Below the pieces are notes generated by a model. That model saw only the letters and a program-made list of their open reading frames with translations, was not told where the DNA came from and ran no database searches. 64,000 nt of DNA from Betaproteobacteria bacterium. Lineage in GTDB: Bacteria; Pseudomonadota; Gammaproteobacteria; Burkholderiales; SG8-39. Position 1 is the stretch's first letter, and each line of letters opens with the position of its first letter. Positions 1 through 64,000 of the stretch are shown piece by piece. Where the stretch lies: the NCBI GenBank assembly GCA_016195915.1, contig JACPYS010000063.1, forward strand, positions 10,388 to 74,387, read 5' to 3'. The translations under genes were made by a program, and so were the position numbers.

Positions 1-1
1 G

Positions 2-322
2 CAGTGGCTGTACCCGGGCCAGGAAATCCTGCTGCACCGCGACGAAGCGGAGGGCTATTACCTCAACGTCTCGACCGCTGAACCGCGTGTGTTCGTCTCG
101 TGGCGCCTGGACGAGGGCCGCGCGGCGCCGCTGCTGCTGACGGTGAGTTACCACGAGGCGAGCCGCTGGCTCGATGGCGGCGAGCAGGTGGATTCGGTGC
201 CGATGCCACCGGAGATCTACGGCTGGGTGGGCGAGTGGGTGGAGAAGAACTACCGGCCGGAGCCGAACAAGCGCATCCGTCCACGCTCGTTCATGCACCC
301 CAGGGACCGCGCGAGGAACTGA
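2..322 (+). CDS. DUF3305-like protein, 5' end cut by window edge (FDH accessory region)
   Basis: Frame is open from the window edge (QWLYPGQEILLHRDEAEGYYLNVS...). Its stop overlaps the next ATG (TGATG). Family call is from recalled DUF3305-DUF3306-ferredoxin-FDH synteny. Confidence 0.65.
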   Translation, partial: QWLYPGQEILLHRDEAEGYYLNVSTAEPRVFVSWRLDEGRAAPLLLTVSYHEASRWLDGGEQVDSVPMPPEIYGWVGEWVEKNYRPEPNKRIRPRSFMHPRDRARN

Positions 323-780
323 TGGCAGGGGATCAAGAGGCGTTTCTTTCGCGCTGGTCGCGCGTCAAACGCGAAACCCTTGCCGAAGCGGCGAAGCCGG
401 CGCCCGTCGCGCCTGCCGCCGAGGTTCCCGAAGCGCCGTTGCCTCCGGTGGACCAGCTGGACTTCGAATCGGATTTCACGGTGTTCATGAAAAGCAAGGT
501 CGTGGAAGAGGGCGTCAAGCGCGCAGCGCTGAAGAAACTGTTCGCCGACCCGCGCTTCAATGTTCAGGACGGCCTCGATACCTATATCGACGACTACTCG
601 ATCGAGGATCCGATTCCGCCGGACCTGCTCGAACAGTTGCAGCACGCGAAGCGCACTCTGTTCGGCCCGCAGCCGGAGAAACCCGAAACCGCGGCCGACC
701 CGGAAGCGAGCGGGCAACCCCAGGCGCAGGCCGATCTCCCGGTGGCGGAAGAACCCAAAGCCCATGGCGATCGCGGATAA
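322..780 (+). CDS. DUF3306-like protein
   Basis: ATG at 322 overlaps the upstream stop. 152 aa, MAGDQEAFLSRWSRVKRE..., Ala/Pro/Glu-rich low-complexity tail. The 226-aa track ORF starting at 100 overlaps the previous gene in another frame. Confidence 0.6.
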   Translation: MAGDQEAFLSRWSRVKRETLAEAAKPAPVAPAAEVPEAPLPPVDQLDFESDFTVFMKSKVVEEGVKRAALKKLFADPRFNVQDGLDTYIDDYSIEDPIPPDLLEQLQHAKRTLFGPQPEKPETAADPEASGQPQAQADLPVAEEPKAHGDRG

Positions 781-2899
781 GACGCTCAAGCTCTGCAACT
801 GCAACGGCACGATTCCGCTCGATGCGAAAGCGCTCGCGGCGGCACTCAAGACGGGCGCGCCGGTGACCGTGTACAGCGAGTTGTGCCGCAGGCAGGCGGG
901 CGCATTCCAGGCCGCGCTTTCCGATGCCGAGCTGATCGTCGCCTGCACGCAGGAAGCGCCGCTGTTTGCAGAACTGGCACGCTCTGCGGAGTCGAAGGCA
1001 GAGCTGCGTTTCGTGAATATCCGCGAGGCGGCGGGCTGGTCGGCCGAAGGCGCACAGGCGAGCCCGAAGATTGCGGCGCTGCTCGCCATGGCGGCGCTGC
1101 CCGAGCCCGAGCCGGTGCCGACGGTCGAGTACAAGTCGGGCGGGCAGCTGCTCGTCATCGGCCCATCCGGCGCGGCGCTCGATTGGGCGCAGCGGCTCTC
1201 CGGCGCACTGGAAGTGAGCGTTCTGATCACGAAGGCCGAAGGAGGGGAACTCCCGCTCCAGCGCAGTTTCCCGGTGTGCTCGGGCAGGCTTGCGCGCGTG
1301 AGCGGCTGGCTCGGCGCGTACGAAGTCGAATGGGTGCAGGAAAACGCGATCGACCTGGAAATCTGCACACGCTGCAACGCCTGCGTCGAGGCCTGTCCCG
1401 AAACTGCGATCGATTACACCTACCAGATCGATGCCGCAAAATGCAAGGCGCACCGCGCATGCGTGAAAGCCTGTGGAGCGATTGGTGCGGTCGATTTCTC
1501 GCGGACCGAAACCGCTCGCAGGGAAAACTTCGATCTCGTGCTCGATCTGTCGGACGAGCCGGCGATCCGCGCGCCCGACCTGCCGCAGGGCTATCTCGCT
1601 CCGGGGCGCGACCCGCTCGAGCAGTCGCACGCGGCGGCGAAGCTTGCGCAGCTGGTGGGAGAGTTCGAGAAACCGCGCTTCTTCGTCTACAAGGAGCGCA
1701 TCTGCGCGCACAGCCGCAACTCGCAGCCGGGCTGCAATCGTTGCATCGACGTGTGCTCGACCGGCGCAATCGCGAGCGACGGGGACCGCGTGAAGATCGA
1801 GACGCACTTGTGCGCGGGCTGCGGCGGGTGTTCGAATGTCTGTCCCACGGGCGCGATGACGCACGCCTATCCGCGGGTGTCGGACCTCGGCACGCGGCTG
1901 AAGACCGCGCTGTCGGTGTTTCGCGAATCCGGCGGCAGGGATGCATGCCTGGTGCTGCATAACACCGAAGAGGGTCGCGCGCTGGTTCAGGGCGTCGGCC
2001 GGCGCGCGCTTCGCGGCATTCCCGGCGGCGCCGCGCGCCACAAGGCGGGGCATGGCAAAGGGCTGCCGGCGCGCGCCATTCCGGTCGAGGTGTTTCATAT
2101 CGCGTCGATCGGAATGGATACCCTGTTCGGCGCGGTGTGCTACGGCGCAACGCAGGTGGCGATCGTCTCGAGCGGCGACGAGTCCGAAGCGTACACCGCT
2201 GCTTTGCGTGAGCAGATGGGCCACGCTGAAGCGATCCTGAACGCGCTCGGATATTCGGGCAGGCACTTCGAGCTGATCGTCGCCGGGGATCCGGCTACCC
2301 TCGAGCGTGCGCTCTGGGCGCTGGCCCCCGGGCGTGCGCTCGACAAGGCCGCGACGTTCAACCTGTCGAATGAAAAACGCACCACGCTGGATTTCTGCAT
2401 CGATCATCTGGCGAGGAATGCGCCGGAGCCGAAACAGGAAATTCCCCTGGGCAAAGGCGCGGTTTTTGGCGCGATCACCGTCAACCGGCAGACCTGCACC
2501 ATGTGCAAGGCCTGCATCGGCGCGTGCCCGGCGTCGGCGCTCATCGATTCGCAGGAGACGCCGAGCCTGCACTTCATCGAGCGCAACTGCGTGCAGTGCG
2601 GCCTGTGTGCCAATACCTGCCCCGAGGATGCCATCGCGCTGACGCCGCGTCTGTTGCTCACTGCGCAGGCAAAGACATCTGTGTTGCTCAACGAGGCCGA
2701 GCCGTACAACTGCGTGCGCTGCGGCAAGCCCTACGGTACGCGGCCGATGGTCGAGAGCATGCTCGGCAAACTCGCCGGGCACTCGATGTTTTCCGGCGGC
2801 GCGCTGCGGCGGCTGCAGATGTGCGCCGATTGCCGGGTGGTCGACATGATGGAAAACAGAGGCGAAGCTTCGGTGTTCGATTACACCGGCAAGAAATGA
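764..2899 (+). CDS. Large poly-ferredoxin (multiple 4Fe-4S binding motifs)
   Basis: ATG 764 (MAIADKTLKLCNCNG) overlaps the end of the previous gene. At least six CxxCxxCxxxC(P) motifs, e.g. CTRCNACVEACP, CAGCGGCSNVCP, CTMCKACIGACP, CVQCGLCANTCP. Confidence 0.85.
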   Translation: MAIADKTLKLCNCNGTIPLDAKALAAALKTGAPVTVYSELCRRQAGAFQAALSDAELIVACTQEAPLFAELARSAESKAELRFVNIREAAGWSAEGAQASPKIAALLAMAALPEPEPVPTVEYKSGGQLLVIGPSGAALDWAQRLSGALEVSVLITKAEGGELPLQRSFPVCSGRLARVSGWLGAYEVEWVQENAIDLEICTRCNACVEACPETAIDYTYQIDAAKCKAHRACVKACGAIGAVDFSRTETARRENFDLVLDLSDEPAIRAPDLPQGYLAPGRDPLEQSHAAAKLAQLVGEFEKPRFFVYKERICAHSRNSQPGCNRCIDVCSTGAIASDGDRVKIETHLCAGCGGCSNVCPTGAMTHAYPRVSDLGTRLKTALSVFRESGGRDACLVLHNTEEGRALVQGVGRRALRGIPGGAARHKAGHGKGLPARAIPVEVFHIASIGMDTLFGAVCYGATQVAIVSSGDESEAYTAALREQMGHAEAILNALGYSGRHFELIVAGDPATLERALWALAPGRALDKAATFNLSNEKRTTLDFCIDHLARNAPEPKQEIPLGKGAVFGAITVNRQTCTMCKACIGACPASALIDSQETPSLHFIERNCVQCGLCANTCPEDAIALTPRLLLTAQAKTSVLLNEAEPYNCVRCGKPYGTRPMVESMLGKLAGHSMFSGGALRRLQMCADCRVVDMMENRGEASVFDYTGKK

Positions 2900-3501
2900 G
2901 CGAGTTGGAACAGGCCGGCTCTCTTGCGCCGGAGGACCAGGCGCGCGCAAACCTCTATGGCCTGCTCGCGCGCTTGTTCTACGCCGCGCCGGATGCCGCG
3001 CTGCTGCGGGCGATCGCGCAGTCCGGAGAAATGCAGGCGGAAACGGGGAGTCCTCTTGCTATCGCGTGGAAGCGCTTGGTGGAAGCATCGGCCGGTGCAA
3101 ATGCCGGAGCCGTGCGCGAAGAGTTCGAGCGCTCGTTCGTCGGCACCGGCAAGGCCGACGTAACCCTCTACACGGGCGCCTATACCACGCGCTCCACCGT
3201 CGACAGCCCGCTGGCCGAGTTGCGCGGCGAACTCGCTGCCCGCGGGCTCGCGCGCCGCGGGGAGGTCTTCCTGCCCGAGGATCACATCGGTGCGTTGTGC
3301 GAAACCATGCGGCATCTCATTGCGGAGCAGCGTGCCGATCTCGAAGAGCAATACCGTTTCTTCCATCGCTGGATCTGGCCCGCCGCGACGCCTTTGTGCA
3401 ATGCAATAGACATTGACAGCAACACGGTTTTCTACGAGCACGTCGGGAGCCTGGCGCGCGCACTGTTCGAACTAGAGCACACGGCGTTTGAAATGCTCTA
3501 G
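2896..3501 (+). CDS. TorD/DmsD-family redox-enzyme maturation chaperone
   Basis: ATGA overlap with the ferredoxin stop. MSELEQAGSLAPEDQARANLYGLLARLFYAAPD... resembles the TorD-family N-terminus. Sits directly upstream of a Tat-dependent molybdoenzyme. Confidence 0.7.
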   Translation: MSELEQAGSLAPEDQARANLYGLLARLFYAAPDAALLRAIAQSGEMQAETGSPLAIAWKRLVEASAGANAGAVREEFERSFVGTGKADVTLYTGAYTTRSTVDSPLAELRGELAARGLARRGEVFLPEDHIGALCETMRHLIAEQRADLEEQYRFFHRWIWPAATPLCNAIDIDSNTVFYEHVGSLARALFELEHTAFEML

Positions 3502-3558
3502 AATTCTGCAAATAAGAACGCTGTTGCATAAGTCGCACTCGGCGACAAGGAGACAGAG

Positions 3559-3759
3559 ATGACCCAGACCAAGACCAAGCTCGGCCGGCGCAACTTCATT
3601 CTTGCTGCGAGTGCCGGTGGCGCGGCGACCGCCGCGGCGATCGTCGCGCGGACCGCCTCGAAACCGAAACCGGTGGCGGCCGACAGCGACAAGCGCTCGG
3701 GCAAGGGATACCAGGTTTCCGAGCACATCAACAACTACTACCGCACCACCAAGGTCTGA
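3559..3759 (+). CDS. 66-aa twin-arginine signal mini-protein (FDH-region Tat target type)
   Basis: AAGGAGA RBS. MTQTKTKLGRRNFILAASAGGAATAAA... is an RR motif plus h-region with only about 35 aa following. Lies immediately upstream of the FDH alpha subunit. Confidence 0.75.
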   Translation: MTQTKTKLGRRNFILAASAGGAATAAAIVARTASKPKPVAADSDKRSGKGYQVSEHINNYYRTTKV

Positions 3760-3769
3760 GGAGCCCGCC

Positions 3770-6715
3770 ATGCTGCTGACCCGCAAAGCGAGTAGCCAAG
3801 CCTCCCCGCAACTTCGCCTTTCGCGCGGCGTCGCCGGCGCGATGGCAAAGACCATCGATCGCCGTGCCTTTCTCAAGCGATCGGGCCTCGGCTTCGGCGC
3901 GGGCGCCGTGGCCGCGCAGTTGCCGTTCAACATCATCGAACGCGCCGAGGCAGCCGCGGATGCGCCAGGCGGCAAGATCGAGGTCAAGCGTACTGTATGC
4001 ACGCACTGCTCGGTCGGTTGCGCCATCGACGCGGTGGTTCAGAACGGAGTGTGGGTGCGCCAGGAGCCGGTGTTCGACTCCCCGCTCAATCTTGGGGCGC
4101 ACTGCGCGAAAGGCGCTTCGGTGCGCGAGCATGGCATCACGCACGATTCGCACCGCCTGAAAGAGCCGATGAAGCTCGAAGGCGGCAAGTGGAAGGCGAT
4201 CGGCTGGGATCAAGCCTACACCGAGATCTCCGACAAGCTGCAGAAGATCAAAAAGGAGAGTGGCCCCGATGCCTTGTTCGTGGTCGGGTCGAGCAAGCAC
4301 AATAACGAGCAGGCTTACCTGCTGCGCAAATGGGTGTCGCTGTGGGGCACCAACAACTGCGACCACCAGGCGCGCATCTGCCACTCGACCACCGTCGCGG
4401 GCGTAGCCAACACCTGGGGCTACGGTGCGATGACGAATTCATACAACGACGAACAGAACTCTAAGTCCCTGCTGTTCCTCGGGTCGAACGCTGCCGAAGC
4501 GCACCCGGTGTCGATGCTGCATACGCTGCACGCGAAGGAAAACGGCTGCAAGGTGATCGTCGCCGACCCGCGTTTCACGCGCACCGCGGCGAGGGCCGAC
4601 AAGTACGTGCGCTTTCGTTCAGGTACCGACATCCCGCTGATCTTCGGCGTGCTGCATCACATCTTCAAGAATGGCTGGGAGGACAAGGAGTACATCAAGG
4701 CGCGCGTGCACGGCATGGACAAGATCAAGGAAGAGGTCATGTCCAAGTGGACGCCCGACAAGGTGACCGAAGCTACCGGTACGCCGGAGGCCGACGTCTA
4801 CGAAATGGCCAAGATCCTCGCCGAGAACCGCCCGGGCTTCATCATCTGGGCGATGGGGCAGACGCAGCACACCAACGGCAACGCCATCGTGCGCGCTTCG
4901 TGCATCCTGATGCTCGCGTTGGGCAACGTCGGTCGCTCCGGCGGCGGGGCCAACATCTATCGAGGCCACGACAACGTGCAGGGTGCAACCGATGTCGGCC
5001 CGAACCCCGATTCGCTACCGGGCTACTACGGTATTATCCCGGGCGCCTGGGCGCACTGGGCGCGCGTGTGGAACGTGGACCTGAAGTGGCTGCAGGGCCA
5101 GTTTGCGCCCGGCATGATGACCAAGCCGGGCATCACGGTGTCGCGCTGGATCGACGCGGTGATGGAGAAGAACGAGGCCATCGACCAGGACTCCAATCTT
5201 CGCGCGATGATCTACTGGGGACATGCGCCCAACTCGCAGTCGCGCGGCCCGGAGATGCTCGAGGCGATGAAGAAAATGGACCTGATGGTCGTCATCGACC
5301 CGTATCCGTCCGCAACCGCCGCAATGTTCGCGATGGCCCGGAAGGACGGGGCTTACCTGCTGCCTGCTGCGACGCAGTTCGAGTGCTCCGGCAGCGCGAC
5401 CGCCTCCAACCGTTCGATCCAGTGGCGCGAGAAGGTGATCGATCCGGTCTTCAATTCGCGCACCGACCACATGATCATGTACCAGCTGGCGGGCAAGCTG
5501 GGTTTCGCGGAACAGCTGGTCGGCAAGAAGGATGGCAAGCAGACCATCAAGCTCGTAAAGGGCAAGGGCGGCATGGACGAGCCCAACGTCGAGGACATCC
5601 TGCGCGAAATCAACGCGGGCACCTGGACCATCGGATACACGGGCCAGTCACCCGAGCGGCTGCAGGCGCACATGCGCAACATGCACGTGTTCGACGTGAA
5701 GACGCTGCGCGCGAAAGGCGGCAAGGATGCGAAGACCGGCTATGACCTGACCGGCGATTACTTCGGGTTGCCATGGCCGTGCTACGGCAATGCGGCGCTG
5801 AAACACCCGGGTACGCCGAACCTGTACGACCCGTCCAAGCACGTGATGGACGGGGGCGGGAACTTCCGTGCCAACTTCGGCGTCGAGCGCGACGGGGTGT
5901 CGCTGCTTGCCGAGGATGGCTCGCACTCGAAGGGTGCCGACATCACGACCGGTTATCCGGAGTTCGACCACGTGCTGATGAAGAAACTCGGCTGGTGGGA
6001 CGACCTCACGGACGAGGAGAAGAAGGAAGCCGAGGGCAAGAACTGGAAGACCGATCTTTCGGGCGGCATCCAGCGCGTGGTGCTGAAGGTGCACGGCTGC
6101 CACCCGTTCGGCAACGCCAAGGCGCGCGCGGTCGTATGGAATTTCCCCGACGGCGTGCCGCTGCACCGCGAGCCGCTGTTCAGCCCGCGCGCGGACATGA
6201 TCGACAAATACCCGACGCACGACGACGTGAAGACCTTGTGGCGGCTGCCTACGCTGTTCAAGACCGTGCAGCAGAAGTACAAGGACGCGGGCAAGCAGTT
6301 TCCGCTTGTCCTTACCTCCGGTCGGCTGGTCGAATACGAAGGCGGTGGCGAGGAGACGCGCTCCAATCCCTGGCTTGCCGAACTGATGCAGGACAATTTC
6401 GTAGAGATCAACCCGAAGGCTGCCGCCGACCGCGGCATCCGCAACGGCGAATACGTCTGGGTTTCGTCGCCCTCGGGCGCGAAGCTCAAGGTGAAGGCGA
6501 TGGTCACCGAGCGGGTCGGCGCGGACACGGTGTTCATTCCGTTCCACTTCTCCGGCTGGTGGCAGGGGCAGGACATGCTGCCCTACTACCCGGACGGCGC
6601 GGCGCCGATCGTGCGCGGCGAAGCGGTGAATACCGCGACCACCTATGGCTATGACCGGGTGACCCTGATGCAGGAAACCAAGACGACGCTCTGTCAGGTC
6701 GCGAAGTTCGTATAA
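3770..6715 (+). CDS. Formate dehydrogenase alpha subunit, periplasmic molybdo/tungstopterin enzyme, Cys-type
   Basis: GAGGAG RBS 6 nt before ATG 3770 (alternative ATG at 3842). Tat motif DRRAFLKRSG. N-terminal CTHCSVGC 4Fe-4S motif. Active-site HQARICHSTTVAG has a TGC Cys codon at 4379-4381. 981 aa. Confidence 0.9.
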   Translation: MLLTRKASSQASPQLRLSRGVAGAMAKTIDRRAFLKRSGLGFGAGAVAAQLPFNIIERAEAAADAPGGKIEVKRTVCTHCSVGCAIDAVVQNGVWVRQEPVFDSPLNLGAHCAKGASVREHGITHDSHRLKEPMKLEGGKWKAIGWDQAYTEISDKLQKIKKESGPDALFVVGSSKHNNEQAYLLRKWVSLWGTNNCDHQARICHSTTVAGVANTWGYGAMTNSYNDEQNSKSLLFLGSNAAEAHPVSMLHTLHAKENGCKVIVADPRFTRTAARADKYVRFRSGTDIPLIFGVLHHIFKNGWEDKEYIKARVHGMDKIKEEVMSKWTPDKVTEATGTPEADVYEMAKILAENRPGFIIWAMGQTQHTNGNAIVRASCILMLALGNVGRSGGGANIYRGHDNVQGATDVGPNPDSLPGYYGIIPGAWAHWARVWNVDLKWLQGQFAPGMMTKPGITVSRWIDAVMEKNEAIDQDSNLRAMIYWGHAPNSQSRGPEMLEAMKKMDLMVVIDPYPSATAAMFAMARKDGAYLLPAATQFECSGSATASNRSIQWREKVIDPVFNSRTDHMIMYQLAGKLGFAEQLVGKKDGKQTIKLVKGKGGMDEPNVEDILREINAGTWTIGYTGQSPERLQAHMRNMHVFDVKTLRAKGGKDAKTGYDLTGDYFGLPWPCYGNAALKHPGTPNLYDPSKHVMDGGGNFRANFGVERDGVSLLAEDGSHSKGADITTGYPEFDHVLMKKLGWWDDLTDEEKKEAEGKNWKTDLSGGIQRVVLKVHGCHPFGNAKARAVVWNFPDGVPLHREPLFSPRADMIDKYPTHDDVKTLWRLPTLFKTVQQKYKDAGKQFPLVLTSGRLVEYEGGGEETRSNPWLAELMQDNFVEINPKAAADRGIRNGEYVWVSSPSGAKLKVKAMVTERVGADTVFIPFHFSGWWQGQDMLPYYPDGAAPIVRGEAVNTATTYGYDRVTLMQETKTTLCQVAKFV

Positions 6716-6725
6716 GGAGAACGCC

Positions 6726-7355
6726 ATGGCCAGAATGAAATTCCTGTGCGACGCCGAGCGCTGCATCGAGTGCAACGGCTGTGTCACGGCCTGCAAGAGC
6801 GAGCACGAGGTGCCCTGGGGCGTGAACCGCCGCCGCGTGGTTACCATCAATGATGGCGTGCCCGGCGAGAAGTCGATTTCCGTGGCGTGCATGCACTGCT
6901 CCGACGCGCCGTGCATGGCGGTATGCCCGGTGGACTGCTTCTACCGCACCGACGACGGCGTGGTGTTGCACGACAAGGACCTGTGCATCGGCTGCGGCTA
7001 CTGCTTCTACGCCTGCCCGTTTGGTGCGCCGCAGTTCCCGCAGGCGGGTGCCTTCGGTTTGCGCGGCAAGATGGACAAGTGCACGTTCTGCAACGGCGGG
7101 CCGGAGGAAGACCGCTCGGCGGTCGAGTTCCAGAAGTACGGCCGCAACCGTCTGGCCGAGGGCAAGCTGCCGGCCTGCGCCGAAATGTGCTCCACCAAGG
7201 CGCTGCTGGGCGGCGATGGCGACGTGATCGCGGATATCTACCGCGAGCGCGTGTTCAAGCGAGGCAAGGGCTCCGAAGTCTGGGGTTGGGGCACGGCCTA
7301 CGGTCCGGGCAAGCCCGGCGCCGCGCCGGCGCCGGCGGCAGGCGCCAAATCATGA
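6726..7355 (+). CDS. Formate dehydrogenase beta subunit (4Fe-4S ferredoxin)
   Basis: GGAGA RBS. MARMKFLCDAERCIECNGCVTACK..., CMHCSDAPCMAVCP, CIGCGYCFYACP, CTFC...CAEMC cluster motifs. Confidence 0.9.
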   Translation: MARMKFLCDAERCIECNGCVTACKSEHEVPWGVNRRRVVTINDGVPGEKSISVACMHCSDAPCMAVCPVDCFYRTDDGVVLHDKDLCIGCGYCFYACPFGAPQFPQAGAFGLRGKMDKCTFCNGGPEEDRSAVEFQKYGRNRLAEGKLPACAEMCSTKALLGGDGDVIADIYRERVFKRGKGSEVWGWGTAYGPGKPGAAPAPAAGAKS

Positions 7356-7603
7356 GGCGGCTGATCGCAGTAGCGGCGGTTGTATCCGCAATTCTCGGCT
7401 TGGCAGCCTGCGGCGAATCCGAACAGGTGATCGTCTACAAGCAGGGCAAATACCAGGGCAAGCCCGACGGCAAGCCGTGGGAGGGCGAGCCACTGCTTGT
7501 GACCGACGCCAAGTGGACCAAGGGCGACAAGGCGAGCTGGGAAGAAAGGATCAAACAGCGCAATCAGGGCCAGAACGAATACAAGCGGATTTACCAGCAA
7601 TAA
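7352..7603 (+). CDS. Small lipoprotein of unknown function
   Basis: ATGA overlap with the beta-subunit stop. MRRLIAVAAVVSAILGLAAC has a lipobox L-A-A-C. 83 aa, Lys/Gly/Gln-rich mature part. Confidence 0.65.
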   Translation: MRRLIAVAAVVSAILGLAACGESEQVIVYKQGKYQGKPDGKPWEGEPLLVTDAKWTKGDKASWEERIKQRNQGQNEYKRIYQQ

Positions 7604-7629
7604 GAACGGGCCCGCAGGAGAAAACTGAC

Positions 7630-8679
7630 ATGTTGAAGCTATTGCGCTTGGCGCGTTGGTCGCTGGCTGCGCTCGTTTTCGCGTTTCCCGCAGCGGCGGC
7701 GGCACAGGGCAAGCCCGCACAGGATTCGCAGGCCGAGCGCCAGCAGGTGCAGCCGTACAACAACGCACCCGTCTGGCGCGACGTGCGCAAGGAAGGCCAG
7801 GAGCACTACACGAGCATCAAGGGCCGCGAGACCGGGGTATTGGTGCAGTCCGCGGGCGAAACCTGGCGCCAGATTCGCAACAACCTGGTCACGGTATGGG
7901 GCGGTTTTGCGCTCATCATCGCGCTTGCGATCATCGCCGCGATCTACTTCGCCGTCGGGCCGGTCAAGACGCACGACAAGCCCACCGGAAGAATGGTGCC
8001 GCGATTCAGCCAGATCGAGCGCTGGGCGCACTGGACGGTGGCGATCAGCTTTTGCGTGCTTGCGGTATCCGGGTTGGTGATGCTGTTCGGCAAGCATGTG
8101 CTGTTGCCGTTGATCGGCTACACCCTGTTCTCCTGGCTCACGTCGCTGCTGAAGAATCTCCACAACTTCGTCAGCCCGGTTTTCATACTCAGTGTTCCCG
8201 TGCTGGTGCTGATATTCATCCGCGACAACCTACCCAAGTCCTACGACTTCGCCTGGTTCGCCAAGGCCTGGGGCCTGTTCATGCGCAACGAGCACATCCC
8301 TTCCGGGCGCTTCAACGGCGGTGAGAAGGTCTGGTTCTGGGGCTTCGTGGTGGGCTTGACCATCGTATCGAGCGTCACCGGCCTGATCCTGCTGTTCCCG
8401 AATTTCGATCAGACCCGCTCGACCATGCAGCTGGCATGGATCTTTCACGCGTTGTCGGCGCTGTTATTCATACTCGGCGCGCTTGGCCATATCTACGTCG
8501 GCACCATCGGTGTCGAAGACGCGTACCAGTGCATGCGCACGGGCTATGTCGATGAAGCCTGGGCCAAGGAGCACCACGAATACTGGTACAACGACATCAA
8601 GTCGAATGCGGGCGGCGGTGCGCCCGCGGCGGCGGGCGGTGCCGTGCCGGCCGGTGCACCGCAGGCAGAGCGGAAATAG
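7630..8679 (+). CDS. Formate dehydrogenase gamma subunit (cytochrome b) with N-terminal periplasmic extension
   Basis: GGAGAA RBS. Signal peptide MLKLLRLARWSLAALVFAFPAAAAAQ, then about 70 soluble residues, then 4-5 hydrophobic helices with conserved His (RWAHWTVAISF, HNFVSPVF, HIYVG). Confidence 0.85.
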   Translation: MLKLLRLARWSLAALVFAFPAAAAAQGKPAQDSQAERQQVQPYNNAPVWRDVRKEGQEHYTSIKGRETGVLVQSAGETWRQIRNNLVTVWGGFALIIALAIIAAIYFAVGPVKTHDKPTGRMVPRFSQIERWAHWTVAISFCVLAVSGLVMLFGKHVLLPLIGYTLFSWLTSLLKNLHNFVSPVFILSVPVLVLIFIRDNLPKSYDFAWFAKAWGLFMRNEHIPSGRFNGGEKVWFWGFVVGLTIVSSVTGLILLFPNFDQTRSTMQLAWIFHALSALLFILGALGHIYVGTIGVEDAYQCMRTGYVDEAWAKEHHEYWYNDIKSNAGGGAPAAAGGAVPAGAPQAERK

Positions 8680-8689
8680 GGAGAGGACC

Positions 8690-8944
8690 ATGAGAAGACT
8701 TGCTGTGGCATTGGCCGTCGGCGCTGCGCTGACCCTGGGTTCGTTCGCCGCGCATTCGAAACTTCCGGCGCCGCCGGCGAAGAGCGATGCGGAAAAAACC
8801 GCCGAGGCGGAAAAGACGAAGCTTGCCGCAGCCAAGGAAGGCGAGCTTTTGGGCAAGTACCAGGACAGCGCGGTTGCGAATTACAAGAAGAACAAGGGTA
8901 TCGCGGATAAACCGGCTGCGAAGGCTGCGGCGAAGAAGAAATAG
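8690..8944 (+). CDS. Small secreted Lys/Ala-rich protein, unknown function
   Basis: GGGAGAGG RBS. Signal peptide MRRLAVALAVGAALTLGSFAAHS. 84 aa. Charged low-complexity mature part ending AAKAAAKKK. Confidence 0.55.
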   Translation: MRRLAVALAVGAALTLGSFAAHSKLPAPPAKSDAEKTAEAEKTKLAAAKEGELLGKYQDSAVANYKKNKGIADKPAAKAAAKKK

Positions 8945-8955
8945 GACACGGTGAG

Positions 8956-9477
8956 ATGAGAAAAGTGTTCCTTGCTCTCGCGATTGCCGTAGCGCTTTCG
9001 GGTTGCGCGGGAACGGGAACCGGCGAGGGGCCGCGGGCCACCGCGCAGCTGCAGCCCACAAAGGGCAACAGCACGTCAGGCATCGTCGAGTTCGTCCAGG
9101 TTGGCAGCAAGGTGCGCGTCAGCGCGAACGTCACCGGCCTCAAGCCCGGCCAGGAGCATGGTTTTCATGTGCACGAATCCGGTGACTGCAGTTCCGGCGA
9201 CGGCATGAGCGCAAAGGGCCACTTCAATCCGCACGGCAAGCCGCACGGCCATGGCGGCACGACCGAGCGCCACGCAGGCGACATGCCCAATCTCAAGGCC
9301 GACGCGAACGGCAATGCGAGTACCAGCGTCGAGTTGGATGTGATCGCTGTGGCGGCAGGGCCCGCAAGCGTGGTGGGCCGCGGCGTGATCGTTCACGTGC
9401 AACCGGACGACTACAAGTCCCAGCCGGTCGGCAATGCGGGCGCGCGCATGGCTTGCGGAGTAGTGCGCGCGAATTGA
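8956..9477 (+). CDS. sodC: Cu,Zn superoxide dismutase, lipoprotein form
   Basis: Lipobox LSGC. HGFHVHESGDC, GHFNPHGKPHGH and HAGDMPNL metal-ligand motifs typical of SodC. Confidence 0.92.
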   Translation: MRKVFLALAIAVALSGCAGTGTGEGPRATAQLQPTKGNSTSGIVEFVQVGSKVRVSANVTGLKPGQEHGFHVHESGDCSSGDGMSAKGHFNPHGKPHGHGGTTERHAGDMPNLKADANGNASTSVELDVIAVAAGPASVVGRGVIVHVQPDDYKSQPVGNAGARMACGVVRAN

Positions 9478-9496
9478 ATGTGCGGGACTGCGAGCA

Positions 9497-9522
9497 CGGC
9501 GCCCGATGGCGCCGATTTTTTC
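9497..9522 (+). terminator. Rho-independent terminator after sodC
   Basis: CGGCGCC-cgat-GGCGCCG hairpin followed by ATTTTTTCTT. Confidence 0.7.
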
Positions 9523-9523
9523 T

Positions 9524-9814
9524 TCAGCTGACGCCCTCGACGAAAATCACGTTCGACTTTGCGGCCTTCAGCCGGATTGCGAGCACAGGACCGTAGTCGG
9601 GAGAGTCGTACCACTTGCGTGCCTGGTCCATCGAGGGAAACTCGAGGACCACGACGCGCTTGGGCGACCAGTCGCCCTCCCTGGTTTCGACCGCCCCGCC
9701 GCGCACGAGGTACCTGCCGCCATGCCTGGCGACGGTTTCGGGCACGCGCTTCGCGTACTCCTGGTAAGACTGCGGGTCGGTAATCTCCACTTCGCCGATG
9801 ACGTATGCGGACAT
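9524..9814 (-). CDS. DUF1330 domain protein
   Basis: 96 aa, MSAYVIGEVEITDPQSYQEYAKRVPETVARHGGRYLVRGG...VVLEFPSMDQARKWYDSPDY matches the recalled DUF1330 pattern. Confidence 0.85.
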   Translation of the reverse strand: MSAYVIGEVEITDPQSYQEYAKRVPETVARHGGRYLVRGGAVETREGDWSPKRVVVLEFPSMDQARKWYDSPDYGPVLAIRLKAAKSNVIFVEGVS

Positions 9815-9827
9815 GCGCGCTCCTCGA

Positions 9828-11168
9828 TCAGGCCAGTCCGGATAATCTTAGCAGCAGTCCGGCCCCTCCCATGGCCAGGATCAGCGGAATCAGTCCCGCC
9901 TTGAAGCGCACCAGCGCAGCGAGCGCTGCCCCCGCGAGCGCCATCGATATCCAGCCGGGAGTTCCCGCAAATCCCTGCGGCCAGAACACGTGTTTTGCGA
10001 AGAACAACGCGAGACTGACGATCACGCCCACCACGGCCGCAGTGATGCCGGTGAGCGGCGCGGTGAATTTGAGATCGCCGTGCGTGGATTCGACCAGCGG
10101 TCCGCCGACCAGAATGAACACAAAGGACGGCAGGAACGTGAAGAACGTGGCGACGCTCGCCGCGGCTGCACCCGCAAGAAACAGGCTCTCGGGCCCGAAC
10201 AGCGCTTTCGTCCAACCGCCGACGAATCCGACGAACGCCACCACCATGATGAGCGGGCCGGGCGTGGTTTCGCCCAGCGCGAGCCCGTCGATCATCTGCG
10301 TTGCCGTAAGCCACTGGTGCTGCTCCACGGCGCCCTGATAAACATAGGGCAGCACGGCATACGCCCCGCCGAAGGTGAGCAGCGCCGCCTTGGTGAAGAA
10401 CCAGCCGATCTGAAAGAGCGTTCCCGTCCACCCGGAGAACTCGACCAGGGCAAGCATCGACGCGAGCCAGATCGCGAGGCCGGCGCATGCGTAACCGGCA
10501 ACGCGGCTGAGACGGTAACGGGCATGTTCGGGCGTGGGTGTGTCGTCATCGATCAGCGCCGGGCCGTATCCCTTCTGCGTACTCCCGTGGCCGCCTCCGG
10601 ATGAAAATATTTTCGGCACCAGACGCCCGCCGACCGCGCCTATGAGGCCCGCGCCAATCACGATCGCGGGAAACGGAACTTCGGCGACATAGATCGCGGC
10701 GAATGCCGAAGCGCTGATGGTCCAAAGTGCCGGATGCCTGAGTGCGCGCGAGCCGATGCGCCAGGCGGCTGCGAGCACGATCGCCACGACTGCCGGCTTG
10801 ATGCCGTAGAGCAATCCCGCGACGGCCGGCACGCTGCTGTAGGCCATGTAGATCCAGGTGAGGGCGATCAGGATGAACAACGATGGCAGCACGAACAGGC
10901 CGCCCGCAACGATCCCGCCCCAGGTGCGATGCATCAGCCAACCGATGTACGTGGCGAGCTGCTGTGCTTCCGGGCCCGGCAGCACCATGCAGTAGTTGAG
11001 CGCATGCAGGAAACGGCGCTCGGAAATCCAGCGCCGGCGCTCGACCAGCTCCTGGTGCATCATCGCGATCTGGCCGGCGGGGCCGCCGAAGCTGATGAAG
11101 CCGAGTTTCAGCCAGTAGCCGCAGGCTTCGGCGAAGGAAACTTCTTTGGGAGTTTCGGGCGCGTCCAT
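9828..11168 (-). CDS. chrA: Chromate ion transporter (CHR family)
   Basis: 446 aa polytopic protein. N-terminal FGGPAGQIAMMHQELVERRRWISERRFLHALNYCMVLPGPEAQQL and a duplicated second half (FGGAYAVLPYV) are typical of ChrA. Confidence 0.88.
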   Translation of the reverse strand: MDAPETPKEVSFAEACGYWLKLGFISFGGPAGQIAMMHQELVERRRWISERRFLHALNYCMVLPGPEAQQLATYIGWLMHRTWGGIVAGGLFVLPSLFILIALTWIYMAYSSVPAVAGLLYGIKPAVVAIVLAAAWRIGSRALRHPALWTISASAFAAIYVAEVPFPAIVIGAGLIGAVGGRLVPKIFSSGGGHGSTQKGYGPALIDDDTPTPEHARYRLSRVAGYACAGLAIWLASMLALVEFSGWTGTLFQIGWFFTKAALLTFGGAYAVLPYVYQGAVEQHQWLTATQMIDGLALGETTPGPLIMVVAFVGFVGGWTKALFGPESLFLAGAAAASVATFFTFLPSFVFILVGGPLVESTHGDLKFTAPLTGITAAVVGVIVSLALFFAKHVFWPQGFAGTPGWISMALAGAALAALVRFKAGLIPLILAMGGAGLLLRLSGLA

Positions 11169-11257
11169 GGCTCTCTCCTCTCAGAGGTGTGCCGCAGAGC
11201 TTGGACGCACCGGCGTCTTGGGAACCCGGGAGCCTGCGACCCCGGACTGTGCGTAGC

Positions 11258-11293
11258 GTATCACGACCCGCATCACGACCCGCATCACGACCT
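11258..11293. repeat. 3 x 12-bp tandem repeat (G[T/C]ATCACGACC[C/T])
   Basis: gtatcacgaccc / gcatcacgaccc / gcatcacgacct read directly. On the minus strand each unit holds an in-frame TGA at the end of the regulator gene. Confidence 0.9.
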
Positions 11294-12316
11294 ATTGCGC
11301 GCGTGCCCCAGCCACGACAACGCCGCGGCGATCGACTCGCTGGCGCCCGCTTCGGATGCGTCGTAACCGGGAAGTGCCGCGACCGACTCGGCGAACTCGG
11401 TGCTGCGCAGCGCGTGGCGCAGGGCCTGGAAGCCGGCACCACGCAGAGTCACCCGCGAGGCGGCGAGAAAGTACCGCTCGGTCGCCAGCGGAACGAAATC
11501 CAGCCGATAGCGCGCCGCCGCTGCGCGCAGGCCGAACCCCGCATCGGCTCTTCCCTCCGCAACCTCGGCGGCTACCCGCAGATCGGCGTTGGCGTGGTCC
11601 GACTCGCCCTCCCGGCCCGGCGGGCGGTTGATGAAGCGCACGCGCGGCCGGGCGAGGTCGTGCACGCTGCGGATGCGCGAGCCGTGTCGCACGATCAACC
11701 CCTGCTCGCGCGCAACGAAATGCACCAGATGGTGCTTCCTGGGATCGAGCCAGCGCCCGAGGGCTGCCGCGGCCGCCGCGGCACGCGGCAAAGCGTCGGC
11801 GACGTGAAATCCCGCCAGGTCACACTGCCCGCGCGCGAGCGCGGCGAGGCTGTCGTCAGCGCCTTGAAACTCGATTTCCAGGTCCAGCCGTGAAGTGCAG
11901 ATGCGGGCAAGCTCGCCGAGCGCGAGGTCGTGGCTGGCGCGAAGAGACAGGCGGGGCCTGCCGGGGAGGGCTTCGGCAAGGATCTCGCGCACCTCGTTTC
12001 GCAGGCGCCCGAACGGCCCGCCCAGGGCGGCGCGCACGCGCGCGTCGACCTCCAATACCCGGCGGCCGATCGGCGTGAGTTTTGCGCCGCGCCCGCGTCC
12101 CATGTCCACGAGCGGCGCCCCGAGGGCCTGCGCGCCTTCGCCGAGCAGGCCCCAGGCGAAGCGATACGAAATGCCGATGGCGTGCGCGGCGACCCGCAGC
12201 GAGGCGGCGCGAGAGAGCGCGTCGAGCAGCCGCGTCAGGATGATGCCGTGTTCGCGCGGCAGTCCGTCGCCGGTGAGCCAGCTCGGGTCGAATTCGATGC
12301 CGGGCGTTTTATGCAC
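11285..12316 (-). CDS. ModE-type HTH regulator fused to a periplasmic-binding-protein-like domain (putative oxyanion-responsive)
   Basis: GTG start. LRVAAHAIGISYRFAWGLLGEGAQALGAPLVDMGRGRGAKLTPIGRRVL resembles the ModE N-terminal HTH. About 230-aa C-terminal PBP-like part. Divergent from tupBCA. Confidence 0.7.
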   Translation of the reverse strand: MHKTPGIEFDPSWLTGDGLPREHGIILTRLLDALSRAASLRVAAHAIGISYRFAWGLLGEGAQALGAPLVDMGRGRGAKLTPIGRRVLEVDARVRAALGGPFGRLRNEVREILAEALPGRPRLSLRASHDLALGELARICTSRLDLEIEFQGADDSLAALARGQCDLAGFHVADALPRAAAAAAALGRWLDPRKHHLVHFVAREQGLIVRHGSRIRSVHDLARPRVRFINRPPGREGESDHANADLRVAAEVAEGRADAGFGLRAAAARYRLDFVPLATERYFLAASRVTLRGAGFQALRHALRSTEFAESVAALPGYDASEAGASESIAAALSWLGHARNRS

Positions 12317-12373
12317 GAATCTGCCTATTACGGATCATGGAAATAGTGGTCTATATTGCCCTGCGAGATTCAG

Positions 12374-12393
12374 ATATGCAATTGCAAACATAT
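12374..12393. promoter_or_regulatory. Inverted repeat ATATG-N10-CATAT in the regulator/tupB divergent intergenic region
   Basis: cagATATGcaattgcaaaCATATaagg with internal palindrome TGCAATTGCA. AT-rich island in GC-rich DNA. TATAT-type half sites recall ModE operators. Confidence 0.3.
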
Positions 12394-12428
12394 AAGGACC
12401 TTGGCCGCAGGCCCGGGCCGGGGCAGGC

Positions 12429-13133
12429 ATGGACACAATCCTGCAAGCGGCGCGCGGCGCGTTCGACCTGATCACCTCGGGCGATCGGACGCTTGCGGAG
12501 ATCGTCCTGCTCAGCCTGAAAGTGAGCATCTCCGCGGTGGTGCTCGCGACCCTGCTCGGATTACCGCTTGGCGCCGCGATCGCGGTCGGTCGCTTCCCCG
12601 GAAAGCGCGCGGTCGTCGTGTTGTTAAACGCGCTGATGGGCCTGCCGCCCGTCGTTGTTGGGCTGGTGGTGTACCTGTTGCTCTCGCGCGCCGGTCCGCT
12701 CGGGGGCATGGGACTACTGTTCACGCCGCGCGCGATGGTGCTCGCGCAGGCGATCCTGGTCCTGCCCATCATCGCGGCCTTGTGCAGGCAGGCCGTGGAA
12801 GATGCCTGGATCGAGTATCAGGAGCAGTTGCGCTCGCTGGGGGCCGTGGGGTTTCGCGCTGCGCTCACGCTCGTCTGGGATATCCGCTTTTCGCTCCTCA
12901 CCGCGATTCTGGCCGGTCTCGGTCGCGCCTCTGCCGAGGTCGGCGCGGTGATGATCGTCGGCGGCAACATCGACGGCGTCACGCGTGTCATGACCACGAC
13001 AATCGCCCTGGAAACATCGAAAGGGGACCTTCCGCTCGCCCTGTCGCTGGGCATCGTGCTGATCGCGCTCGTCATCGCGCTCAACGCGGCAGCCATGTAT
13101 GTAAAGGAAGCCGCGCAGCGGCGCTACGGCTGA
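12429..13133 (+). CDS. tupB: Tungstate ABC transporter permease
   Basis: 234 aa, 5-6 TM helices, ABC permease of the CysT/ModB type. Operon with a TupA-like binding protein. Confidence 0.8.
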   Translation: MDTILQAARGAFDLITSGDRTLAEIVLLSLKVSISAVVLATLLGLPLGAAIAVGRFPGKRAVVVLLNALMGLPPVVVGLVVYLLLSRAGPLGGMGLLFTPRAMVLAQAILVLPIIAALCRQAVEDAWIEYQEQLRSLGAVGFRAALTLVWDIRFSLLTAILAGLGRASAEVGAVMIVGGNIDGVTRVMTTTIALETSKGDLPLALSLGIVLIALVIALNAAAMYVKEAAQRRYG

Positions 13134-13858
13134 TGCACGCATCCGCATGCATTCTTCCCCTCGCGCTGCGCGATGTCTGCTTTTCTGCCGGCGGGCGCGC
13201 AATCATCGATCGCGTTTCGGTGGAACTTGCCGCCGGTCCGAGCACCATCATCCTGGGCGCGAACGGGGCTGGGAAGAGCGTGCTGATGCGCCTGATGCAC
13301 GGGCTGCTGCAGCCGACGTCCGGGGAGATCGCGTGGAGCGAGCGCGACGAGGCGCGGCTGCGGCGCATGCAGGCGATGGTGTTCCAGCGCCCGGTGATGC
13401 TGCGCCGCTCGTCGCTCGCGAATATCACCTACGCGCTTGAGATCGCGAGAGTTGCACGATCGGAACGCGAACAGATTGCCGTTGAAGCGCTGGAGAGCGT
13501 CGGCCTGATGCCGCTCGCGCACCGGCCCGCGCGCGTGCTCTCGGGAGGTGAGCAGCAGCGCCTCGCGCTGGCGAGAGCTTGGGCGCTACATCCGGAAGTG
13601 CTGTTTCTCGACGAGCCCACCGCGAGTCTCGACCCGAGCGCGACGCGCGAGATCGAGATGGTGATCCGTGCGTTCGACGCCGCCGGAACCAAGATCGTGA
13701 TGGCGACGCACAACCTCGGTCAGGTGCGCCGGCTCGGCGACGAGGTGCTGTTCATCCATCAGGGGCGGCTGGTCGAGTGCGCGCCAGTGGCGCGGTTTTT
13801 TTCACACCCGGCTTCCGCGGAGGCTGCGGCATTCGTGAAAGGAGAACTGCCATGGTAG
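13133..13858 (+). CDS. tupC: Tungstate ABC transporter ATP-binding protein
   Basis: TGATG overlap with tupB. Walker A GANGAGKS, signature LSGGEQQR, Walker B LFLDEP. Confidence 0.85.
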   Translation: MHASACILPLALRDVCFSAGGRAIIDRVSVELAAGPSTIILGANGAGKSVLMRLMHGLLQPTSGEIAWSERDEARLRRMQAMVFQRPVMLRRSSLANITYALEIARVARSEREQIAVEALESVGLMPLAHRPARVLSGGEQQRLALARAWALHPEVLFLDEPTASLDPSATREIEMVIRAFDAAGTKIVMATHNLGQVRRLGDEVLFIHQGRLVECAPVARFFSHPASAEAAAFVKGELPW

Positions 13859-14661
13859 TGATTGTCAAGGCGTTGTTGATCTTGGCGGCACTGGCCTTCC
13901 CGGCGCACGCGCAGCAGAAATTCATCACGCTGGCCTCGACCACCTCGACCGAGCAATCGGGATTGTTCAGGCACCTGCTGCCGATGTTCGAGAAGAACAC
14001 CGGAATCCAGGTGCGTGTGGTGGCGCTCGGCACGGGGCAATCGCTCGACATGGGAAAGCGCGGCGACGCCGACGTGGTGTTCGTGCACGCCAAGCCGCTG
14101 GAGGAGAAGTTCGTCGCGGAGGGCTTCGGCGTGAAGCGCTTCGAAGTCATGTACAACGACTTCGTGCTGGTGGGACCGAAATCCGACCCAGCGAAGGTGG
14201 GCGGCACCAGGGACATCGTGGCTGCGATGCACAAGATCAAGGCTGCGCGAGTGCCGTTCGCCTCGCGCGGCGACGCGAGCGGCACTCACTTCGCCGAAGT
14301 CGAACTCTGGAAGCTCGCCGGCATCAACATCGCGAAGGACAAGGGGCCGTGGTACCGCGATACCGGCTCGGGGATGGGACCAACCTTGAACACCGCGGCA
14401 GGCATGAATGCCTACGCACTTACCGACCGCGGCACCTGGCTTTCGTTCAAGAACCGCGGCGATCTGGTGATATCGGTGGAGGGCGACCAGAGATTGTTCA
14501 ACCAGTACGGCGTGATGCTGGTAAACCCGGCCAGGCATCCACACGTGAAAAAGGAGATGGGCCAGGCCTTCGTCGACTGGGTGATCTCGCCCCAGGGTCA
14601 GACAGCCATCGCCGGATACAAGATTGGCGGCGAGCAGCTTTTCTTTCCGAACGCGAAATGA
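13852..14661 (+). CDS. tupA: Tungstate-binding periplasmic protein
   Basis: Overlaps the tupC end. Signal peptide. LASTTSTEQSGL...VVALGTGQSLDMGKRGDADVVFVHA...VMYNDFVLVGPKSDPA matches the recalled TupA signature (TTTS-type motif). Confidence 0.8.
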   Translation: MVVIVKALLILAALAFPAHAQQKFITLASTTSTEQSGLFRHLLPMFEKNTGIQVRVVALGTGQSLDMGKRGDADVVFVHAKPLEEKFVAEGFGVKRFEVMYNDFVLVGPKSDPAKVGGTRDIVAAMHKIKAARVPFASRGDASGTHFAEVELWKLAGINIAKDKGPWYRDTGSGMGPTLNTAAGMNAYALTDRGTWLSFKNRGDLVISVEGDQRLFNQYGVMLVNPARHPHVKKEMGQAFVDWVISPQGQTAIAGYKIGGEQLFFPNAK

Positions 14662-14711
14662 ACACGCGCTGACCTGGCGCGATGCCGCTACGCTATATTC
14701 CATGAAACAAA

Positions 14712-15473
14712 ATGACGACACCGGGCATGGACGAGATCGTAGTAGCGGCGCTCGCGGCGGGAATGCTGCTGGCTGCGTTCGGCTATGCGTCGGTCGGCCA
14801 TGGCGGTGCGTCGGCCTATCTGGCGGCGATGGCACTTGCCGGGGTCGCTCCCGAGGAAATGCGGCCGATCGCACTGACGCTCAACATCCTCGTCTCGGCG
14901 ATCGCGACCTGGAAGTTCCAACGGGCGGGGTATTTTCGCTGGCGGCTGTTCTGGCCTTTTGCCGTTGTTTCGATCCCCCTCGCCTACGTGGGCGGTGCGA
15001 TCAGCCTGCCGGGGCATGCCTATAAGGCGCTGGTCGGCGCGGTCCTCGTCTATGCCGCGTGGCAGCTATGGCGCAGCGCTCGCGCAGGAGACGAGATGCG
15101 CACGGTGCACGCACCGCCGATAAATTGGGCCATGGCGATCGGCGCCGCGATGGGCCTCCTGTCCGGACTGACCGGAGTCGGGGGCGGGATCTTCCTCAGC
15201 CCGGTGCTCCTCATGCTCGGCTGGGCGGGGACCAAGCAGACCTCTGCCGTCGCAGCGCCCTTCATCCTGGTGAATTCCATCGCCGGTCTGGCAGCGGGAT
15301 TTGCCGCAGGGACGGCGTCGCTGGGGCAGGAGATCTGGGTCCTTGCGGTAGCGGTCCTGATTGGCGGCTGGACGGGGGCCGAGTACGGCAGCCGGCGATT
15401 TGCCAATCCCGTGGTCCGGCGGATGCTGGCCGCGGTGCTGGCGCTTGCAGGAGCGAAGATGGTTCTGGTGTAG
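14712..15473 (+). CDS. TauE/SafE-family anion (sulfite-type) exporter
   Basis: 253 aa, about 8 TM. GYASVGHGGASAYLAAMAL and GLTGVGGGIFLSPVLL are repeats typical of DUF81/TauE. Confidence 0.8.
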   Translation: MTTPGMDEIVVAALAAGMLLAAFGYASVGHGGASAYLAAMALAGVAPEEMRPIALTLNILVSAIATWKFQRAGYFRWRLFWPFAVVSIPLAYVGGAISLPGHAYKALVGAVLVYAAWQLWRSARAGDEMRTVHAPPINWAMAIGAAMGLLSGLTGVGGGIFLSPVLLMLGWAGTKQTSAVAAPFILVNSIAGLAAGFAAGTASLGQEIWVLAVAVLIGGWTGAEYGSRRFANPVVRRMLAAVLALAGAKMVLV

Positions 15474-15483
15474 ATTCCGGTCT

Positions 15484-15978
15484 ATGAAGACCATCGGAAT
15501 CGCCGGATATTCGGGCAGCGGCAAGACCACCCTGATCGAGAAACTGATCCCGCGCTTCGTGCGGCGGGGCATGCACGTTTCGCTGATCAAACACGCGCAC
15601 CATAGCTTCGACGTCGATCAGGCCGGCAAGGATTCGTACCGCCACCGCCACGCCGGCGCTACCGAAGTGCTGGTGACTTCGTCGCGGCGCTGGGTGCTGA
15701 TCCACGAGTTGCGCGGGGCGCAGGAACCACCGTTCGAGGAACAGGTGAAGCACCTCGCGCCTTGCGACCTGCTGATCGTCGAGGGGTTCAAATTCGCGCC
15801 GATTCCGAAAATCGAGGTCTGGCGCGCGGTGACTGGGGAGTCGTTCCTGCACCCGAACGACCCGTACATCGTTGCCGTGGCGAGCGATGCGAAGCTGGGC
15901 ACGGCGCTGCCCTTGCTCGAGCTCGACGACGATGCGGCAATCGGGGAATTCATCCTGAATCACGTGGGGCTCGCATGA
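15484..15978 (+). CDS. mobB: Molybdopterin-guanine dinucleotide biosynthesis adapter protein
   Basis: MKTIGIAGYSGSGKTTLIEKLI P-loop, HAHHSFDVDQAGKDSYRH, LLIVEGFK. Confidence 0.9.
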   Translation: MKTIGIAGYSGSGKTTLIEKLIPRFVRRGMHVSLIKHAHHSFDVDQAGKDSYRHRHAGATEVLVTSSRRWVLIHELRGAQEPPFEEQVKHLAPCDLLIVEGFKFAPIPKIEVWRAVTGESFLHPNDPYIVAVASDAKLGTALPLLELDDDAAIGEFILNHVGLA

Positions 15979-17180
15979 ACGAGGGGATGCTCTCGGTCGA
16001 TCAGGCGCTCGAGGTGTTGCTCGCAGGCGCGCGGCCGGTGGGTGATGTCGAGGAAGTGCCGACGCTGCACGCGTCGCAGCGCGTGCTCGCGCGAGCACAG
16101 CATTCCGCGATGGACGTGCCGCCGATGGACAACAGCGCAATGGACGGCTACGCGGTTCGCGTCGCGGATCTGGGCAATGGCGATACCCGCATGCGGGTTT
16201 CACAACGCATTCCGGCCGGCACAGTCGGCGCCGCACTCGAACCCGGGACTGCGGCGCGAATTTTCACGGGGGCGGCGGTGCCCCTTGGCGCCGATGCGAT
16301 CGTGATGCAGGAGCACTGCGCTGCCGACGGCGATCACGTGTCGGTGAAACACAAGCCGCAGCGCGGCGAGTGGATCCGTCACGCGGGAATGGACGTGAAG
16401 CGGGACGCGGAAATCCTTGGCGCAGGCATGAAGCTGCGGCCGCAGGACATCGGCCTCGCGGCCTCAGTCGGCATCAAGACTCTGCCCGTGCACCGTAAGG
16501 TCCGCCTTGCGCTGTTCTTTACAGGTGACGAGTTGGTGATGCCCGGAGACCCTTTGCCCCCGGGGCGTATTTACAACTCCAACCGATTCACATTGAACGG
16601 CCTCGCGCAGGTCTACGGCTGCGAAATTCGCGACTACGGCATCGTTCCCGATGACCTCGCAGCGACGCGGACGGTACTGCGGCACGCGGCCGCGGAGAAC
16701 GACGTAATCGTCACCTCGGGCGGGGTGTCCGTGGGCGACGAAGACCACGTCAAACCGGCGGTCGAGGCGGAAGGCGAACTCCTCATGTGGCGCATCGCTA
16801 TGAAACCCGGCCGGCCGCTCGCGTTTGGAAGGGTCGGCGGCGCGGCCTTCATCGGCCTGCCGGGAAATCCGGTCTCGAGTTTCATCACCTTTCTGGTGTT
16901 CGTGCGCCCGTTCCTGCTGCGCACGCAGGGGGTGGCGGAGGTTGCGCCGCGTTCGATCGGGCTTCGTGCCGGCTTCGACTGGTTGAAGCCCGATTCGCGC
17001 CGCGAATTTCTGCGCGTAAAATTGAACGCTTCCGGCGGGCTCGATCTATACCCTACGCAGGACTCGGCAGTGCTCACCTCGACCTCGTGGGCCGATGGAC
17101 TGGTCGACAATCCCGCCAATCATGCGATCCGCACGGGCGACGAGGTGCGCTTTCTGCCGTTTGCGGAGTTGTACAGGTGA
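15975..17180 (+). CDS. moeA: Molybdopterin molybdotransferase
   Basis: ATGA overlap with mobB. PPMDNSAMDGYAVR, TGGVSVGDEDH and GLPGNPVSSF motifs. Confidence 0.92.
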   Translation: MNEGMLSVDQALEVLLAGARPVGDVEEVPTLHASQRVLARAQHSAMDVPPMDNSAMDGYAVRVADLGNGDTRMRVSQRIPAGTVGAALEPGTAARIFTGAAVPLGADAIVMQEHCAADGDHVSVKHKPQRGEWIRHAGMDVKRDAEILGAGMKLRPQDIGLAASVGIKTLPVHRKVRLALFFTGDELVMPGDPLPPGRIYNSNRFTLNGLAQVYGCEIRDYGIVPDDLAATRTVLRHAAAENDVIVTSGGVSVGDEDHVKPAVEAEGELLMWRIAMKPGRPLAFGRVGGAAFIGLPGNPVSSFITFLVFVRPFLLRTQGVAEVAPRSIGLRAGFDWLKPDSRREFLRVKLNASGGLDLYPTQDSAVLTSTSWADGLVDNPANHAIRTGDEVRFLPFAELYR

Positions 17181-17434
17181 AAGTGAAAGTTCTCTATTTC
17201 GCGGGGTTGCGCGAGCAACTCGGCCAGGCGGGTGAAGAACTCGAGTTGCCCCCCGGGGTTTCGACGCTCGCCTGGCTGCGCTCGCACCTGATTTCGCGCG
17301 GTGGTACGTGGCAGAGCGCATTCGCGGCGACGCGGTTGGTGCGCGTGGCGATCAACCAGGACATGGCCGAGGCGACCGCGCCGGTGCGCGCGGGCGACGA
17401 GGTCGCATTCTTCCCGCCGGTGACCGGAGGCTAG
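17177..17434 (+). CDS. moaD: Molybdopterin synthase sulfur-carrier subunit
   Basis: GTG at 17177 (or 17183) overlaps the moeA stop. VKVLYFAGLREQLG... with C-terminal PPVTGG. Confidence 0.88.
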   Translation: MKVKVLYFAGLREQLGQAGEELELPPGVSTLAWLRSHLISRGGTWQSAFAATRLVRVAINQDMAEATAPVRAGDEVAFFPPVTGG

Positions 17435-17435
17435 C

Positions 17436-17903
17436 GTGGCGATCCGCGTTCAACGCGAGGACTTCGACGCGGGCGCAGAGATCCGCGCCCTGGGTGGCAA
17501 CCCGAAAATCGGCGCGGTCGCGAGTTTCATCGGCCTGGTGCGTGACGAGAACGACGGCAGCGCGGTGGCCGCGATGACGCTCGAGCACTACCCGGGCATG
17601 ACCGAAAAGGCGCTCGCGGGAATCGTTGCGCAAGCCGAATCCCGCTGGGAGGTGCTCGGGTGCACCGTGATCCATCGCTACGGCGAACTCAAGCCCGCCG
17701 ACCAGATCGTTCTGGTAGTGGTTGCTAGCGGCCATCGCGGCGACGCATTTGCCGCCTGTGAGTTCATCATGGATTACCTCAAGACGCAGGCGCCGTTCTG
17801 GAAGAAGGAGCAGACCCCGCAAGGCGCGCGCTGGGTGGAGGCACGGGGGACCGATGATCGTGCGGCAGAGCGCTGGCGGGGCAAGGAACCCGACGCTGCA
17901 TGA
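17436..17903 (+). CDS. moaE: Molybdopterin synthase catalytic subunit
   Basis: GTG start 1 nt after the moaD stop. ASFIGLVRDE...LEHYPGMTEKAL...KTQAPFWKKE. Confidence 0.9.
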   Translation: MAIRVQREDFDAGAEIRALGGNPKIGAVASFIGLVRDENDGSAVAAMTLEHYPGMTEKALAGIVAQAESRWEVLGCTVIHRYGELKPADQIVLVVVASGHRGDAFAACEFIMDYLKTQAPFWKKEQTPQGARWVEARGTDDRAAERWRGKEPDAA

Positions 17904-17933
17904 TCAGGTTGCAGGTGCCGCAATGAGGGCGCG

Positions 17934-19139
17934 ATGACCGAATTCTGGGCGCTCGCGGCCCTGTGGTTCGCACTCGCGCTTGCCGCTGCGCTGTTGTCGA
18001 TCTGGTTGCGGGTCGCGACCGCACTGTCGGAAATCATCGTCGGCACGATCGCCCAGCTGTTGATCGGCGCGCTGATCGGAACGGCCGCGCTGGGCGCCGA
18101 TCAGGGCTGGATCAAGTTCCTCTCCGGTACGGGTGCGATCGTATTGACGTTTCTCGCCGGCGCGGAACTCGATCCCGAGGTGTTCCGCCGCAAATGGAAG
18201 GAGGCGACCGCAGTCGGGCTGGTGAGCTTTTTTGCGCCTTTTTTGGGCTGTGCGGCGGCGGCGCGCTGGCTGCTCGGCTGGGACCCGGCCGCGAGCTGGC
18301 TCGCCGGCATCGCGATGTCCACCACTTCGGTCGCAGTGGTGTATGCCGTGATGATCGAGTTTGGCTTCAATACGACCGACTACGGCAAGACGGTGCTCGC
18401 GGCGTGTTTCATCACCGACCTCGGGACGGTGGTCGCGCTCGGCCTGATCTTCGCTCCGTTCACCCTGAAGACGGTGCTGTTTGTTGGCGTGCTCGCGCTC
18501 GCTTGCATTTCCCTGCCCTGGCTCACGCCGCGGTTTTTCCGGCGCTACGGTGGCCGTCCGTCCGAGATGGAGGCGAAATTCCTGCTGCTTTGCCTGTTCG
18601 CGCTGGGCGCGCTCGCAGCCTGGGCCGACAGCGAGGCCGTGCTGCCTGCGTACCTGATGGGAATGGTGCTCGCCGGGACGGTGGGCAAGGACCATGTTCT
18701 GGTGCGCAGGCTGCGTACACTGTGCTTCGGGTTGCTCACGCCTTTCTACTTCATCCGTGCGGGTGCATTTGTGTCCGTGCCCGCGCTGATTGCGGCGCCG
18801 GGTGCGTTCCTGCTGATGCTGGTAGTGAAAGTGTTCACCAAGATCACCGGGGTGTACCCGGTCACGCAGGCGTTTCGTTCGCCGCGCAAGGAGGGGATGT
18901 ACACAACGTTGCTGATGTCCACCGGCTTGACCTTCGGCACGATCTCCGCCCTGTTCGGCCTGTCGCACCGGATCGTCGACGAGGCGCAGTATTCGGCGCT
19001 GGTTGCTGCAGTCATCGCGAGTGCGGTGGTGCCTACGCTGATCGCCAATGCCTGGTTCATGCCGCGACATCTGCTGGCGCGGGACGAACCGGCAATGGTC
19101 ACCGCCGCGACGTCACAGGCCGGACCGAAGGGGGGATGA
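17934..19139 (+). CDS. Cation:proton antiporter (CPA family, no regulatory domain)
   Basis: 401 aa, about 11-12 TM. LSEIIVGTIAQLLIG and FLAGAELD motifs of Na_H_exchanger type. Confidence 0.8.
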   Translation: MTEFWALAALWFALALAAALLSIWLRVATALSEIIVGTIAQLLIGALIGTAALGADQGWIKFLSGTGAIVLTFLAGAELDPEVFRRKWKEATAVGLVSFFAPFLGCAAAARWLLGWDPAASWLAGIAMSTTSVAVVYAVMIEFGFNTTDYGKTVLAACFITDLGTVVALGLIFAPFTLKTVLFVGVLALACISLPWLTPRFFRRYGGRPSEMEAKFLLLCLFALGALAAWADSEAVLPAYLMGMVLAGTVGKDHVLVRRLRTLCFGLLTPFYFIRAGAFVSVPALIAAPGAFLLMLVVKVFTKITGVYPVTQAFRSPRKEGMYTTLLMSTGLTFGTISALFGLSHRIVDEAQYSALVAAVIASAVVPTLIANAWFMPRHLLARDEPAMVTAATSQAGPKGG

Positions 19140-19142
19140 TCA

Positions 19143-19559
19143 ATGTACCGCAAAATCCTGGTGGGTTTCGACGGCTCGGACGCGGGCAGGAAAGCGTTCG
19201 ACGCGGCGTTAAGTCTCTCGGCGAAACACGGCGCGGAACTCTGGGTCGTGACGGTCGCACAGCCGCCGACGATCGGCGACGAGGTCGAGACCGAGGCCGT
19301 GATCGAGAACTCCCGCCGCCATCATCACAGGCTCCTCGCGGAACTGCGCTCAGTGGTCACGGCGCAGAATGTAAAGGCGCATTACGAGGTTGCGGTCGGA
19401 CATCCCGCAGAGCAGCTCATCTACCACGCGGACCAGCATGGTGTGGATTTGATCGTGGTCGGCGACCGCGGCCGTTCGAAATTCGCGCGCCTGCTGCTCG
19501 GCTCGGTCTCGAAGCACGTTGTCGAATACGCCGGACGGCCAGTGATGGTGGTGCGATAG
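19143..19559 (+). CDS. Universal stress protein
   Basis: MYRKILVGFDGSDAGRKAF...DLIVVGDRGRSKFARLLLGSVSKHVVEYAGRPVMVV. Confidence 0.9.
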   Translation: MYRKILVGFDGSDAGRKAFDAALSLSAKHGAELWVVTVAQPPTIGDEVETEAVIENSRRHHHRLLAELRSVVTAQNVKAHYEVAVGHPAEQLIYHADQHGVDLIVVGDRGRSKFARLLLGSVSKHVVEYAGRPVMVVR

Positions 19560-19570
19560 GAATTGCGTGG

Positions 19571-21232
19571 ATGTGGTCCCGCGAACAGAGATTGACCGAG
19601 AAATCAATAGCGCAGCGCTTCAGGCGGGTGAGCCCGGGGATCGCGACCCTCGCGATCTCGCTCTGGGTCGTCGTTCTGTGCAACGGACCGTTCTGGCGCA
19701 CGCTCTGGAACATTCAGGGCGGGCTGAGCGGCACGACCTTGCTCAAATTCGGCGCTGCATTCGTGATCGCCATCCTGGTCACGAATCTGCTGCTGACCCT
19801 GCTGGCCTTTCCCTGGATCGGCAAGCCGCTGCTCGCGTTGGTGACGATTGCGAGCGCGGTGACCCTGTATTTCATGGACAGCTATGGCGTGATGATCGAC
19901 AAGGTCATGCTGCAGAACGTGCTCGAGACCCACCCGGAGGAAGTGAGGGAGTTGATGAGTTGGCGCCTGGCGCTTTACGCGCTGTTGCTCGGGGGCGTGC
20001 CTGTGGCCTGGCTCGCGTGGGCCGACATCGCATATGCGCGCTGGTGGAAGGAGATTCTGAACAAAGCGCTGCATCTGACGCTCATGGCGCTCGGACTCGG
20101 CGCGGTCCTGTTCCTGTTCTACAAGGATTTCGCTTCGGTGGTGAGAAACCACGGCGAAGTGCGCAACCTGCTGATCCCGGCCAATTACCTCGGCGCCGCG
20201 AACGGTCTATTGCGGGCAAAGGCGCGCGCTCCGCGCGCGCTCCAGATCGTGGGGGAGGACGCGCATAAAGGGCCCCGCTGGTCCGGCTCCGGCAAACCCA
20301 CGCTCACGGTGCTGGTCGTCGGCGAGACGGCGCGTGCGGCGAATTTTTCCCTCGGCGGATACGCGCGCAAGACCAATCCGCAGCTCGAAAAGGAGGACAT
20401 CGTCTATTTTTCCAACGTGCTTGCCTGCGGCACGTCCACCGCGTCCTCGCTGCCGTGCATGTTTTCCGACGTCGGGCGCGAACGCTTCAGCGCGAACGAC
20501 GCGATCAACCGCGAGGGACTGCTCGACGTGCTGGTGCATGCCGGACTCAACGTGATGTGGCTCGACAACAATTCGGGCTGCAAAGGCATTTGTGATCGCG
20601 TCGGGTCAGAGGATCTTTCGCGGCCGCAGGCTTCGCCCTTTTGCCGCAGCGACGAGTGCTACGACGAGATCCTGTTGCAGGGACTGCAGGAGCGCCTCGA
20701 CCGTGCGGATCGCGATCTGGTGGTGGTGCTGCACCAGAAGGGCAGCCATGGCCCGGCGTATTACCTGCGCGTTCCCGAAGCGTTCAAGCTGTTCCGCCCG
20801 GTGTGCGGCAGCAACCAGCTCGAGAAGTGCCCGCGCGAGGAAATCGTGAACGCGTTCGACAATACCATCGTCTATACCGACCACGTGCTGGCGAAGACCA
20901 TTGCCTTGCTCAGGCAGAACGCAGCGCGGTTCGACACCGCAATGCTCTACGTTTCCGATCACGGCGAATCGCTCGGCGAAAGCGGGGGCGTTTACCTGCA
21001 CGGCCTTCCCTACGCGATGGCCCCGATCGAGCAGAAACACGTGCCGATGCTCGCCTGGTTGTCGGAAGGATTCCGTGCGCGATTTCACATCGACCAGAGC
21101 TGCCTCGCGTCCAAACGCCACGAGGCGTATTCGCATGACCACCTGTTTCATTCGATGCTCGGCCTGCTCGATATCCAGACCAGGGTGTACCGGCCGGAAC
21201 TGGACCTGTTTCACGGGTGCCGGCGTGACTGA
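19571..21232 (+). CDS. eptA: Phosphoethanolamine transferase (EptA/PmrC-like)
   Basis: 5 N-terminal TM helices then a sulfatase-fold domain. VVGETARAANFSLGGY, ACGTSTASSLPCMFS (catalytic Thr region), YVSDHGESLGE. The N-terminal 536 aa of the 1089-aa track ORF are a shadow of upstream genes. Confidence 0.88.
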   Translation: MWSREQRLTEKSIAQRFRRVSPGIATLAISLWVVVLCNGPFWRTLWNIQGGLSGTTLLKFGAAFVIAILVTNLLLTLLAFPWIGKPLLALVTIASAVTLYFMDSYGVMIDKVMLQNVLETHPEEVRELMSWRLALYALLLGGVPVAWLAWADIAYARWWKEILNKALHLTLMALGLGAVLFLFYKDFASVVRNHGEVRNLLIPANYLGAANGLLRAKARAPRALQIVGEDAHKGPRWSGSGKPTLTVLVVGETARAANFSLGGYARKTNPQLEKEDIVYFSNVLACGTSTASSLPCMFSDVGRERFSANDAINREGLLDVLVHAGLNVMWLDNNSGCKGICDRVGSEDLSRPQASPFCRSDECYDEILLQGLQERLDRADRDLVVVLHQKGSHGPAYYLRVPEAFKLFRPVCGSNQLEKCPREEIVNAFDNTIVYTDHVLAKTIALLRQNAARFDTAMLYVSDHGESLGESGGVYLHGLPYAMAPIEQKHVPMLAWLSEGFRARFHIDQSCLASKRHEAYSHDHLFHSMLGLLDIQTRVYRPELDLFHGCRRD

Positions 21233-21926
21233 CCGCCGCGGGTTGCTGCTCCACTGCGGCGGGCTCGCGCTCGCGGCGCTCGCCATCTGGTCGCTGTTTC
21301 AGCAGGCCGGAATCGACCGGGTGCTGACCGCGCTGTTTTTCGACGCGAGCCGGGGTGGGTTCTGGCTCAAGGATTCCTGGTGGCTGTCGGAAGTCGGGCA
21401 TGTGGGCTTCAAGAATACCGTGCTGGTATTCTGGGGCCTGTTGCTGGTTGCGAGCTTCGTGCCGGTCAATGGCACCGTGCGATGGCGCGGCGCGGTGCGC
21501 GATGTGGTGGTGGGCATGGCGCTTGCGGTGGTGCTGGTCGCGGTGCTCAAGCATTGGAGTCCGCATTCCTGCCCGTGGGATCTTGTCTCTTATGGCGGCG
21601 GGGCGGATTGGTTTCCCCTGTTCGGCGCCATTCCGGCACAGCCCGGGCCGGGGCGCTGCCTGCCGGCGGGCCATTCGGTTGCGGGATTCTCGCTGTTCGC
21701 CCTGTACTTCGCGCTGCGCTCCCAGTGGCCGCGCGCGGCGCGCCACGCACTTGCGGTGGCGATCGTGCTTGGGGTCGCGGCGAGCGCGGTGCAGGTGGCG
21801 CGCGGAGCGCATTTTGTCTCCCACGCGCTCTGGACCGCCTGGATCGCGTGGGCGATCAATGTGGCTTACGCCGCGTTTTCGGGCAGCCGACGCGCGGCTG
21901 CGCAGGTGGTTGAAATAGGACATTAA
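21225..21926 (+). CDS. PAP2-family membrane phosphatase
   Basis: GTG start overlaps the eptA stop by 8 nt. KHWSPHSCPWD, PAGHSVAGF and ARGAHFVSHALW are PAP2-like C1-C3 motifs. Confidence 0.75.
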   Translation: MTDRRGLLLHCGGLALAALAIWSLFQQAGIDRVLTALFFDASRGGFWLKDSWWLSEVGHVGFKNTVLVFWGLLLVASFVPVNGTVRWRGAVRDVVVGMALAVVLVAVLKHWSPHSCPWDLVSYGGGADWFPLFGAIPAQPGPGRCLPAGHSVAGFSLFALYFALRSQWPRAARHALAVAIVLGVAASAVQVARGAHFVSHALWTAWIAWAINVAYAAFSGSRRAAAQVVEIGH

Positions 21927-21936
21927 GCCCCCAATT
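21910..21936 (+). promoter_or_regulatory. Sigma32 (RpoH)-type promoter for clpB
   Basis: TTGAAA-N13-CCCCAATT (consensus CTTGAAA-N13/14-CCCCATnT) located 30 nt upstream of the clpB ATG, inside the 3' end of the PAP2 gene. Confidence 0.6.
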
Positions 21937-21965
21937 GGGTGTCAAGCATCGATTGGCTTGCACCC

Positions 21966-24545
21966 ATGCGACTCGACAAACTCACCACCAAGTTCCAGGA
22001 AGCCCTCTCCGACGCGCAAAGCGCAGCGCTCGGGCGCGACCACGCCTACATCGAACCCCAGCACCTGCTGCTCGCATTGATCCAGCAGGCCGATGGCGGC
22101 ACGGCGTCGCTCGTTCAGCGTTCGGGAGGCAAGCTGCAGGGCTTGAAACGCGCGCTCGAGCAATCCGTCGCGCGCCTGCCGAAGGTGGAGGGCACGCCGG
22201 GCGAAGTGCATCTGTCGCGCGACCTCACTACACTGCTCAACGTTGCCGACAAGGAAGCGCAGAAGCGCGGCGACGAATTTCTGGCCTCCGAGATGTTCCT
22301 GCTTGCCGCATGCGGCGACAAGGGCGACGCGGGCCGCGCGCTCAAGGAAAGCGGCGTCACGAAGTCGGCGCTGGAAAAGGCGATCGAGCAGCTGCGCGGC
22401 GGGCAGAGCGTCGGCAGCCAGGAAGCCGAAGGTGCCCGCGAGGCGCTGAAGAAGTACACGCTGGACGTGACCGAGCGCGCGCGCGCCGGTAAGCTCGACC
22501 CGGTGATCGGCCGCGACGACGAGATCCGGCGCGTAATCCAGATCCTGCAGCGTCGCACTAAGAACAATCCCGTCCTGATCGGCGAGCCGGGCGTGGGAAA
22601 GACCGCGATCGTCGAGGGACTCGCGCAGCGCATCGTCAATGGCGAGGTGCCGGAAACGCTGAAGAACAAGCGCGTGCTGTCGCTCGACATGGCCTCGCTG
22701 CTTGCCGGCGCGAAGTACCGCGGCGAGTTCGAGGAGCGCCTCAAGTCGGTGCTCAAGGAACTGTCGCAGGACGCGGGCCAGACGATCGTGTTCATCGACG
22801 AACTCCACACCATGGTGGGCGCGGGCAAGGCGGAGGGAGCGATCGATGCGGGCAACATGCTCAAGCCGGCCCTCGCGCGCGGCGAGCTGCATTGCGTAGG
22901 GGCCACCACGCTGAACGAATACCGCAAGTACGTCGAGAAGGACGCCGCGCTCGAGCGCCGCTTCCAGAAGGTGATGGTGCAGGAGCCTTCGGTCGAATCG
23001 ACCATCGCCATCCTGCGCGGTCTGCAGGAGAAGTACGAAGTCCATCACGGCGTGGACATCACCGACCCGGCCATCGTTGCCGCGGCGGAACTGTCGAATC
23101 GCTACATTACGGACCGGTTTCTTCCGGACAAGGCGATCGACCTGATCGACGAGGCCGCTGCGCGCATCAAGATGGAGATCGACTCGAAGCCCGAGGTGAT
23201 GGACCGTCTGGACCGCCGGCTGATTCAGCTGCGCATCGAGCGCGAGGCGGTGAAGAAGGAGAAGGACGACGCCTCCAGGCAGCGGCTCGCGCTGATCGAG
23301 GAGGAGATCGGCAAGCTCGGCCGCGAATACGCCGACCTCGAGGAAGTCTGGAAATTCGAGAAGTCGCAGGTTGCGGGCAGCCAGCACATCAAGGAAGAGC
23401 TCGAGAAGCTCAAGCTGCAGATGGAAGAGGCGCGGCGCAAGGGCGACTGGCAGAAGATGTCGGAAATCCAGTACGGCAAGGTGCCGCAGCTCGAAGCGCA
23501 ACTGAAGAGCGCGGAGAAGGGCGACGCCAGGGCCGGCAAGGCGAAACTGCTGCGCACCCAGGTCGGCGCGGAGGAGATCGCCGAAGTCGTGTCGCGTGCG
23601 ACCGGCATACCGGTGTCGAAGATGATGCAGGGCGAGCGCGACAAGTTGCTGGAGATGGAGGTGCGCCTGCACGAGCGTGTGGTCGGGCAGGACGAGGCGG
23701 TGCGTCTCGTTTCCGATGCCATCCGCCGGTCGCGCTCGGGGCTGTCGGATCCGAACCGGCCTTATGGATCGTTCCTTTTTCTCGGCCCCACCGGCGTGGG
23801 CAAGACCGAGCTGTGCAAGGCGCTGGCTGCGTTCCTGTTCGATTCGGAGGAGCACCTCATCCGCATCGACATGTCCGAATACATGGAAAAGCATTCGGTG
23901 TCGCGCCTGATCGGCGCGCCGCCGGGCTATGTCGGCTATGACGAAGGCGGGCAGCTCACCGAGCGCGTCAGGCGCAAGCCCTACGCGGTGATCCTGTTCG
24001 ACGAAATCGAGAAGGCGCACGAGGACGTGTTCAACGTGCTGCTGCAGGTGCTCGAGGACGGCCGCCTCACCGACGGCCAGGGACGCACCGTGGATTTCAA
24101 GAACACGGTGCTGGTGATGACTTCGAACCTGGGATCGCACATGATCCAGCAGATGGCGGGGTCCGACGAGGGTCTGGTGAAGCTCTCGGTGATGTCGGAG
24201 GTGAAGGCGCATTTCAGGCCCGAGTTCATCAACCGCATCGACGAGGTGGTCGTATTCCACGGGCTCGGCGAGGCGCACATCCGCTCGATCGCGGGGATCC
24301 AGCTGAAGCTGCTGGCGGCGCGCCTGGCCAAGATGGATTTCGGCCTCGAAGTGAGCGACGCGGCGCTGGTCGAACTGGCGAAGGCCGGATTCGATCCGGT
24401 CTACGGCGCGCGGCCGCTCAAGCGCGCGGTGCAGTCGCAGCTCGAGAATCCGCTGGCGAAACGCATCCTCGAGGGCGCGTTCGCGCCCAAGGACACGATC
24501 AAGGTGGGCTACCGGTCCGGCGCGATGAACTTCGCGAAGGCTTGA
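21966..24545 (+). CDS. clpB: ATP-dependent disaggregase ClpB
   Basis: [19 protein letters not shown].... Two AAA+ modules ([16 protein letters not shown]) and a long coiled-coil middle domain. 859 aa. Confidence 0.97.
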
Positions 24546-24546
24546 A

Positions 24547-25173
24547 TTACTCGAGCGACGCGTAACGCGGGAGCGGCGGCCGTTGCGCCTGGATGCGGCG
24601 CGATTGGACGATCAGCTCCTCCCACAGCCCGTCGGTGTCCTTGCGGAACACTGCGTCCAGGCTGGCCGGATGCACCGACCAGAGCCCGCGGTCGATTTCG
24701 CCCTTGAGCTCGCCCGGGCGCCACCCCACGTAACCGACGTAGTAGCGCGCGTCGTTGGGCATCTGCTCGATCACCTTGTCGATCGTATTCGCGCGAAACG
24801 ACAGGTACAGGTTGTGCATCACGGGCACCGAGCCCTCGCCCGGAGTGGCTTCGGACCTGACCAGCGCAACCAGCGCACCGCGCGAAAACGGCCCGCCGTA
24901 GAACACCGGATCGACCACCCTTTTCGACGGTTCGTGTTCCGGAAACAGGCTGGTGAGCGAGCGGCGTGTCGGGCGATTGACGATCACGCCCACGTGCCCT
25001 CCGTTGGGCATCGCCGTGACGACGAGAACGCTCTGGCGGTAATCGAGGTCGCGAAAGGCGGGATGCGCAACCAAAAACACCGCGCCATCGCCGGCGGACG
25101 GGGCCGACTGCGCCAGACATGCGCCGGGCATTGTCAGCACCAAGACAACCACTGCGAACAGAATGCGTATCAA
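24547..25173 (-). CDS. YqgE/AlgH (UPF0301/DUF179)-family protein with predicted signal peptide, paralog 1
   Basis: TTG start with GGAGG 5 nt upstream (GTG 25179 is an alternative). IRILFAVVVLVLTMPGACLAQS signal-like N-terminus. FYGGPFSRGALVAL...GYVGWRPGELKGEIDRGLW family core. Confidence 0.75.
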   Translation of the reverse strand: MIRILFAVVVLVLTMPGACLAQSAPSAGDGAVFLVAHPAFRDLDYRQSVLVVTAMPNGGHVGVIVNRPTRRSLTSLFPEHEPSKRVVDPVFYGGPFSRGALVALVRSEATPGEGSVPVMHNLYLSFRANTIDKVIEQMPNDARYYVGYVGWRPGELKGEIDRGLWSVHPASLDAVFRKDTDGLWEELIVQSRRIQAQRPPLPRYASLE

Positions 25174-25297
25174 GACCACCTCCGGCCCGGCACTCGGTGT
25201 GTCATTCAAGCGTAAATCCCCGCATCGCGCAAGCCGTTGCGCGTGAACGCTCATCCTCGCCCTGCAAATTTCGATGCGCGATGGACGCGCGTGGCTC

Positions 25298-25325
25298 TTG
25301 ACAGGCGCGCCCGGCGTGCTAATCT
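25298..25325 (+). promoter_or_regulatory. Near-consensus sigma70 promoter facing a plus-strand region with no ORF
   Basis: TTGACA (25298-25303), 16-nt spacer, TAATCT (25320-25325). Confidence 0.5.
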
Positions 25326-25330
25326 GCAAG

Positions 25331-25519
25331 CGGATCGTGCAAACGCAGATCCGGGCGAACTGTCCGGGGAACGCGAATCAAAGAGCCGCACTCAAGGAGG
25401 CGGCACCTTGCTACGATCCAAAATGCGGCATTCAGCTGCATGTAAATGTGCCGCTCTGGCGGCACTGCCCGGCGGTGCCGGGCCCAAAGCCCCGCTCCCA
25501 TGCGGGGCTTTTTGTTTTT
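25331..25519 (+). ncRNA. Candidate ~190-nt structured sRNA, antisense to the spacer and 3' end of the AlgH-like paralog 2
   Basis: Starts about 7 nt after the TAATCT box. Perfect hairpins GTGCCGC-tctg-GCGGCAC (25448-25465) and GCCCGGC-ggt-GCCGGGC (25467-25483). Terminator AAAGCCCCGC-6nt-GCGGGGCTTT plus TTGTTTTT (25486-25519). No plus-strand ORF closes before the terminator. Confidence 0.45.
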
Positions 25520-26103
25520 CGCGCCAGCGCGCGCCGCAGCAGCTCTTCCCATACGCCGTCCATGTCCTTGCGCAACACGATGTCCGCGTCAGCCGGCAGC
25601 ACATACCAGTCGTCGCGCTCCATTTCCGCTTCCAGCTGGCCCGGCGCCCAGCCGGAAAATCCAGCGTAGAGACGGTATTGCCGTCCGGGTTGGGCAAGCA
25701 GCATCCTGAGGTTGTCGGGATGCATGCTGAGGTACAGGCCGCGGCGCACCGGGAACGCCGGCGCGGGCGGCTGCGCGTCTGAACGAAATACCGCGATCAG
25801 CGCACGCTGCAGCACCGGCCCGCCGAAATAGACCGTTTCGCGGTAATTGGCCACGTCCGGTTCGCCGGGCATGAGTTCCGTCAGCGTGATTGGCGTGGGG
25901 CGGTTGATGATCACGCCGACGGTCTGCGAATCTTCGCTGCGCGTCACCAGTACCACGCTGCGCTGGAAATTCGGATCGACCAGGCCGGGCTTGGCTACGA
26001 GAAAGATCCCGTTGGGTCGCGCATCCTGGGCCGCGGCGGGTGCGGCAGCCGCAATCGATGCCAGTGCAAGCAGGGCGGCGACCCGCAGGGCGGAGGCAGG
26101 CAT
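25432..26103 (-). CDS. YqgE/AlgH (UPF0301/DUF179)-family protein with predicted signal peptide, paralog 2
   Basis: MPASALRVAALLALASIAAAAPAAAQD signal. FLVAKPGLVDPNFQRSVVLV...YFGGPVLQRALIAV...AGFSGWAPGQLEAEMERDDW. The C-terminal 30 aa read through the antisense terminator hairpin. Confidence 0.8.
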   Translation of the reverse strand: MPASALRVAALLALASIAAAAPAAAQDARPNGIFLVAKPGLVDPNFQRSVVLVTRSEDSQTVGVIINRPTPITLTELMPGEPDVANYRETVYFGGPVLQRALIAVFRSDAQPPAPAFPVRRGLYLSMHPDNLRMLLAQPGRQYRLYAGFSGWAPGQLEAEMERDDWYVLPADADIVLRKDMDGVWEELLRRALARKTKSPAWERGFGPGTAGQCRQSGTFTCS

Positions 26104-26110
26104 GCGCGCA

Positions 26111-26941
26111 TTATCGCGCGGCCCGGTGCCGCGCGCGTGAAATCGCCATCATGCGCCGCGAGATGATCGCAGCCTGTTCGGTGAGCAATTCGACCACGCC
26201 CGCCACGCGCCCCGCAGCGAGGCGATCGGACATGGCGGCTATGCTGATCGCAGCTACCGGATTGCGGGCGGCATCGAACACCGGTACCGCCACCGCCTTG
26301 GTGCCGCGGACGACGCCTGCATCGGTGTAAGCATAGCCGCGTGCACGGGTCGAGCGCATGCGTTCGGTCAGCTTGCCGGCGTTGAGCTGGTGTTGGGCGA
26401 GCCGCTGCCGGTTTGCTTCGATGATGTTCGCCGCGTCGGCTTCCGGGAGGAACGACAGCAACACCAGCCCTCCGACGCCGACGCCGAGCGGCCTGCGTGC
26501 GCCAACGTCGATGGACAGCACCTTGACGGGATAGCTGCCGATTTTCCGGTCGACGCAGATCGAGTCGAAGCCGCTCCGGATGGTGAGAAAAACCGTGTCG
26601 CCGGCCTGCTCGCTGATGTGGCGCAGATACGGATCGGCGACCGCCTTGATCGGGAAGCGCGCAGTCCGGGCCAGGCCGAGGAGGGATACTTCCTCGCCGA
26701 TCATGTAGCGGCGCGTCTCGGCATCCTGCTCTACGGCGCCCTCCTCGGCAAGCACCCGCAGGATACGGTGGACAGTGGCACGGTTGAGGCGGGCCTCATT
26801 GACGATGTCGGTGAGCCGCACACCGTGTTCCTGACCGGCGGCGAGGATGCGCAGCATGCGCACCGCACGGCGGATACTCTGGGCACCGCCGACGCTGCCC
26901 GGGGCCAACGCCTCCCGGGAACGGCCTGTGCGTTTCGTCAT
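26111..26941 (-). CDS. IclR-family transcriptional regulator
   Basis: SIRRAVRMLRILAAGQEHGVRLTDIVNEARLNRATVHRILRVLAEEG wHTH, plus a C-terminal IclR effector domain. Confidence 0.88.
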   Translation of the reverse strand: MTKRTGRSREALAPGSVGGAQSIRRAVRMLRILAAGQEHGVRLTDIVNEARLNRATVHRILRVLAEEGAVEQDAETRRYMIGEEVSLLGLARTARFPIKAVADPYLRHISEQAGDTVFLTIRSGFDSICVDRKIGSYPVKVLSIDVGARRPLGVGVGGLVLLSFLPEADAANIIEANRQRLAQHQLNAGKLTERMRSTRARGYAYTDAGVVRGTKAVAVPVFDAARNPVAAISIAAMSDRLAAGRVAGVVELLTEQAAIISRRMMAISRARHRAAR

Positions 26942-26942
26942 G

Positions 26943-27566
26943 TCACGTCGTGATCACCGTCTTGGCCGTCTGGGCGACGGGGCGCATGCGCACGATCTCG
27001 CCGAGCTTGGCGTAGTTCGGGCCGCCGATGCGGCAGATGGGACGCAGCTTTTCGGTATCGACCTTGCCGTTTTCGTACAAGCCGTCGCGCAGGTGGAACA
27101 CCAGTACCTCGCCGACGATGAATTCCGAACCGGTGGCGCCGAATGCGACCGCGCGATGAAAGCGGCACTCCATGCTGATCGGGACGGCCGCGAGCCTGGG
27201 GATCCGGACCTTCCGGCTGGGCGTGACCTGGAGGCCGAGCAATTCGGCCTCGCTGACATGCGGCGGATGCTCGACCGCGCTCAGATGGACCGGCTCGATC
27301 AGGTTTTCGTCGGCGATGTGGACGACGAACTCGCCGGTCGCATGGATGTTGTTGCCGGTGTCCTTCATCACGCCCGCCTTGCGCCCGACATTGATGCCGA
27401 GCATCGGCGGCTTGTTCGACACGAAAGTAAAGCAGCTGAACGGCGCGAGATTCACCACGCCTTGCGCCGAGCGCGTGGTGACCCACGCGATTGGACGCGG
27501 TACCACCACGCCGGTCAGCAGCTTGTAGGTGGCTTGTGCATCGAGCGAGTCGGCGGAAATCTCCAA
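26943..27566 (-). CDS. Flavin reductase-like (FMN-binding split-barrel) protein
   Basis: TTG start with GGAG 7 nt upstream (the track ORF extends to 27710 with no better start). TGVVVPRPIAWVTT...NLAPFSCFTFVSNKPPML motif. Confidence 0.75.
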   Translation of the reverse strand: MEISADSLDAQATYKLLTGVVVPRPIAWVTTRSAQGVVNLAPFSCFTFVSNKPPMLGINVGRKAGVMKDTGNNIHATGEFVVHIADENLIEPVHLSAVEHPPHVSEAELLGLQVTPSRKVRIPRLAAVPISMECRFHRAVAFGATGSEFIVGEVLVFHLRDGLYENGKVDTEKLRPICRIGGPNYAKLGEIVRMRPVAQTAKTVITT

Positions 27567-27728
27567 GGGAACACTCCGATGGCCGGATGGTAAAGCGCGA
27601 CTATGCCGCAGGGCTGAACGAAATATGCATCGCTTGTCCACATTGTGGAACAAAACGGCCCGGCGCTGTTGCATGGGCGGGTGCCGTGTCGCGAAAATGT
27701 CGGCATGCACAGAGGAAGGAGATCTGCC

Positions 27729-28694
27729 ATGAGGTTGCTCATCGCATTGCTTGCTGCGATCGCCGCGCTTGCCGCCGTCCCGGCCGGCGCGCAGAAATGG
27801 CCGGATAAACCGGTCAAGCTGATCGTGCCGTATCCGCCGGGTGGTAATGTAGATACCGCCGCACGCATCGTCGCACCGGGCCTGCAGGAGGCGCTCGGCC
27901 AGCCGTTCATCGTGGAAAACAAGGCAGGGGCCGGCGGCATGATCGCCGGGGAGTTCGTCGCCAAATCCGCACCGGACGGCTACACGTTCTTCTTCGCCGC
28001 GAATTCACCGCTGTTGCACGCCCCGATCATCTACCGCCGTCCGGCGTATCAGTGGGACCGGGATTTCTCGCAGGTGAGCTCGGTCTCGTTCACCCCGATC
28101 GTGCTGCTCGCGCACCCGTCGGTGCCGGTCAGGTCGGTGCGTGAACTGCTCGATCGTGCGATCAAGGAGCCGGGCAAGTTCGCCATGTCGACGCCGAGCG
28201 CGGGCACCACCAACCACCTGTTGAGCGAACTGCTGCAGTCGCTTTCAGGCGCGTCCTGGCTGACGGTGCATTACAAGGGCAATGCTCCCGCGACCACCGC
28301 GATGCTCGGCGGCGAAGTGCAGCTGAGTTTCGACCAGGTATCGGTATCGCTTCCCTTCATCAAGCAGGGGCGAGTGCGCGCACTGGCGGTGACTACGGAA
28401 AGGCGCGTCCCGTCGCTTCCGGAGGTGCCAACCTTCGAAGAGGCGGGGGTCAAGGGAATGGAAGGCGCCACGTTTACCTGCATTGTCGCGCCGGCCGGAA
28501 CGCCGCGGGAGATCATCGGGCGCCTGCATGCCGCGCTCGTAAAGGTGCTCGCGGAAAAGGCGGTCATCGACAAGTTCGAGGCGTTGGGCGCGGAGGCGCG
28601 CGCTACCACCCCGGATCAGTTCACCGGCTACCTGCAAAGGGAATACGACAAATGGACGCCGGTGATCAAGAAAGCCGACATCAAGGCGAACTGA
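27729..28694 (+). CDS. Bug-family (TctC-like) tripartite tricarboxylate transporter substrate-binding protein
   Basis: GGAAGGAG RBS. Signal peptide. WPDKPVKLIVPYPPGGNVDTAARIVAPGL...VENKAGAGGMIAGE...PDGYTFF. Confidence 0.9.
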   Translation: MRLLIALLAAIAALAAVPAGAQKWPDKPVKLIVPYPPGGNVDTAARIVAPGLQEALGQPFIVENKAGAGGMIAGEFVAKSAPDGYTFFFAANSPLLHAPIIYRRPAYQWDRDFSQVSSVSFTPIVLLAHPSVPVRSVRELLDRAIKEPGKFAMSTPSAGTTNHLLSELLQSLSGASWLTVHYKGNAPATTAMLGGEVQLSFDQVSVSLPFIKQGRVRALAVTTERRVPSLPEVPTFEEAGVKGMEGATFTCIVAPAGTPREIIGRLHAALVKVLAEKAVIDKFEALGAEARATTPDQFTGYLQREYDKWTPVIKKADIKAN

Positions 28695-28695
28695 C

Positions 28696-29079
28696 ATGGC
28701 CGCGCGCACCAGCATCTACGTCGAGGGCTTCAGCCACAAGAATCCGATTCCGGCGGCCTGCCGCATCGGCAAGCTGCTTTATTCGGGCAGCATCCAGGGC
28801 ACCGATCCGGCGACCGGCAATTACGGCAGCACGATCGAGGAGCAATGCGCGCTCATGTTCGCGCAGGTGACGCGCATCGTCGAGGCGGGCGGCGGCGGCA
28901 CCGCCGATATCGTCAAAATGACGGTCTGGATGCGCGATCGCTCGCAGCGCGCAGCCCTCAACAAGCACTGGCTCGAGATGTTTCCCGATCCGCGATCGCG
29001 CCCGGCACGGCATGCAATGCAGGCCGCGCTCGACGGCGCGAAGCTGATCGAGTGTGATTTCATCGCAGTGATCGGCTGA
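28696..29079 (+). CDS. RidA/YjgF-family protein
   Basis: 127 aa. IVKMTVWMRDRSQRAALNKHW...PARHAMQAAL...IECDFIAV, an endoribonuclease L-PSP-like fold signature. Confidence 0.8.
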   Translation: MAARTSIYVEGFSHKNPIPAACRIGKLLYSGSIQGTDPATGNYGSTIEEQCALMFAQVTRIVEAGGGGTADIVKMTVWMRDRSQRAALNKHWLEMFPDPRSRPARHAMQAALDGAKLIECDFIAVIG

Positions 29080-29090
29080 GGAACCGAACC

Positions 29091-29963
29091 GTGCCCGAGT
29101 ACTTTCCATTCGATCCAAATCCCAGGGCGCCGGATCGGATGCCGCCGCCGAAGAGCTGCGACAGCCAGTTCCACGTGTTTGGAGCGCGCGAGGAGTATCC
29201 GGTGCGCCCGGGTGCCGCCTACGAGATGCCGTCGGCCACCTGGGAGGCGGCGAAACGGATGCATTCAGCCCTGGGCATCGAGCGCGGCATCATCGTGCAG
29301 CCGACGACCTACGGGGCGGATCACCAGGCCACGCTGGACGGGTTGGTGGCACTGGGACCGAATTACAGGGCGTGTGCGAATGCCGTGGTGCTGAACGAGC
29401 GCGATGATTCGTACATTGCGATGCTGCATGACGCCGGCGTGCGCGGGGCGCGTTTCACGCGCCAGGGGCTCGGCCTCGGGTTTTCGCCGGAAGAGTTCCG
29501 GCGTGCGGTCGCGCGGGTGCGCGAACTGGGCTGGTACGCGAAGATCCAGCCGGAACCCGAGGGAATCGCGGGAAATGCGGCGATGTTCGAGTCGCTCGAC
29601 CTGCCGGTGCTGATCGATCACATGGGGCGTCCCGACCCGCGTGCCGGGGCGCGGGATCCGAGCCTGGATTTGCTGGTCGAACTACTGAAGCGGGGTAACT
29701 TCTGGGTGATGCTCTCTCTCGGCGAGAAAATCTCCAGGGCTGGCCCCCCTTGGAATGATGTCCTCCGCGTGGCCCGCACCTACATCGAAGCGGCGCCAGG
29801 CCGGGTCGTCTGGGCGAGCGACTGGCCGCACCCGGTGTCGATGAAACGGCCGCCGAATGAAGCCGAGCTTCTCGAGCTGCTCTATCGCATCGCGCCCGAC
29901 GAGGCAACCCTCAAGCGGATTCTCGTCGATAATCCCGCACGGCTGTTTGGATTCGAACCATGA
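29091..29963 (+). CDS. Amidohydrolase-2 family hydrolase (LigI / 2-pyrone-4,6-dicarboxylate lactonase-like)
   Basis: GTG start with GAGGAA RBS. CDSQFHVFG...IERGIIVQPTTYG...LIDHMGRP...WASDWPHP metal/lactonase-type motifs. Confidence 0.75.
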   Translation: MPEYFPFDPNPRAPDRMPPPKSCDSQFHVFGAREEYPVRPGAAYEMPSATWEAAKRMHSALGIERGIIVQPTTYGADHQATLDGLVALGPNYRACANAVVLNERDDSYIAMLHDAGVRGARFTRQGLGLGFSPEEFRRAVARVRELGWYAKIQPEPEGIAGNAAMFESLDLPVLIDHMGRPDPRAGARDPSLDLLVELLKRGNFWVMLSLGEKISRAGPPWNDVLRVARTYIEAAPGRVVWASDWPHPVSMKRPPNEAELLELLYRIAPDEATLKRILVDNPARLFGFEP

Positions 29964-30823
29964 AACTGCTTTCCTTCGAGGTGGCGGGGCGACAGCGCTT
30001 CGGTGCGGCGACCGATGGCGGGATCGTCGATCTCACCGGCAGGCTCGGGCCCGGTCTCGATACGCTTCGCTCCGCGCTTGAGGCGAATGCGCTCGGGCGG
30101 GCCGGCGACGTCGTGGCGGACGCGAAACCGGCGTACGGGCTTGACGACATCGCATTCCTTGCGCCCGTTCCTTACCCGGAAAAGATCATCTGCGTCGGCG
30201 TGAACTACGGCAATCGCAACGCGGAGTACAAGGACGGATCCGAGCTGCCGAAATGGCCGAGCGTTTTTGCGCGTTTTCCGGGATCGTTCGTCGGTCATCG
30301 TGCGAGCCTGTTACGTCCGCCCGAATCCGCGCAGCTCGACTACGAGGGTGAGATCGCGATCGTCATTGGCAAGGCCGGACGCAGAATTGCGCAAGTGGAC
30401 GCCGAAAAGCACATTGCCGGACTCGCCTGCCTGAACGAGGGCACGGTCCGCGACTGGACGAAGCATGGCAAGTTCAATGTCACCCAGGGAAAGAATTTCG
30501 ACGCCAGCGGTTCGATCGGCCCCTGGATGGTCACTGCCGACGAATTCGCGGGATTTGACAAGCTGCGCGTGATGACGAGGGTGAACGGGGAAGTGCGCCA
30601 GGACGACACTACAGCGAATCTGATGTTCCCGTTCCGCTATCTGATCAGCTACATTTCCCGCTGGACCACGCTCAAGCCAGGCGATGTGATTTCAACCGGT
30701 ACTCCGGTCGGCGCCGGAATCCGCTTCGATCCGCCGCGCTTTCTGAAGCCGGGCGACGTAGTGGAAATCGAGGTGCCTGGAATCGGCGTACTCTCGAACA
30801 CCGTGGCGGAGGAAACGATCTGA
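29960..30823 (+). CDS. Fumarylacetoacetate hydrolase (FAH)-family protein
   Basis: ATGA overlap. KIICVGVNY...DYEGEIAIVIGK...GDVISTGTPVGAG. Confidence 0.88.
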   Translation: MKLLSFEVAGRQRFGAATDGGIVDLTGRLGPGLDTLRSALEANALGRAGDVVADAKPAYGLDDIAFLAPVPYPEKIICVGVNYGNRNAEYKDGSELPKWPSVFARFPGSFVGHRASLLRPPESAQLDYEGEIAIVIGKAGRRIAQVDAEKHIAGLACLNEGTVRDWTKHGKFNVTQGKNFDASGSIGPWMVTADEFAGFDKLRVMTRVNGEVRQDDTTANLMFPFRYLISYISRWTTLKPGDVISTGTPVGAGIRFDPPRFLKPGDVVEIEVPGIGVLSNTVAEETI

Positions 30824-30848
30824 ACCCAACCCCAAGGAGGACTGCACC

Positions 30849-31631
30849 ATGATGTCTGACGCAGATCGCCGCAAGGCGGCAGAATCGCTGATCCAGGCCG
30901 AGAAAACGCGCAAGCCGGTGATTCAACTCTCCAAGACGTGGCCGGAGATCGTGATCGAGGACTCCTACGCGATCCAGGGCCTGGTGAACGACATGAAGGT
31001 GGCCGCCGGTTCGAAGGTGATCGGCAACAAGATCGGCCTTACCTCGAAGGCGATGCAGCAGTCCTCGCAGATCGACGAACCCGACTACGGCGTGCTGCAC
31101 GATTACATGGTGGTCGAGGACGGCGCCAAGGTGCCGTTCGAGAACTACATCGTGCCGCGCGTGGAAATCGAACTTGTATTCGTGCTCGGCAAGCCGCTCA
31201 AGGGGCCGGGTGTCGGACTGCTCGACGTGCTGCGCGCGACGGAGTATGTGGTGCCGGCCATCGAAATCATCGACGCGAGGGTGCAGAACCCGCGCAAGAT
31301 CTTCGATACCGTCGCCGACAACGGCGCGGCCGCGGGTCTGGTGATCGGCGGGCGCGCGGTGGGCCCGATGGACATCGACCTTCGCTGGGTGGGTGGGTTG
31401 CTCTATCGGAATGCGGACATCGAAGAGACGGGCGTTGCGGCCGGAGTGCTCGGCCATCCCGCGATGGGGATCGCGTGGCTCGCGAACAAGGTTGGCCGCT
31501 TCGGCACGGTGCTCGAACCGGGGCGCGTGATGCTGGCGGGTTCCTTCATCCGCCCGGTGTGGGCGCAGAAGGGCGATACCCTGCGCGCCGATTTCGGCTC
31601 GCTCGGAAGTCTTTCTGTCCAGTTCGTCTGA
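30849..31631 (+). CDS. 2-oxopent-4-enoate / 2-oxohept-3-enedioate hydratase-like (MhpD/HpcG family)
   Basis: AAGGAGG RBS. DSYAIQGLVNDMKVAAGSKVIGNKIGLTSKAMQ...VEIELVFVLGK. Confidence 0.8.
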   Translation: MMSDADRRKAAESLIQAEKTRKPVIQLSKTWPEIVIEDSYAIQGLVNDMKVAAGSKVIGNKIGLTSKAMQQSSQIDEPDYGVLHDYMVVEDGAKVPFENYIVPRVEIELVFVLGKPLKGPGVGLLDVLRATEYVVPAIEIIDARVQNPRKIFDTVADNGAAAGLVIGGRAVGPMDIDLRWVGGLLYRNADIEETGVAAGVLGHPAMGIAWLANKVGRFGTVLEPGRVMLAGSFIRPVWAQKGDTLRADFGSLGSLSVQFV

Positions 31632-31633
31632 GA

Positions 31634-32392
31634 ATGTACAAGCCATTCGACCTGACAGGGCGGTGCGCCATCGTCACCGGCGGCAACGGGGGCATCGGCT
31701 ACGGCATGGCGGAGGCGCTGATCGCAGCGGGGGCGCGCGTCGCGATCTGGGGTTCCAACGCTGAAAAGACCGCAAAGGCAAAGGCGGCGCTCGGACCGAA
31801 TGCCGAGGCATTCGTGTGTGATGTGACTTGCGAAGACGCCGTCGAGCGCGCCTTCGCCGATTCGGTCGCAGCGCTGGGGCATGTGGACGCGTGCTTCGCG
31901 AACGCCGGCGTGTCTTCGAAGCTGACCCCCATCCTCGATATGACGCTTGAGGAATTCAGGCGCGTCCTGCGCGTCAACGTCGAAGGCGTGTTCCTGACGT
32001 TTCGTGCTGCCGCGCGCCACATGGCCGGGCACGGGCAGGGCGGCGTGCTGGTCGCCACCGCGAGCACCGCGGCGATCGAAGGCGCGGCGCGCAACAGCCA
32101 TTACGGCGCGTCCAAGGGCGCGGTGACCTCCTACGTCCGCGCGCTGGCAGTCGAACTCGCGCGCCACCGGATCCGCGTCAATTCGATCCTGCCGGGCTGG
32201 ATCGAAACCGATATGACGGCACGCGCGATGGGCGACGAAAGGTTCGCGAAGGCGGTGCTGCCGCGAATCCCTGCGCGCCGGTGGGGAACGCGCGACGATT
32301 TCGGCGCCGTTGCCGTATACCTGATGAGCGACGGTTCATTTTATATGACAGGTGAACAGATCGTCATCGACGGCGGGTATACGAAGTTTTAA
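31634..32392 (+). CDS. SDR-family oxidoreductase
   Basis: TGGNGGIGYG Rossmann motif, YGASKGAV catalytic motif, 252 aa. Confidence 0.9.
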   Translation: MYKPFDLTGRCAIVTGGNGGIGYGMAEALIAAGARVAIWGSNAEKTAKAKAALGPNAEAFVCDVTCEDAVERAFADSVAALGHVDACFANAGVSSKLTPILDMTLEEFRRVLRVNVEGVFLTFRAAARHMAGHGQGGVLVATASTAAIEGAARNSHYGASKGAVTSYVRALAVELARHRIRVNSILPGWIETDMTARAMGDERFAKAVLPRIPARRWGTRDDFGAVAVYLMSDGSFYMTGEQIVIDGGYTKF

Positions 32393-32433
32393 CGCGGTAT
32401 TATTGGCCGCTGAGATGCGCGGCAGGCATTTCT

Positions 32434-32462
32434 TTGACATTGCTCAAATCAGACGCTACAAA
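32434..32462 (+). promoter_or_regulatory. Promoter-like element upstream of gcdC (TTGACA-17-TACAAA); also reads as TTGA-N6-TCAA
   Basis: TTGACAttgCTCAAatcagacgcTACAAA read directly, 14 nt upstream of the AAGGGGA RBS. Ambiguous between a plain -35 box and an FNR/CRP-family half-palindrome. Confidence 0.4.
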
Positions 32463-32475
32463 AAAGGGGAAAACT

Positions 32476-32691
32476 ATGGCGCAAGAAGTCCGTGCCCCGC
32501 TGGCGGGGAACATCTGGGCCGTGCTGGTGGAAGTGGGTTCCAAGGTGGAGGAGGACGACGAGCTGGTCGTCATCGAGGCACTCAAGATGGAGAACCCCGT
32601 GTTCTCCCACTGTGCCGGCACGGTGAAGGAAATCATGGTGAAGAAAGGCGACAAGATCGACGATGACGGCCTGCTCATGCTGATCGAATGA
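32476..32691 (+). CDS. gcdC: Biotin carboxyl-carrier subunit (71-aa biotinyl domain only)
   Basis: AAGGGGA RBS. PLAGNIWAVLVEVGSKVEEDDELVVIEALKMENPVFSHCAGTVKEI is a biotinyl-lysine motif, (A/V)(L/M)KM. Confidence 0.8.
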   Translation: MAQEVRAPLAGNIWAVLVEVGSKVEEDDELVVIEALKMENPVFSHCAGTVKEIMVKKGDKIDDDGLLMLIE

Positions 32692-32725
32692 CGAACTGCC
32701 CGACCGGAGCGAAAGCGAGGCGATA

Positions 32726-33886
32726 ATGAATTTCGAGTTGACTGAGGATCAGCGGCTGATCCAGGAAACGGCGCGGCGCTTCGCCGCATCGGAAATCGCA
32801 CCGACGCTCGACGAGGAGGAGAGCAGGCACGAATTTCGGGCGGGCCGCGTCGCGCAGATGGGCAAGCTGGGATTTTTCTCCTGCGCCCTGCCCGAAGAGC
32901 TCGGCGGCAGCGGCATGGGGTTCATGGAGTCGGTGCTGATGTCCGAGCAGATCGGCAGGGTGTCGGCATCCTGGCGGCTGCCGTTCAACATGCAGAACCT
33001 GGGCCCTGCGCTCACGGTGACGAAATTCGGCAGCGAAGAGCAGAAGAATAAGTACGTCCCCGGCTGGGTCGCGGGCACGCAGCTCGGATTTTTCGCCATG
33101 ACCGAGCCCAACACCGGCTCGGATGTGGCCAGCATGAAGACCCACGCGATCGACAAGGGCGACCACTGGGAGGTCCACGGCAACAAGATGTGGATCTCGC
33201 AGGCGCACGTGGGCGATGCAGGCCTGTTGTACGCCTACACGGACCGGGAAAAGGGCAACAAGGGAATCACGGCGTTCATCATCGAGCCGAAAAAAATGAA
33301 GGGCTGCACCGCGCGCGCCATCGAGACCAAGCTCGGCCTGAAATGCGCGCCGACCGGTGAATTCGTGTTCGAGGGCATGAAGGTGCCGAAGGAGAACGTG
33401 CTCGGCAAGCCGGGCAGCGGATTCCAGATCTGCATGTGGCAGCTGAACCAGACGCGCCTGGGCTGTGCGGCCGGCGCGCTTGGTGTCGCCGGAGGGGCGC
33501 TGGACCTTGCCATCAACTACGCCAAGGAGCGCAGCCAGTTCGGCAAACCCATTTCCGAGCACCAGATGATCCAGGCGCAGGTCGCCGAGATGGTGGTGGA
33601 GCACCACGCCGCGCAGATGCTGGTGTATCGCGCGGCGTGGCTCAAGGACCATGGCAAGCCCAACCAATACGAGACTTCGGTCGCCAAGTACGCGGCGTCG
33701 GAAGCCGCGGTGCACGCCGCGAACGAGTGCATGAAGATTTTCGGTTCCTACGGGTATTCGACCGAGTATCCGGCGGAACGCTTCTACCGCGACGCAAAGT
33801 CCCTGCAGATCGTGGAGGGCACTTCCAACATCCAGAAGATCATCATCTCGGGCATGGCTTTCGGCACCACGCCCAACCGCGAGTAA
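32726..33886 (+). CDS. Acyl-CoA dehydrogenase; candidate non-decarboxylating glutaryl-CoA dehydrogenase
   Basis: 386 aa ACAD fold (FAMTEPNTGSD, catalytic LQIVEGTSNIQ). Val363, not Tyr, precedes the catalytic Glu. Sandwiched between gcdC and gcdA. Confidence 0.85.
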   Translation: MNFELTEDQRLIQETARRFAASEIAPTLDEEESRHEFRAGRVAQMGKLGFFSCALPEELGGSGMGFMESVLMSEQIGRVSASWRLPFNMQNLGPALTVTKFGSEEQKNKYVPGWVAGTQLGFFAMTEPNTGSDVASMKTHAIDKGDHWEVHGNKMWISQAHVGDAGLLYAYTDREKGNKGITAFIIEPKKMKGCTARAIETKLGLKCAPTGEFVFEGMKVPKENVLGKPGSGFQICMWQLNQTRLGCAAGALGVAGGALDLAINYAKERSQFGKPISEHQMIQAQVAEMVVEHHAAQMLVYRAAWLKDHGKPNQYETSVAKYAASEAAVHAANECMKIFGSYGYSTEYPAERFYRDAKSLQIVEGTSNIQKIIISGMAFGTTPNRE

Positions 33887-33891
33887 ACGCA

Positions 33892-35625
33892 ATGCGACCG
33901 TATTTCGAAAAGATGCCTGGCTTCGGCAAGCCGCTCAAGGACAACCGCAAGGCGCGCTCGAAGGAAAGCCGCGCGAAGCTCGAAGCCGTAGAGGCGGAAA
34001 TCGCGGTCGCGCGCAAAGCGAAGGAAAACGTCGGCATCCCCGCCGCCAAGATCAACGAGCGGGGCTCGTGGACCGTGTGGCAACGGCTCGAATACCTGGT
34101 CGACCCCGGCACCTGGCAGCCGCTGCACAGCATCTTCAACCCCGAGGACAACGAGGAGGGCACGACCAACGTCGTCGACGGCCTGGGCAAGATCTCGGGA
34201 CGCTGGGCCGTCATCATCGGCTTCGACAACAAGGTGCTCGCAGGCGCGTGGATTCCGGGGCAGGCCGATAACGTGCTGCGCGTGACGAACCTCGCGAAGC
34301 GGCTGAACATTCCACTCGTGTGGCTGGTGAACTGCAGCGGAGTCAAGCTTCCGGACCAGGAGAAGTTCTACGCCGACCGCCGCGGTTCCGGTACGCCGTT
34401 CTTCCGCCACGCCGAGCTGGAGCAGGCGGGCATCCCTGTCCTCGCCGGTATCTACGGCACCAATCCTGCCGGTGGCGGCTATCAGGCGATCACGCCGACG
34501 ATCCTGATCGCACACAAGGACTCGAACATGGCCGTCGGCGGTGCAGGCATCGTCTCGGGCATGTCGCCAAGGGGCGGATTCGATGTGGAAGGGCTCGAGC
34601 AGCTGATCTCGGTTACGCGCGACTTCAAGGAGCGCCCGCCGGGACGGGTCGATGTCCATTACAACGAGACCGGATTCTTCACGCGCGTGTGCGACGAGGA
34701 AAAGGGCGTGCTCGACGGCCTCAAGGAATACATGCGCGCGATTCCGGCCTACGACCCGATGTTCTTCCGGGTGGCGGAACCGGCCGAGCCGGCGCTCGCG
34801 CCGGATGACCTTTACCACCTGCTGCCGTTCAATCAGAAGGAGACTTACTCGTTCGACGAAATTCTCGCGCGGCTGGTGGACGGCAGCGAACACATGGAAT
34901 TCCGGCCCGACTACGGTCCCGAGATCTACGCGGGGTTGGTGAAGATCGACGGCATGGCGGTCGGCGTGATCGGCAACCGGCAGGGCGTACTGCCCAAGGG
35001 CTATCCGGAGTATGCGGATTACCCCGGCATCGGCGGCAAGCTCTACCGCCAGGGGCTGATCAAGATGAGCGAGTTCGTGACCCACTGCAGCCGCGACCGG
35101 GTGCCGGTCGTCTGGTTTCAGGATACGAGCGGCATCGATGTGGGGGACATCGCGGAGAAGGCTGAACTGCTCGGCCTGGGTTCGACGCTGATCTATTCGA
35201 TTCAGCAGACGGACGTGCCGATGATGCTGGTGGTGCTGAGGAAGGGCAGCGCGGCGGCCCACTACATCATGGGCGGGCCCACTGCGAATCGCCACAACGC
35301 ATTTACATTGGGCACGGCTGCAACGGAGATCTACGTCATGCACGGCGAGACGGCGGCGGTGGCGACGATGGCGCGGCGTGCGGTGAAGGACAAGGACTCG
35401 GGCAAGCCGCTCGAACCGATCGCGGAGAAGATGAACGAGATCGCGAAAAAGTATTACGACACTTCACGCCCCGCTTACTGCGCGCGGCACGGATTCGTCG
35501 ACGAGATCGTGGACCTGAAGGCGCTGCGCGGGTATCTCAAGGCGTTCGCCGGAGCGGTTTACCAGAACCCGACGTCAACCTGCCCGCGGCACCAGATGCT
35601 GTTGCCGAGGATTATCAAGGGCTGA
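33892..35625 (+). CDS. gcdA: Glutaconyl-CoA decarboxylase alpha subunit (carboxyltransferase)
   Basis: 577 aa. MRPYFEKMPGFGKPLK..., FDNKVLAGAWIPGQADN, NCSGVKLPDQEKFY, GIYGTNPAGGGY and GGKLYRQGLIKMSEFV are colinear with my memory of Acidaminococcus GcdA. Confidence 0.82.
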   Translation: MRPYFEKMPGFGKPLKDNRKARSKESRAKLEAVEAEIAVARKAKENVGIPAAKINERGSWTVWQRLEYLVDPGTWQPLHSIFNPEDNEEGTTNVVDGLGKISGRWAVIIGFDNKVLAGAWIPGQADNVLRVTNLAKRLNIPLVWLVNCSGVKLPDQEKFYADRRGSGTPFFRHAELEQAGIPVLAGIYGTNPAGGGYQAITPTILIAHKDSNMAVGGAGIVSGMSPRGGFDVEGLEQLISVTRDFKERPPGRVDVHYNETGFFTRVCDEEKGVLDGLKEYMRAIPAYDPMFFRVAEPAEPALAPDDLYHLLPFNQKETYSFDEILARLVDGSEHMEFRPDYGPEIYAGLVKIDGMAVGVIGNRQGVLPKGYPEYADYPGIGGKLYRQGLIKMSEFVTHCSRDRVPVVWFQDTSGIDVGDIAEKAELLGLGSTLIYSIQQTDVPMMLVVLRKGSAAAHYIMGGPTANRHNAFTLGTAATEIYVMHGETAAVATMARRAVKDKDSGKPLEPIAEKMNEIAKKYYDTSRPAYCARHGFVDEIVDLKALRGYLKAFAGAVYQNPTSTCPRHQMLLPRIIKG

Positions 35626-35771
35626 GGGCTTTCAGATCGAGCGCTCGCTCCAAGCACACGGCCCCGTGGTGCCTAGATCGTGCCGGTGTGTCGGTGCCTA
35701 TTCCGTTTAACCTGCTTGAGGAATAAAAGGGTTGGGCGTAGTGTGTCCGTGATCGGACCCGCTCTTGGGGG

Positions 35772-35830
35772 GATTACGGGCGCTTGCGATTGTGGCGTCG
35801 GCCCTCAACGGCAAGCGATACTCCGTAATC
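35772..35830 (+). other. 59-nt imperfect long hairpin upstream of the DUF4160 gene
   Basis: GATTACGG-g-CGCTTGC-(23 nt)-GCAAGCG-atact-CCGTAATC. Flanked by and containing the direct repeat CGATTGT (35787-35793, 35830-35836). Confidence 0.4.
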
Positions 35831-35913
35831 GATTGTCCACCATGGGCGCTACAACCGGTTGCAGGCGACGCGCATGAAGCCGCGTGTGCCTGAACTGGAA
35901 CGTTGAGAAAACC

Positions 35914-36171
35914 ATGCCCGAACTGTCGCGATTTCTCGGCATCGTGATCGGGATGTTCTACAATGAACATGGTGTGGCGCACTTCCACGCGGTCTACGGG
36001 GACCACGAGATTTCGGTTGAAGTGGAAACCGGGACCATTCATGGAAATTTTCCTCCACGAGCGCTGCGACATGTGCTTGAGTGGTCCGCGCTTCATAGGC
36101 AAGAATTGCTGGACGACTGGGAACTGGCGCGTCAGGGACAGCCGCTCAACCGCATCACACCGTTGGAGTAG
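35914..36171 (+). CDS. DUF4160 domain protein
   Basis: MPELSRFLGIVIGMFYNEHGVAHFHAVYGDHE.... 85 aa, noticeably lower GC than neighbours. Confidence 0.85.
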   Translation: MPELSRFLGIVIGMFYNEHGVAHFHAVYGDHEISVEVETGTIHGNFPPRALRHVLEWSALHRQELLDDWELARQGQPLNRITPLE

Positions 36172-36175
36172 AACC

Positions 36176-36421
36176 ATGGATTACCATATTCTCGAAGCGC
36201 GGTACGTCGGTGGACACGTGGTGTGGCTCAGGTTTCGTGACGGTCTCGCCGGCGAAATTGATCTGGCCACTTCGCTGAAGGGTCCGGTGTTCGAACCGCT
36301 CCGGGACGTCACTTTTTTTCGGGCGTTCACGATTCATCCGGAATTCCACACGTTGGTGTGGCCAAACGGAGCGGATTTTGCCCCGGAATACTTGCACGAA
36401 AACGTGCGGGTCACGGTCTGA
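36176..36421 (+). CDS. DUF2442 domain protein
   Basis: Starts 4 nt after the DUF4160 stop. ...VVWLRFRDGLAGEIDL...WPNGADFAPEYL. 81 aa. Usual partner of DUF4160. Confidence 0.85.
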   Translation: MDYHILEARYVGGHVVWLRFRDGLAGEIDLATSLKGPVFEPLRDVTFFRAFTIHPEFHTLVWPNGADFAPEYLHENVRVTV

Positions 36422-36471
36422 CTTCGTGGGGAGCGAACGCGCCGGACGCGTCGTCCACCCCGGTGCAGCTG

Positions 36472-36920
36472 CTATCGCTTCCCGTCCATCAGCACGAACG
36501 CGATCCGCGCAGTCTGCTGCGAGCGGTTCGCCCATGCGTGATTGGTGCCGCGCTGGATCAGGACGTCGCCGGCACGCATCAGCGTCTCGCCCTCGTCCAT
36601 CACCGCCCAGATCTCGCCTTCGAGGATGATCGCGTAGTCGACGGTGTCGGTGCGGTGCATTCCCGGGTGCGCGCCGTCACGCTTGTCGTGCGTCGCGTCG
36701 CTGAAATGCGCAGGATCGTGCCGATCGCTGGCGGCAGGATGCCGTTGTGCGCAGGCACCGTGTCGGACGCGCCGATCCGGACCAGCGATTCCTCGGTGCG
36801 TCAGACGCTGGCGGCGCGGTAGCCCGGACGCTCGGCGACGGCGCGGATGGCGCTTGCCGGCGCGTCCTCGAGCACGCGCGAGTGCCCCTCGGCGTCGTCC
36901 CCGGTGACGATGCGCCGGAT
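36472..36920 (-). pseudogene. Decayed cupin-domain gene (in-frame TGA, 1-nt frameshift, no canonical start)
   Basis: N-terminal frame IRRIVTGDDAEGHSRVLEDAP...RAASV-TGA(36801-36803)-RTEESLV...GTILRI. It shifts at the A3/T3 run 36704-36706 into FSDATHDKRDGAHPGMHRTDTVDYAIILEGEIW...NHAWANRS. TGA sits where the family has Trp (VWRT). Confidence 0.7.
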
Positions 36921-37022
36921 GGCGGGCAGCGCGGCGATGCGGCTGCTGCTTGTTACTGCCAGGCCGCGTAGCTAATCAGGAGGGCGTAGAGCGCAGCAAC
37001 ATGTTTGCGCATCATGCTGTCC

Positions 37023-38009
37023 TCACTTGCCGGCGAGCGCCATGCCGCGTTCATAGAAGCCCGGATCAAGGTAGCGCTCCGGCGACGGCGGATTGCCGCC
37101 CCACTGTCCCTCGATCTCGGCGCGCAGCGCAAGCACATTGCGGAAACCTGCGACATCCAGCTTTGCATCCGGCGAGAGGCCGAACGCCGGGTCCATCAGT
37201 GTTTCGTAGGTGCGTGCCGCGACGTCGGGCTCGAGCTTGAGCCGTTCGCTCAGCATCCGCAGGCAGTCGTCGCGATTCGCGGGATCGCGCACCCAGCGGG
37301 TCGCATCAATATAGCCTGCGACGTACCGTTCCAGCACGCCGTCATTGGCGCGCGCCCAGGGCCGCATCACGAACGCGCCTGTCGCCTGGTAGGGGCCGAG
37401 CAGGTCGATGGCGCGGCCGAGGCTTTTCATACCTTCCTTCTGCGCCGCGATCGAGAACGGCGGGTTGAGGATCGACGCCGCGTTGGCCCGGTCCTCCTTC
37501 ATCGCCCTTGCCCGGAACAGCGTGCTGCCGACGGGTTTGAGGTTGTAGTCGCCCGCCTTGAGTCCCGCGTTCAGCAGGAGCTTCTTCAACTGCAGCGCGT
37601 AGGCAGTGTTCGGCGCATCCACGATCACGGTACGGCCGCGCAGGTCTGCCACCGAAGCGACATGCGCCTGCACGAAAAGCTCGTTCATGCTGCTGTCGCC
37701 ACCCATCACGATGACGACATCCTTGCCTGCCAGCTCGACCATCGCCACCGCGTTGTCCACGGCGGCATGCGCCACCTCGAAATCCCCGTTGGCAAGGCCG
37801 TCGCGCAGTTCGACCGAGTTCTGCGTGAACAGCAGTTCGACTGCGAGACCGCGCCTGTTGAAGAATCCCTTTGCCAGCGCCGCATACAGCGGCAGGTTCT
37901 GCGCGCCGGGAAATACCTTGACGCGCAACTTCGCCGCATCCTGCGCCAGCGCCGTGCCGGCCAGCAGGCAGAGCAATCCGGCGAGCACATCGTGTAACCA
38001 TCGATTCAT
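37023..38009 (-). CDS. Orphan NMT1/THI5-like (NitT/TauT-type) ABC substrate-binding protein
   Basis: Signal peptide LLCLLAGTALAQD. 328 aa PBP type-2 fold pattern. No permease or ATPase gene adjacent. Confidence 0.75.
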   Translation of the reverse strand: MNRWLHDVLAGLLCLLAGTALAQDAAKLRVKVFPGAQNLPLYAALAKGFFNRRGLAVELLFTQNSVELRDGLANGDFEVAHAAVDNAVAMVELAGKDVVIVMGGDSSMNELFVQAHVASVADLRGRTVIVDAPNTAYALQLKKLLLNAGLKAGDYNLKPVGSTLFRARAMKEDRANAASILNPPFSIAAQKEGMKSLGRAIDLLGPYQATGAFVMRPWARANDGVLERYVAGYIDATRWVRDPANRDDCLRMLSERLKLEPDVAARTYETLMDPAFGLSPDAKLDVAGFRNVLALRAEIEGQWGGNPPSPERYLDPGFYERGMALAGK

Positions 38010-38060
38010 TTCTTGTAGCCCTCCGGATTGGCGAACCCCTGCAGCAAGCCGCTCCCGATC

Positions 38061-39209
38061 CTAGATCAGCCCCATGCCTTTCAGCACCGAGAGCATCACC
38101 GCCGCAGCCACCACCGAACCGATCTGGCCGCCGGTGTTCGCGCCGGCCGCGTGCATCAGCAGGTAGTTCCTCTTGTCGGCGCGCAGCCCCTCCTGGTGCA
38201 CGACGCGGGCGGCCATCGGATACGCCGAGATCCCCGCGGCCCCGATCAGCGGATTGATTTTCCCGCCGCTGAGCTTGCACATGAGCTTGCCGAACAGCAC
38301 GCCAGCCACCGTATCCAGGCATATGGCGATGAAGCCCATGCCGAATATGGCCATGGTCTCGGGCTTGAGGAAGGCGTGGCCTTCCATGGTGCCGCCGATG
38401 GCGAGGCCGAGGAACAGGGTCACGACGTTGGCGATCTCGTTTTCCGAGGCCTTGGTCAGGCGGGCGACCACGCCGCACTCGCGCATGAAGTTGCCCAGCA
38501 TGATGGTGCCCATGAGCGGCAGCCCCTTGGGCGCGAGGAGGCCCGTCACCAGCGTCACCACGATGGGAAACAGGAGTTTGGTCTGGGGTGAGACGCTGCG
38601 TTTGATCGCGCCCATCCTCACCACGCGCTCCGCAGGCGTGGTCAGCACCCGCATGATCGGCGGCTGGATGATCGGCACGAGAGCCATGTAGGAATACGCC
38701 GCCACCGAAATCGGCGCGAGCAGTTGCGGCGCGTACTGGGACGCCACGTAAATGGCGGTGGGTCCGTCGCAGGCTCCGATCACGGCGATGCTGACCGCTT
38801 CGAGCGCGGGGAAACCCAGCGCCAGCGCGATCAGCAGCGTCAGGAAGATGCCGAACTGGCCGGCGGCGCCGAACAGCAGGATCTTCGGATTCTCCAGCAG
38901 TGGGGCAAAGTCGATCATCGCTCCGATGCCGACGAAGATGAGCAGCGGGAACAGTTCGTTGGCGATCCCCATGTCGTAGAGAAGCTTGAGCAGGCCACCC
39001 GCCTCCCCCAGTTCGCTCATGGGGATGTTCACCAGCACGCAGCCGAAGCCGATGGGAACGAGCAGCAGCGGTTCGACCTCTTTCTTGACGCCGAGATAGA
39101 GCAAGGTGCCGCCGACCAGCAGCATGATCACATTGGGCAGGCCATGCTGAAACAGGAAATTGAAACCGGCCATCATTCCGGACAGGCCCGCGAGGATGGC
39201 GTCAAGCAT
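38061..39209 (-). CDS. gcdB: Na+-translocating decarboxylase beta subunit (OadB/GcdB/MmdB family)
   Basis: 382 aa polytopic. LLIFVGIGAMIDF, GACDGPTAIY, NPLIGAAGISAYPMAARV and LLMHAAGANTGGQIGS are hallmark beta-subunit motifs. Confidence 0.9.
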   Translation of the reverse strand: MLDAILAGLSGMMAGFNFLFQHGLPNVIMLLVGGTLLYLGVKKEVEPLLLVPIGFGCVLVNIPMSELGEAGGLLKLLYDMGIANELFPLLIFVGIGAMIDFAPLLENPKILLFGAAGQFGIFLTLLIALALGFPALEAVSIAVIGACDGPTAIYVASQYAPQLLAPISVAAYSYMALVPIIQPPIMRVLTTPAERVVRMGAIKRSVSPQTKLLFPIVVTLVTGLLAPKGLPLMGTIMLGNFMRECGVVARLTKASENEIANVVTLFLGLAIGGTMEGHAFLKPETMAIFGMGFIAICLDTVAGVLFGKLMCKLSGGKINPLIGAAGISAYPMAARVVHQEGLRADKRNYLLMHAAGANTGGQIGSVVAAAVMLSVLKGMGLI

Positions 39210-39354
39210 TCTTCTTCTCCCCGCTGTCGCTCGCGAGCGGATAGATCTTCTTCAGCAGGTTGATCACCAGGGCCAGCACCCAGACCGTGAGGAAGGTTCC
39301 TCCCATGCCTACGATCATCAGCGTGAAGCCGAAAGTCCATTTGTCCATTTCCAT
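39202..39354 (-). CDS. gcdD: 50-aa OadG/GcdD-like single-TM decarboxylase anchor subunit (absent from ORF track)
   Basis: GGGAG RBS, ATG 39354. MEMDKWTFGFTLMIVGMGGTFLTVWVLALVINLLKKIYPLASDSGEKKNA. Stop overlaps the gcdB start (AATGCTTGA). Confidence 0.65.
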   Translation of the reverse strand: MEMDKWTFGFTLMIVGMGGTFLTVWVLALVINLLKKIYPLASDSGEKKNA

Positions 39355-39380
39355 GCGTTACTCCCGGGGAAGCGATGGTT

Positions 39381-40580
39381 TCAGTGAAATGCCTGGATGC
39401 CCGTGATCGCGCGCCCGAGGATCAGCGCGTGGATGTCGTGCGTGCCTTCGTAAGTATTCACCGCCTCGAGGTTCACCAGATGGCGGGCGACGCCGAACTC
39501 ATCCGAAATTCCGTTGCCGCCCATCATGTCGCGGGCGAGCCGCGCGATGTCGAGCGACTTGCCGCAGGAATTGCGTTTCAATATCGAGGTGATGTCGGGT
39601 GCGTCGGTGCCCTCGTCCTTCATGCGCCCCAGGCGCAGGCAGCCCTGCAGGCCGAGAGCGATCTCGGTCTGCATGTCGGCGAGCTTTTTCTGGATCAGCT
39701 GGTTGGCCGCCAGCGGACGCCCGAACTGCTTGCGATCGAGAACGTACTGCCTCGCGCGGTACCAGCAGTCCTCCGCCGCTCCGAGCGTGCCCCAGGCAAT
39801 GCCGAAGCGCGCGGAATCCAGGCAGGTCAGCGGGCCTTTGAGACCGCGCACATCGGGGAACGCGTTTTCTTCCGGGCAGAATACTTCGTCCATGACCACT
39901 TCGCCCGTGATCGAGGCGCGCAGGCCCACCTTGCCGTGGATCACGGGCGCGGAAAGCCCCTTCGCCCCCTTGTCGAGCACGAAGCCGCGTATCGCGCCTT
40001 CCTCGTCCTTCGCCCACACCATGAACACGTCCGCGATCGGCGAGTTGGAAATCCACATCTTGGAGCCCGAAAGGCGGTAGCCGCCGGCCACTTTCTTCGC
40101 CCGCGTGATCATCGACCCCGGATCGGATCCGTGGTTGGGTTCGGTGAGGCCGAAGCATCCGATCCATTCGCCCGTGGCGAGCCTGGGAAGATACTTCTCC
40201 CGGGTCGCCTCGTTGCCGAACCGGAAGATCGGGACCATCACCAGCGAACTCTGCACGCTCATCATCGAACGGTAGCCCGAGTCCACGCGCTCGATTTCCC
40301 GTGCGATCAGGCCGTAACTGACGTAGTTCAATTCCGGCCCGCCATAGCGCGCCGGGATGGTGGGACCGAGCAGGCCGAGTTCACCCATTTCGCGGAAGAT
40401 CGCCGGATCGGTCTTTTCCAGCCGAAACGCCTGGAGTACGCGGGGCGCAAGCTGCTTCTGGCAATAGGCGTTTGCCGCGTCGCGAACCATCCGCTCGTCG
40501 TCGCTGAGCTGGTCGTTGAGCAGCAGCGGGTCGTCCCAGGCGAACTGGGCCCTCGCCTTGCGCTTCTTCGCTGTGGTCAT
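39381..40580 (-). CDS. gcdH: Glutaryl-CoA dehydrogenase, canonical (decarboxylating-type signature)
   Basis: GAGGAG RBS. 399 aa. [41 protein letters not shown] is near-identical to the recalled GCDH C-terminal signature (Tyr377-Glu378). Confidence 0.92.
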
Positions 40581-40632
40581 GCGGCTCCTCGTGGGAAACT
40601 GGCCTTTTTAGCCCAGCCCCGTCCCCGCGATA

Positions 40633-40646
40633 TTGAGGTGCATCAA
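40633..40646 (-). promoter_or_regulatory. FNR/Anr-type box TTGAGgtgcATCAA upstream of gcdH
   Basis: 9/10 match to TTGAT-N4-ATCAA. Centre lies 41.5 bp upstream of the TSS predicted from the -10-like TAAAAA (40610-40605), leaving an 18-nt leader with GAGGAG. Confidence 0.5.
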
Positions 40647-40838
40647 GCTTAGGGTTCGCGCCCAGGGCGAAAGGTCTGATCTTACCTGCCCCGGCGCGCT
40701 TCCCCGGCGGTGCTGTGCATCGCACCCGGGGCTATAATCAACCATAGATGGGGCGAGGAAATGACGTTCACGAACGAACGCGCATTGATCGAGCGGCCAG
40801 GACTGCTCGAAAAACAACCCTGAGGAGGGACTCCGGCC

Positions 40839-41285
40839 ATGAAGTACAGCAAAATCCTTCTTGCCTATAACGGATCCGCGGACGGCAAGCGCGCACTGCT
40901 CGAATGCGCGGACCTCGCGCAATTCTACGGGGCTGAAACCCACCTGCTGGCGGTGGCGAGCATGCCGCCGAGCCTGTTTCTCACGGAAGGGTTCGTGCCC
41001 GAGGAGTTGCTCGAGGAGGAAAAGAAGCGCACCCAGCTGCTGCTCGACGAAGGCATCAAGTCGCTGACCGACCGCGGGTTCAAGGCGACAGGGCACCTCG
41101 CCGTTGGAGAGCCGGTCGAGGAAATCTGCCGCCTCGCCAAGGAATTGGGCGTGGACCTGATCGTGGTCGGGCACAATCAGAACACTTCCTTCGCCGCGCG
41201 CTGGTGGAAGGGTTCGGTCGGTGCGTCGCTCATCGATTACGCGCCCTGCAGCCTGCTGATCGCGCTGTCAAGAATCGGGAAATAG
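40839..41285 (+). CDS. Universal stress protein
   Basis: GAGGAGGG RBS. MKYSKILLAYNGSADGKRAL...DLIVVGHNQNTSFAARWWKGSVGASLIDYAPCSLLIA. Confidence 0.88.
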   Translation: MKYSKILLAYNGSADGKRALLECADLAQFYGAETHLLAVASMPPSLFLTEGFVPEELLEEEKKRTQLLLDEGIKSLTDRGFKATGHLAVGEPVEEICRLAKELGVDLIVVGHNQNTSFAARWWKGSVGASLIDYAPCSLLIALSRIGK

Positions 41286-41306
41286 GTCTCGCGGTTTCGC
41301 AATTCG

Positions 41307-41337
41307 AAGGCCTGCTTCGGGCAGGCCTTTTGTTTTT
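41307..41337 (+). terminator. Rho-independent terminator after usp
   Basis: AAGGCCTGC-ttcgg-GCAGGCCTT followed by TTGTTTTT. Confidence 0.8.
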
Positions 41338-41356
41338 ACGCCATTGGAATCCACGC

Positions 41357-43696
41357 ATGAAATTCGGCCATAAGGGGCGTCTCGAGGACGCAAGGATGTT
41401 GAAGGGCGAGGGGCGCTACGTCGCGGACTGGAATCTGCCGGGCCAGGCCTGGGGCCACTTCCTGCGCTCCGACCGACCGCACGCGAAGATACTCTCGATC
41501 GACGCGTCGCGCGCGCTCGCCATGGCGGGGGTGATCGCCGTGTTCACGGGCGAGGACGAAAAGGCCGCGGGCTTCCAGGCGCTGCCCGCGGCAGCGCCGA
41601 TGAAAGGCCGTGGCGGTGCGGAACTGCTCAAGCCGCCTCGCGGCGCCCTCGCGCTCGACCGGGTCCGCTACGTCGGCGAGGCGCTCGCTCTGGTGCTCGC
41701 CGAGAGCGCCGCGATCGCGCAGGACGCGTCGGAACTGGTCGAAGTGGATTACGAGGACTTGCCCGCCGTCGTCGACGCGCTGGATGCACTCGCGCCCGGG
41801 GCTCCGCTCCTGCACGACGGCGTGCCGGGCAATCTGGCCCTCGATTTCGTGGGTGGTGACGAAGCCGCAACCAATGCGGCGTTCGCCAAGGCCGCGCGCG
41901 TGATATCGCTGACGACCTATCACACCCGGGTGGTCGGAAACCCGATGGAGCCGCGCGCCTGCCTCGCACACTACGATGGCGCGAACGACCTGTACCTGCT
42001 CTACGCGTGCACCCAGGGGGTGACCGCGATTCGCGGACAGATGGCGCTGGTGCTCGGTGTGCCGCCCGACAGGATTCGCGTCATTGCCGAGGAAGTCGGT
42101 GGCGGCTTCGGCGTGCGTTTCAACACCTATCCCGAATACTGTGCGATGCTGCTCGCGGCGAAAAAACTCGGCCGCCCGGTCAAGTGGGTCGGCACGCGCT
42201 CGGAGATGTTTCTCTCCGACGAGCAGGCGCGCGACATCCTGCACAAGGGTGAACTGGCGCTCGATGCGAACGGCCGCATCGCCGGCATGCGCTTCGAATT
42301 CGTCTGCAATCTCGGCGCGTATCTCGCTTTCACCGGAGCGTTCGTCAACACGGTCAACCTGGTCAACGTGGCGAGCGGCGTCTACGACGTGCAGGCGGTG
42401 CACGTGCATGCGAGCCTGGTGTTCACGAATACGGTGCCGACCGCGGCCTACCGGGGCGCCGGCCGTCCGGTCAGTTCGTTCGCCATCGAGCGGCTGATCG
42501 ACGCGGCCGCGCGCGCAATCGGAGCCGATCCCGCCGAGTTCCGCCGTCGCAACCTGGTGCCGAAGGCGAAATTTCCCTACCGGATCATCACCGGATTCGA
42601 ATACGACTGCGGCGACTTCGAGGGCGTGCTCGACCGGGCGCTCGCAGCGGCGGACTGGAGCGGGTTCGAAGCCCGACGGGCCGAGGCGTCGAAACGCGGC
42701 AGGCTGCGCGGGATCGGCCTCTCGACGTACATCGAAGCGAGCGGTTCGGGTGGGTTTGCGCCGCACGACCAGGTGCAGCTGGAGTGGGATCGCGATGCGA
42801 ACCTGACCTTGCGTGCGACTTCCCACTCGCACGGGCAGGGCCACGAGACGGTGTACGCGCAGATCGTCGCCGAGGTGCTCGGCGTGCCGATGGAAACCAT
42901 CCGCTTGCGCACCGCCGATCCCGGAATGAACATGACGGGAAATCCGACCGGCGGCTCGCGCTCGCTGCTCGGCGTCGGAAGCGTGCTGCAGGTTGCGGCG
43001 CAGGAGGTGGTGAAAAAAGGCCTTGCGCTTGCGGCCGAAAAGCTCGAGACGGCAGAGGCAGACCTCGAATTCGCCGACGGGCGCTTTCGCGTCAAGGGCA
43101 CCGACCGCGAAGTCGCGCTCACCACGCTGGTGAAGATGCATACGGGGCCCGGCGTCAATCCGCTCGACCTGGACAAGACCGGCATGAAGGTCGGCGCGAC
43201 CTTTCCCAACGGCTGCCACATCTGCGAAGTGGAGATCGACCCGGAGACCGGCGAGGCGGAAATCCTGCGCTACACGGCCTGCGACGACGCGGGCAACGTC
43301 ATCAACCACCAGATCGTCGAAGGCCAGATGCAGGGCGGCATCACGCAGGGCGCCGGCCACATCTTCGGCGAGCAGGCGATCTACGATCGCGAAACCGGCC
43401 AGCTGCTCGCGGGCAGCTTCATGGACTATCCGATGCCGCGCGCGATCCTGGTGGACGGTCTGCAGGTGCTCGAATACCCGGTGCCGACGGCGACCAATCC
43501 TCTCGGTGCGAAGGGCGTCGGCGAGGCCGGCGTCACCGGCTCGATGCCCTGTCTGATGAACGCGGTGCTCGATGCCTTGAGGCCTGCCGGCGTGACGCAT
43601 TTCGACATGCCCGCAACGCCGCAGCGGCTGTGGGCGGCGATTCGCGCCGCGAAGGCGGGCAAGCCGCGAGCTTTCGCCGCGGCGGACCTGCCATAG
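41357..43696 (+). CDS. Xanthine dehydrogenase/CoxL-family molybdopterin-binding large subunit (orphan)
   Basis: 779 aa. EDARMLKGEGRYVADW. AYRGAGRP motif (form-II CoxL-like, not the CO-dehydrogenase VAYRCSFR). GAKGVGEAG near the C-terminus. No adjacent 2Fe-2S or FAD subunits. Confidence 0.85.
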   Translation: MKFGHKGRLEDARMLKGEGRYVADWNLPGQAWGHFLRSDRPHAKILSIDASRALAMAGVIAVFTGEDEKAAGFQALPAAAPMKGRGGAELLKPPRGALALDRVRYVGEALALVLAESAAIAQDASELVEVDYEDLPAVVDALDALAPGAPLLHDGVPGNLALDFVGGDEAATNAAFAKAARVISLTTYHTRVVGNPMEPRACLAHYDGANDLYLLYACTQGVTAIRGQMALVLGVPPDRIRVIAEEVGGGFGVRFNTYPEYCAMLLAAKKLGRPVKWVGTRSEMFLSDEQARDILHKGELALDANGRIAGMRFEFVCNLGAYLAFTGAFVNTVNLVNVASGVYDVQAVHVHASLVFTNTVPTAAYRGAGRPVSSFAIERLIDAAARAIGADPAEFRRRNLVPKAKFPYRIITGFEYDCGDFEGVLDRALAAADWSGFEARRAEASKRGRLRGIGLSTYIEASGSGGFAPHDQVQLEWDRDANLTLRATSHSHGQGHETVYAQIVAEVLGVPMETIRLRTADPGMNMTGNPTGGSRSLLGVGSVLQVAAQEVVKKGLALAAEKLETAEADLEFADGRFRVKGTDREVALTTLVKMHTGPGVNPLDLDKTGMKVGATFPNGCHICEVEIDPETGEAEILRYTACDDAGNVINHQIVEGQMQGGITQGAGHIFGEQAIYDRETGQLLAGSFMDYPMPRAILVDGLQVLEYPVPTATNPLGAKGVGEAGVTGSMPCLMNAVLDALRPAGVTHFDMPATPQRLWAAIRAAKAGKPRAFAAADLP

Positions 43697-43703
43697 GCAA
43701 AGA

Positions 43704-45026
43704 TCAGGAGAACAGCAGCTTCGGCAGCCAGAGCGCCAATGCGGGGAAGGCCAATACCAGCGCGAGGCCGACAATCTGCAGAACCATGAACTGCATCATG
43801 CCGGCATAGATGTCCTTCAGGCTCCAGTCCGGCACCACGCCCTTCAGGAAGTATGCCGACAACGCGACCGGCGGCGAAAGCCACGCGGTTTGCAGGCACA
43901 CTGCCACCAGCGTGCAGAACCAGACCAGGTCGATCCCCATCTTCTGCACCAGCGGCAGAAGGATCGGCACCACGATCAGCACGATTGGCACCCATTCGAG
44001 CGGCCAGCCGAGCACGAAGATCACGCCGAGTATGAGGATCAGCATGACCGTGGGGGGAAGGCTCAGCTGCAACAGCCATTCGGCGATCAAGGTGGCGCTT
44101 CCCAGGCGCGAAAATACTGCGCCGAAAAAGTTCGATGCCGCCACCAGCAGCAGGATCATGCTCGAGACCTCGAGCGTGGACCACATCGCCAACTTGAATT
44201 TCGCGAACGTGATGCTCCGGTAGGCGAGCGTGAGCAGAAGCACCGCAAACGCACCAACCGCGCCCGCATCCGTAGGCGTTGCGATGCCCCACAGGATCAC
44301 ACCGAGCGTGGCGGCGATGACCACCGCCACCGGCACCACGCCGATCAGCAGCTCCTTCACCGCCACCCAAAGGGTTGCCGGGTGCTCTTCGAGCGGCAGC
44401 GCGGGGCCAAGGGAAGGGTTGAAGTAGCACCGGGCGAGGGTGTACACGATGTACAGGAATGCCAGCAGCAGCCCGGGAAGGACCGCCGCCGCGAACAGAT
44501 GCGTCGCCGGCACGCCGACCGCGGGGCCCATCACGATCAGCATCACCGACGGCGGGATGAGAATGCCGAGCGTGCCGCCCGCGGCGATTGAGCCCGCCGA
44601 CATGCGCACGTCGTATTTGCTGCGCGTCATTGCCGGGGCTGCCATTACGCCGAGCAGCGTGACTGAAGAACCGACGATACCGGTCGCCGCGGCGAAGATG
44701 GTGGCGGTGATCAGCACCGCGAGGTAAAGCGAACCGCGCACGGGCGCGAGCAGCAGCTGCACGCCGCGAAACAGCCGGTTCATCAGCCCGGATTGCTCGA
44801 GCAGGTAGCCCATGAAAAGGAAGAACGGCACCGAAGCGAGGGTGGTCTCCTTCATGACCGAGAAGAACTGCAGGGTCATCAGGTAGAACACCTGCTGGCC
44901 GAGCGCGTAGTAGCCGAAGCCGAGCGCCACCGTGATCAGCGTGAAGGCGATCGGAAAGCCGATGAAGATCGCACCGAACAGCACCACCAGCGATACGAAG
45001 CCGAGCAGCTCGTGGCTCACGGCCAT
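43704..45026 (-). CDS. dctM: TRAP transporter large permease
   Basis: ATG 45026 (MAVSHELLGFVSLVVLFGAIFIGFPIAF). 440 aa, about 12 TM. Start overlaps the dctQ end by 10 nt. Confidence 0.88.
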   Translation of the reverse strand: MAVSHELLGFVSLVVLFGAIFIGFPIAFTLITVALGFGYYALGQQVFYLMTLQFFSVMKETTLASVPFFLFMGYLLEQSGLMNRLFRGVQLLLAPVRGSLYLAVLITATIFAAATGIVGSSVTLLGVMAAPAMTRSKYDVRMSAGSIAAGGTLGILIPPSVMLIVMGPAVGVPATHLFAAAVLPGLLLAFLYIVYTLARCYFNPSLGPALPLEEHPATLWVAVKELLIGVVPVAVVIAATLGVILWGIATPTDAGAVGAFAVLLLTLAYRSITFAKFKLAMWSTLEVSSMILLLVAASNFFGAVFSRLGSATLIAEWLLQLSLPPTVMLILILGVIFVLGWPLEWVPIVLIVVPILLPLVQKMGIDLVWFCTLVAVCLQTAWLSPPVALSAYFLKGVVPDWSLKDIYAGMMQFMVLQIVGLALVLAFPALALWLPKLLFS

Positions 45027-45544
45027 TCTCCGTGCAGCGCAGCCCAGCAGCTCTTGAGCAGCTCCGAGAAACCTTGCACGAGGAGCAGCACCACCGCCAG
45101 GAACATGAAGCCCTTGACCGGATAGATCACCGGCATCCACGGGCTCGAGACCACGCGCTCGGACTGGCGCAGCGAGACGAGGAAAAAGTCCCAGTTGACG
45201 TAGGCGAATACCCCCAGTCCGGGAAAGAAGAAAAGCACATAGCACAGCGCGTCGACAGTCCCCTGGAGGCGCGGCGACCAGTTGGTGTAGAAGCTGTCGG
45301 TGCGGATGTGGCCCTTGCGCTGCAGGGTAAATGCCGATCCGAGCATGAAAAACACGCCATAGAGCATGTAGGTCATGTCGTAGGCCCAGATGGTGGGCTC
45401 GTCGAAGACATAGCGCGAGATCACCTCGTAGACGAGGCTGCCGACCATCGGCAGGATCAGCCAGGCAGCGGCCTTGCCGGACCAGATGCTGATCGCGTCG
45501 AGCGCCGTGATGGTGCGTGCGAGGGCGGGCGGAAGAGAGCTCAT
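45017..45544 (-). CDS. dctQ: TRAP transporter small permease
   Basis: ATG 45544 (MSSLPPALART...). 175 aa, 4 TM. HIRTDSFY motif. Confidence 0.82.
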   Translation of the reverse strand: MSSLPPALARTITALDAISIWSGKAAAWLILPMVGSLVYEVISRYVFDEPTIWAYDMTYMLYGVFFMLGSAFTLQRKGHIRTDSFYTNWSPRLQGTVDALCYVLFFFPGLGVFAYVNWDFFLVSLRQSERVVSSPWMPVIYPVKGFMFLAVVLLLVQGFSELLKSCWAALHGEWP

Positions 45545-45613
45545 GGATTCACGGACAAAAAAGGGGGCGCCTCGCGGGCGCCCCATTTCAGGCGGAAATG
45601 CGCGTAGTGCCGG

Positions 45614-46756
45614 TCACTTCTTCGCCGGGGCCGCGGCAGCCTTGCCTTCGACCGCGCCGCTCTTGATCGCAGCGTTGCCGAGGTTGGAGTAAAGGTCGTT
45701 GATCTTCGTCCAGTACGGAACCACCAGCTTCGCGAAGTTGCGCTGCGAGTCGAGCACCTGCTTGAAGAATGGATCCTTGCTGGAGTAGCGCTCGAGCACC
45801 ACGTTGGTGGCGCGCACGAACTCCGGGTAGAAGTCGGCCGGCGTATCGAGGATCTGTACCTTGTGCTCTTCGCGCAGCTTCTTTACCGCCACCGCGTTGC
45901 GATACACGTTGTAGGTGTAGGTCTCGGTCATCGACGCCATCGCCGCGGTGCGCATGATTTCCTGCAGGTCCGGCGAGAGCTTGTTCCACGCCGTCTTGTT
46001 GATCAGCACTTCGCCGATGTCGGTGGACTGGTGCAGGCCCTGCAGGTAGTAGAACTTCCACACCGTATGCAGGCCGAGGTTCATGTCGTCTGCCGGGCCG
46101 ATCCACTCGGCGGCATCGATCGTGCCGCGCTGCGCCGCCGGGACGATGTCGCCGCCGGGCATCGCGACCGCCGAGACGCCCATCTCCTTGAATATTTCGC
46201 CCGTGATCCCGGGCGGCGAGCGGTATTTCATTTTCTTGAAGTCCGCCGTGTCCTTGATCGGGCGCTTGAACCAGCCGAGGGGATCGGGGCCCATCGGCTG
46301 AACGAACAGCGGCTCCACGTTGACCTTGAGCACGTCGGCATACAGCTTGCGATACAGCTCGTATCCGCCGCCTTCGAATATCCACGCCACGTGCGAAAGC
46401 TGGTCGAGCCCGACACCGGCGCCCGCCATCGGGTTCGAGAACAGGCCGGCGGCCGGGTGCTTGCCCGACCAGTAGTGCGTCCACGCGTAACCCGCCTCGA
46501 CCACGCCCTTGTCCACCGCATCGAGTATCTCGAACGCAGGAACGACTGCGCCGTCGGGCAGCACTTCGATCTTGATGCGGCCCGCGGACATCTTGTCCAC
46601 GCGGTCGGCGTATTTCTTCAGCAGCTCGAAGTAGATGCTGGCCGCGGGCACCGCGGTCTGCAGGCGCATCTTCACCTGTTGCGCGGACACGCTGGCGGTA
46701 ACCAGCAGCAACGAAGCCGCGCAGGCGAGCGTTCTCACTGACATTCTCTCGAACAT
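45614..46756 (-). CDS. dctP: TRAP transporter substrate-binding protein (DctP type)
   Basis: GGAGGA RBS 6 nt before ATG 46756. Signal peptide. 380 aa. Only the C-terminal third of the 1019-aa track ORF is real. Confidence 0.85.
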   Translation of the reverse strand: MFERMSVRTLACAASLLLVTASVSAQQVKMRLQTAVPAASIYFELLKKYADRVDKMSAGRIKIEVLPDGAVVPAFEILDAVDKGVVEAGYAWTHYWSGKHPAAGLFSNPMAGAGVGLDQLSHVAWIFEGGGYELYRKLYADVLKVNVEPLFVQPMGPDPLGWFKRPIKDTADFKKMKYRSPPGITGEIFKEMGVSAVAMPGGDIVPAAQRGTIDAAEWIGPADDMNLGLHTVWKFYYLQGLHQSTDIGEVLINKTAWNKLSPDLQEIMRTAAMASMTETYTYNVYRNAVAVKKLREEHKVQILDTPADFYPEFVRATNVVLERYSSKDPFFKQVLDSQRNFAKLVVPYWTKINDLYSNLGNAAIKSGAVEGKAAAAPAKK

Positions 46757-46900
46757 GAACAATCCTCCGGTGTTGGTGGCGCCCGCACTCTGCGTTCGTG
46801 ACGCGGAGTTCTTTGTGCACGCGCAGGCAATGCTAGACACAATCGCCGGCCGAAGCAATACTTGATCTGGTCCACGCGACATCAGGTTCCACATTCCGGA

Positions 46901-48502
46901 ATGAACTTCGACTACGTCATCGTTGGTGCGGGCAGCGCCGGATGCGTGCTCGCCAATCGCCTGAGCGCGGACCCGAGTCACCGTGTGCTGCTGCTCGAGG
47001 CCGGGCCGCCGGACCGGTACCTCTGGATCCACGTGCCAATCGGTTACGGCAAGACCATGTTCCACCCGCTCTACAACTGGGGTTTCTACACCGAACCCGA
47101 AACGGGTATGAATAACCGGTGCATCTACTGGCCGCGTGGCCGCGTGCTGGGCGGCTCGAGCTCGATCAACGGGCTGATCTTCATCCGCGGGCAGCGCGAG
47201 GATTACGATCGCTGGGCGGCGCTCGGCAACCGCGGCTGGGGCTGGAGCCAGGTGCTGCCGTATTTCATCCGCTCGGAAGGCAACCAGCGCGGCGCGAGCG
47301 AATATCACGGTGCCGATGGACCGCAGGCAGCCTCGGACATCGGCGCCAAGCACGAGCTGGTCGAGGCGTTCATCCGCGGCGCGCTCGAGCAAGGCGTTCC
47401 GCGCAACGACGATTTCAACGGCGCGGTGCAGGAAGGCGTGGGCTATTACCAGCTTGCGACGCGCAACGGCCTGCGCTCGAGCAGCGCCACCGCCTATCTG
47501 AGACCGGCGCGACGGCGGGGCAATCTCAGGATCGAAACCGGCGCGCAGGCCTCGCGCATCTTGTTCGAGGGCGGCCGCGCGGCGGGCGTCGAATACCGGC
47601 AGGGCGGGCGGCTGGCGACTGCGCGCGCCAACCGTGAGGTGATCCTGTCCGCGGGTGCGCTGCAGAGCCCGCAGCTCCTGCAACTCTCCGGCATCGGGCC
47701 GAAGAGCGTGCTGGAGCAGCACGGCATTGCCGTGCTGCGCGAGCTTCCGGGCGTGGGCGAGAACCTGCAGGACCATCTGCAGCTGCGCCTGATATTCCGC
47801 TGCACGAAGCCCATTACCACCAACGACGAACTCAACAGCCTCGCCGGCCGGATCAAGATCGGGTTGCAATGGCTGCTCGCGCGCTCGGGACCGCTTGCGA
47901 TCGGCATCAATCAGGGCGGCCTGTTTACCCGCGTGCTGCCGGAATCGAGAACGCCTGACATCCAGTTCCATTTCGCCACGCTCTCGGCGGACATGGCCGG
48001 CGCGAAGCCGCATCCGTGGTCGGGATTCACCATTTCGGTGTGCCAGCTGCAACCGGGTTCGCGCGGGCACGTTCGCATCAAGTCGCGGGACCCGTTCGAG
48101 CCGCCCGCGATGCAGCCGAACTACCTTTCGACGGAACCCGACCGGCGCTGCGCGATAGCGGCGGTGCGCTTCGCGCGGCGAATTGCGCAGAGCGAGGCGA
48201 TGCGGCCGTATGTCGCCTCCGAGTTTCGTCCGGGGGAGGCGGTGCAGAGCGACGATGAACTGCTCGGCTTCGCGCGGGAGTACGGGGCGACCATCTTCCA
48301 TCCGGCGGGCACCTGCACGATGGGGAGCGGTCCGATGGCGGTGGTCGATGAGCGCCTGCGCGTGCACGGCGTGGCGGGGCTGCGCGTGGTGGATTGCTCG
48401 ATCATGCCGGTGCTGGTGTCGGGCAACACGCACTGGCCGGTGGTGATGATCGCGGAGAAGGCCTCGGACATGATTCTTGAAGACGCGGCTGGAGAGGTGT
48501 AG
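46901..48502 (+). CDS. GMC-family FAD oxidoreductase (choline/alcohol dehydrogenase-like)
   Basis: [22 protein letters not shown]...LLLEAGP...[13 protein letters not shown]-type motifs. C-terminal HPAGTCTMG. Confidence 0.9.
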
Positions 48503-48506
48503 CGCG

Positions 48507-49448
48507 ATGGACCTGATCGAAAGGCTTCTCGCGCAGGCGCGCGGCAAAGGCAAACGCCTGGTGCTTCCCGAGGGAAGTGACGAGCGCATTTTTCGTGCCG
48601 CGCGCCGGCTGCAGGACGAAGGCATTGCGCGCCCGATTCTTCTCGGCGGCGCGGGCGTCTCGCTGCACGGCATCGCGACGATCGATCCGGAAACGAGCGA
48701 AAGGAACGGGGTCTATTCGGAGCTCTACATGGCGGGTCGCAGGGGCACAAAATCCGCAATCGCGCAGCGCCTGATGCGCAAGCCGCTGTTCCACGCCGGC
48801 ATGATGGTGAAGGCGGGCGATGCAGATGCAATGCTTGCGGGCGTGGCCCATCCCACGGCGCGCGTGATCGAAGCCGGGCTGATGACGGTTGGACTGGCCG
48901 AGGGCATCCGCACCCCGTCGAGTTTCTTTCTCATGCTGCTGCCCGGCAGGATCCTGCTCTTCGCCGATTGCGCGGTGAACGTCGACCCTGATGCCGATGC
49001 GCTCGCCGACATTGCAATCGCGTCGGCGGAGAGTTACCGCAGGCTGCTCAACGACGAACCGCGTGTGGCGATGCTCTCGCTCTCCACCAAGGGGAGCGCG
49101 AAGCACGCTGATGTCGACAAGGTGGTGCGTGCACTCGAAATCGCCCGAGCACGCGCGCCGCAACTGGCGATCGACGGAGAATTGCAGGCCGACGCGGCGC
49201 TCGTTCCGGCCGTCGCCGCGAAGAAGGTGAAAGGCGACAGCCCGGTCGCAGGGCGCGCGAACGTGCTGATCTTTCCCGATCTCGATGCGGGCAACATCGC
49301 CTACAAGCTCACCCAGCACCTCGCCGGCGCGCGTGCGATCGGCCCCGTGCTGCAGGGCTTTGCGCTGCCGATCAGCGACCTGTCGCGTGGAGCGAGCGTC
49401 GAGGACATCGTGGCCACCGCGGCGATCGTCGTGGCCCAGGCACGATGA
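48507..49448 (+). CDS. pta: Phosphate acetyltransferase (short, catalytic-domain-only form)
   Basis: Starts 4 nt after the GMC stop. [36 protein letters not shown] and [16 protein letters not shown] motifs. Confidence 0.85.
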
Positions 49449-49497
49449 AACACACGATAATGCGCGCCTCATCCCATCCTTCGCCGGAGAAATCCTG

Positions 49498-49818
49498 ATG
49501 GCCGGTTTCAAGCGTCACGTGTTCGTGTGCCTCAACGAGCGCGACCCTTCCGATCCGCTCGGCAGCTGCAAGCATCGGGGCGCCGAGGAAATCTTCGCGG
49601 CCATGAAGGACGGCGCGAAGAAGGCCGGCCTCAAGGGCGAGGTGCGCATCAACCGCGCGGGCTGCCTCGATCATTGCGAACACGGTCCGACCGTGGTCGT
49701 GTATCCGGAAGCGGTCTGGTACCACGTGCCCACGGTGGAGGACGCGCAGGAGGTCCTGCAGAGCCACGTGGTGGAAGGGAAAGTGGTCGAGCGGCTGCTG
49801 ATCGACAAGATTTCCTAG
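49498..49818 (+). CDS. Thioredoxin-like [2Fe-2S] ferredoxin-domain protein
   Basis: 106 aa. HVFVCLNERD...CKHRGAEEI...INRAGCLDHCEHGPTVVVYPEAVWY has the Cys pattern of this family. Confidence 0.8.
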   Translation: MAGFKRHVFVCLNERDPSDPLGSCKHRGAEEIFAAMKDGAKKAGLKGEVRINRAGCLDHCEHGPTVVVYPEAVWYHVPTVEDAQEVLQSHVVEGKVVERLLIDKIS

Positions 49819-49820
49819 GG

Positions 49821-50366
49821 CTAGGGTTTTCGCGGACGCCGGGCGCGACGGGCGTCGTCGGACAGGGCGCTCCGGGCGCGGGCGATTTCGCCGGACTCGA
49901 CTGCGTGGGTCTCACGTAACCTCTCGCGCAGCAGCGCTGCGGAAAGAATGCCATGACGCAGCCCGGCGCGGCACCATGCGCGGTCGCGCGGCTCGCAGCG
50001 CACATATTTCGATACTGCGGCGTCGTGGGGCTCCAGGCACCACGCCACCGAACCGCCGGTCAGCGCAAGCGCGATCAGGCGTTCCTCCCACCCATCGGGC
50101 AGGCTGGGAAGAGAGGGGGATACCGGGTCCGCGTAGATTCCCGTTTGCCGATGGAAGGCGCTGCCTTCGCCTAGCGCTATTGCAATCTCCTTGGTGCGGC
50201 CTGGATCGGATTTCGGATACAGATCCACGTCGATCGATCCGATCATCTCCTCGGGCGGATCGAGCATCGCGCCCAGAATCGACAGGCTGCCGACGATGAC
50301 GTAGTCGCGGTGGCTGGTCAGGCGCGCTGCCTCGGCGAGCAGGCGGCCGAGTTCAGCTCGCTTCAC
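49821..50366 (-). CDS. Pol-beta-superfamily nucleotidyltransferase-like protein (DUF6036-like)
   Basis: GTG start overlaps the upstream gene by 14 nt. VIVGSLSILGAML...IGSIDVDLYP (GS...DxD NTase motif). LEPHDAAVSKYV...RDRAWCRAGLRHG. Confidence 0.65.
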   Translation of the reverse strand: MKRAELGRLLAEAARLTSHRDYVIVGSLSILGAMLDPPEEMIGSIDVDLYPKSDPGRTKEIAIALGEGSAFHRQTGIYADPVSPSLPSLPDGWEERLIALALTGGSVAWCLEPHDAAVSKYVRCEPRDRAWCRAGLRHGILSAALLRERLRETHAVESGEIARARSALSDDARRARRPRKP

Positions 50367-50856
50367 CGGGCGGGACGCCTGTGTGGAAAGGCGAGTTTGC
50401 GGCGAGCGCGGCGGGGCTCAGCCCTTCGTAGCCTGACTCGAAGGCGCGCAGGATGGCTCGTGGCCCGGCGCCCAGCAGGCGCTCCCATGCCTCGAGATAG
50501 ATCCGGCTCGCGAGCCGCTTGCGACGCCAGAGTGCGACTTGGGCCGCCGCGAGCCCGAGGGCGCGCTGTCGCTCCGAACGAGAGCTGCTTGAAAGATGTC
50601 GCAGGTAGCGCCGCTGCGAGGCGATACCTGCCGCCTCGCGCGTGCGCTGCGCCTCGCGTGCATGCCTCAGCCTTTCGAGCGCGGGGTTGGCGGCATCGGC
50701 AACCGGGCCCGCGGCGACGCGTGTGCGCACGATCTCCTCCAACAGGGCATTGGAGCTCAGGTAGCGGCCGCCGCGTTGCGTTGCGGCCAGTGCGGCAGCG
50801 TCGAGGGCGTGCCACAACGCGGGAGCCAGCCGAACGCTTCGGACCGTGCGGGACAT
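50353..50856 (-). CDS. Hypothetical protein with RHH-like N-terminus, partner of the nucleotidyltransferase
   Basis: ATG 50856 (GTG 50868 possible). RSVRLAPALWHALDAAALAAT...SSNALLEEIVRT has a beta-alpha-alpha pattern, followed by an Arg-rich helical region. 167 aa. Confidence 0.5.
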   Translation of the reverse strand: MSRTVRSVRLAPALWHALDAAALAATQRGGRYLSSNALLEEIVRTRVAAGPVADAANPALERLRHAREAQRTREAAGIASQRRYLRHLSSSSRSERQRALGLAAAQVALWRRKRLASRIYLEAWERLLGAGPRAILRAFESGYEGLSPAALAANSPFHTGVPPGEAS

Positions 50857-50860
50857 GTTT

Positions 50861-50885
50861 GATACCACAGTTATAAGTGATACCA
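50861..50885 (-). promoter_or_regulatory. Direct repeat TGGTATC x2 (18-bp period) in the AT-rich leader of the RHH/NTase pair
   Basis: Minus strand: gctaTACTGGTATCacTTATAACtgTGGTATCaaacATG. Contains TATACT/TATAAC -10-like hexamers. Confidence 0.35.
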
Positions 50886-50916
50886 GTATAGCAAATCCTG
50901 CCCGGCTCTCGGGCGG

Positions 50917-51918
50917 CTACTTCTGCGCGAGGCCGAGCTTGTCGATGATCTGTTTCTGTTCGGCGTAGGTCTCGCGCGCATAGCGCGCGTAGTCCTCGGA
51001 GTTCTTGTACCAGACGTCCTGGTCGAGCCGCTCGAGCATCTTCACGTGGATCGGGTCTTCCATGCCCTTCTTGAAAGCATCGTGAAGCACACGCACCGCT
51101 CTTGGATCGGTCCCTTTCGCTGCGCCGAGCCCGTAAGGGGAGTTTTGCACGATGCCATGGCCCTCGTCGAGCAGCGTGGGCACCTCGGGCCAGCGCTTGG
51201 TGCGGTGCTCGCCCCAGGTGACCAGCAGGCGCATCTTTCCGGAGTCCACGTGCGGCGCCCAGCCCGTGGAGTCCGCGATCGCGAGGATGTTGCCCCCGAG
51301 CAGCATTGGAATTGATTCGGCCACTCCCTTGAACGGGACGTGCAGGAACTTGAGCCCCAGCTTGTCCGCGATCTGTTCCATCGTGATGTGCAGGCTGGTG
51401 CCGTTACCCGGGGTTCCATAGCTGATCTTGCCCGGGTTGGCGCGCGCGTACTCGATGAACTCTTTCCAGTTCCTGGCCGGGAAATCGGTGCGCACCACTA
51501 CACCGAAGGTATAGCCCGACAGGCCCAGCACGTACGTGATGTCGTTTAGCGGGTCGAACTGGACTTTCTGCATGTGTGGAAGGCGCAGCACCGTGATCGG
51601 CAGTTGCGACACCGTGTAGCCATCGGTACGACCGGACACCGCCAAGGCCTGCGCTCCGAGCGTGCCCGCTGCGCCCGGGCGGTTTTCCACCACCACCCGT
51701 TGGCCGAGATATTTCGACGTCGCTTCGGCCAGCGCGCGCAGCGCGAGGTCGCTCGAACCGCCGGGCGGCCAGGGGCAGATCAGCGTCACCGGCTTGGCCG
51801 GAAAGTTCTGGGCCTGCGCGAGAGAAGAAGCGGCGGCGCTCAGTACCGCAATCGCGAATATCCGAGCAAGGTGGACGAGGCGAGCGATTTGGGTAGGCAT
51901 GAGGAAGGTCTCGGCCAA
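50917..51918 (-). CDS. Bug-family (TctC-like) substrate-binding protein
   Basis: FPAKPVTLICPWPPGGSSDLALRALAEA...VENRPGAAGTLGAQ...DGYTV. Start at 51918 or 51900. Confidence 0.88.
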   Translation of the reverse strand: MAETFLMPTQIARLVHLARIFAIAVLSAAASSLAQAQNFPAKPVTLICPWPPGGSSDLALRALAEATSKYLGQRVVVENRPGAAGTLGAQALAVSGRTDGYTVSQLPITVLRLPHMQKVQFDPLNDITYVLGLSGYTFGVVVRTDFPARNWKEFIEYARANPGKISYGTPGNGTSLHITMEQIADKLGLKFLHVPFKGVAESIPMLLGGNILAIADSTGWAPHVDSGKMRLLVTWGEHRTKRWPEVPTLLDEGHGIVQNSPYGLGAAKGTDPRAVRVLHDAFKKGMEDPIHVKMLERLDQDVWYKNSEDYARYARETYAEQKQIIDKLGLAQK

Positions 51919-52129
51919 AGTGGAAGGTCATAGTATCAGTTGCTCCAAGTCCGGAAGGAGTGGCGGTGGGTGTCGTCGAATATGAATTTCGCACATCTTT
52001 CGTGCACAGCGGACTCCGCTTGCAATACCCCGCCGCGAGTGTAGATTGAGCGGCTACCGGGGTTGAATGGGCTTTCGGCCCGGCGCTCCCGGTGCTTGCG
52101 CTGCTTCGCGACGATCGAAAGGGGGACTC

Positions 52130-53110
52130 ATGAACCGGCGCGACATACTCCGGATTGGCGGGGGATTGCTGGCCTGGCCGGGACTGGCCGACGCGCAGCC
52201 CGGGCGGCGGTACCGCGTCGCGTGGTTGGTGATGGGCGATGAGGCGCGCGCCAAACACAGCGTGGACGCGTTCGTGGCCGGCCTGCGTGACCATGGTTAT
52301 GTCGCCGGGAAAAATCTCGAGTGGCACATACGCTTCGCCGACGGAGATGCGAGCCGCGTAGCTGGGCTCGCCGACGAACTGATTGCGCTCAAGCCCGACG
52401 TGCTGATCGGGGTCGAGGAAGTCGCAGGCACGATGAAAGCAAAGACCGCCACCATCCCGATCGTTCTGCCGGCTTCCTCCGACCCGGTGGCCGCGGGTCT
52501 GGTGCAGAGCCTCGCGCGCCCGAACACCAATGTCACGGGACTCGCCTATCAATGGGACGAACTCTTCGTGAAGCATACCGAGATGTTGATCGAGATCGTG
52601 CCGCGTATGACGCTTCTGGCGTATCTGGCTGACGGAACTTTCCCGCCGCCAGTGCAGGAGCGGTTCGAACGGCTGGCGGACGCCACCGCCTCGGCGAAGA
52701 ATGTTTCCATCGTTACGTTCCCGGTGCGCAATGCGGATGACGTGCGCCAGGCATTGGCGGAGGTCAAGGCGCGACGGGCGCAAGGGCTTGTCGTCTGGAC
52801 CACGGGGACCATGATCACGCTTTTTGGCGAAATCGTTAGTGGCGTCAATCGACTGCGCCTGCCCACCATTTCGGGTGCGGCCGCATTTGCCGACGGCGGG
52901 GGACTCCTGAGTCACGGACCGAACTTCTTCGCAAGCTTTCGCTACGCAGCGAAATTTGTGGACCGGATACTGAAGGGTGCGAAACCGGCCGAGTTGCCGG
53001 TCGAACAATACGGGAAGTTTGAGCTGGTGCTCAATCTCAGGACCGCGCGCGAGCTTGGCCTCAAAATCCCGCAGTCAATCCTCGTGCGCGCGGACCGGGT
53101 TATCGAATAG
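52130..53110 (+). CDS. Orphan ABC-transporter substrate-binding protein (PF04392-like)
   Basis: AAAGGGGGA RBS. MNRRDILRIGGGLLAWPGLADAQ Tat/Sec-like signal. RVAWLVMGD...NVTGLAY...KPAELPVEQYGKFELVLNLRTARELGLKIP. Confidence 0.75.
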   Translation: MNRRDILRIGGGLLAWPGLADAQPGRRYRVAWLVMGDEARAKHSVDAFVAGLRDHGYVAGKNLEWHIRFADGDASRVAGLADELIALKPDVLIGVEEVAGTMKAKTATIPIVLPASSDPVAAGLVQSLARPNTNVTGLAYQWDELFVKHTEMLIEIVPRMTLLAYLADGTFPPPVQERFERLADATASAKNVSIVTFPVRNADDVRQALAEVKARRAQGLVVWTTGTMITLFGEIVSGVNRLRLPTISGAAAFADGGGLLSHGPNFFASFRYAAKFVDRILKGAKPAELPVEQYGKFELVLNLRTARELGLKIPQSILVRADRVIE

Positions 53111-53139
53111 ACTCGATCGCCTCCCGCCGCGTCGGCCGG

Positions 53140-53545
53140 TCAGAGAACAGACGTCAGGGCTTTCCTGCCTGGAAGCAGATAGGCGCCGAAATCCCGCAAG
53201 TCGATCGTCAGAATGTCGCAGACCCCGCTCTGGTCGGCTACCCGGAGCAGCGAAGCGTCCGCCAGGTCCATCGGCAGGTCGCGGTACGTCTCCTTCCAGT
53301 CTGCGATCACCGAAAGCGCGGACACTGGGAGTTCGGCGACCGTTCAGCCCCCCTGCGGCCGCCCAGCGCAAACAGCGGACCTGCGCGCGCTCCGGCATGA
53401 AATGACAGGCCTCGGCGAGCACCGGCCAAGCGGTGAGCATTTGCCCGCTTTAGTCGTCGAGAAAACGCTTGACCCGGCGATGGTGCCGGTCCGAGCGGTC
53501 CACCATCGCGATCAGTGGGCCCGCGTCAACGACAGTGCTTGGCAC
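53140..53545 (-). pseudogene. Decayed PIN-domain (VapC-like) toxin gene
   Basis: GTG 53545: VPSTVVDAGPLIAMVDRSDRHHRRVKRFLDD-TAA(53450-53452)-SGQMLTAWPVLAEACHFM...AAAGGLN. A +1 frame change near 53330-53345 leads into VAELPVSALSVIADWKETYRDLPMDLADASLLRVADQ...ILTIDLRDF. Confidence 0.65.
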
Positions 53546-53721
53546 GCAGCTTGGTGGGGAGATAGCATTTGCGATTCTCGGCCAGGTCACCCTTGCCGCT
53601 GGCGAACGCGCCCACCAGGCGCATCTCGCGCGCCAAGCGCATAGGCGACTTCGCGGTGTCGGCGGCGGTGGCCAGATGCTCTCGCAGCGGCGCCTTCGGC
53701 ACCTGCGCCTTGGTTTTGCGC

Positions 53722-55329
53722 TTACGCAGATTCCGCCTCCGCCGCCAAGCGCCGCCGCAACTCCGCCTTGGCAATCTTCTCCAGCGTGGCGCGCGGAAAA
53801 TCCTCCACCATCCGGATCTCGTGCGGTCGCTTGAAATCGGCGAGCTGCGTGGCGCAGGCGGCGGCGACGCAATCGGACAGATCGGGCGGCGCCCCCGCCG
53901 CCGGCAGCACGAACGCGACCGGAACTTCGTCCAGCATCGGGTGCTTCTTCGCCACGATCGCGCACTCGCGCACGCCCGGCACGAGGAGGATCACGCGCTC
54001 GATCTCCGACGCGGCGACGTTTTCGCCACCGACCTTGAGCATGTCCTTGGTCCGGTCGCCGAACTGGATCGCGCCGTCCTCCAGCAGGTTGACGCGATCG
54101 CCGGTACGGAACCAGCCCTCGGGGTCGAAGCTGTCCGCACTCGCCTGCGGATTGCCGAGGTATTCCCTGAACAGCGACAGCCCGCGTACGCCGCGGATCA
54201 TCAGATTGCCGCTGCCGCCGGGCTCGACGCGGCGCGATTCGCGCACCGGCACTGCATCGTCTTCCACAATTGCGATTTCGTATTCGGGCGCCGGGCGGCC
54301 GATCGCCATGGGGCGGTTCGGCAGCTGCGGGCTGGCGACGATGCCGTGGGTGATGGTTTCGGTCATGCCCCACCAGCCGATGGTCTTGACGCGAAAATGC
54401 GCATCGGTTGGCGGTTCGCTCACCGCGCTGCCCCAGAGGCGGTAATGATGCTCGGGCGGCACATGGTGTTCCATCAGCGCCTTGACGCAGAACGGAACCA
54501 GCGATGTCCAGGTGCAGCGATGCTTGCGCGACGCCGGCCAGAAACGGCTCGCCGAGAAGCGCGGCTGGATGACCGCCGTGGCACCGACCCACAGGCAGGC
54601 CAGCACCGAATACGCCTGTGCGTTGGTGTGGTAGAGCGGCAGATAGACCAGGTGCACGTCCTCGGGCCTGAGGTCCTCGTGCACAGCGTTGATGCGCGCA
54701 CCCCACAGCGCATTGGCATGCGTCCACAGCACGCCCTTCGGCCGCGAAGTGGTGCCGGAGGTGTACTGCACGCTGCACGGCGCGAGCGGATCAGGTGCGC
54801 GCCGCGGCGGCGCATCGCCATCGAGCCTCTTGAAATCCGAATCGCGATCCGGCGAGCGGGCCGGCGCCGCGCCATTGTCGGTGGCAGTGACCGAAAGCCA
54901 GCGCAGCGCCCTGCAGTTCGCGGAGACCAGCTCGGCGAATTTCGGCTGGGTGACGCCGCCGACCGCGCCGCAGTGCGCGGCGTAATAGGCGAGTTCGTCG
55001 GCTGCCGCGCGGGCATTGGTGGTGACCGCGACCGCGCCGATCCATGCGCAGGCATACCAGGCAAGCAGCGCTTCCGCGCAGTTGTCGAGGTGGATCAAGA
55101 TGCGGTCGCCGGCTTTGACGCCGCGATGGAGAAGTCCGCCTGCAATGCGGCCGATGCGCGCATGGAACTCGCCGTAGGTGATGGTCTCGCCCGGCTCCTC
55201 GAACGGCTCCCACACGAGGAACGGGTGGTCGCGCCGCGTCGCAGCTCGAGTCTTCACCAGCCATGCGACGTCCAGGCCGGAGAACGGATGCGGTTCGTCT
55301 TGTGACAAGATGCGTGGCATAAGATTCAT
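53722..55329 (-). CDS. AMP-dependent acyl-CoA synthetase/ligase (CaiC-like)
   Basis: ATG 55329. YTSGTTSRPKGV (AMP motif I), WGMTET, GWFRTGD, KVGGENV. 535 aa. Confidence 0.88.
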   Translation of the reverse strand: MNLMPRILSQDEPHPFSGLDVAWLVKTRAATRRDHPFLVWEPFEEPGETITYGEFHARIGRIAGGLLHRGVKAGDRILIHLDNCAEALLAWYACAWIGAVAVTTNARAAADELAYYAAHCGAVGGVTQPKFAELVSANCRALRWLSVTATDNGAAPARSPDRDSDFKRLDGDAPPRRAPDPLAPCSVQYTSGTTSRPKGVLWTHANALWGARINAVHEDLRPEDVHLVYLPLYHTNAQAYSVLACLWVGATAVIQPRFSASRFWPASRKHRCTWTSLVPFCVKALMEHHVPPEHHYRLWGSAVSEPPTDAHFRVKTIGWWGMTETITHGIVASPQLPNRPMAIGRPAPEYEIAIVEDDAVPVRESRRVEPGGSGNLMIRGVRGLSLFREYLGNPQASADSFDPEGWFRTGDRVNLLEDGAIQFGDRTKDMLKVGGENVAASEIERVILLVPGVRECAIVAKKHPMLDEVPVAFVLPAAGAPPDLSDCVAAACATQLADFKRPHEIRMVEDFPRATLEKIAKAELRRRLAAEAESA

Positions 55330-55385
55330 CTTTCTTCCGAGCGCCAGTGTCGCATGGCGCAAGCGCCTGGAAAAGGGAAACACCG

Positions 55386-56765
55386 ATGAACGCTGCATTG
55401 CTCGATGATCTGCGCACCACGCTTGGCGCCGGCGCGGTGCTCGTCGATGACGAAGTCACGAGCCGCGCCGCCGGCTTCATGCAGACGGACAAGCTTCAGG
55501 CGACGGTGCTCGTGCGGCCCCGGACCACGCAACAGGTTGCCGCAGTGCTCCGTCTTTGCCACGCGTCCGGCCAGCCGGTGGTCACTCACGGCGGCCTCAC
55601 CGGCCTGGTGCATGGCGCCGACGCGACGCCCGCCGACCTGGTGCTTTCGCTCGAGCGCATGAACGCAATCGAGGAAATCGATCCGTTGCAGCGCATTGCG
55701 GTGGCGCAAGCGGGCGTCACGCTTCAGTCGCTGCAGGAGGCCGTAGCCGAACACGATCTGTCCTTCCCGCTTGATTTGGGCGCGCGCGGTTCCGCGACGC
55801 TGGGCGGCAACGCAGCCACCAACGCCGGCGGAAACCGCGTGTTCCGCTACGGCATGATGCGCGAAATGGTTCTCGGCATTGAAGCGGTCCTCGCCGACGG
55901 TACCGTGGTGTCGTCGTTGAACCGCATGATCAAGAACAACGCCGGCTACGATCTCAAGCAGTTGTTCATCGGCTCCGAAGGCACGCTCGGAGTGGTAACG
56001 CGGCTGGTGCTGCGCCTGCGCGAGAAACCGCACAGCCAGGATGTTGCGCTGGTTGCGCTGGAGAGCTTTGCCAAGCTCGCGGCCCTGCTCAAGCACATCG
56101 ATCGCGCCCTCGGAGGCGGACTCACCGCATTCGAGGCGATGTGGCGCGAATTCTACGAGTTGATGACCACACCGCCTGCGCTTTCCAAGCCGCCCGTGCC
56201 CCACGGGCATGCCTACTACGTGTTGGTCGAGAGCATGGGGGCGGAGGCGGAGCGGGACAGCGCGCGGTTCCGCGCGGCGCTGGAGACGGCCTACGACGCC
56301 GGCTTCGTTGCCGATGCCGCGGTGGCGGGTTCGGATCGCGAGCGCGCCGCGTTGTGGGTCGTGCGCGACGACGTGATGCAGATGAACCGGGACGGCATGC
56401 CGTTCATCTTCGATGTCTCGCTGCCTATATTCGCAATGGAGGGCTATGTCGGAGAGGTGCGCTCCGCGCTTGCGGTGCGCTGGCCGGAGCATCGCTGCTG
56501 GGTATTCGGCCACTTGGGCGACGGCAACCTCCATCTCGTCATCCGTGCTGGAACGCCGGACGCCGAAACGCGAAGCGAAGTGGAGCGCTTTGTCTACGGG
56601 CCGCTCGCACGGATCGGCGGCTCAGTCTCGGCCGAACACGGCGTCGGCCTGGAAAAGAAGCCTTATCTTCGGATCAGCCGCAATGCCGAGGAGATCGAAC
56701 TGATGCGAACCATCAAGCGCAGTCTCGATCCGCGCAATATCCTCAATCCCGGGAAGATTTTCTGA
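55386..56765 (+). CDS. FAD-linked oxidase (GlcD / D-2-hydroxyacid dehydrogenase-like)
   Basis: VVTHGGLTGLVHGA, NAGGNRVFRYGMMRE, NNAGYDLKQLFIGSEGTLGVVT. C-terminal SAEHGVGLEKK. Confidence 0.88.
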   Translation: MNAALLDDLRTTLGAGAVLVDDEVTSRAAGFMQTDKLQATVLVRPRTTQQVAAVLRLCHASGQPVVTHGGLTGLVHGADATPADLVLSLERMNAIEEIDPLQRIAVAQAGVTLQSLQEAVAEHDLSFPLDLGARGSATLGGNAATNAGGNRVFRYGMMREMVLGIEAVLADGTVVSSLNRMIKNNAGYDLKQLFIGSEGTLGVVTRLVLRLREKPHSQDVALVALESFAKLAALLKHIDRALGGGLTAFEAMWREFYELMTTPPALSKPPVPHGHAYYVLVESMGAEAERDSARFRAALETAYDAGFVADAAVAGSDRERAALWVVRDDVMQMNRDGMPFIFDVSLPIFAMEGYVGEVRSALAVRWPEHRCWVFGHLGDGNLHLVIRAGTPDAETRSEVERFVYGPLARIGGSVSAEHGVGLEKKPYLRISRNAEEIELMRTIKRSLDPRNILNPGKIF

Positions 56766-56766
56766 T

Positions 56767-57201
56767 TCAGGCGGAGGACACCGGGCGATCCGCCGGGAGA
56801 ACCCTGAATCGGCGCCGGCCGAGGACACGAAATGCGCGAAAGTGCCGCTCGTCCAGAGTAAGAACATCGCTGGTGCGATGCCGCTCGGCGAGGACGACGA
56901 TCGATGCATCCGCGAGGCCGATGTGCAGATCCGCATAGCGGTCAATGACCGTCTTTGCCGCCGCAACGTCAGCCGGGCCGAACGGCTCGAGCCGGTAGGC
57001 GCCGCGTGAAACTTCATCGAGCAGCGCCTGCTGGGCCGGGGCGCCAACGTGGCGCGACAGTAGGTAATCGAGCTCCGCCAGCACGAACGGCGAAAGCAGC
57101 AACGGCACGGAGGCGGTTGAAACCACGTTCGCGCACGCCATGTGGTGGCGCTGGCTCGCGTCGATCGCCGCCAGCAGTCCGCTGGTGTCGAGCAGGATCA
57201 A
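56767..57201 (-). CDS. vapC: PIN-domain ribonuclease toxin
   Basis: MILLDTSGLLAAID...LADASIVVLAERHRTSDVLTLDERHF has the acidic PIN residues in place. 4-nt overlap with the upstream antitoxin gene. Confidence 0.88.
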   Translation of the reverse strand: MILLDTSGLLAAIDASQRHHMACANVVSTASVPLLLSPFVLAELDYLLSRHVGAPAQQALLDEVSRGAYRLEPFGPADVAAAKTVIDRYADLHIGLADASIVVLAERHRTSDVLTLDERHFRAFRVLGRRRFRVLPADRPVSSA

Positions 57202-57419
57202 GCTTCGCCGAACCCGGCGAGGGCATCATCAACGTGCTCCGCCAGCCGCGGCTTGCGGCTCTTGAACAGGGGAACTCGCGGGCGGGGCGGAGCGGCGTGT
57301 TCCGTGACCGCACGCAGCGCCTCCCGGATCAGTTCCGCTTCGCTGCAGCCGCGCGACACGGCCGTCTGCGCGAGCGCGCGCTTCAGCTCATCGGGAACAT
57401 AAACAGTGGTTTTCTGCAT
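57198..57419 (-). CDS. vapB: Ribbon-helix-helix (CopG-like) antitoxin
   Basis: MQKTTVYVPDELKRALAQTAVSRGCSEAELIREALRAV.... 73 aa (ATG 57428 is an alternative). It is the C-terminal tail of a 480-aa shadow ORF. Confidence 0.8.
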   Translation of the reverse strand: MQKTTVYVPDELKRALAQTAVSRGCSEAELIREALRAVTEHAAPPRPRVPLFKSRKPRLAEHVDDALAGFGEA

Positions 57420-57437
57420 GCCATACATTATGCCATA
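57418..57437 (-). promoter_or_regulatory. Direct repeat TATGGCAT x2 (12-bp period) overlapping the vapB start
   Basis: Minus strand: gcgTATGGCATaatgTATGGCATGcag. Embedded CATAAT -10-like hexamer a few nt from the ATG. Confidence 0.3.
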
Positions 57438-57524
57438 CGCGGGAGATCGCGTGGCGTTCAGCGCGGAACGGGCGACCTCGCGTACCATTGCGTCGCAGCG
57501 GACGCACTGAGGAGGTAGGAAACG

Positions 57525-58715
57525 ATGAGTGAAGGCGTACTGGCCGGAATTCGGGTCCTCGACTTCGGCCGGTTCATCGCCGGGCCGTTCTGCGGCGCGC
57601 TGCTTGCCGACCACGGCGCCGACGTGATCCGCATCGACAAGATCGGCGGCAGCGAGGACCGCTTTGTGCTGCCGCTGGCGCAGAGCGGCGAAGGCGGGTT
57701 GTTCATGCAGGTCAATCGCGGCAAGCGCTCGCTCGCCCTGGAGGCAACGACGCCCGAGGGCCGCGAAATCGTGCGCAGGCTGATCGCGCACGCCGACATC
57801 GTGATCGCCAACATGCCGGCAGCGACGCTCAAGTCGATGGGCCTGGACTATGCCAGCGTGTCGGCGCTCAATCCCCGCGCCATCCTGGTGACCACCAACG
57901 CCTTCGGGCACACGGGGCCGGACGTCCACAAGGTCGGTTTCGACGGCATCGGCCAGGCGATGTCGGGCTCGGCATACATGAGCGGCGACCCCGATGCGCC
58001 GCGTCGCGCGAGCGTGGCCTACGTGGATTTCGGCACGGCGATTTCCGCCGCGTTCGGCGCGATGCTCGCATTGATGGCGCGCGAGCGCACGGGACGAGGT
58101 CAGGAAGTGAGCGGCTCGCTGCTCGCGACCGCCCTCACGTTTTCGAACGCGACGCTCATCGAGCAGGCCATATCGAAACCGGACCGCGTCCCGCAGGGCA
58201 ATCTCGGCTACGGATCGGCGCCGGCGGACCTGTACAAGTGCGCCGATGGCCGCTGGCTGATGGTGCAGGTCGTCGGCCAGCCGTTGTGGGAGAAGTTCTG
58301 CCGCATGCTGGACGCGGAGGACTGGCTTACCGACCCGCGTTTCGCAGACGATCTCGGTCGCGGCAACCAAGCACGCGTGGTGAGCGGCCGCCTGCAGGCC
58401 TGGTGCACAGTTCGCTCGCGCGCGCAGGTGCTGCAGGCGTTCGAAGCCGCGCGAATTCCGGCCGGGCCCGTCCACAGCCCGCAGGAGGCACTGGACGACG
58501 CGCACATTCGAGCGAGCGGCCTGCTGCGCGAGCTTGCATTTCCCGGCGCGCCACACCCTGCGCCGGTAGCCGATACGCCGATCCGGCTGTCGGAAACGCC
58601 GGGCGCTATCCGTGGCCGCGCGCCGATGGCGGGCGAGCACGCCGTGCAGATCCTCGGGGAAATCGGCTATTCGGCGGCAGATGTCGAGCGGTTGCGCAGC
58701 GCCGGGGTGGTCTAA
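57525..58715 (+). CDS. Class III CoA-transferase (CaiB/BaiF family)
   Basis: GIRVLDFGRFIAGPFCGALLADHGADVIRID..., ANMPAATLKSMGLDY, AYVDFGTA. 396 aa. Confidence 0.9.
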   Translation: MSEGVLAGIRVLDFGRFIAGPFCGALLADHGADVIRIDKIGGSEDRFVLPLAQSGEGGLFMQVNRGKRSLALEATTPEGREIVRRLIAHADIVIANMPAATLKSMGLDYASVSALNPRAILVTTNAFGHTGPDVHKVGFDGIGQAMSGSAYMSGDPDAPRRASVAYVDFGTAISAAFGAMLALMARERTGRGQEVSGSLLATALTFSNATLIEQAISKPDRVPQGNLGYGSAPADLYKCADGRWLMVQVVGQPLWEKFCRMLDAEDWLTDPRFADDLGRGNQARVVSGRLQAWCTVRSRAQVLQAFEAARIPAGPVHSPQEALDDAHIRASGLLRELAFPGAPHPAPVADTPIRLSETPGAIRGRAPMAGEHAVQILGEIGYSAADVERLRSAGVV

Positions 58716-58736
58716 ACTCGCGCTGCCCGTTCGCGA

Positions 58737-59714
58737 TCAGTCCACCTTGAATCCCGAGGCTTTGATGATGGGCCCCCACTTTTCGCGATCCTGCCTGATG
58801 ATCCGCGCGAATTCGTCTGCCGTGGTGCCGGTCACGTCCGATCCCATCCTCTGGATCTTCTCGGTCACGTCGGGCGTTTTGACGGCCTTGACGAGGGCCT
58901 GACTGAGCTTGTCGACGATTGCCTCGGGGGTCTTGGCGGGAACCACGAAGCCGTTCCAGCCAACGCCTTCGATGCCCTGATATCCCAATTCCTTGAAGGT
59001 GGGAACACCCGGATGTTTTCGGGAAATGCCTGCCGTGGCCAGGATTCGGATTTTGTCGGGATGATGTGCAGAGTGGGTGTCGTAGGTGTCCACACCCATT
59101 GGAACGTGTCCGCCGATCAATGCAGTGACGAGAGGCGCCGAGCCGCTGTAGGAAACGTGCACCATCTCCACACCGGCATATTTTCCGATCATCAGGCCGA
59201 AAAAATGCGGCAGGCTTCCGGTTGCCGGAGAACCATAGTTGGCCTGCTTCGGATGGCGCTTTGCCCAATCGATCAATTCCTTCACATCCTTGATCGGAGA
59301 ACCTGCCGGGACGGAGAGGACGAACTGATAGACCTGGATTTGGGATACGGGCCTGAAATCGTTGTCCGGATCGTAAGGCAGCTTCGAATCGACGAAAGGG
59401 CTCACGACAAAAAGCGCGGGGTTGACTGCCACCATGCTTCTGCCGTCCGGGGGCTGGTTCTTCGCATATTCCACGCCAATGCGGCCGCCCGCCCCCGGCT
59501 TGTTTTCCACGATGACGGTCTGGCCCAGCAGGTCCCTGAGTTTGTCCGCCAGCAAGCGGGCCACGACATCGGAACCGCCCCCCGGCGCATAGGGAACGAT
59601 CAGCCTGACCGGCCCTCCCTTGATTTCCTGGGCGGATAGCGCACAGGCGCCGAACATACCGGCCACGGTGATGCAGATGCCCACCCACCCTCTGGCAGCA
59701 ACAGGTGATTTCAT
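58737..59714 (-). CDS. Bug-family (TctC-like) substrate-binding protein
   Basis: GGAGGGA RBS. PVRLIVPYAPGGGSDVVARLLADKL...VENKPGAGGRIG...PDGRSM. Confidence 0.9.
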   Translation of the reverse strand: MKSPVAARGWVGICITVAGMFGACALSAQEIKGGPVRLIVPYAPGGGSDVVARLLADKLRDLLGQTVIVENKPGAGGRIGVEYAKNQPPDGRSMVAVNPALFVVSPFVDSKLPYDPDNDFRPVSQIQVYQFVLSVPAGSPIKDVKELIDWAKRHPKQANYGSPATGSLPHFFGLMIGKYAGVEMVHVSYSGSAPLVTALIGGHVPMGVDTYDTHSAHHPDKIRILATAGISRKHPGVPTFKELGYQGIEGVGWNGFVVPAKTPEAIVDKLSQALVKAVKTPDVTEKIQRMGSDVTGTTADEFARIIRQDREKWGPIIKASGFKVD

Positions 59715-59744
59715 CGCGGTCCCTCCGTCGAACGAAACGTGCCG

Positions 59745-60887
59745 CTAGCGCTCGGCCATCGCCACGTATTCCCGCGGCGCGGCACCGTTGTATTCCGTGA
59801 GCGGCCGGATGAGGATGTTGTTCTCCATCTGCTCGAGCACCGATACCGCCCATCCCGGCACGCGGCCCACGGCGAAGATCGGCACGAACAGGTCGGCCGG
59901 GATACCGTTGAGGTAATAGACCACGCCGGCGTAGAAGTCGACGTTCACGTTCACGCCGTGGCGTGCATAGGGCTTCATCGCTTCGACCAGCGCTTCCAGG
60001 ATCTGATACCACTTCGGCTGGCCCATCTCGCGCGAGAGCTTTTCCACACCCGCGCGCATGTGGCGCGCGCGCGGGTCCTCGGCGCGGTAGACGCGGTGGC
60101 CGAAACCCATCACCGGCTCCTTGTTCGCGCGCTTGCGCTTGACGTATTCGGCGGCCTTCGACGCCTCGCCCACTTCCTGCGCCATGTGCATCACGTTCTC
60201 CGCCGCGCCGCCGTGCGCGGGACCCGAGAGCGCCGCAATCGCAGCGGTGATCGCTGCGTGCAGGTCGGCTTCCGTGCCCGCTACCACGCGCGCGGTAAAC
60301 GTGGAAGCGTTCGAGCCGTGCTCGGCGTGCAGGATCATGTCGGTATCCATGAGTTTCGCCGCATCCGCACTCGGCGCCTTGCCCTTGAGCATCCAGAGAA
60401 AGTTCGCCGCGTGGCCGAGCTTCGCATCCGGCGCCACGGGCTCACGGCCATTCCTGATCTGTTCGTGCGCGGCGACGATCATCGGCACCTGCGAAGTCAG
60501 CCGGATGCCCTTGCGCTGCGTCGCCTCGGGGGACTTGTCGGCAGTCTCCGGATCGAAAGCCGCGAGCGCGGACACGGCGGTGCGCAGCGCGTCCATCGGG
60601 TGCGCGAACTTCACCGTGCGGATGATGTCGTAAACCGGCGCGGGCAGCTTGCGCGCCTCGATCAATTCAGCGGCGTAAGCTTCGAGCTGCGCGGCCGCGG
60701 GGAGTTCGCCCTTCATCAGCAGATAGCAGGTCTCCTCGAAGCTGGAGTGCTGCGCGAGGTCGTGGATCGAATAGCCGCGGTAGCGCAGTTCCCCCGCCCG
60801 GCCGTCGATGTAGCACACGCGCGAGCGCTCGAAGTACACGCCCTTCAGGCCGCGGTGGATCTCGATCTTTTCGGCGTCTTCGCCCAT
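59745..60887 (-). CDS. Citrate synthase-family protein (citrate/2-methylcitrate synthase or acyl-CoA lyase-like)
   Basis: GGGAGAAG RBS, ATG 60887. GLKGVYFERSRVCYIDG..LRYRGY, ILHAEHGSNASTF, SGPAHGGAAE and GFGHRVYR catalytic His/Asp context. Confidence 0.85.
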   Translation of the reverse strand: MGEDAEKIEIHRGLKGVYFERSRVCYIDGRAGELRYRGYSIHDLAQHSSFEETCYLLMKGELPAAAQLEAYAAELIEARKLPAPVYDIIRTVKFAHPMDALRTAVSALAAFDPETADKSPEATQRKGIRLTSQVPMIVAAHEQIRNGREPVAPDAKLGHAANFLWMLKGKAPSADAAKLMDTDMILHAEHGSNASTFTARVVAGTEADLHAAITAAIAALSGPAHGGAAENVMHMAQEVGEASKAAEYVKRKRANKEPVMGFGHRVYRAEDPRARHMRAGVEKLSREMGQPKWYQILEALVEAMKPYARHGVNVNVDFYAGVVYYLNGIPADLFVPIFAVGRVPGWAVSVLEQMENNILIRPLTEYNGAAPREYVAMAER

Positions 60888-60906
60888 GCGTCTTCTCCCT
60901 GTGATG

Positions 60907-61671
60907 TCAATCGATGAAGCTGCGTGCCATCTGCTCGGCCGCACGCTTGAGGGCCGGCAGGTACTCGAGCTGGCGTGCAAGCGGCATGCGCGACATCGGC
61001 GCGTGCACGGCAAGCGCGGCGCAGGTGCGACCCGCAGCCTCGCGCACCGGTACTGCGACGCATACCAGGCCCGCGAAGTACTCCTCGTCGTCGGTAGCGT
61101 AGCGCTGCGCCCGGATCTGCTGCAGCTCGCGCTCGAACCTGGACCCGTCCACGATCGTCTTGGCGGTATGCCGCGGCAGCGGCAGGTTTGCGGTGAGCCT
61201 CTCGCGCTTGGCCTTGGGCAGCATGGCGAGCAGAAGCTTGCCGCTCGCGGTGCAGTGCAGCGGCACGCGCGAGCCGGGCTGCAGGTTCATGCGCAGCGGC
61301 GAGGGCGTCTCCACGCGGTCGAGGTAGACCACCTGGGCGCCGTCGAGCATCGTGAAGTTGCAGGTCTCGCCGATCTGTTCCACCAAGGCCTGCAGGATGA
61401 GGTGCCGGGCGGCGCGGAAGCTCGAGTTGAGCAGCACTTCGAGCCCGAATGCCGAGAGACGCGGACCGAGGGCGTAGCGGCGGCCATCGGGCTCGCGCAC
61501 GAGCAGTCCGCTGGAAACCAGCAGGGCGATCATCCGATGCACTGTAGGCTTCGGCAGCCTCGCTGCTTCCGTGATCTGCCCCAGCGTGAGCGGCTTGTCG
61601 GCACGCGCCACGACCTCGAGCAGCGAAAACGCCCGCAACGCAGGCGGGCTCCGATCGAGTTTGCGAGCCAT
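60907..61671 (-). CDS. IclR-family transcriptional regulator
   Basis: LRAFSLLEVVARADKPLTLGQITEAARLPKPTVHRMIALLVSSGLL wHTH, plus an effector domain. Confidence 0.88.
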   Translation of the reverse strand: MARKLDRSPPALRAFSLLEVVARADKPLTLGQITEAARLPKPTVHRMIALLVSSGLLVREPDGRRYALGPRLSAFGLEVLLNSSFRAARHLILQALVEQIGETCNFTMLDGAQVVYLDRVETPSPLRMNLQPGSRVPLHCTASGKLLLAMLPKAKRERLTANLPLPRHTAKTIVDGSRFERELQQIRAQRYATDDEEYFAGLVCVAVPVREAAGRTCAALAVHAPMSRMPLARQLEYLPALKRAAEQMARSFID

Positions 61672-61714
61672 CTGCGGATATTATCAAAAAATGGAATGAA
61701 AAGGTCTAATTTAA

Positions 61715-61724
61715 GCTTGCAAGC
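61715..61724. promoter_or_regulatory. Perfect 10-bp palindrome GCTTGCAAGC in the IclR/xsc divergent region
   Basis: Read directly inside a 109-bp AT-rich intergenic region. TTGACG follows immediately. Confidence 0.3.
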
Positions 61725-61780
61725 CTTGACGCCCCCCGAGGGCTGTGAAAAGCTTTGATCCTCAAAAAAAGGAGTTCTCC

Positions 61781-63592
61781 ATGGGCAATGTTCCCGCAGC
61801 GGATCAGTTGCAGGTCTCGGCCAGTCGCACCGTCGTCAAGGGCAAGCAGCGCATGACCCCCTCCGAGGCATTCGTAGAGACGCTGGTATCGCAGGGCGTC
61901 ACCCACGTTTTCGGCATCGTCGGCTCCGCGTACATGGATGCCCTCGACATTTTCCCTGCGGCAGGCATCCGCTTCGTTCCGGTGGCACACGAGCAGGGCG
62001 CGGCGCACATGGCCGATGGTTTCGCGCGCGTCTCCGGAAGGCACGGCGTGTGCATCGGTCAGAACGGACCGGGCATCACCAACTTCGTCACCGCGGTGGC
62101 CGCGGCGTACTGGGCGCATTCGCCGGTGGTGGCGATCACGCCGGAGACCGGCAGCATGGGCCTGGGCCTGGGCGGCTTCCAGGAAACCGAACAGCTGCCG
62201 ATCTTCTCCAAGATCACCAAGTTCCAGGCGCACATCAACAATCCGAACCGCATCGCCGAACTCTCGGCGCGCGCCTTCGACCGCGCGCTGCTCGAGATGG
62301 GGCCGGTGCAGATCAACATCCCGCGCGATTATTTCTACGGCGAGATCGAATGCGAGATCCCGGCGCCGGTGCGCGTGGAGCGCGGCGCGGGCGGCGAGCA
62401 GGCCCTGGAGTCGGCGGCCGCGTTGCTCGCGCAGGCGAAGTTCCCTGTGATCCTTTCCGGCGGCGGCGTGATCATGTCCGGCGGCCTCGCTCAAGCCGTC
62501 GAGCTTGCCGAACTGCTGCACGCGCCTGTTGCGAACAGCTACCTGCACAACGATTCGTTCCCCGCTTCCCACCCGCTGTGGTGCGGCCCGCTCGGTTACC
62601 AGGGCTCGAAGGCGGCGATGAAGCTGATTTCGCAAGCCGACGTCGTGGTCGCGCTCGGCAGCCGGCTCGGGCCCTTCGGCACGCTGCCGCAGTACGAACT
62701 CGACTATTGGCCGAAGAACGCGAAGATCATCCAGATCGACGCCGACGCGAAGATGCTCGGCCTGGTGCGGCCGATCTCGGTCGGGATCTGCGGCGACGCA
62801 AAGGCCGCCGCCGCTGCGCTCATCGCGCGCCTGAAGGGACGCACGCTCGCCTGCACCGCGAACCAGGCCGAGCGCGACGCGAGGATCAAGGCGGAGAGCT
62901 CGGCATGGGAGGCCGAACTCTCCGCATGGACGCAGGAGAGGGACGCCTGGTCGCTCGAGGTGTCGAAGACTTCGGGCTACATGCATCCGCGCCAGGTGCT
63001 GCGCGAGCTCGAGAAGGCCACGCCTCCCGGCGCGATGGTATCGACCGATATCGGCAACATCTGTTCGATTTCGAACTCCTACCTGCGTTTCGAACAACCG
63101 CGCTCGATGTTCGCGGCGATGAGTTTCGGCAACTGCGGGTATGCGTTCCCTGTGGCCATCGGTGCGAAATTCGCCGCTCCGGACCGGCCTGCGATTGCCT
63201 ACGTCGGCGACGGCGCCTGGGGCATCAGCTTCAACGAAATGCTCACTTGCGCGCGCGAGAAGGTCGGCGTGACGGTGGTGGTGTTCAACAACCAGCAGTG
63301 GGGCGCGGAGAAGAAAAACCACGTCGATTTCTACGCCAACCGCTTCCTCGGCGTGAACCTCGAGAATCCGAGCTGGGCGGGCATCGCCAAGGCCTTCGGC
63401 TGCGAGGGGGTCACCGTGGACAAGCTTGCCGGCGTCGGCCCGGCCCTGCGCAACGCCTGCAAGGCCCAGCAGGAAGGCAGGACCACCGTGCTCGAGTTGA
63501 TGGTTACCAGGGAACTGGGTGACCCGTTCCGCCGCGACGCGCTCAAACTGCCCAGGCGTCTGCTGGAGAAATACAAGGCCTACTCCGCCTGA
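61781..63592 (+). CDS. xsc: ThDP-dependent enzyme of the sulfoacetaldehyde acetyltransferase (Xsc) family
   Basis: AAGGAG RBS. 603 aa. GQNGPGITNF, GGFQETEQ, INIPRDYFYGEI, GPLGYQGSKAAM, ISVGICGDAK, YVGDGAWGIS and ELGDPFRRDAL are colinear with my memory of Xsc from Castellaniella defragrans. Confidence 0.7.
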   Translation: MGNVPAADQLQVSASRTVVKGKQRMTPSEAFVETLVSQGVTHVFGIVGSAYMDALDIFPAAGIRFVPVAHEQGAAHMADGFARVSGRHGVCIGQNGPGITNFVTAVAAAYWAHSPVVAITPETGSMGLGLGGFQETEQLPIFSKITKFQAHINNPNRIAELSARAFDRALLEMGPVQINIPRDYFYGEIECEIPAPVRVERGAGGEQALESAAALLAQAKFPVILSGGGVIMSGGLAQAVELAELLHAPVANSYLHNDSFPASHPLWCGPLGYQGSKAAMKLISQADVVVALGSRLGPFGTLPQYELDYWPKNAKIIQIDADAKMLGLVRPISVGICGDAKAAAAALIARLKGRTLACTANQAERDARIKAESSAWEAELSAWTQERDAWSLEVSKTSGYMHPRQVLRELEKATPPGAMVSTDIGNICSISNSYLRFEQPRSMFAAMSFGNCGYAFPVAIGAKFAAPDRPAIAYVGDGAWGISFNEMLTCAREKVGVTVVVFNNQQWGAEKKNHVDFYANRFLGVNLENPSWAGIAKAFGCEGVTVDKLAGVGPALRNACKAQQEGRTTVLELMVTRELGDPFRRDALKLPRRLLEKYKAYSA

Positions 63593-63633
63593 GAGCCGGG
63601 AGCCGTTTTGTCAACCTGGAGAGGAGGGGCAAC

Positions 63634-64000
63634 ATGAGGAAACTGATCGTCGCAGTGCTGGCGATGGGGGTGGCGGCGGCGCAGGCCCAGCAATGGCCCA
63701 CCAAGCCGGTGCGTTTCATCAATCCCTTTCCCGCGGGGGGCGGCACCGACACCTTTGCGCGACCGCTGTCCGCGGTGCTCACCCGGAACCTAGGCGAATC
63801 GTTCATCGTGGAAAACCAGGGCGGGGCCGGCGGCACGCTGGGCGCCGCGAACGCGGCCAAGGCAGTGCCCGATGGCTACACCTTTTTCATCGGCGCGGTG
63901 CATCACACGATCGCACCGGGTGTCTATACGAAGCTCAGCTACGACATCGAAAAGGATTTCCTTCCGGTCACGCTGCTCGCGATCGTGCCCAACGTGCTGG
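63634..64000 (+). CDS. Bug-family (TctC-like) substrate-binding protein, 3' end beyond window
   Basis: GGAGAGGAGGGG RBS. Signal peptide. WPTKPVRFINPFPAGGGTDTFARPL...VENQGGAGGTLGA...PDGYTFF. Confidence 0.88.
   Translation, partial: MRKLIVAVLAMGVAAAQAQQWPTKPVRFINPFPAGGGTDTFARPLSAVLTRNLGESFIVENQGGAGGTLGAANAAKAVPDGYTFFIGAVHHTIAPGVYTKLSYDIEKDFLPVTLLAIVPNVL

Follow-up and report, generated by a model that had tools for sequence, protein, structure and literature searches.

A 64-kb stretch of betaproteobacterial DNA (the window) contains two convergent operons that probably form one module in which two routes run in parallel from glutaryl-CoA to crotonyl-CoA, as judged from gene content and homology. 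The enzymes are all of known kinds, and the new points are the apparent origin of the minus-strand operon from a crotonyl-CoA lower-pathway operon and the presence of FNR-type boxes in both promoter regions. Six open reading frames (ORFs) make up the operons, gcdC-acd-gcdA on the plus strand and gcdH-gcdD-gcdB on the minus strand, and their coordinates, residues, and codons are as given in a preliminary description of the locus. The source is an uncultured betaproteobacterium known solely as a metagenome-assembled genome.

A classical and a predicted nondecarboxylating glutaryl-CoA dehydrogenase

The minus-strand dehydrogenase gene, gcdH (39381..40580; 399 aa), encodes a classical decarboxylating glutaryl-CoA dehydrogenase, as previously proposed: its product is 83% identical to the B. 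pseudomallei enzyme (3gnc, 739 bits), and its score with human GCDH (1sir) is 552 bits. Its key residues are Arg104, Tyr377 (TAC 39452-39450), and Glu378. The roles of Tyr373, Glu374, and Arg97 have been described for the B. pseudomallei enzyme, and in decarboxylating enzymes the Tyr contacts the leaving carboxylate and hydrogen-bonds the Arg (PMC3169403).

The plus-strand gene acd (32726..33886; 386 aa) encodes an acyl-CoA dehydrogenase with key residues Arg84, Val363 (GTG 33812-33814), and Glu364. Its top NCBIfam family is NF045552 (GlutCoADH_Des) at 439 bits, which falls below the equivalog cut-off of 470 bits, and the next family scores 360. Among solved structures, the D. multivorans dehydrogenase 3mpi ranks highest (363 bits, 47% identity; SCAD 311). 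Alignment places Val363 of Acd and Tyr377 of GcdH together in the column of 3mpi Val366, directly before the catalytic Glu, and this is the discriminating column that the preliminary description had assigned to them; the Arg/Val/Glu of Acd and the Arg/Tyr/Glu of GcdH align with 3mpi R87, V366, and E367. The Arg/Val/Glu triad is invariant across 67 GcdA-linked homologs. A butyryl/isovaleryl-type enzyme lacking the Arg had been named as the outcome that would overturn the assignment, but Arg84 is present and GlutCoADH_Des is the top family. The closest characterized homolog, the triad, and the conserved linkage to gcdA, gcdB, and gcdC support the predicted, and earlier proposed, classification of Acd as nondecarboxylating. 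JGI labels Acd relatives "glutaryl-CoA dehydrogenase (non-decarboxylating)," and the NCBI label for the identical protein is merely "acyl-CoA dehydrogenase family protein."

A predicted, pared-down glutaconyl-CoA decarboxylase

The first gene of the plus-strand operon is gcdC (32476..32691; 71 aa; PF00364, 65 bits), which encodes a free-standing biotin carrier, so the earlier statement that a dehydrogenase heads each operon is correct for the minus-strand operon, where gcdH comes first, but not for the plus-strand operon. The TTG at 32434 is merely a mechanical ORF start, and the ATG start is backed by the N-terminus MA(Q/E)EV(R/L)APLAG conserved among relatives. The predicted biotinylation site is the Lys of the EALKME motif; in gamma chains of methylmalonyl-CoA decarboxylase the aligned residue is the biotin-bearing Lys of EAMKME. 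Of the MmdC model, which has 132 positions, GcdC covers only 63-119; it is a bare biotinyl domain without linker or N-terminal domain. The carboxyltransferase (alpha) subunit of glutaconyl-CoA decarboxylase is encoded by gcdA (33892..35625, plus strand; 577 aa), which matches A. fermentans GcdA (1pix) over its full length at 725 bits, with 55% identity across 576 aligned positions. AccD1, the family ranked second, reaches 136 bits; the methylmalonyl/propionyl-type carboxyltransferase raised as a counter-possibility in the preliminary description is thereby set aside.

The membrane subunits are encoded on the minus strand. The gcdD-like gene (39202..39354; 50 aa) specifies an OadG-like mini subunit that scores 52.9 bits against NF040909 (OadG_rel_small; cut-off 25) and matches only positions 3-43 of the 76 in PF04277 (OAD_gamma) at 26.1 bits, slightly under the cut-off of 27. 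Unlike OadG, whose region binding the alpha subunit has been described (PMC7274780), mini-GcdD is without that region. Most related loci with a beta subunit gene likewise have a hydrophobic one-helix ORF of 40-65 aa ahead of it. The gcdD stop overlaps the start of gcdB (ATGCTTGA), which encodes the membrane beta subunit (38061..39209; 382 aa; PF03977, 487 bits; TIGR01109, 426 bits). GcdB is 52% identical to Salmonella OadB, and the essential OadB residues D203, Y229, N373, G377, S382, and R389 correspond to D148, Y174, N319, G323, S328, and R335 of GcdB (residue roles from PMC7274780). All sodium-site residues are kept, and the alignment shows E40, R304, N311, and N412 of OadB to be likewise retained. 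GcdB is thus predicted to be a carboxybiotin decarboxylase and Na+ translocator that would pump Na+. The description of the decarboxylase as complete is accurate in that four Gcd components are present, but mini-GcdD consists only of a single membrane helix and a short charged tail of ~15 residues, and the carrier only of its biotinyl domain.

In the proposed scheme, GcdH would dehydrogenate and decarboxylate glutaryl-CoA in a single active site, with Tyr377 and Arg104 surrounding the terminal carboxylate and no energy conserved. By the other route Acd, in which Val363 replaces the Tyr and Arg84 is kept, would dehydrogenate only and release glutaconyl-CoA, whose carboxyl group GcdA would pass on to the biotin that free GcdC (8 kDa) carries; the membrane pair of GcdB and mini-GcdD would then decarboxylate the carboxybiotin and export Na+, conserving energy. 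We infer this substrate and product for Acd, and a sharing of flux between the routes.

Related loci and the probable origin of the minus-strand operon

The locus was compared with 80 related loci from Beta-, Alpha-, and Gammaproteobacteria, Acidobacteriota, and others. In most of them the carrier-dehydrogenase-GcdA trio recurs with a beta subunit nearby, in many with everything in one operon; gcdC adjoins the dehydrogenase gene in most, and among loci whose sequence extends far enough, most have a beta subunit gene near the trio. Such recurrence argues against chance juxtaposition. Three loci (L007, L018, and L048) have the identical convergent layout, including gcdH-gcdD-gcdB. A 1999 paper by Braune et al. 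reportedly, by its title, has the gcd genes of A. fermentans split over two operons, which would be a precedent for the split found here.

In relatives, the operon corresponding to that on the minus strand encodes 3-hydroxyacyl-CoA dehydrogenase, thiolase, and sometimes GcdH, followed by gcdD-gcdB, and in L007, L018, L026, and L029 gcdH or gcdD is immediately preceded by the thiolase and 3-hydroxyacyl-CoA dehydrogenase genes. The minus-strand operon would then be a trimmed lower-pathway operon, and this derivation would explain why gcdH stands ahead of the membrane subunits. The preliminary description had found that wiring counter-intuitive; a simple origin is available for it, and it does not imply that GcdH and the pump are linked physically or in mechanism. 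Two relatives (L009 and L010) have a LysR gene between gcdH and gcdC, placed like GcdR of Pseudomonas and Azoarcus. L010 is from a cultured organism, Ramlibacter lithotrophicus RBP-1. An orphan NMT1/SsuA-type periplasmic binding protein gene (37023..38009, minus strand; PF09084 and PF13379) lies 51 nt 3′ of gcdB on the same strand and may be co-transcribed with it; we did not detect a counterpart of at least 40% identity in the 80 related loci, and it is probably a passenger.

It is improbable that Acd and the GcdA-like enzyme act on a dicarboxyl-CoA pair of another kind, such as a ring-cleavage intermediate or a substituted glutaryl/glutaconyl-CoA, leaving GcdH as the sole true glutaryl-CoA enzyme. 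Acd does score under the NF045552 cut-off, and ThnO, which shares 45% identity with the D. multivorans dehydrogenase, takes a different dicarboxyl-CoA, 2-carboxycyclohexylacetyl-CoA (PMC11659651), so substrate is not fixed by sequence similarity alone; an unrelated catabolic cluster, coding for an amidohydrolase, two FAH-family proteins, and an SDR, also lies directly upstream of the plus-strand operon in the window. That cluster, however, accompanies the operon in 0 of the 80 related loci, and the identity of GcdA to a characterized enzyme over its full length, the family-invariant triad shared with the D. multivorans enzyme, and the repeated linkage to gcdH, the GcdR-like placed LysR gene, thiolase, and 3-hydroxyacyl-CoA dehydrogenase all point to glutaryl-CoA/crotonyl-CoA metabolism. 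Very improbable, in turn, is that the module works backward, with Na+ driving the carboxylation of crotonyl-CoA and the product reduced to glutaryl-CoA, as proposed for Syntrophus, or that gcdD-gcdB serve a decarboxylase of oxaloacetate or methylmalonyl-CoA whose gene lies elsewhere, their place near gcdA being coincidental. Family models do not separate the beta subunits of Oad, Mmd, and Gcd pumps, which are closely homologous (PMC7274780), and the analysis covers just 64 kb of the genome, but about 25 loci have the beta subunit gene and gcdA in one operon, >15 betaproteobacterial loci have the two convergent and adjacent, we detected no OadA- or MmdA-like gene among the scanned ORFs of the window, and the thiolase and 3-hydroxyacyl-CoA dehydrogenase linkage would fit catabolism in a respiring organism.

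FNR-type boxes and the regulation of the two routes

The CRP/FNR-type palindrome TTGA-N6-TCAA occurs exactly twice in the 64 kb (0.39 expected), once in each promoter region. Box 1 (TTGACATTGCTCAA; 32434..32447) is centered 35.5 nt 5′ of the gcdC ATG and overlaps a sigma-70-like promoter (TTGACA-17 nt-TACAAA); it is too near the start codon for its spacing to fit a class II activator site, and the same proximal position is seen in L032, L043, and L049. Box 2 (TTGATGCACCTCAA; 40646-40633) is the top match in the 64 kb to TTGAT-N4-ATCAA, with one mismatch, and is followed after 22 nt by a −10-like hexamer, TAAAAA (40610-40605). Together they are predicted to form an FNR-type class II promoter for gcdH-gcdD-gcdB (40605..40646, minus strand) with textbook activator spacing; transcription would start near 40598, giving a leader of 18 nt in which a GAGGAG ribosome-binding site can be read. 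The box-22 nt-hexamer layout is also found before gcdC in L018 and L011 and before acd in alphaproteobacterial loci. An exact box lies within 260 nt upstream of the operon in 25% of related loci, and 46% have one there when a single mismatch is allowed, compared with 0.7% and 8.6% of random 260-nt segments; we did not detect such a box upstream of the operon in the Gammaproteobacteria/Acidobacteriota group.

An either/or switch between the routes had been suggested, with GcdH used under oxic or energy-rich conditions, Acd and the pump under anoxic or energy-poor ones, and the operons oppositely regulated. This is consistent with the literature rule that facultative anaerobes use GcdH and obligate anaerobes use Acd together with Gcd (PMC5852087), and with the unequal spacing of the boxes, box 2 being at activator distance and box 1 on the −35-like TTGACA, where repression is conceivable; moreover, in relatives without gcdH in the operon, gcdD-gcdB stand behind a strong sigma-70-like promoter with no box. 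However, the gcdD-gcdB genes needed by the plus-strand products sit behind gcdH, across a 26-nt gap (<10 nt in L007 and L018 by tblastn coordinates) that holds a GGGAG ribosome-binding site and no terminator-like site, and with the gcdD/gcdB start/stop overlap the three genes are probably co-transcribed. Production of the pump would therefore always entail that of GcdH, only the plus-strand operon could be added or removed, and a pump without GcdH would need an internal promoter or RNA processing. The same box type in both promoter regions argues for co-regulation rather than opposite regulation, and most alpha- and betaproteobacterial relatives have an activator-spaced box before the acd operon. 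We consider an either/or switch unlikely.

In the parallel-route module that we favor, one regulator, putatively of the FNR/CRP family and of low-oxygen type, probably controls both operons; no CRP/FNR-family regulator gene was identified in the window. Because gcdH appears to be co-transcribed with gcdD-gcdB, GcdH would be the ever-present route and gcdC-acd-gcdA the addable part that recruits the pump. This betaproteobacterium would thus possess both routes, including the two-enzyme Na+-pump route usually ascribed to strict anaerobes.

Gene calls and assignment of the encoded proteins

All six open reading frames (ORFs) that a preliminary description had assigned to the module were present in a six-frame ORF list of the window. 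The plus-strand operon comprises gcdC (32476-32691, 71 aa from its ATG), encoding a biotin carrier, acd (32726-33886, 386 aa), encoding a dehydrogenase, and gcdA (33892-35625, 577 aa), encoding a carboxyltransferase; the minus-strand operon comprises gcdH (40580-39381, 399 aa), a gcdD-like gene for an OadG-like mini subunit (39354-39202, 50 aa), and gcdB for the membrane beta subunit (39209-38061, 382 aa). The gcdC ORF stands as originally described, but its proposed start at 32434 does not, being merely the first TTG in the open frame; the ATG is at 32476, and the N-terminus in relatives reads MA(Q/E)EV(R/L)APLAG, beginning at the ATG. The plus-strand operon had also been described as headed by a dehydrogenase gene, which is wrong because its first gene is gcdC. 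The two codons singled out in the dehydrogenases, GTG at 33812-33814 for Val363 of Acd and TAC at 39452-39450 for Tyr377 of GcdH, had been read correctly.

Acd contains three ACAD Pfam domains, and its best NCBIfam match is NF045552, "glutaryl-CoA dehydrogenase Acd," at 439.4 bits, which is 79 bits above the next family (360) and below the curated equivalog cut-off of 470 bits. Among solved structures the top match is 3mpi, the non-decarboxylating enzyme of Desulfococcus multivorans (363 bits), followed by SCAD (311 bits) and GcdH-type enzymes (198 bits); Acd is 47% identical to 3mpi, 41% to SCAD, and 28% to the GcdH of the window. In an alignment that took in 3mpi, human SCAD, the window GcdH, the Burkholderia pseudomallei GcdH, and 67 GcdA-adjacent homologs, Arg84, Val363, and Glu364 of Acd share columns with Arg87, Val366, and Glu367 of 3mpi and are invariant in all 67 GcdA-linked homologs; in the same columns SCAD carries Gly instead of the Arg and a Tyr immediately ahead of the Glu. 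Exchange of Tyr for Val before the catalytic Glu is reportedly the conserved discriminator between decarboxylating and non-decarboxylating enzymes. Similarity alone would not settle the substrate of Acd, since ThnO, which shares 45% identity with the D. multivorans dehydrogenase, acts on another substrate (PMC11659651). Acd is predicted to feed glutaconyl-CoA to the decarboxylase, and the strongest argument for this, an indirect one, is its conserved operon partnership with gcdA, gcdC, and gcdB. A protein identical to Acd in NCBI, from a MAG, bears only the generic name [quoted passage not shown]; automated annotation at JGI already recognises the type, labelling many relatives of Acd (87-90% identity) "glutaryl-CoA dehydrogenase (non-decarboxylating)."

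The minus-strand dehydrogenase aligns with B. pseudomallei GCDH at 739 bits and 83% identity and with human GCDH (1sir) at 552 bits, and it has the key residues Arg104, Tyr377, and Glu378 and thereby shares the Tyr-Glu-Gly motif and carboxylate-binding Arg of both B. pseudomallei (3gnc/3eom) and human GCDH. In the B. pseudomallei enzyme the Tyr hydrogen-bonds the Arg and touches the carboxylate that departs as CO2 (PMC3169403). Unlike classical gcdH, the window gene is grouped with membrane subunits of a Na+ pump that GcdH does not need, and it has an FNR-type box upstream and no divergent LysR (GcdR-type) neighbor, which two of the related loci from other genomes (L009 and L010, the latter from Ramlibacter lithotrophicus RBP-1) do have.

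The plus-strand carboxyltransferase is, by sequence, a GcdA, distinct from the propionyl-, methylmalonyl-, and methylcrotonyl-CoA enzymes: it scores 725 and 718 bits against two solved GcdA proteins and at most 136 bits against all other carboxyltransferases, and along its whole length it shares 55% identity with Acidaminococcus fermentans GcdA (1pix). The preliminary description had listed three outcomes that would count against its assignments, and what was found is the reverse of each: Acd has the Arg and scores higher against 3mpi than against SCAD, instead of falling to the butyryl/isovaleryl-CoA dehydrogenases, the carboxyltransferase is not of the methylmalonyl/propionyl-CoA type, and the Tyr/Val position occupies the right alignment column.

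GcdB matches PF03977 at 487 bits, is 52% identical to Salmonella OadB, and in alignment with OadB keeps equivalents of E40, D203, Y229, R304, N311, N373, G377, S382, and N412, which are essential in OadB for Na+ binding and function (PMC7274780). With all required residues kept, GcdB is predicted to bind Na+ and to decarboxylate carboxybiotin. The gcdC product is a bare biotinyl domain (PF00364, 65 bits) that matches positions 63-119 of the 132-position MmdC model, without N-terminal domain or linker; the Lys of its EALKME motif occupies the position of the biotinyl Lys in EAMKME carriers, the first flanking Met being replaced by Leu. The 50-aa GcdD-like protein matches NF040909, "OadG-related small subunit," at 52.9 bits (cut-off 25) and PF04277 only at positions 3-43 of 76, with 26.1 bits against a cut-off of 27, and thus covers just the membrane-helix part of OadG/GcdD models. 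OadG is 84 aa long, and without its residues 61-84 the alpha subunit does not stay attached to the core of beta and gamma subunits (PMC7274780). The 50-aa protein has no counterpart of these residues; either GcdA would dock otherwise, or the small carrier would move by diffusion from soluble GcdA to the membrane core and back.

Distribution of the module and origin of the minus-strand operon

A scan with GcdA against one genome per species returned more than 540 relatives, of which the best 80 loci (73-89% identity; designated L plus a number) were kept; more than 7,000 related proteins occur in metagenomes. The best 80 loci come from Betaproteobacteria (Sterolibacterium, Ramlibacter, and Burkholderiales), Alphaproteobacteria (Rhodoplanes and Xanthobacteraceae), Gammaproteobacteria, Acidobacteriota, Myxococcota, and others. 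An Acd-type dehydrogenase adjoins GcdA in 67 of the 80, nearly always with a small biotin carrier, and a beta subunit gene lies nearby in most of those long enough to show one; the gammaproteobacterial and acidobacterial loci form a single operon with the order gcdA-gcdB-gcdC-acd. Because a hydrophobic ORF of 40-65 aa recurs before the beta subunit gene in most beta-carrying loci, the short delta-like subunit and bare carrier appear to characterize pumps of this dehydrogenase-linked form. The beta subunits that accompany near-identical GcdA and dehydrogenase genes in L004, L005, L010, and L019-L041 fall into at least three sequence classes (~80%, ~45-50%, and ~30% identical to the window GcdB), each with its own type of small hydrophobic ORF.

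The grouping of gcdH with membrane subunits had been called counterintuitive in the preliminary description. The layout itself is confirmed by relatives: a convergent arrangement with gcdH-gcdD-gcdB recurs in L007, L018, and L048, and the gcdH-gcdD gap, from tblastn coordinates, is below 10 nt in L007 and L018. Other arrangements are also found. Five betaproteobacterial loci (L022, L024, L026, L029, and L031) carry gcdD-gcdB without gcdH; L043 has all genes on one strand with gcdH convergent; and in L009 (1403-2362) and L010 (7385-8299) a LysR gene lies between divergent gcdH and the gcdC-acd-gcdA operon. This LysR position is that of GcdR beside gcdH in Pseudomonas and Azoarcus. Six loci with no gcdH ahead of gcdD (L009, L013, L022, L024, L031, and L044) have in common a strong sigma-70-like promoter, TGGACGCT-N15-ATATAAT, before gcdD. 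The same six share a conserved gcdD leader terminating in CTGAAAGCAC.

Genes of the lower pathway from crotonyl-CoA accompany this operon in several relatives. Directly upstream of gcdH or gcdD and on the same strand is a thiolase gene in L018, L026, and L029 and a 3-hydroxyacyl-CoA dehydrogenase gene in L007, and downstream of gcdB in L018 is a MaoC-dehydratase/phosphate-acyltransferase fusion (lower-pathway genes at 14375-15898 of L007, 11746-13179 and 15916-17121 of L018, and 13262-14467 of L026). This linkage identifies the minus-strand operon as a variable crotonyl-CoA lower-pathway operon that also accommodates gcdH and the membrane-subunit genes; in the window it retains only gcdH-gcdD-gcdB plus a non-conserved binding-protein gene. 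Given such an origin, a mechanistic link between GcdH and the pump, which the apparent oddity of the layout had seemed to call for, is no longer needed.

The 2.4 kb between convergent gcdA and gcdB hold three unrelated items (35884-38009): a toxin-antitoxin-like pair of DUF4160 (DhiT-like) and DUF2442 genes (35884-36171 and 36176-36421), a minus-strand cupin pseudogene with one in-frame TGA and one frameshift (~36472-36960), and an orphan NMT1/SsuA-type binding protein gene (37023-38009). Since gcdA and gcdB are less than 200 nt apart in six relatives (L007, L009, L026, L031, L044, and L048), this junction gathers insertions. A catabolic cluster upstream of the plus-strand operon (IclR regulator, flavin reductase, Bug binding protein, RidA, amidohydrolase, two FAH-family proteins, and SDR) was considered as part of the same unit and rejected because none of its genes is conserved beside the operon in the 80 loci.

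Elsewhere in the window, 560-8679 is an FDH3-type formate dehydrogenase cluster encoding a 779-aa polyferredoxin, a molybdopterin alpha subunit, FDH3 beta (NF038355, 344 bits), and a cytochrome b gamma subunit. A chrB-b RNA motif (RF03086, 53 bits; 11194-11245, minus strand) precedes a chromate transporter gene (9828-11168) and is the only Rfam match in the window; in the module region the Rfam scan turned up neither a riboswitch nor any other RNA element. Two tandem AlgH-like (DUF179) genes occupy 24547-26103 on the minus strand. Farther genes at 43704-46700, 17934-19139, 53722-55398, and 57525-58715 encode a TRAP transporter, a Na+/H+ exchanger, an acyl-CoA ligase, and a family III CoA-transferase, which might supply or use module substrates or the Na+ gradient; the best family for the CoA-transferase is succinate-glutarate CoA-transferase at 219 bits, far under its 750-bit cut-off. 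Among the window ORFs scanned for substrate supply there were no benzoyl-CoA or pimeloyl-CoA pathway genes.

FNR-type boxes upstream of both operons

TTGA-N6-TCAA, the palindromic core of FNR/ANR/Dnr/FixK sites, is present exactly two times in the 64 kb against an expectation of 0.39, a count of two being reached in 4 of 100 shuffles. The two copies lie upstream of the two operons: Box 1 (32434-32447), centered 35.5 nt before the gcdC ATG, and Box 2 (40633-40646), 59.5 nt before the gcdH ATG and reading TTGATGCACCTCAA on the gcdH strand. Together, the intergenic regions upstream of the two operons cover 341 of the 64,000 bases, so that the chance of one random site in each is ~1e-5. Box 2 is also the best match in the window to TTGAT-N4-ATCAA, with one mismatch, and is followed after exactly 22 nt by TAAAAA, which places the box center 41.5 nt from an inferred start near 40598. 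A distance of 41.5 nt from the start is the classical class II activator spacing, and by its spacing alone the predicted Box 2/gcdH promoter fits this class.

Box 1 overlaps a TTGACA-17 nt-TACAAA promoter and is too near the gcdC start codon for activation; class II spacing cannot fit there. In three relatives (L032, L043, and L049) a box at the same proximal position is accompanied by a distal box, and the corresponding distal region of the window is taken up by the end of the SDR gene. Of 72 related loci, 18 (25%) have an exact box in the 260 nt preceding the operon, as against 0.7% of random 260-nt segments, and 33 have one with at most one mismatch there, as against 8.6%. L018, L011, and an alphaproteobacterial group repeat the layout of box, 22 nt, and hexamer; among the related loci scanned, the gammaproteobacterial and acidobacterial ones have no box upstream. 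In the alphaproteobacterial L019 an FNR-type box lies between the acd-gcdA-gcdC-gcdB operon and a divergent biotin synthase gene. The latter (7488-8594) encodes a BioB-like protein with a CxxxCxxC motif, and the box is 4 nt from its start codon. From these patterns we infer FNR-family control of the module, predicted most simply to be a low-oxygen response. No FNR-family regulator gene was found within the window, and direct or inverted repeats common to both operons gave only chance-level matches.

Predicted transcription units, known systems, and the proposed coupled route

The preliminary description had proposed that the organism may switch between a GcdH route and a route through Acd and the Na+ pump. 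The gcdH and gcdD genes are separated by 26 nt that hold a ribosome-binding site but nothing resembling a terminator, and the gcdD stop overlaps the gcdB start; a generic promoter/terminator scan placed nothing between gcdH and gcdD, its counts being no higher than in shuffled sequence. If gcdH-gcdD-gcdB is one transcript, GcdH would be made whenever the membrane part of the pump is made, and the sole unit able to switch independently would be gcdC-acd-gcdA. Because of this predicted cotranscription the either/or switch does not hold in its original form and is recast as GcdH always present with the coupled route optional. The D. multivorans dehydrogenase is reported to be inhibited by glutaconyl-CoA; if Acd behaved likewise, GcdH could, speculatively, take over the flux when the pump stalls.

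Each protein of the module is an ortholog of a characterized enzyme, and the predicted combined chemistry is the one known from D. multivorans and other strict anaerobes. The D. multivorans dehydrogenase (3mpi/3mpj) is the closest characterized homolog of Acd, with Arg87, Val366, and Glu367 matched by Arg84, Val363, and Glu364, and it reportedly works with a separate, membrane-bound decarboxylase of glutaconyl-CoA that depends on Na+ and biotin; a dehydrogenase followed by a separate biotin-dependent decarboxylase is likewise predicted in the window. The window differs in its betaproteobacterial host, in the classical gcdH within the same module, in the FNR-type boxes in both promoter regions, and in the Acd score of 439 against the equivalog cut-off of 470. 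The A. fermentans GcdABCD complex has the same subunit logic of carboxyltransferase, beta pump, biotin carrier, and small membrane subunit. Its glutaconyl-CoA comes from the hydroxyglutarate fermentation pathway, whereas in the window a dehydrogenase is predicted to supply the substrate. The window carrier also consists of no more than a 71-aa biotinyl domain, and the window's delta-like subunit is a 50-aa helix that lacks the cytoplasmic tail region. The A. fermentans gcd genes are also split over two operons, as the title of Braune et al. 1999 states.

In Geobacter bemidjiensis, Gbem_1452-1454 encode a predicted non-decarboxylating dehydrogenase, GcdA, and a biotin-domain protein, and the adjacent dehydrogenase-gcdA pair is predicted to stand in for a decarboxylating glutaryl-CoA dehydrogenase (PMC2996986). 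The dehydrogenase gene adjoins gcdA there as in the window; however, G. bemidjiensis is without membrane subunits, so that no Na+ coupling is predicted, whereas in the window both the beta and the small subunit are present, the beta subunit intact and the small one in its short form. The oxaloacetate decarboxylase pump of Salmonella and Klebsiella (beta3-gamma3, 6iva) shows that facultative anaerobes can have a Na+ decarboxylase, and has a beta subunit 52% identical to that of the window, where all essential residues are kept; it differs in its carboxyltransferase and substrate and in the length of OadG, 84 aa against 50 aa. The system itself is therefore not new, the differing points being host lineage, gcdH inside the module, predicted FNR-type control, and the compact carrier and delta subunits.

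The literature, of which our coverage is incomplete, yielded no account of the module in Proteobacteria outside strict anaerobes, nor a description of it in work on Betaproteobacteria, denitrifiers, facultative organisms, Georgfuchsia, Sulfuritalea, Sterolibacterium, Ramlibacter, or Rhodoplanes. An acd-gcdBC contig from a nitrate-reducing benzene culture was considered as a proteobacterial case and set aside, as it belongs to Peptococcaceae.

These elements can be joined in one reading, which we think rather unlikely to be right in all its parts together: in Alpha- and Betaproteobacteria that respire, an O2-sensing regulator of the FNR type would turn on a compact Na+-pumping decarboxylase, whose free biotin carrier of 8 kDa would shuttle between soluble GcdA and a minimal core of GcdB and mini-GcdD, and an obligatorily coexpressed GcdH would act as a parallel, uncoupled overflow valve. 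The valve would open when the sodium gradient or a build-up of glutaconyl-CoA blocks the coupled route, and the pairing of Acd and pump with GcdH would resemble that of coupled and uncoupled respiratory dehydrogenases.

A rule stated in the literature is that facultative anaerobes use a decarboxylating GcdH and obligate anaerobes a non-decarboxylating enzyme with a Na+ pump, at a slight gain in energy (PMC5852087; see also PMC2996986). The locus and its relatives break this rule in their gene content. With more than 540 species-level matches and more than 7,000 metagenome proteins, the energy-saving route appears common in lineages not deemed strict anaerobes, often beside gcdH. Cultured carriers such as R. 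lithotrophicus RBP-1 make the hypothesis directly testable. If functional, the module would add a Na+-coupled, energy-conserving step to the breakdown of lysine, tryptophan, glutarate, pimelate, and benzoate in bacteria of soil and groundwater, probably under low oxygen, and if the joint reading of FNR control and overflow valve were true, the rule for facultative anaerobes would fail for a large group that is abundant in the environment.
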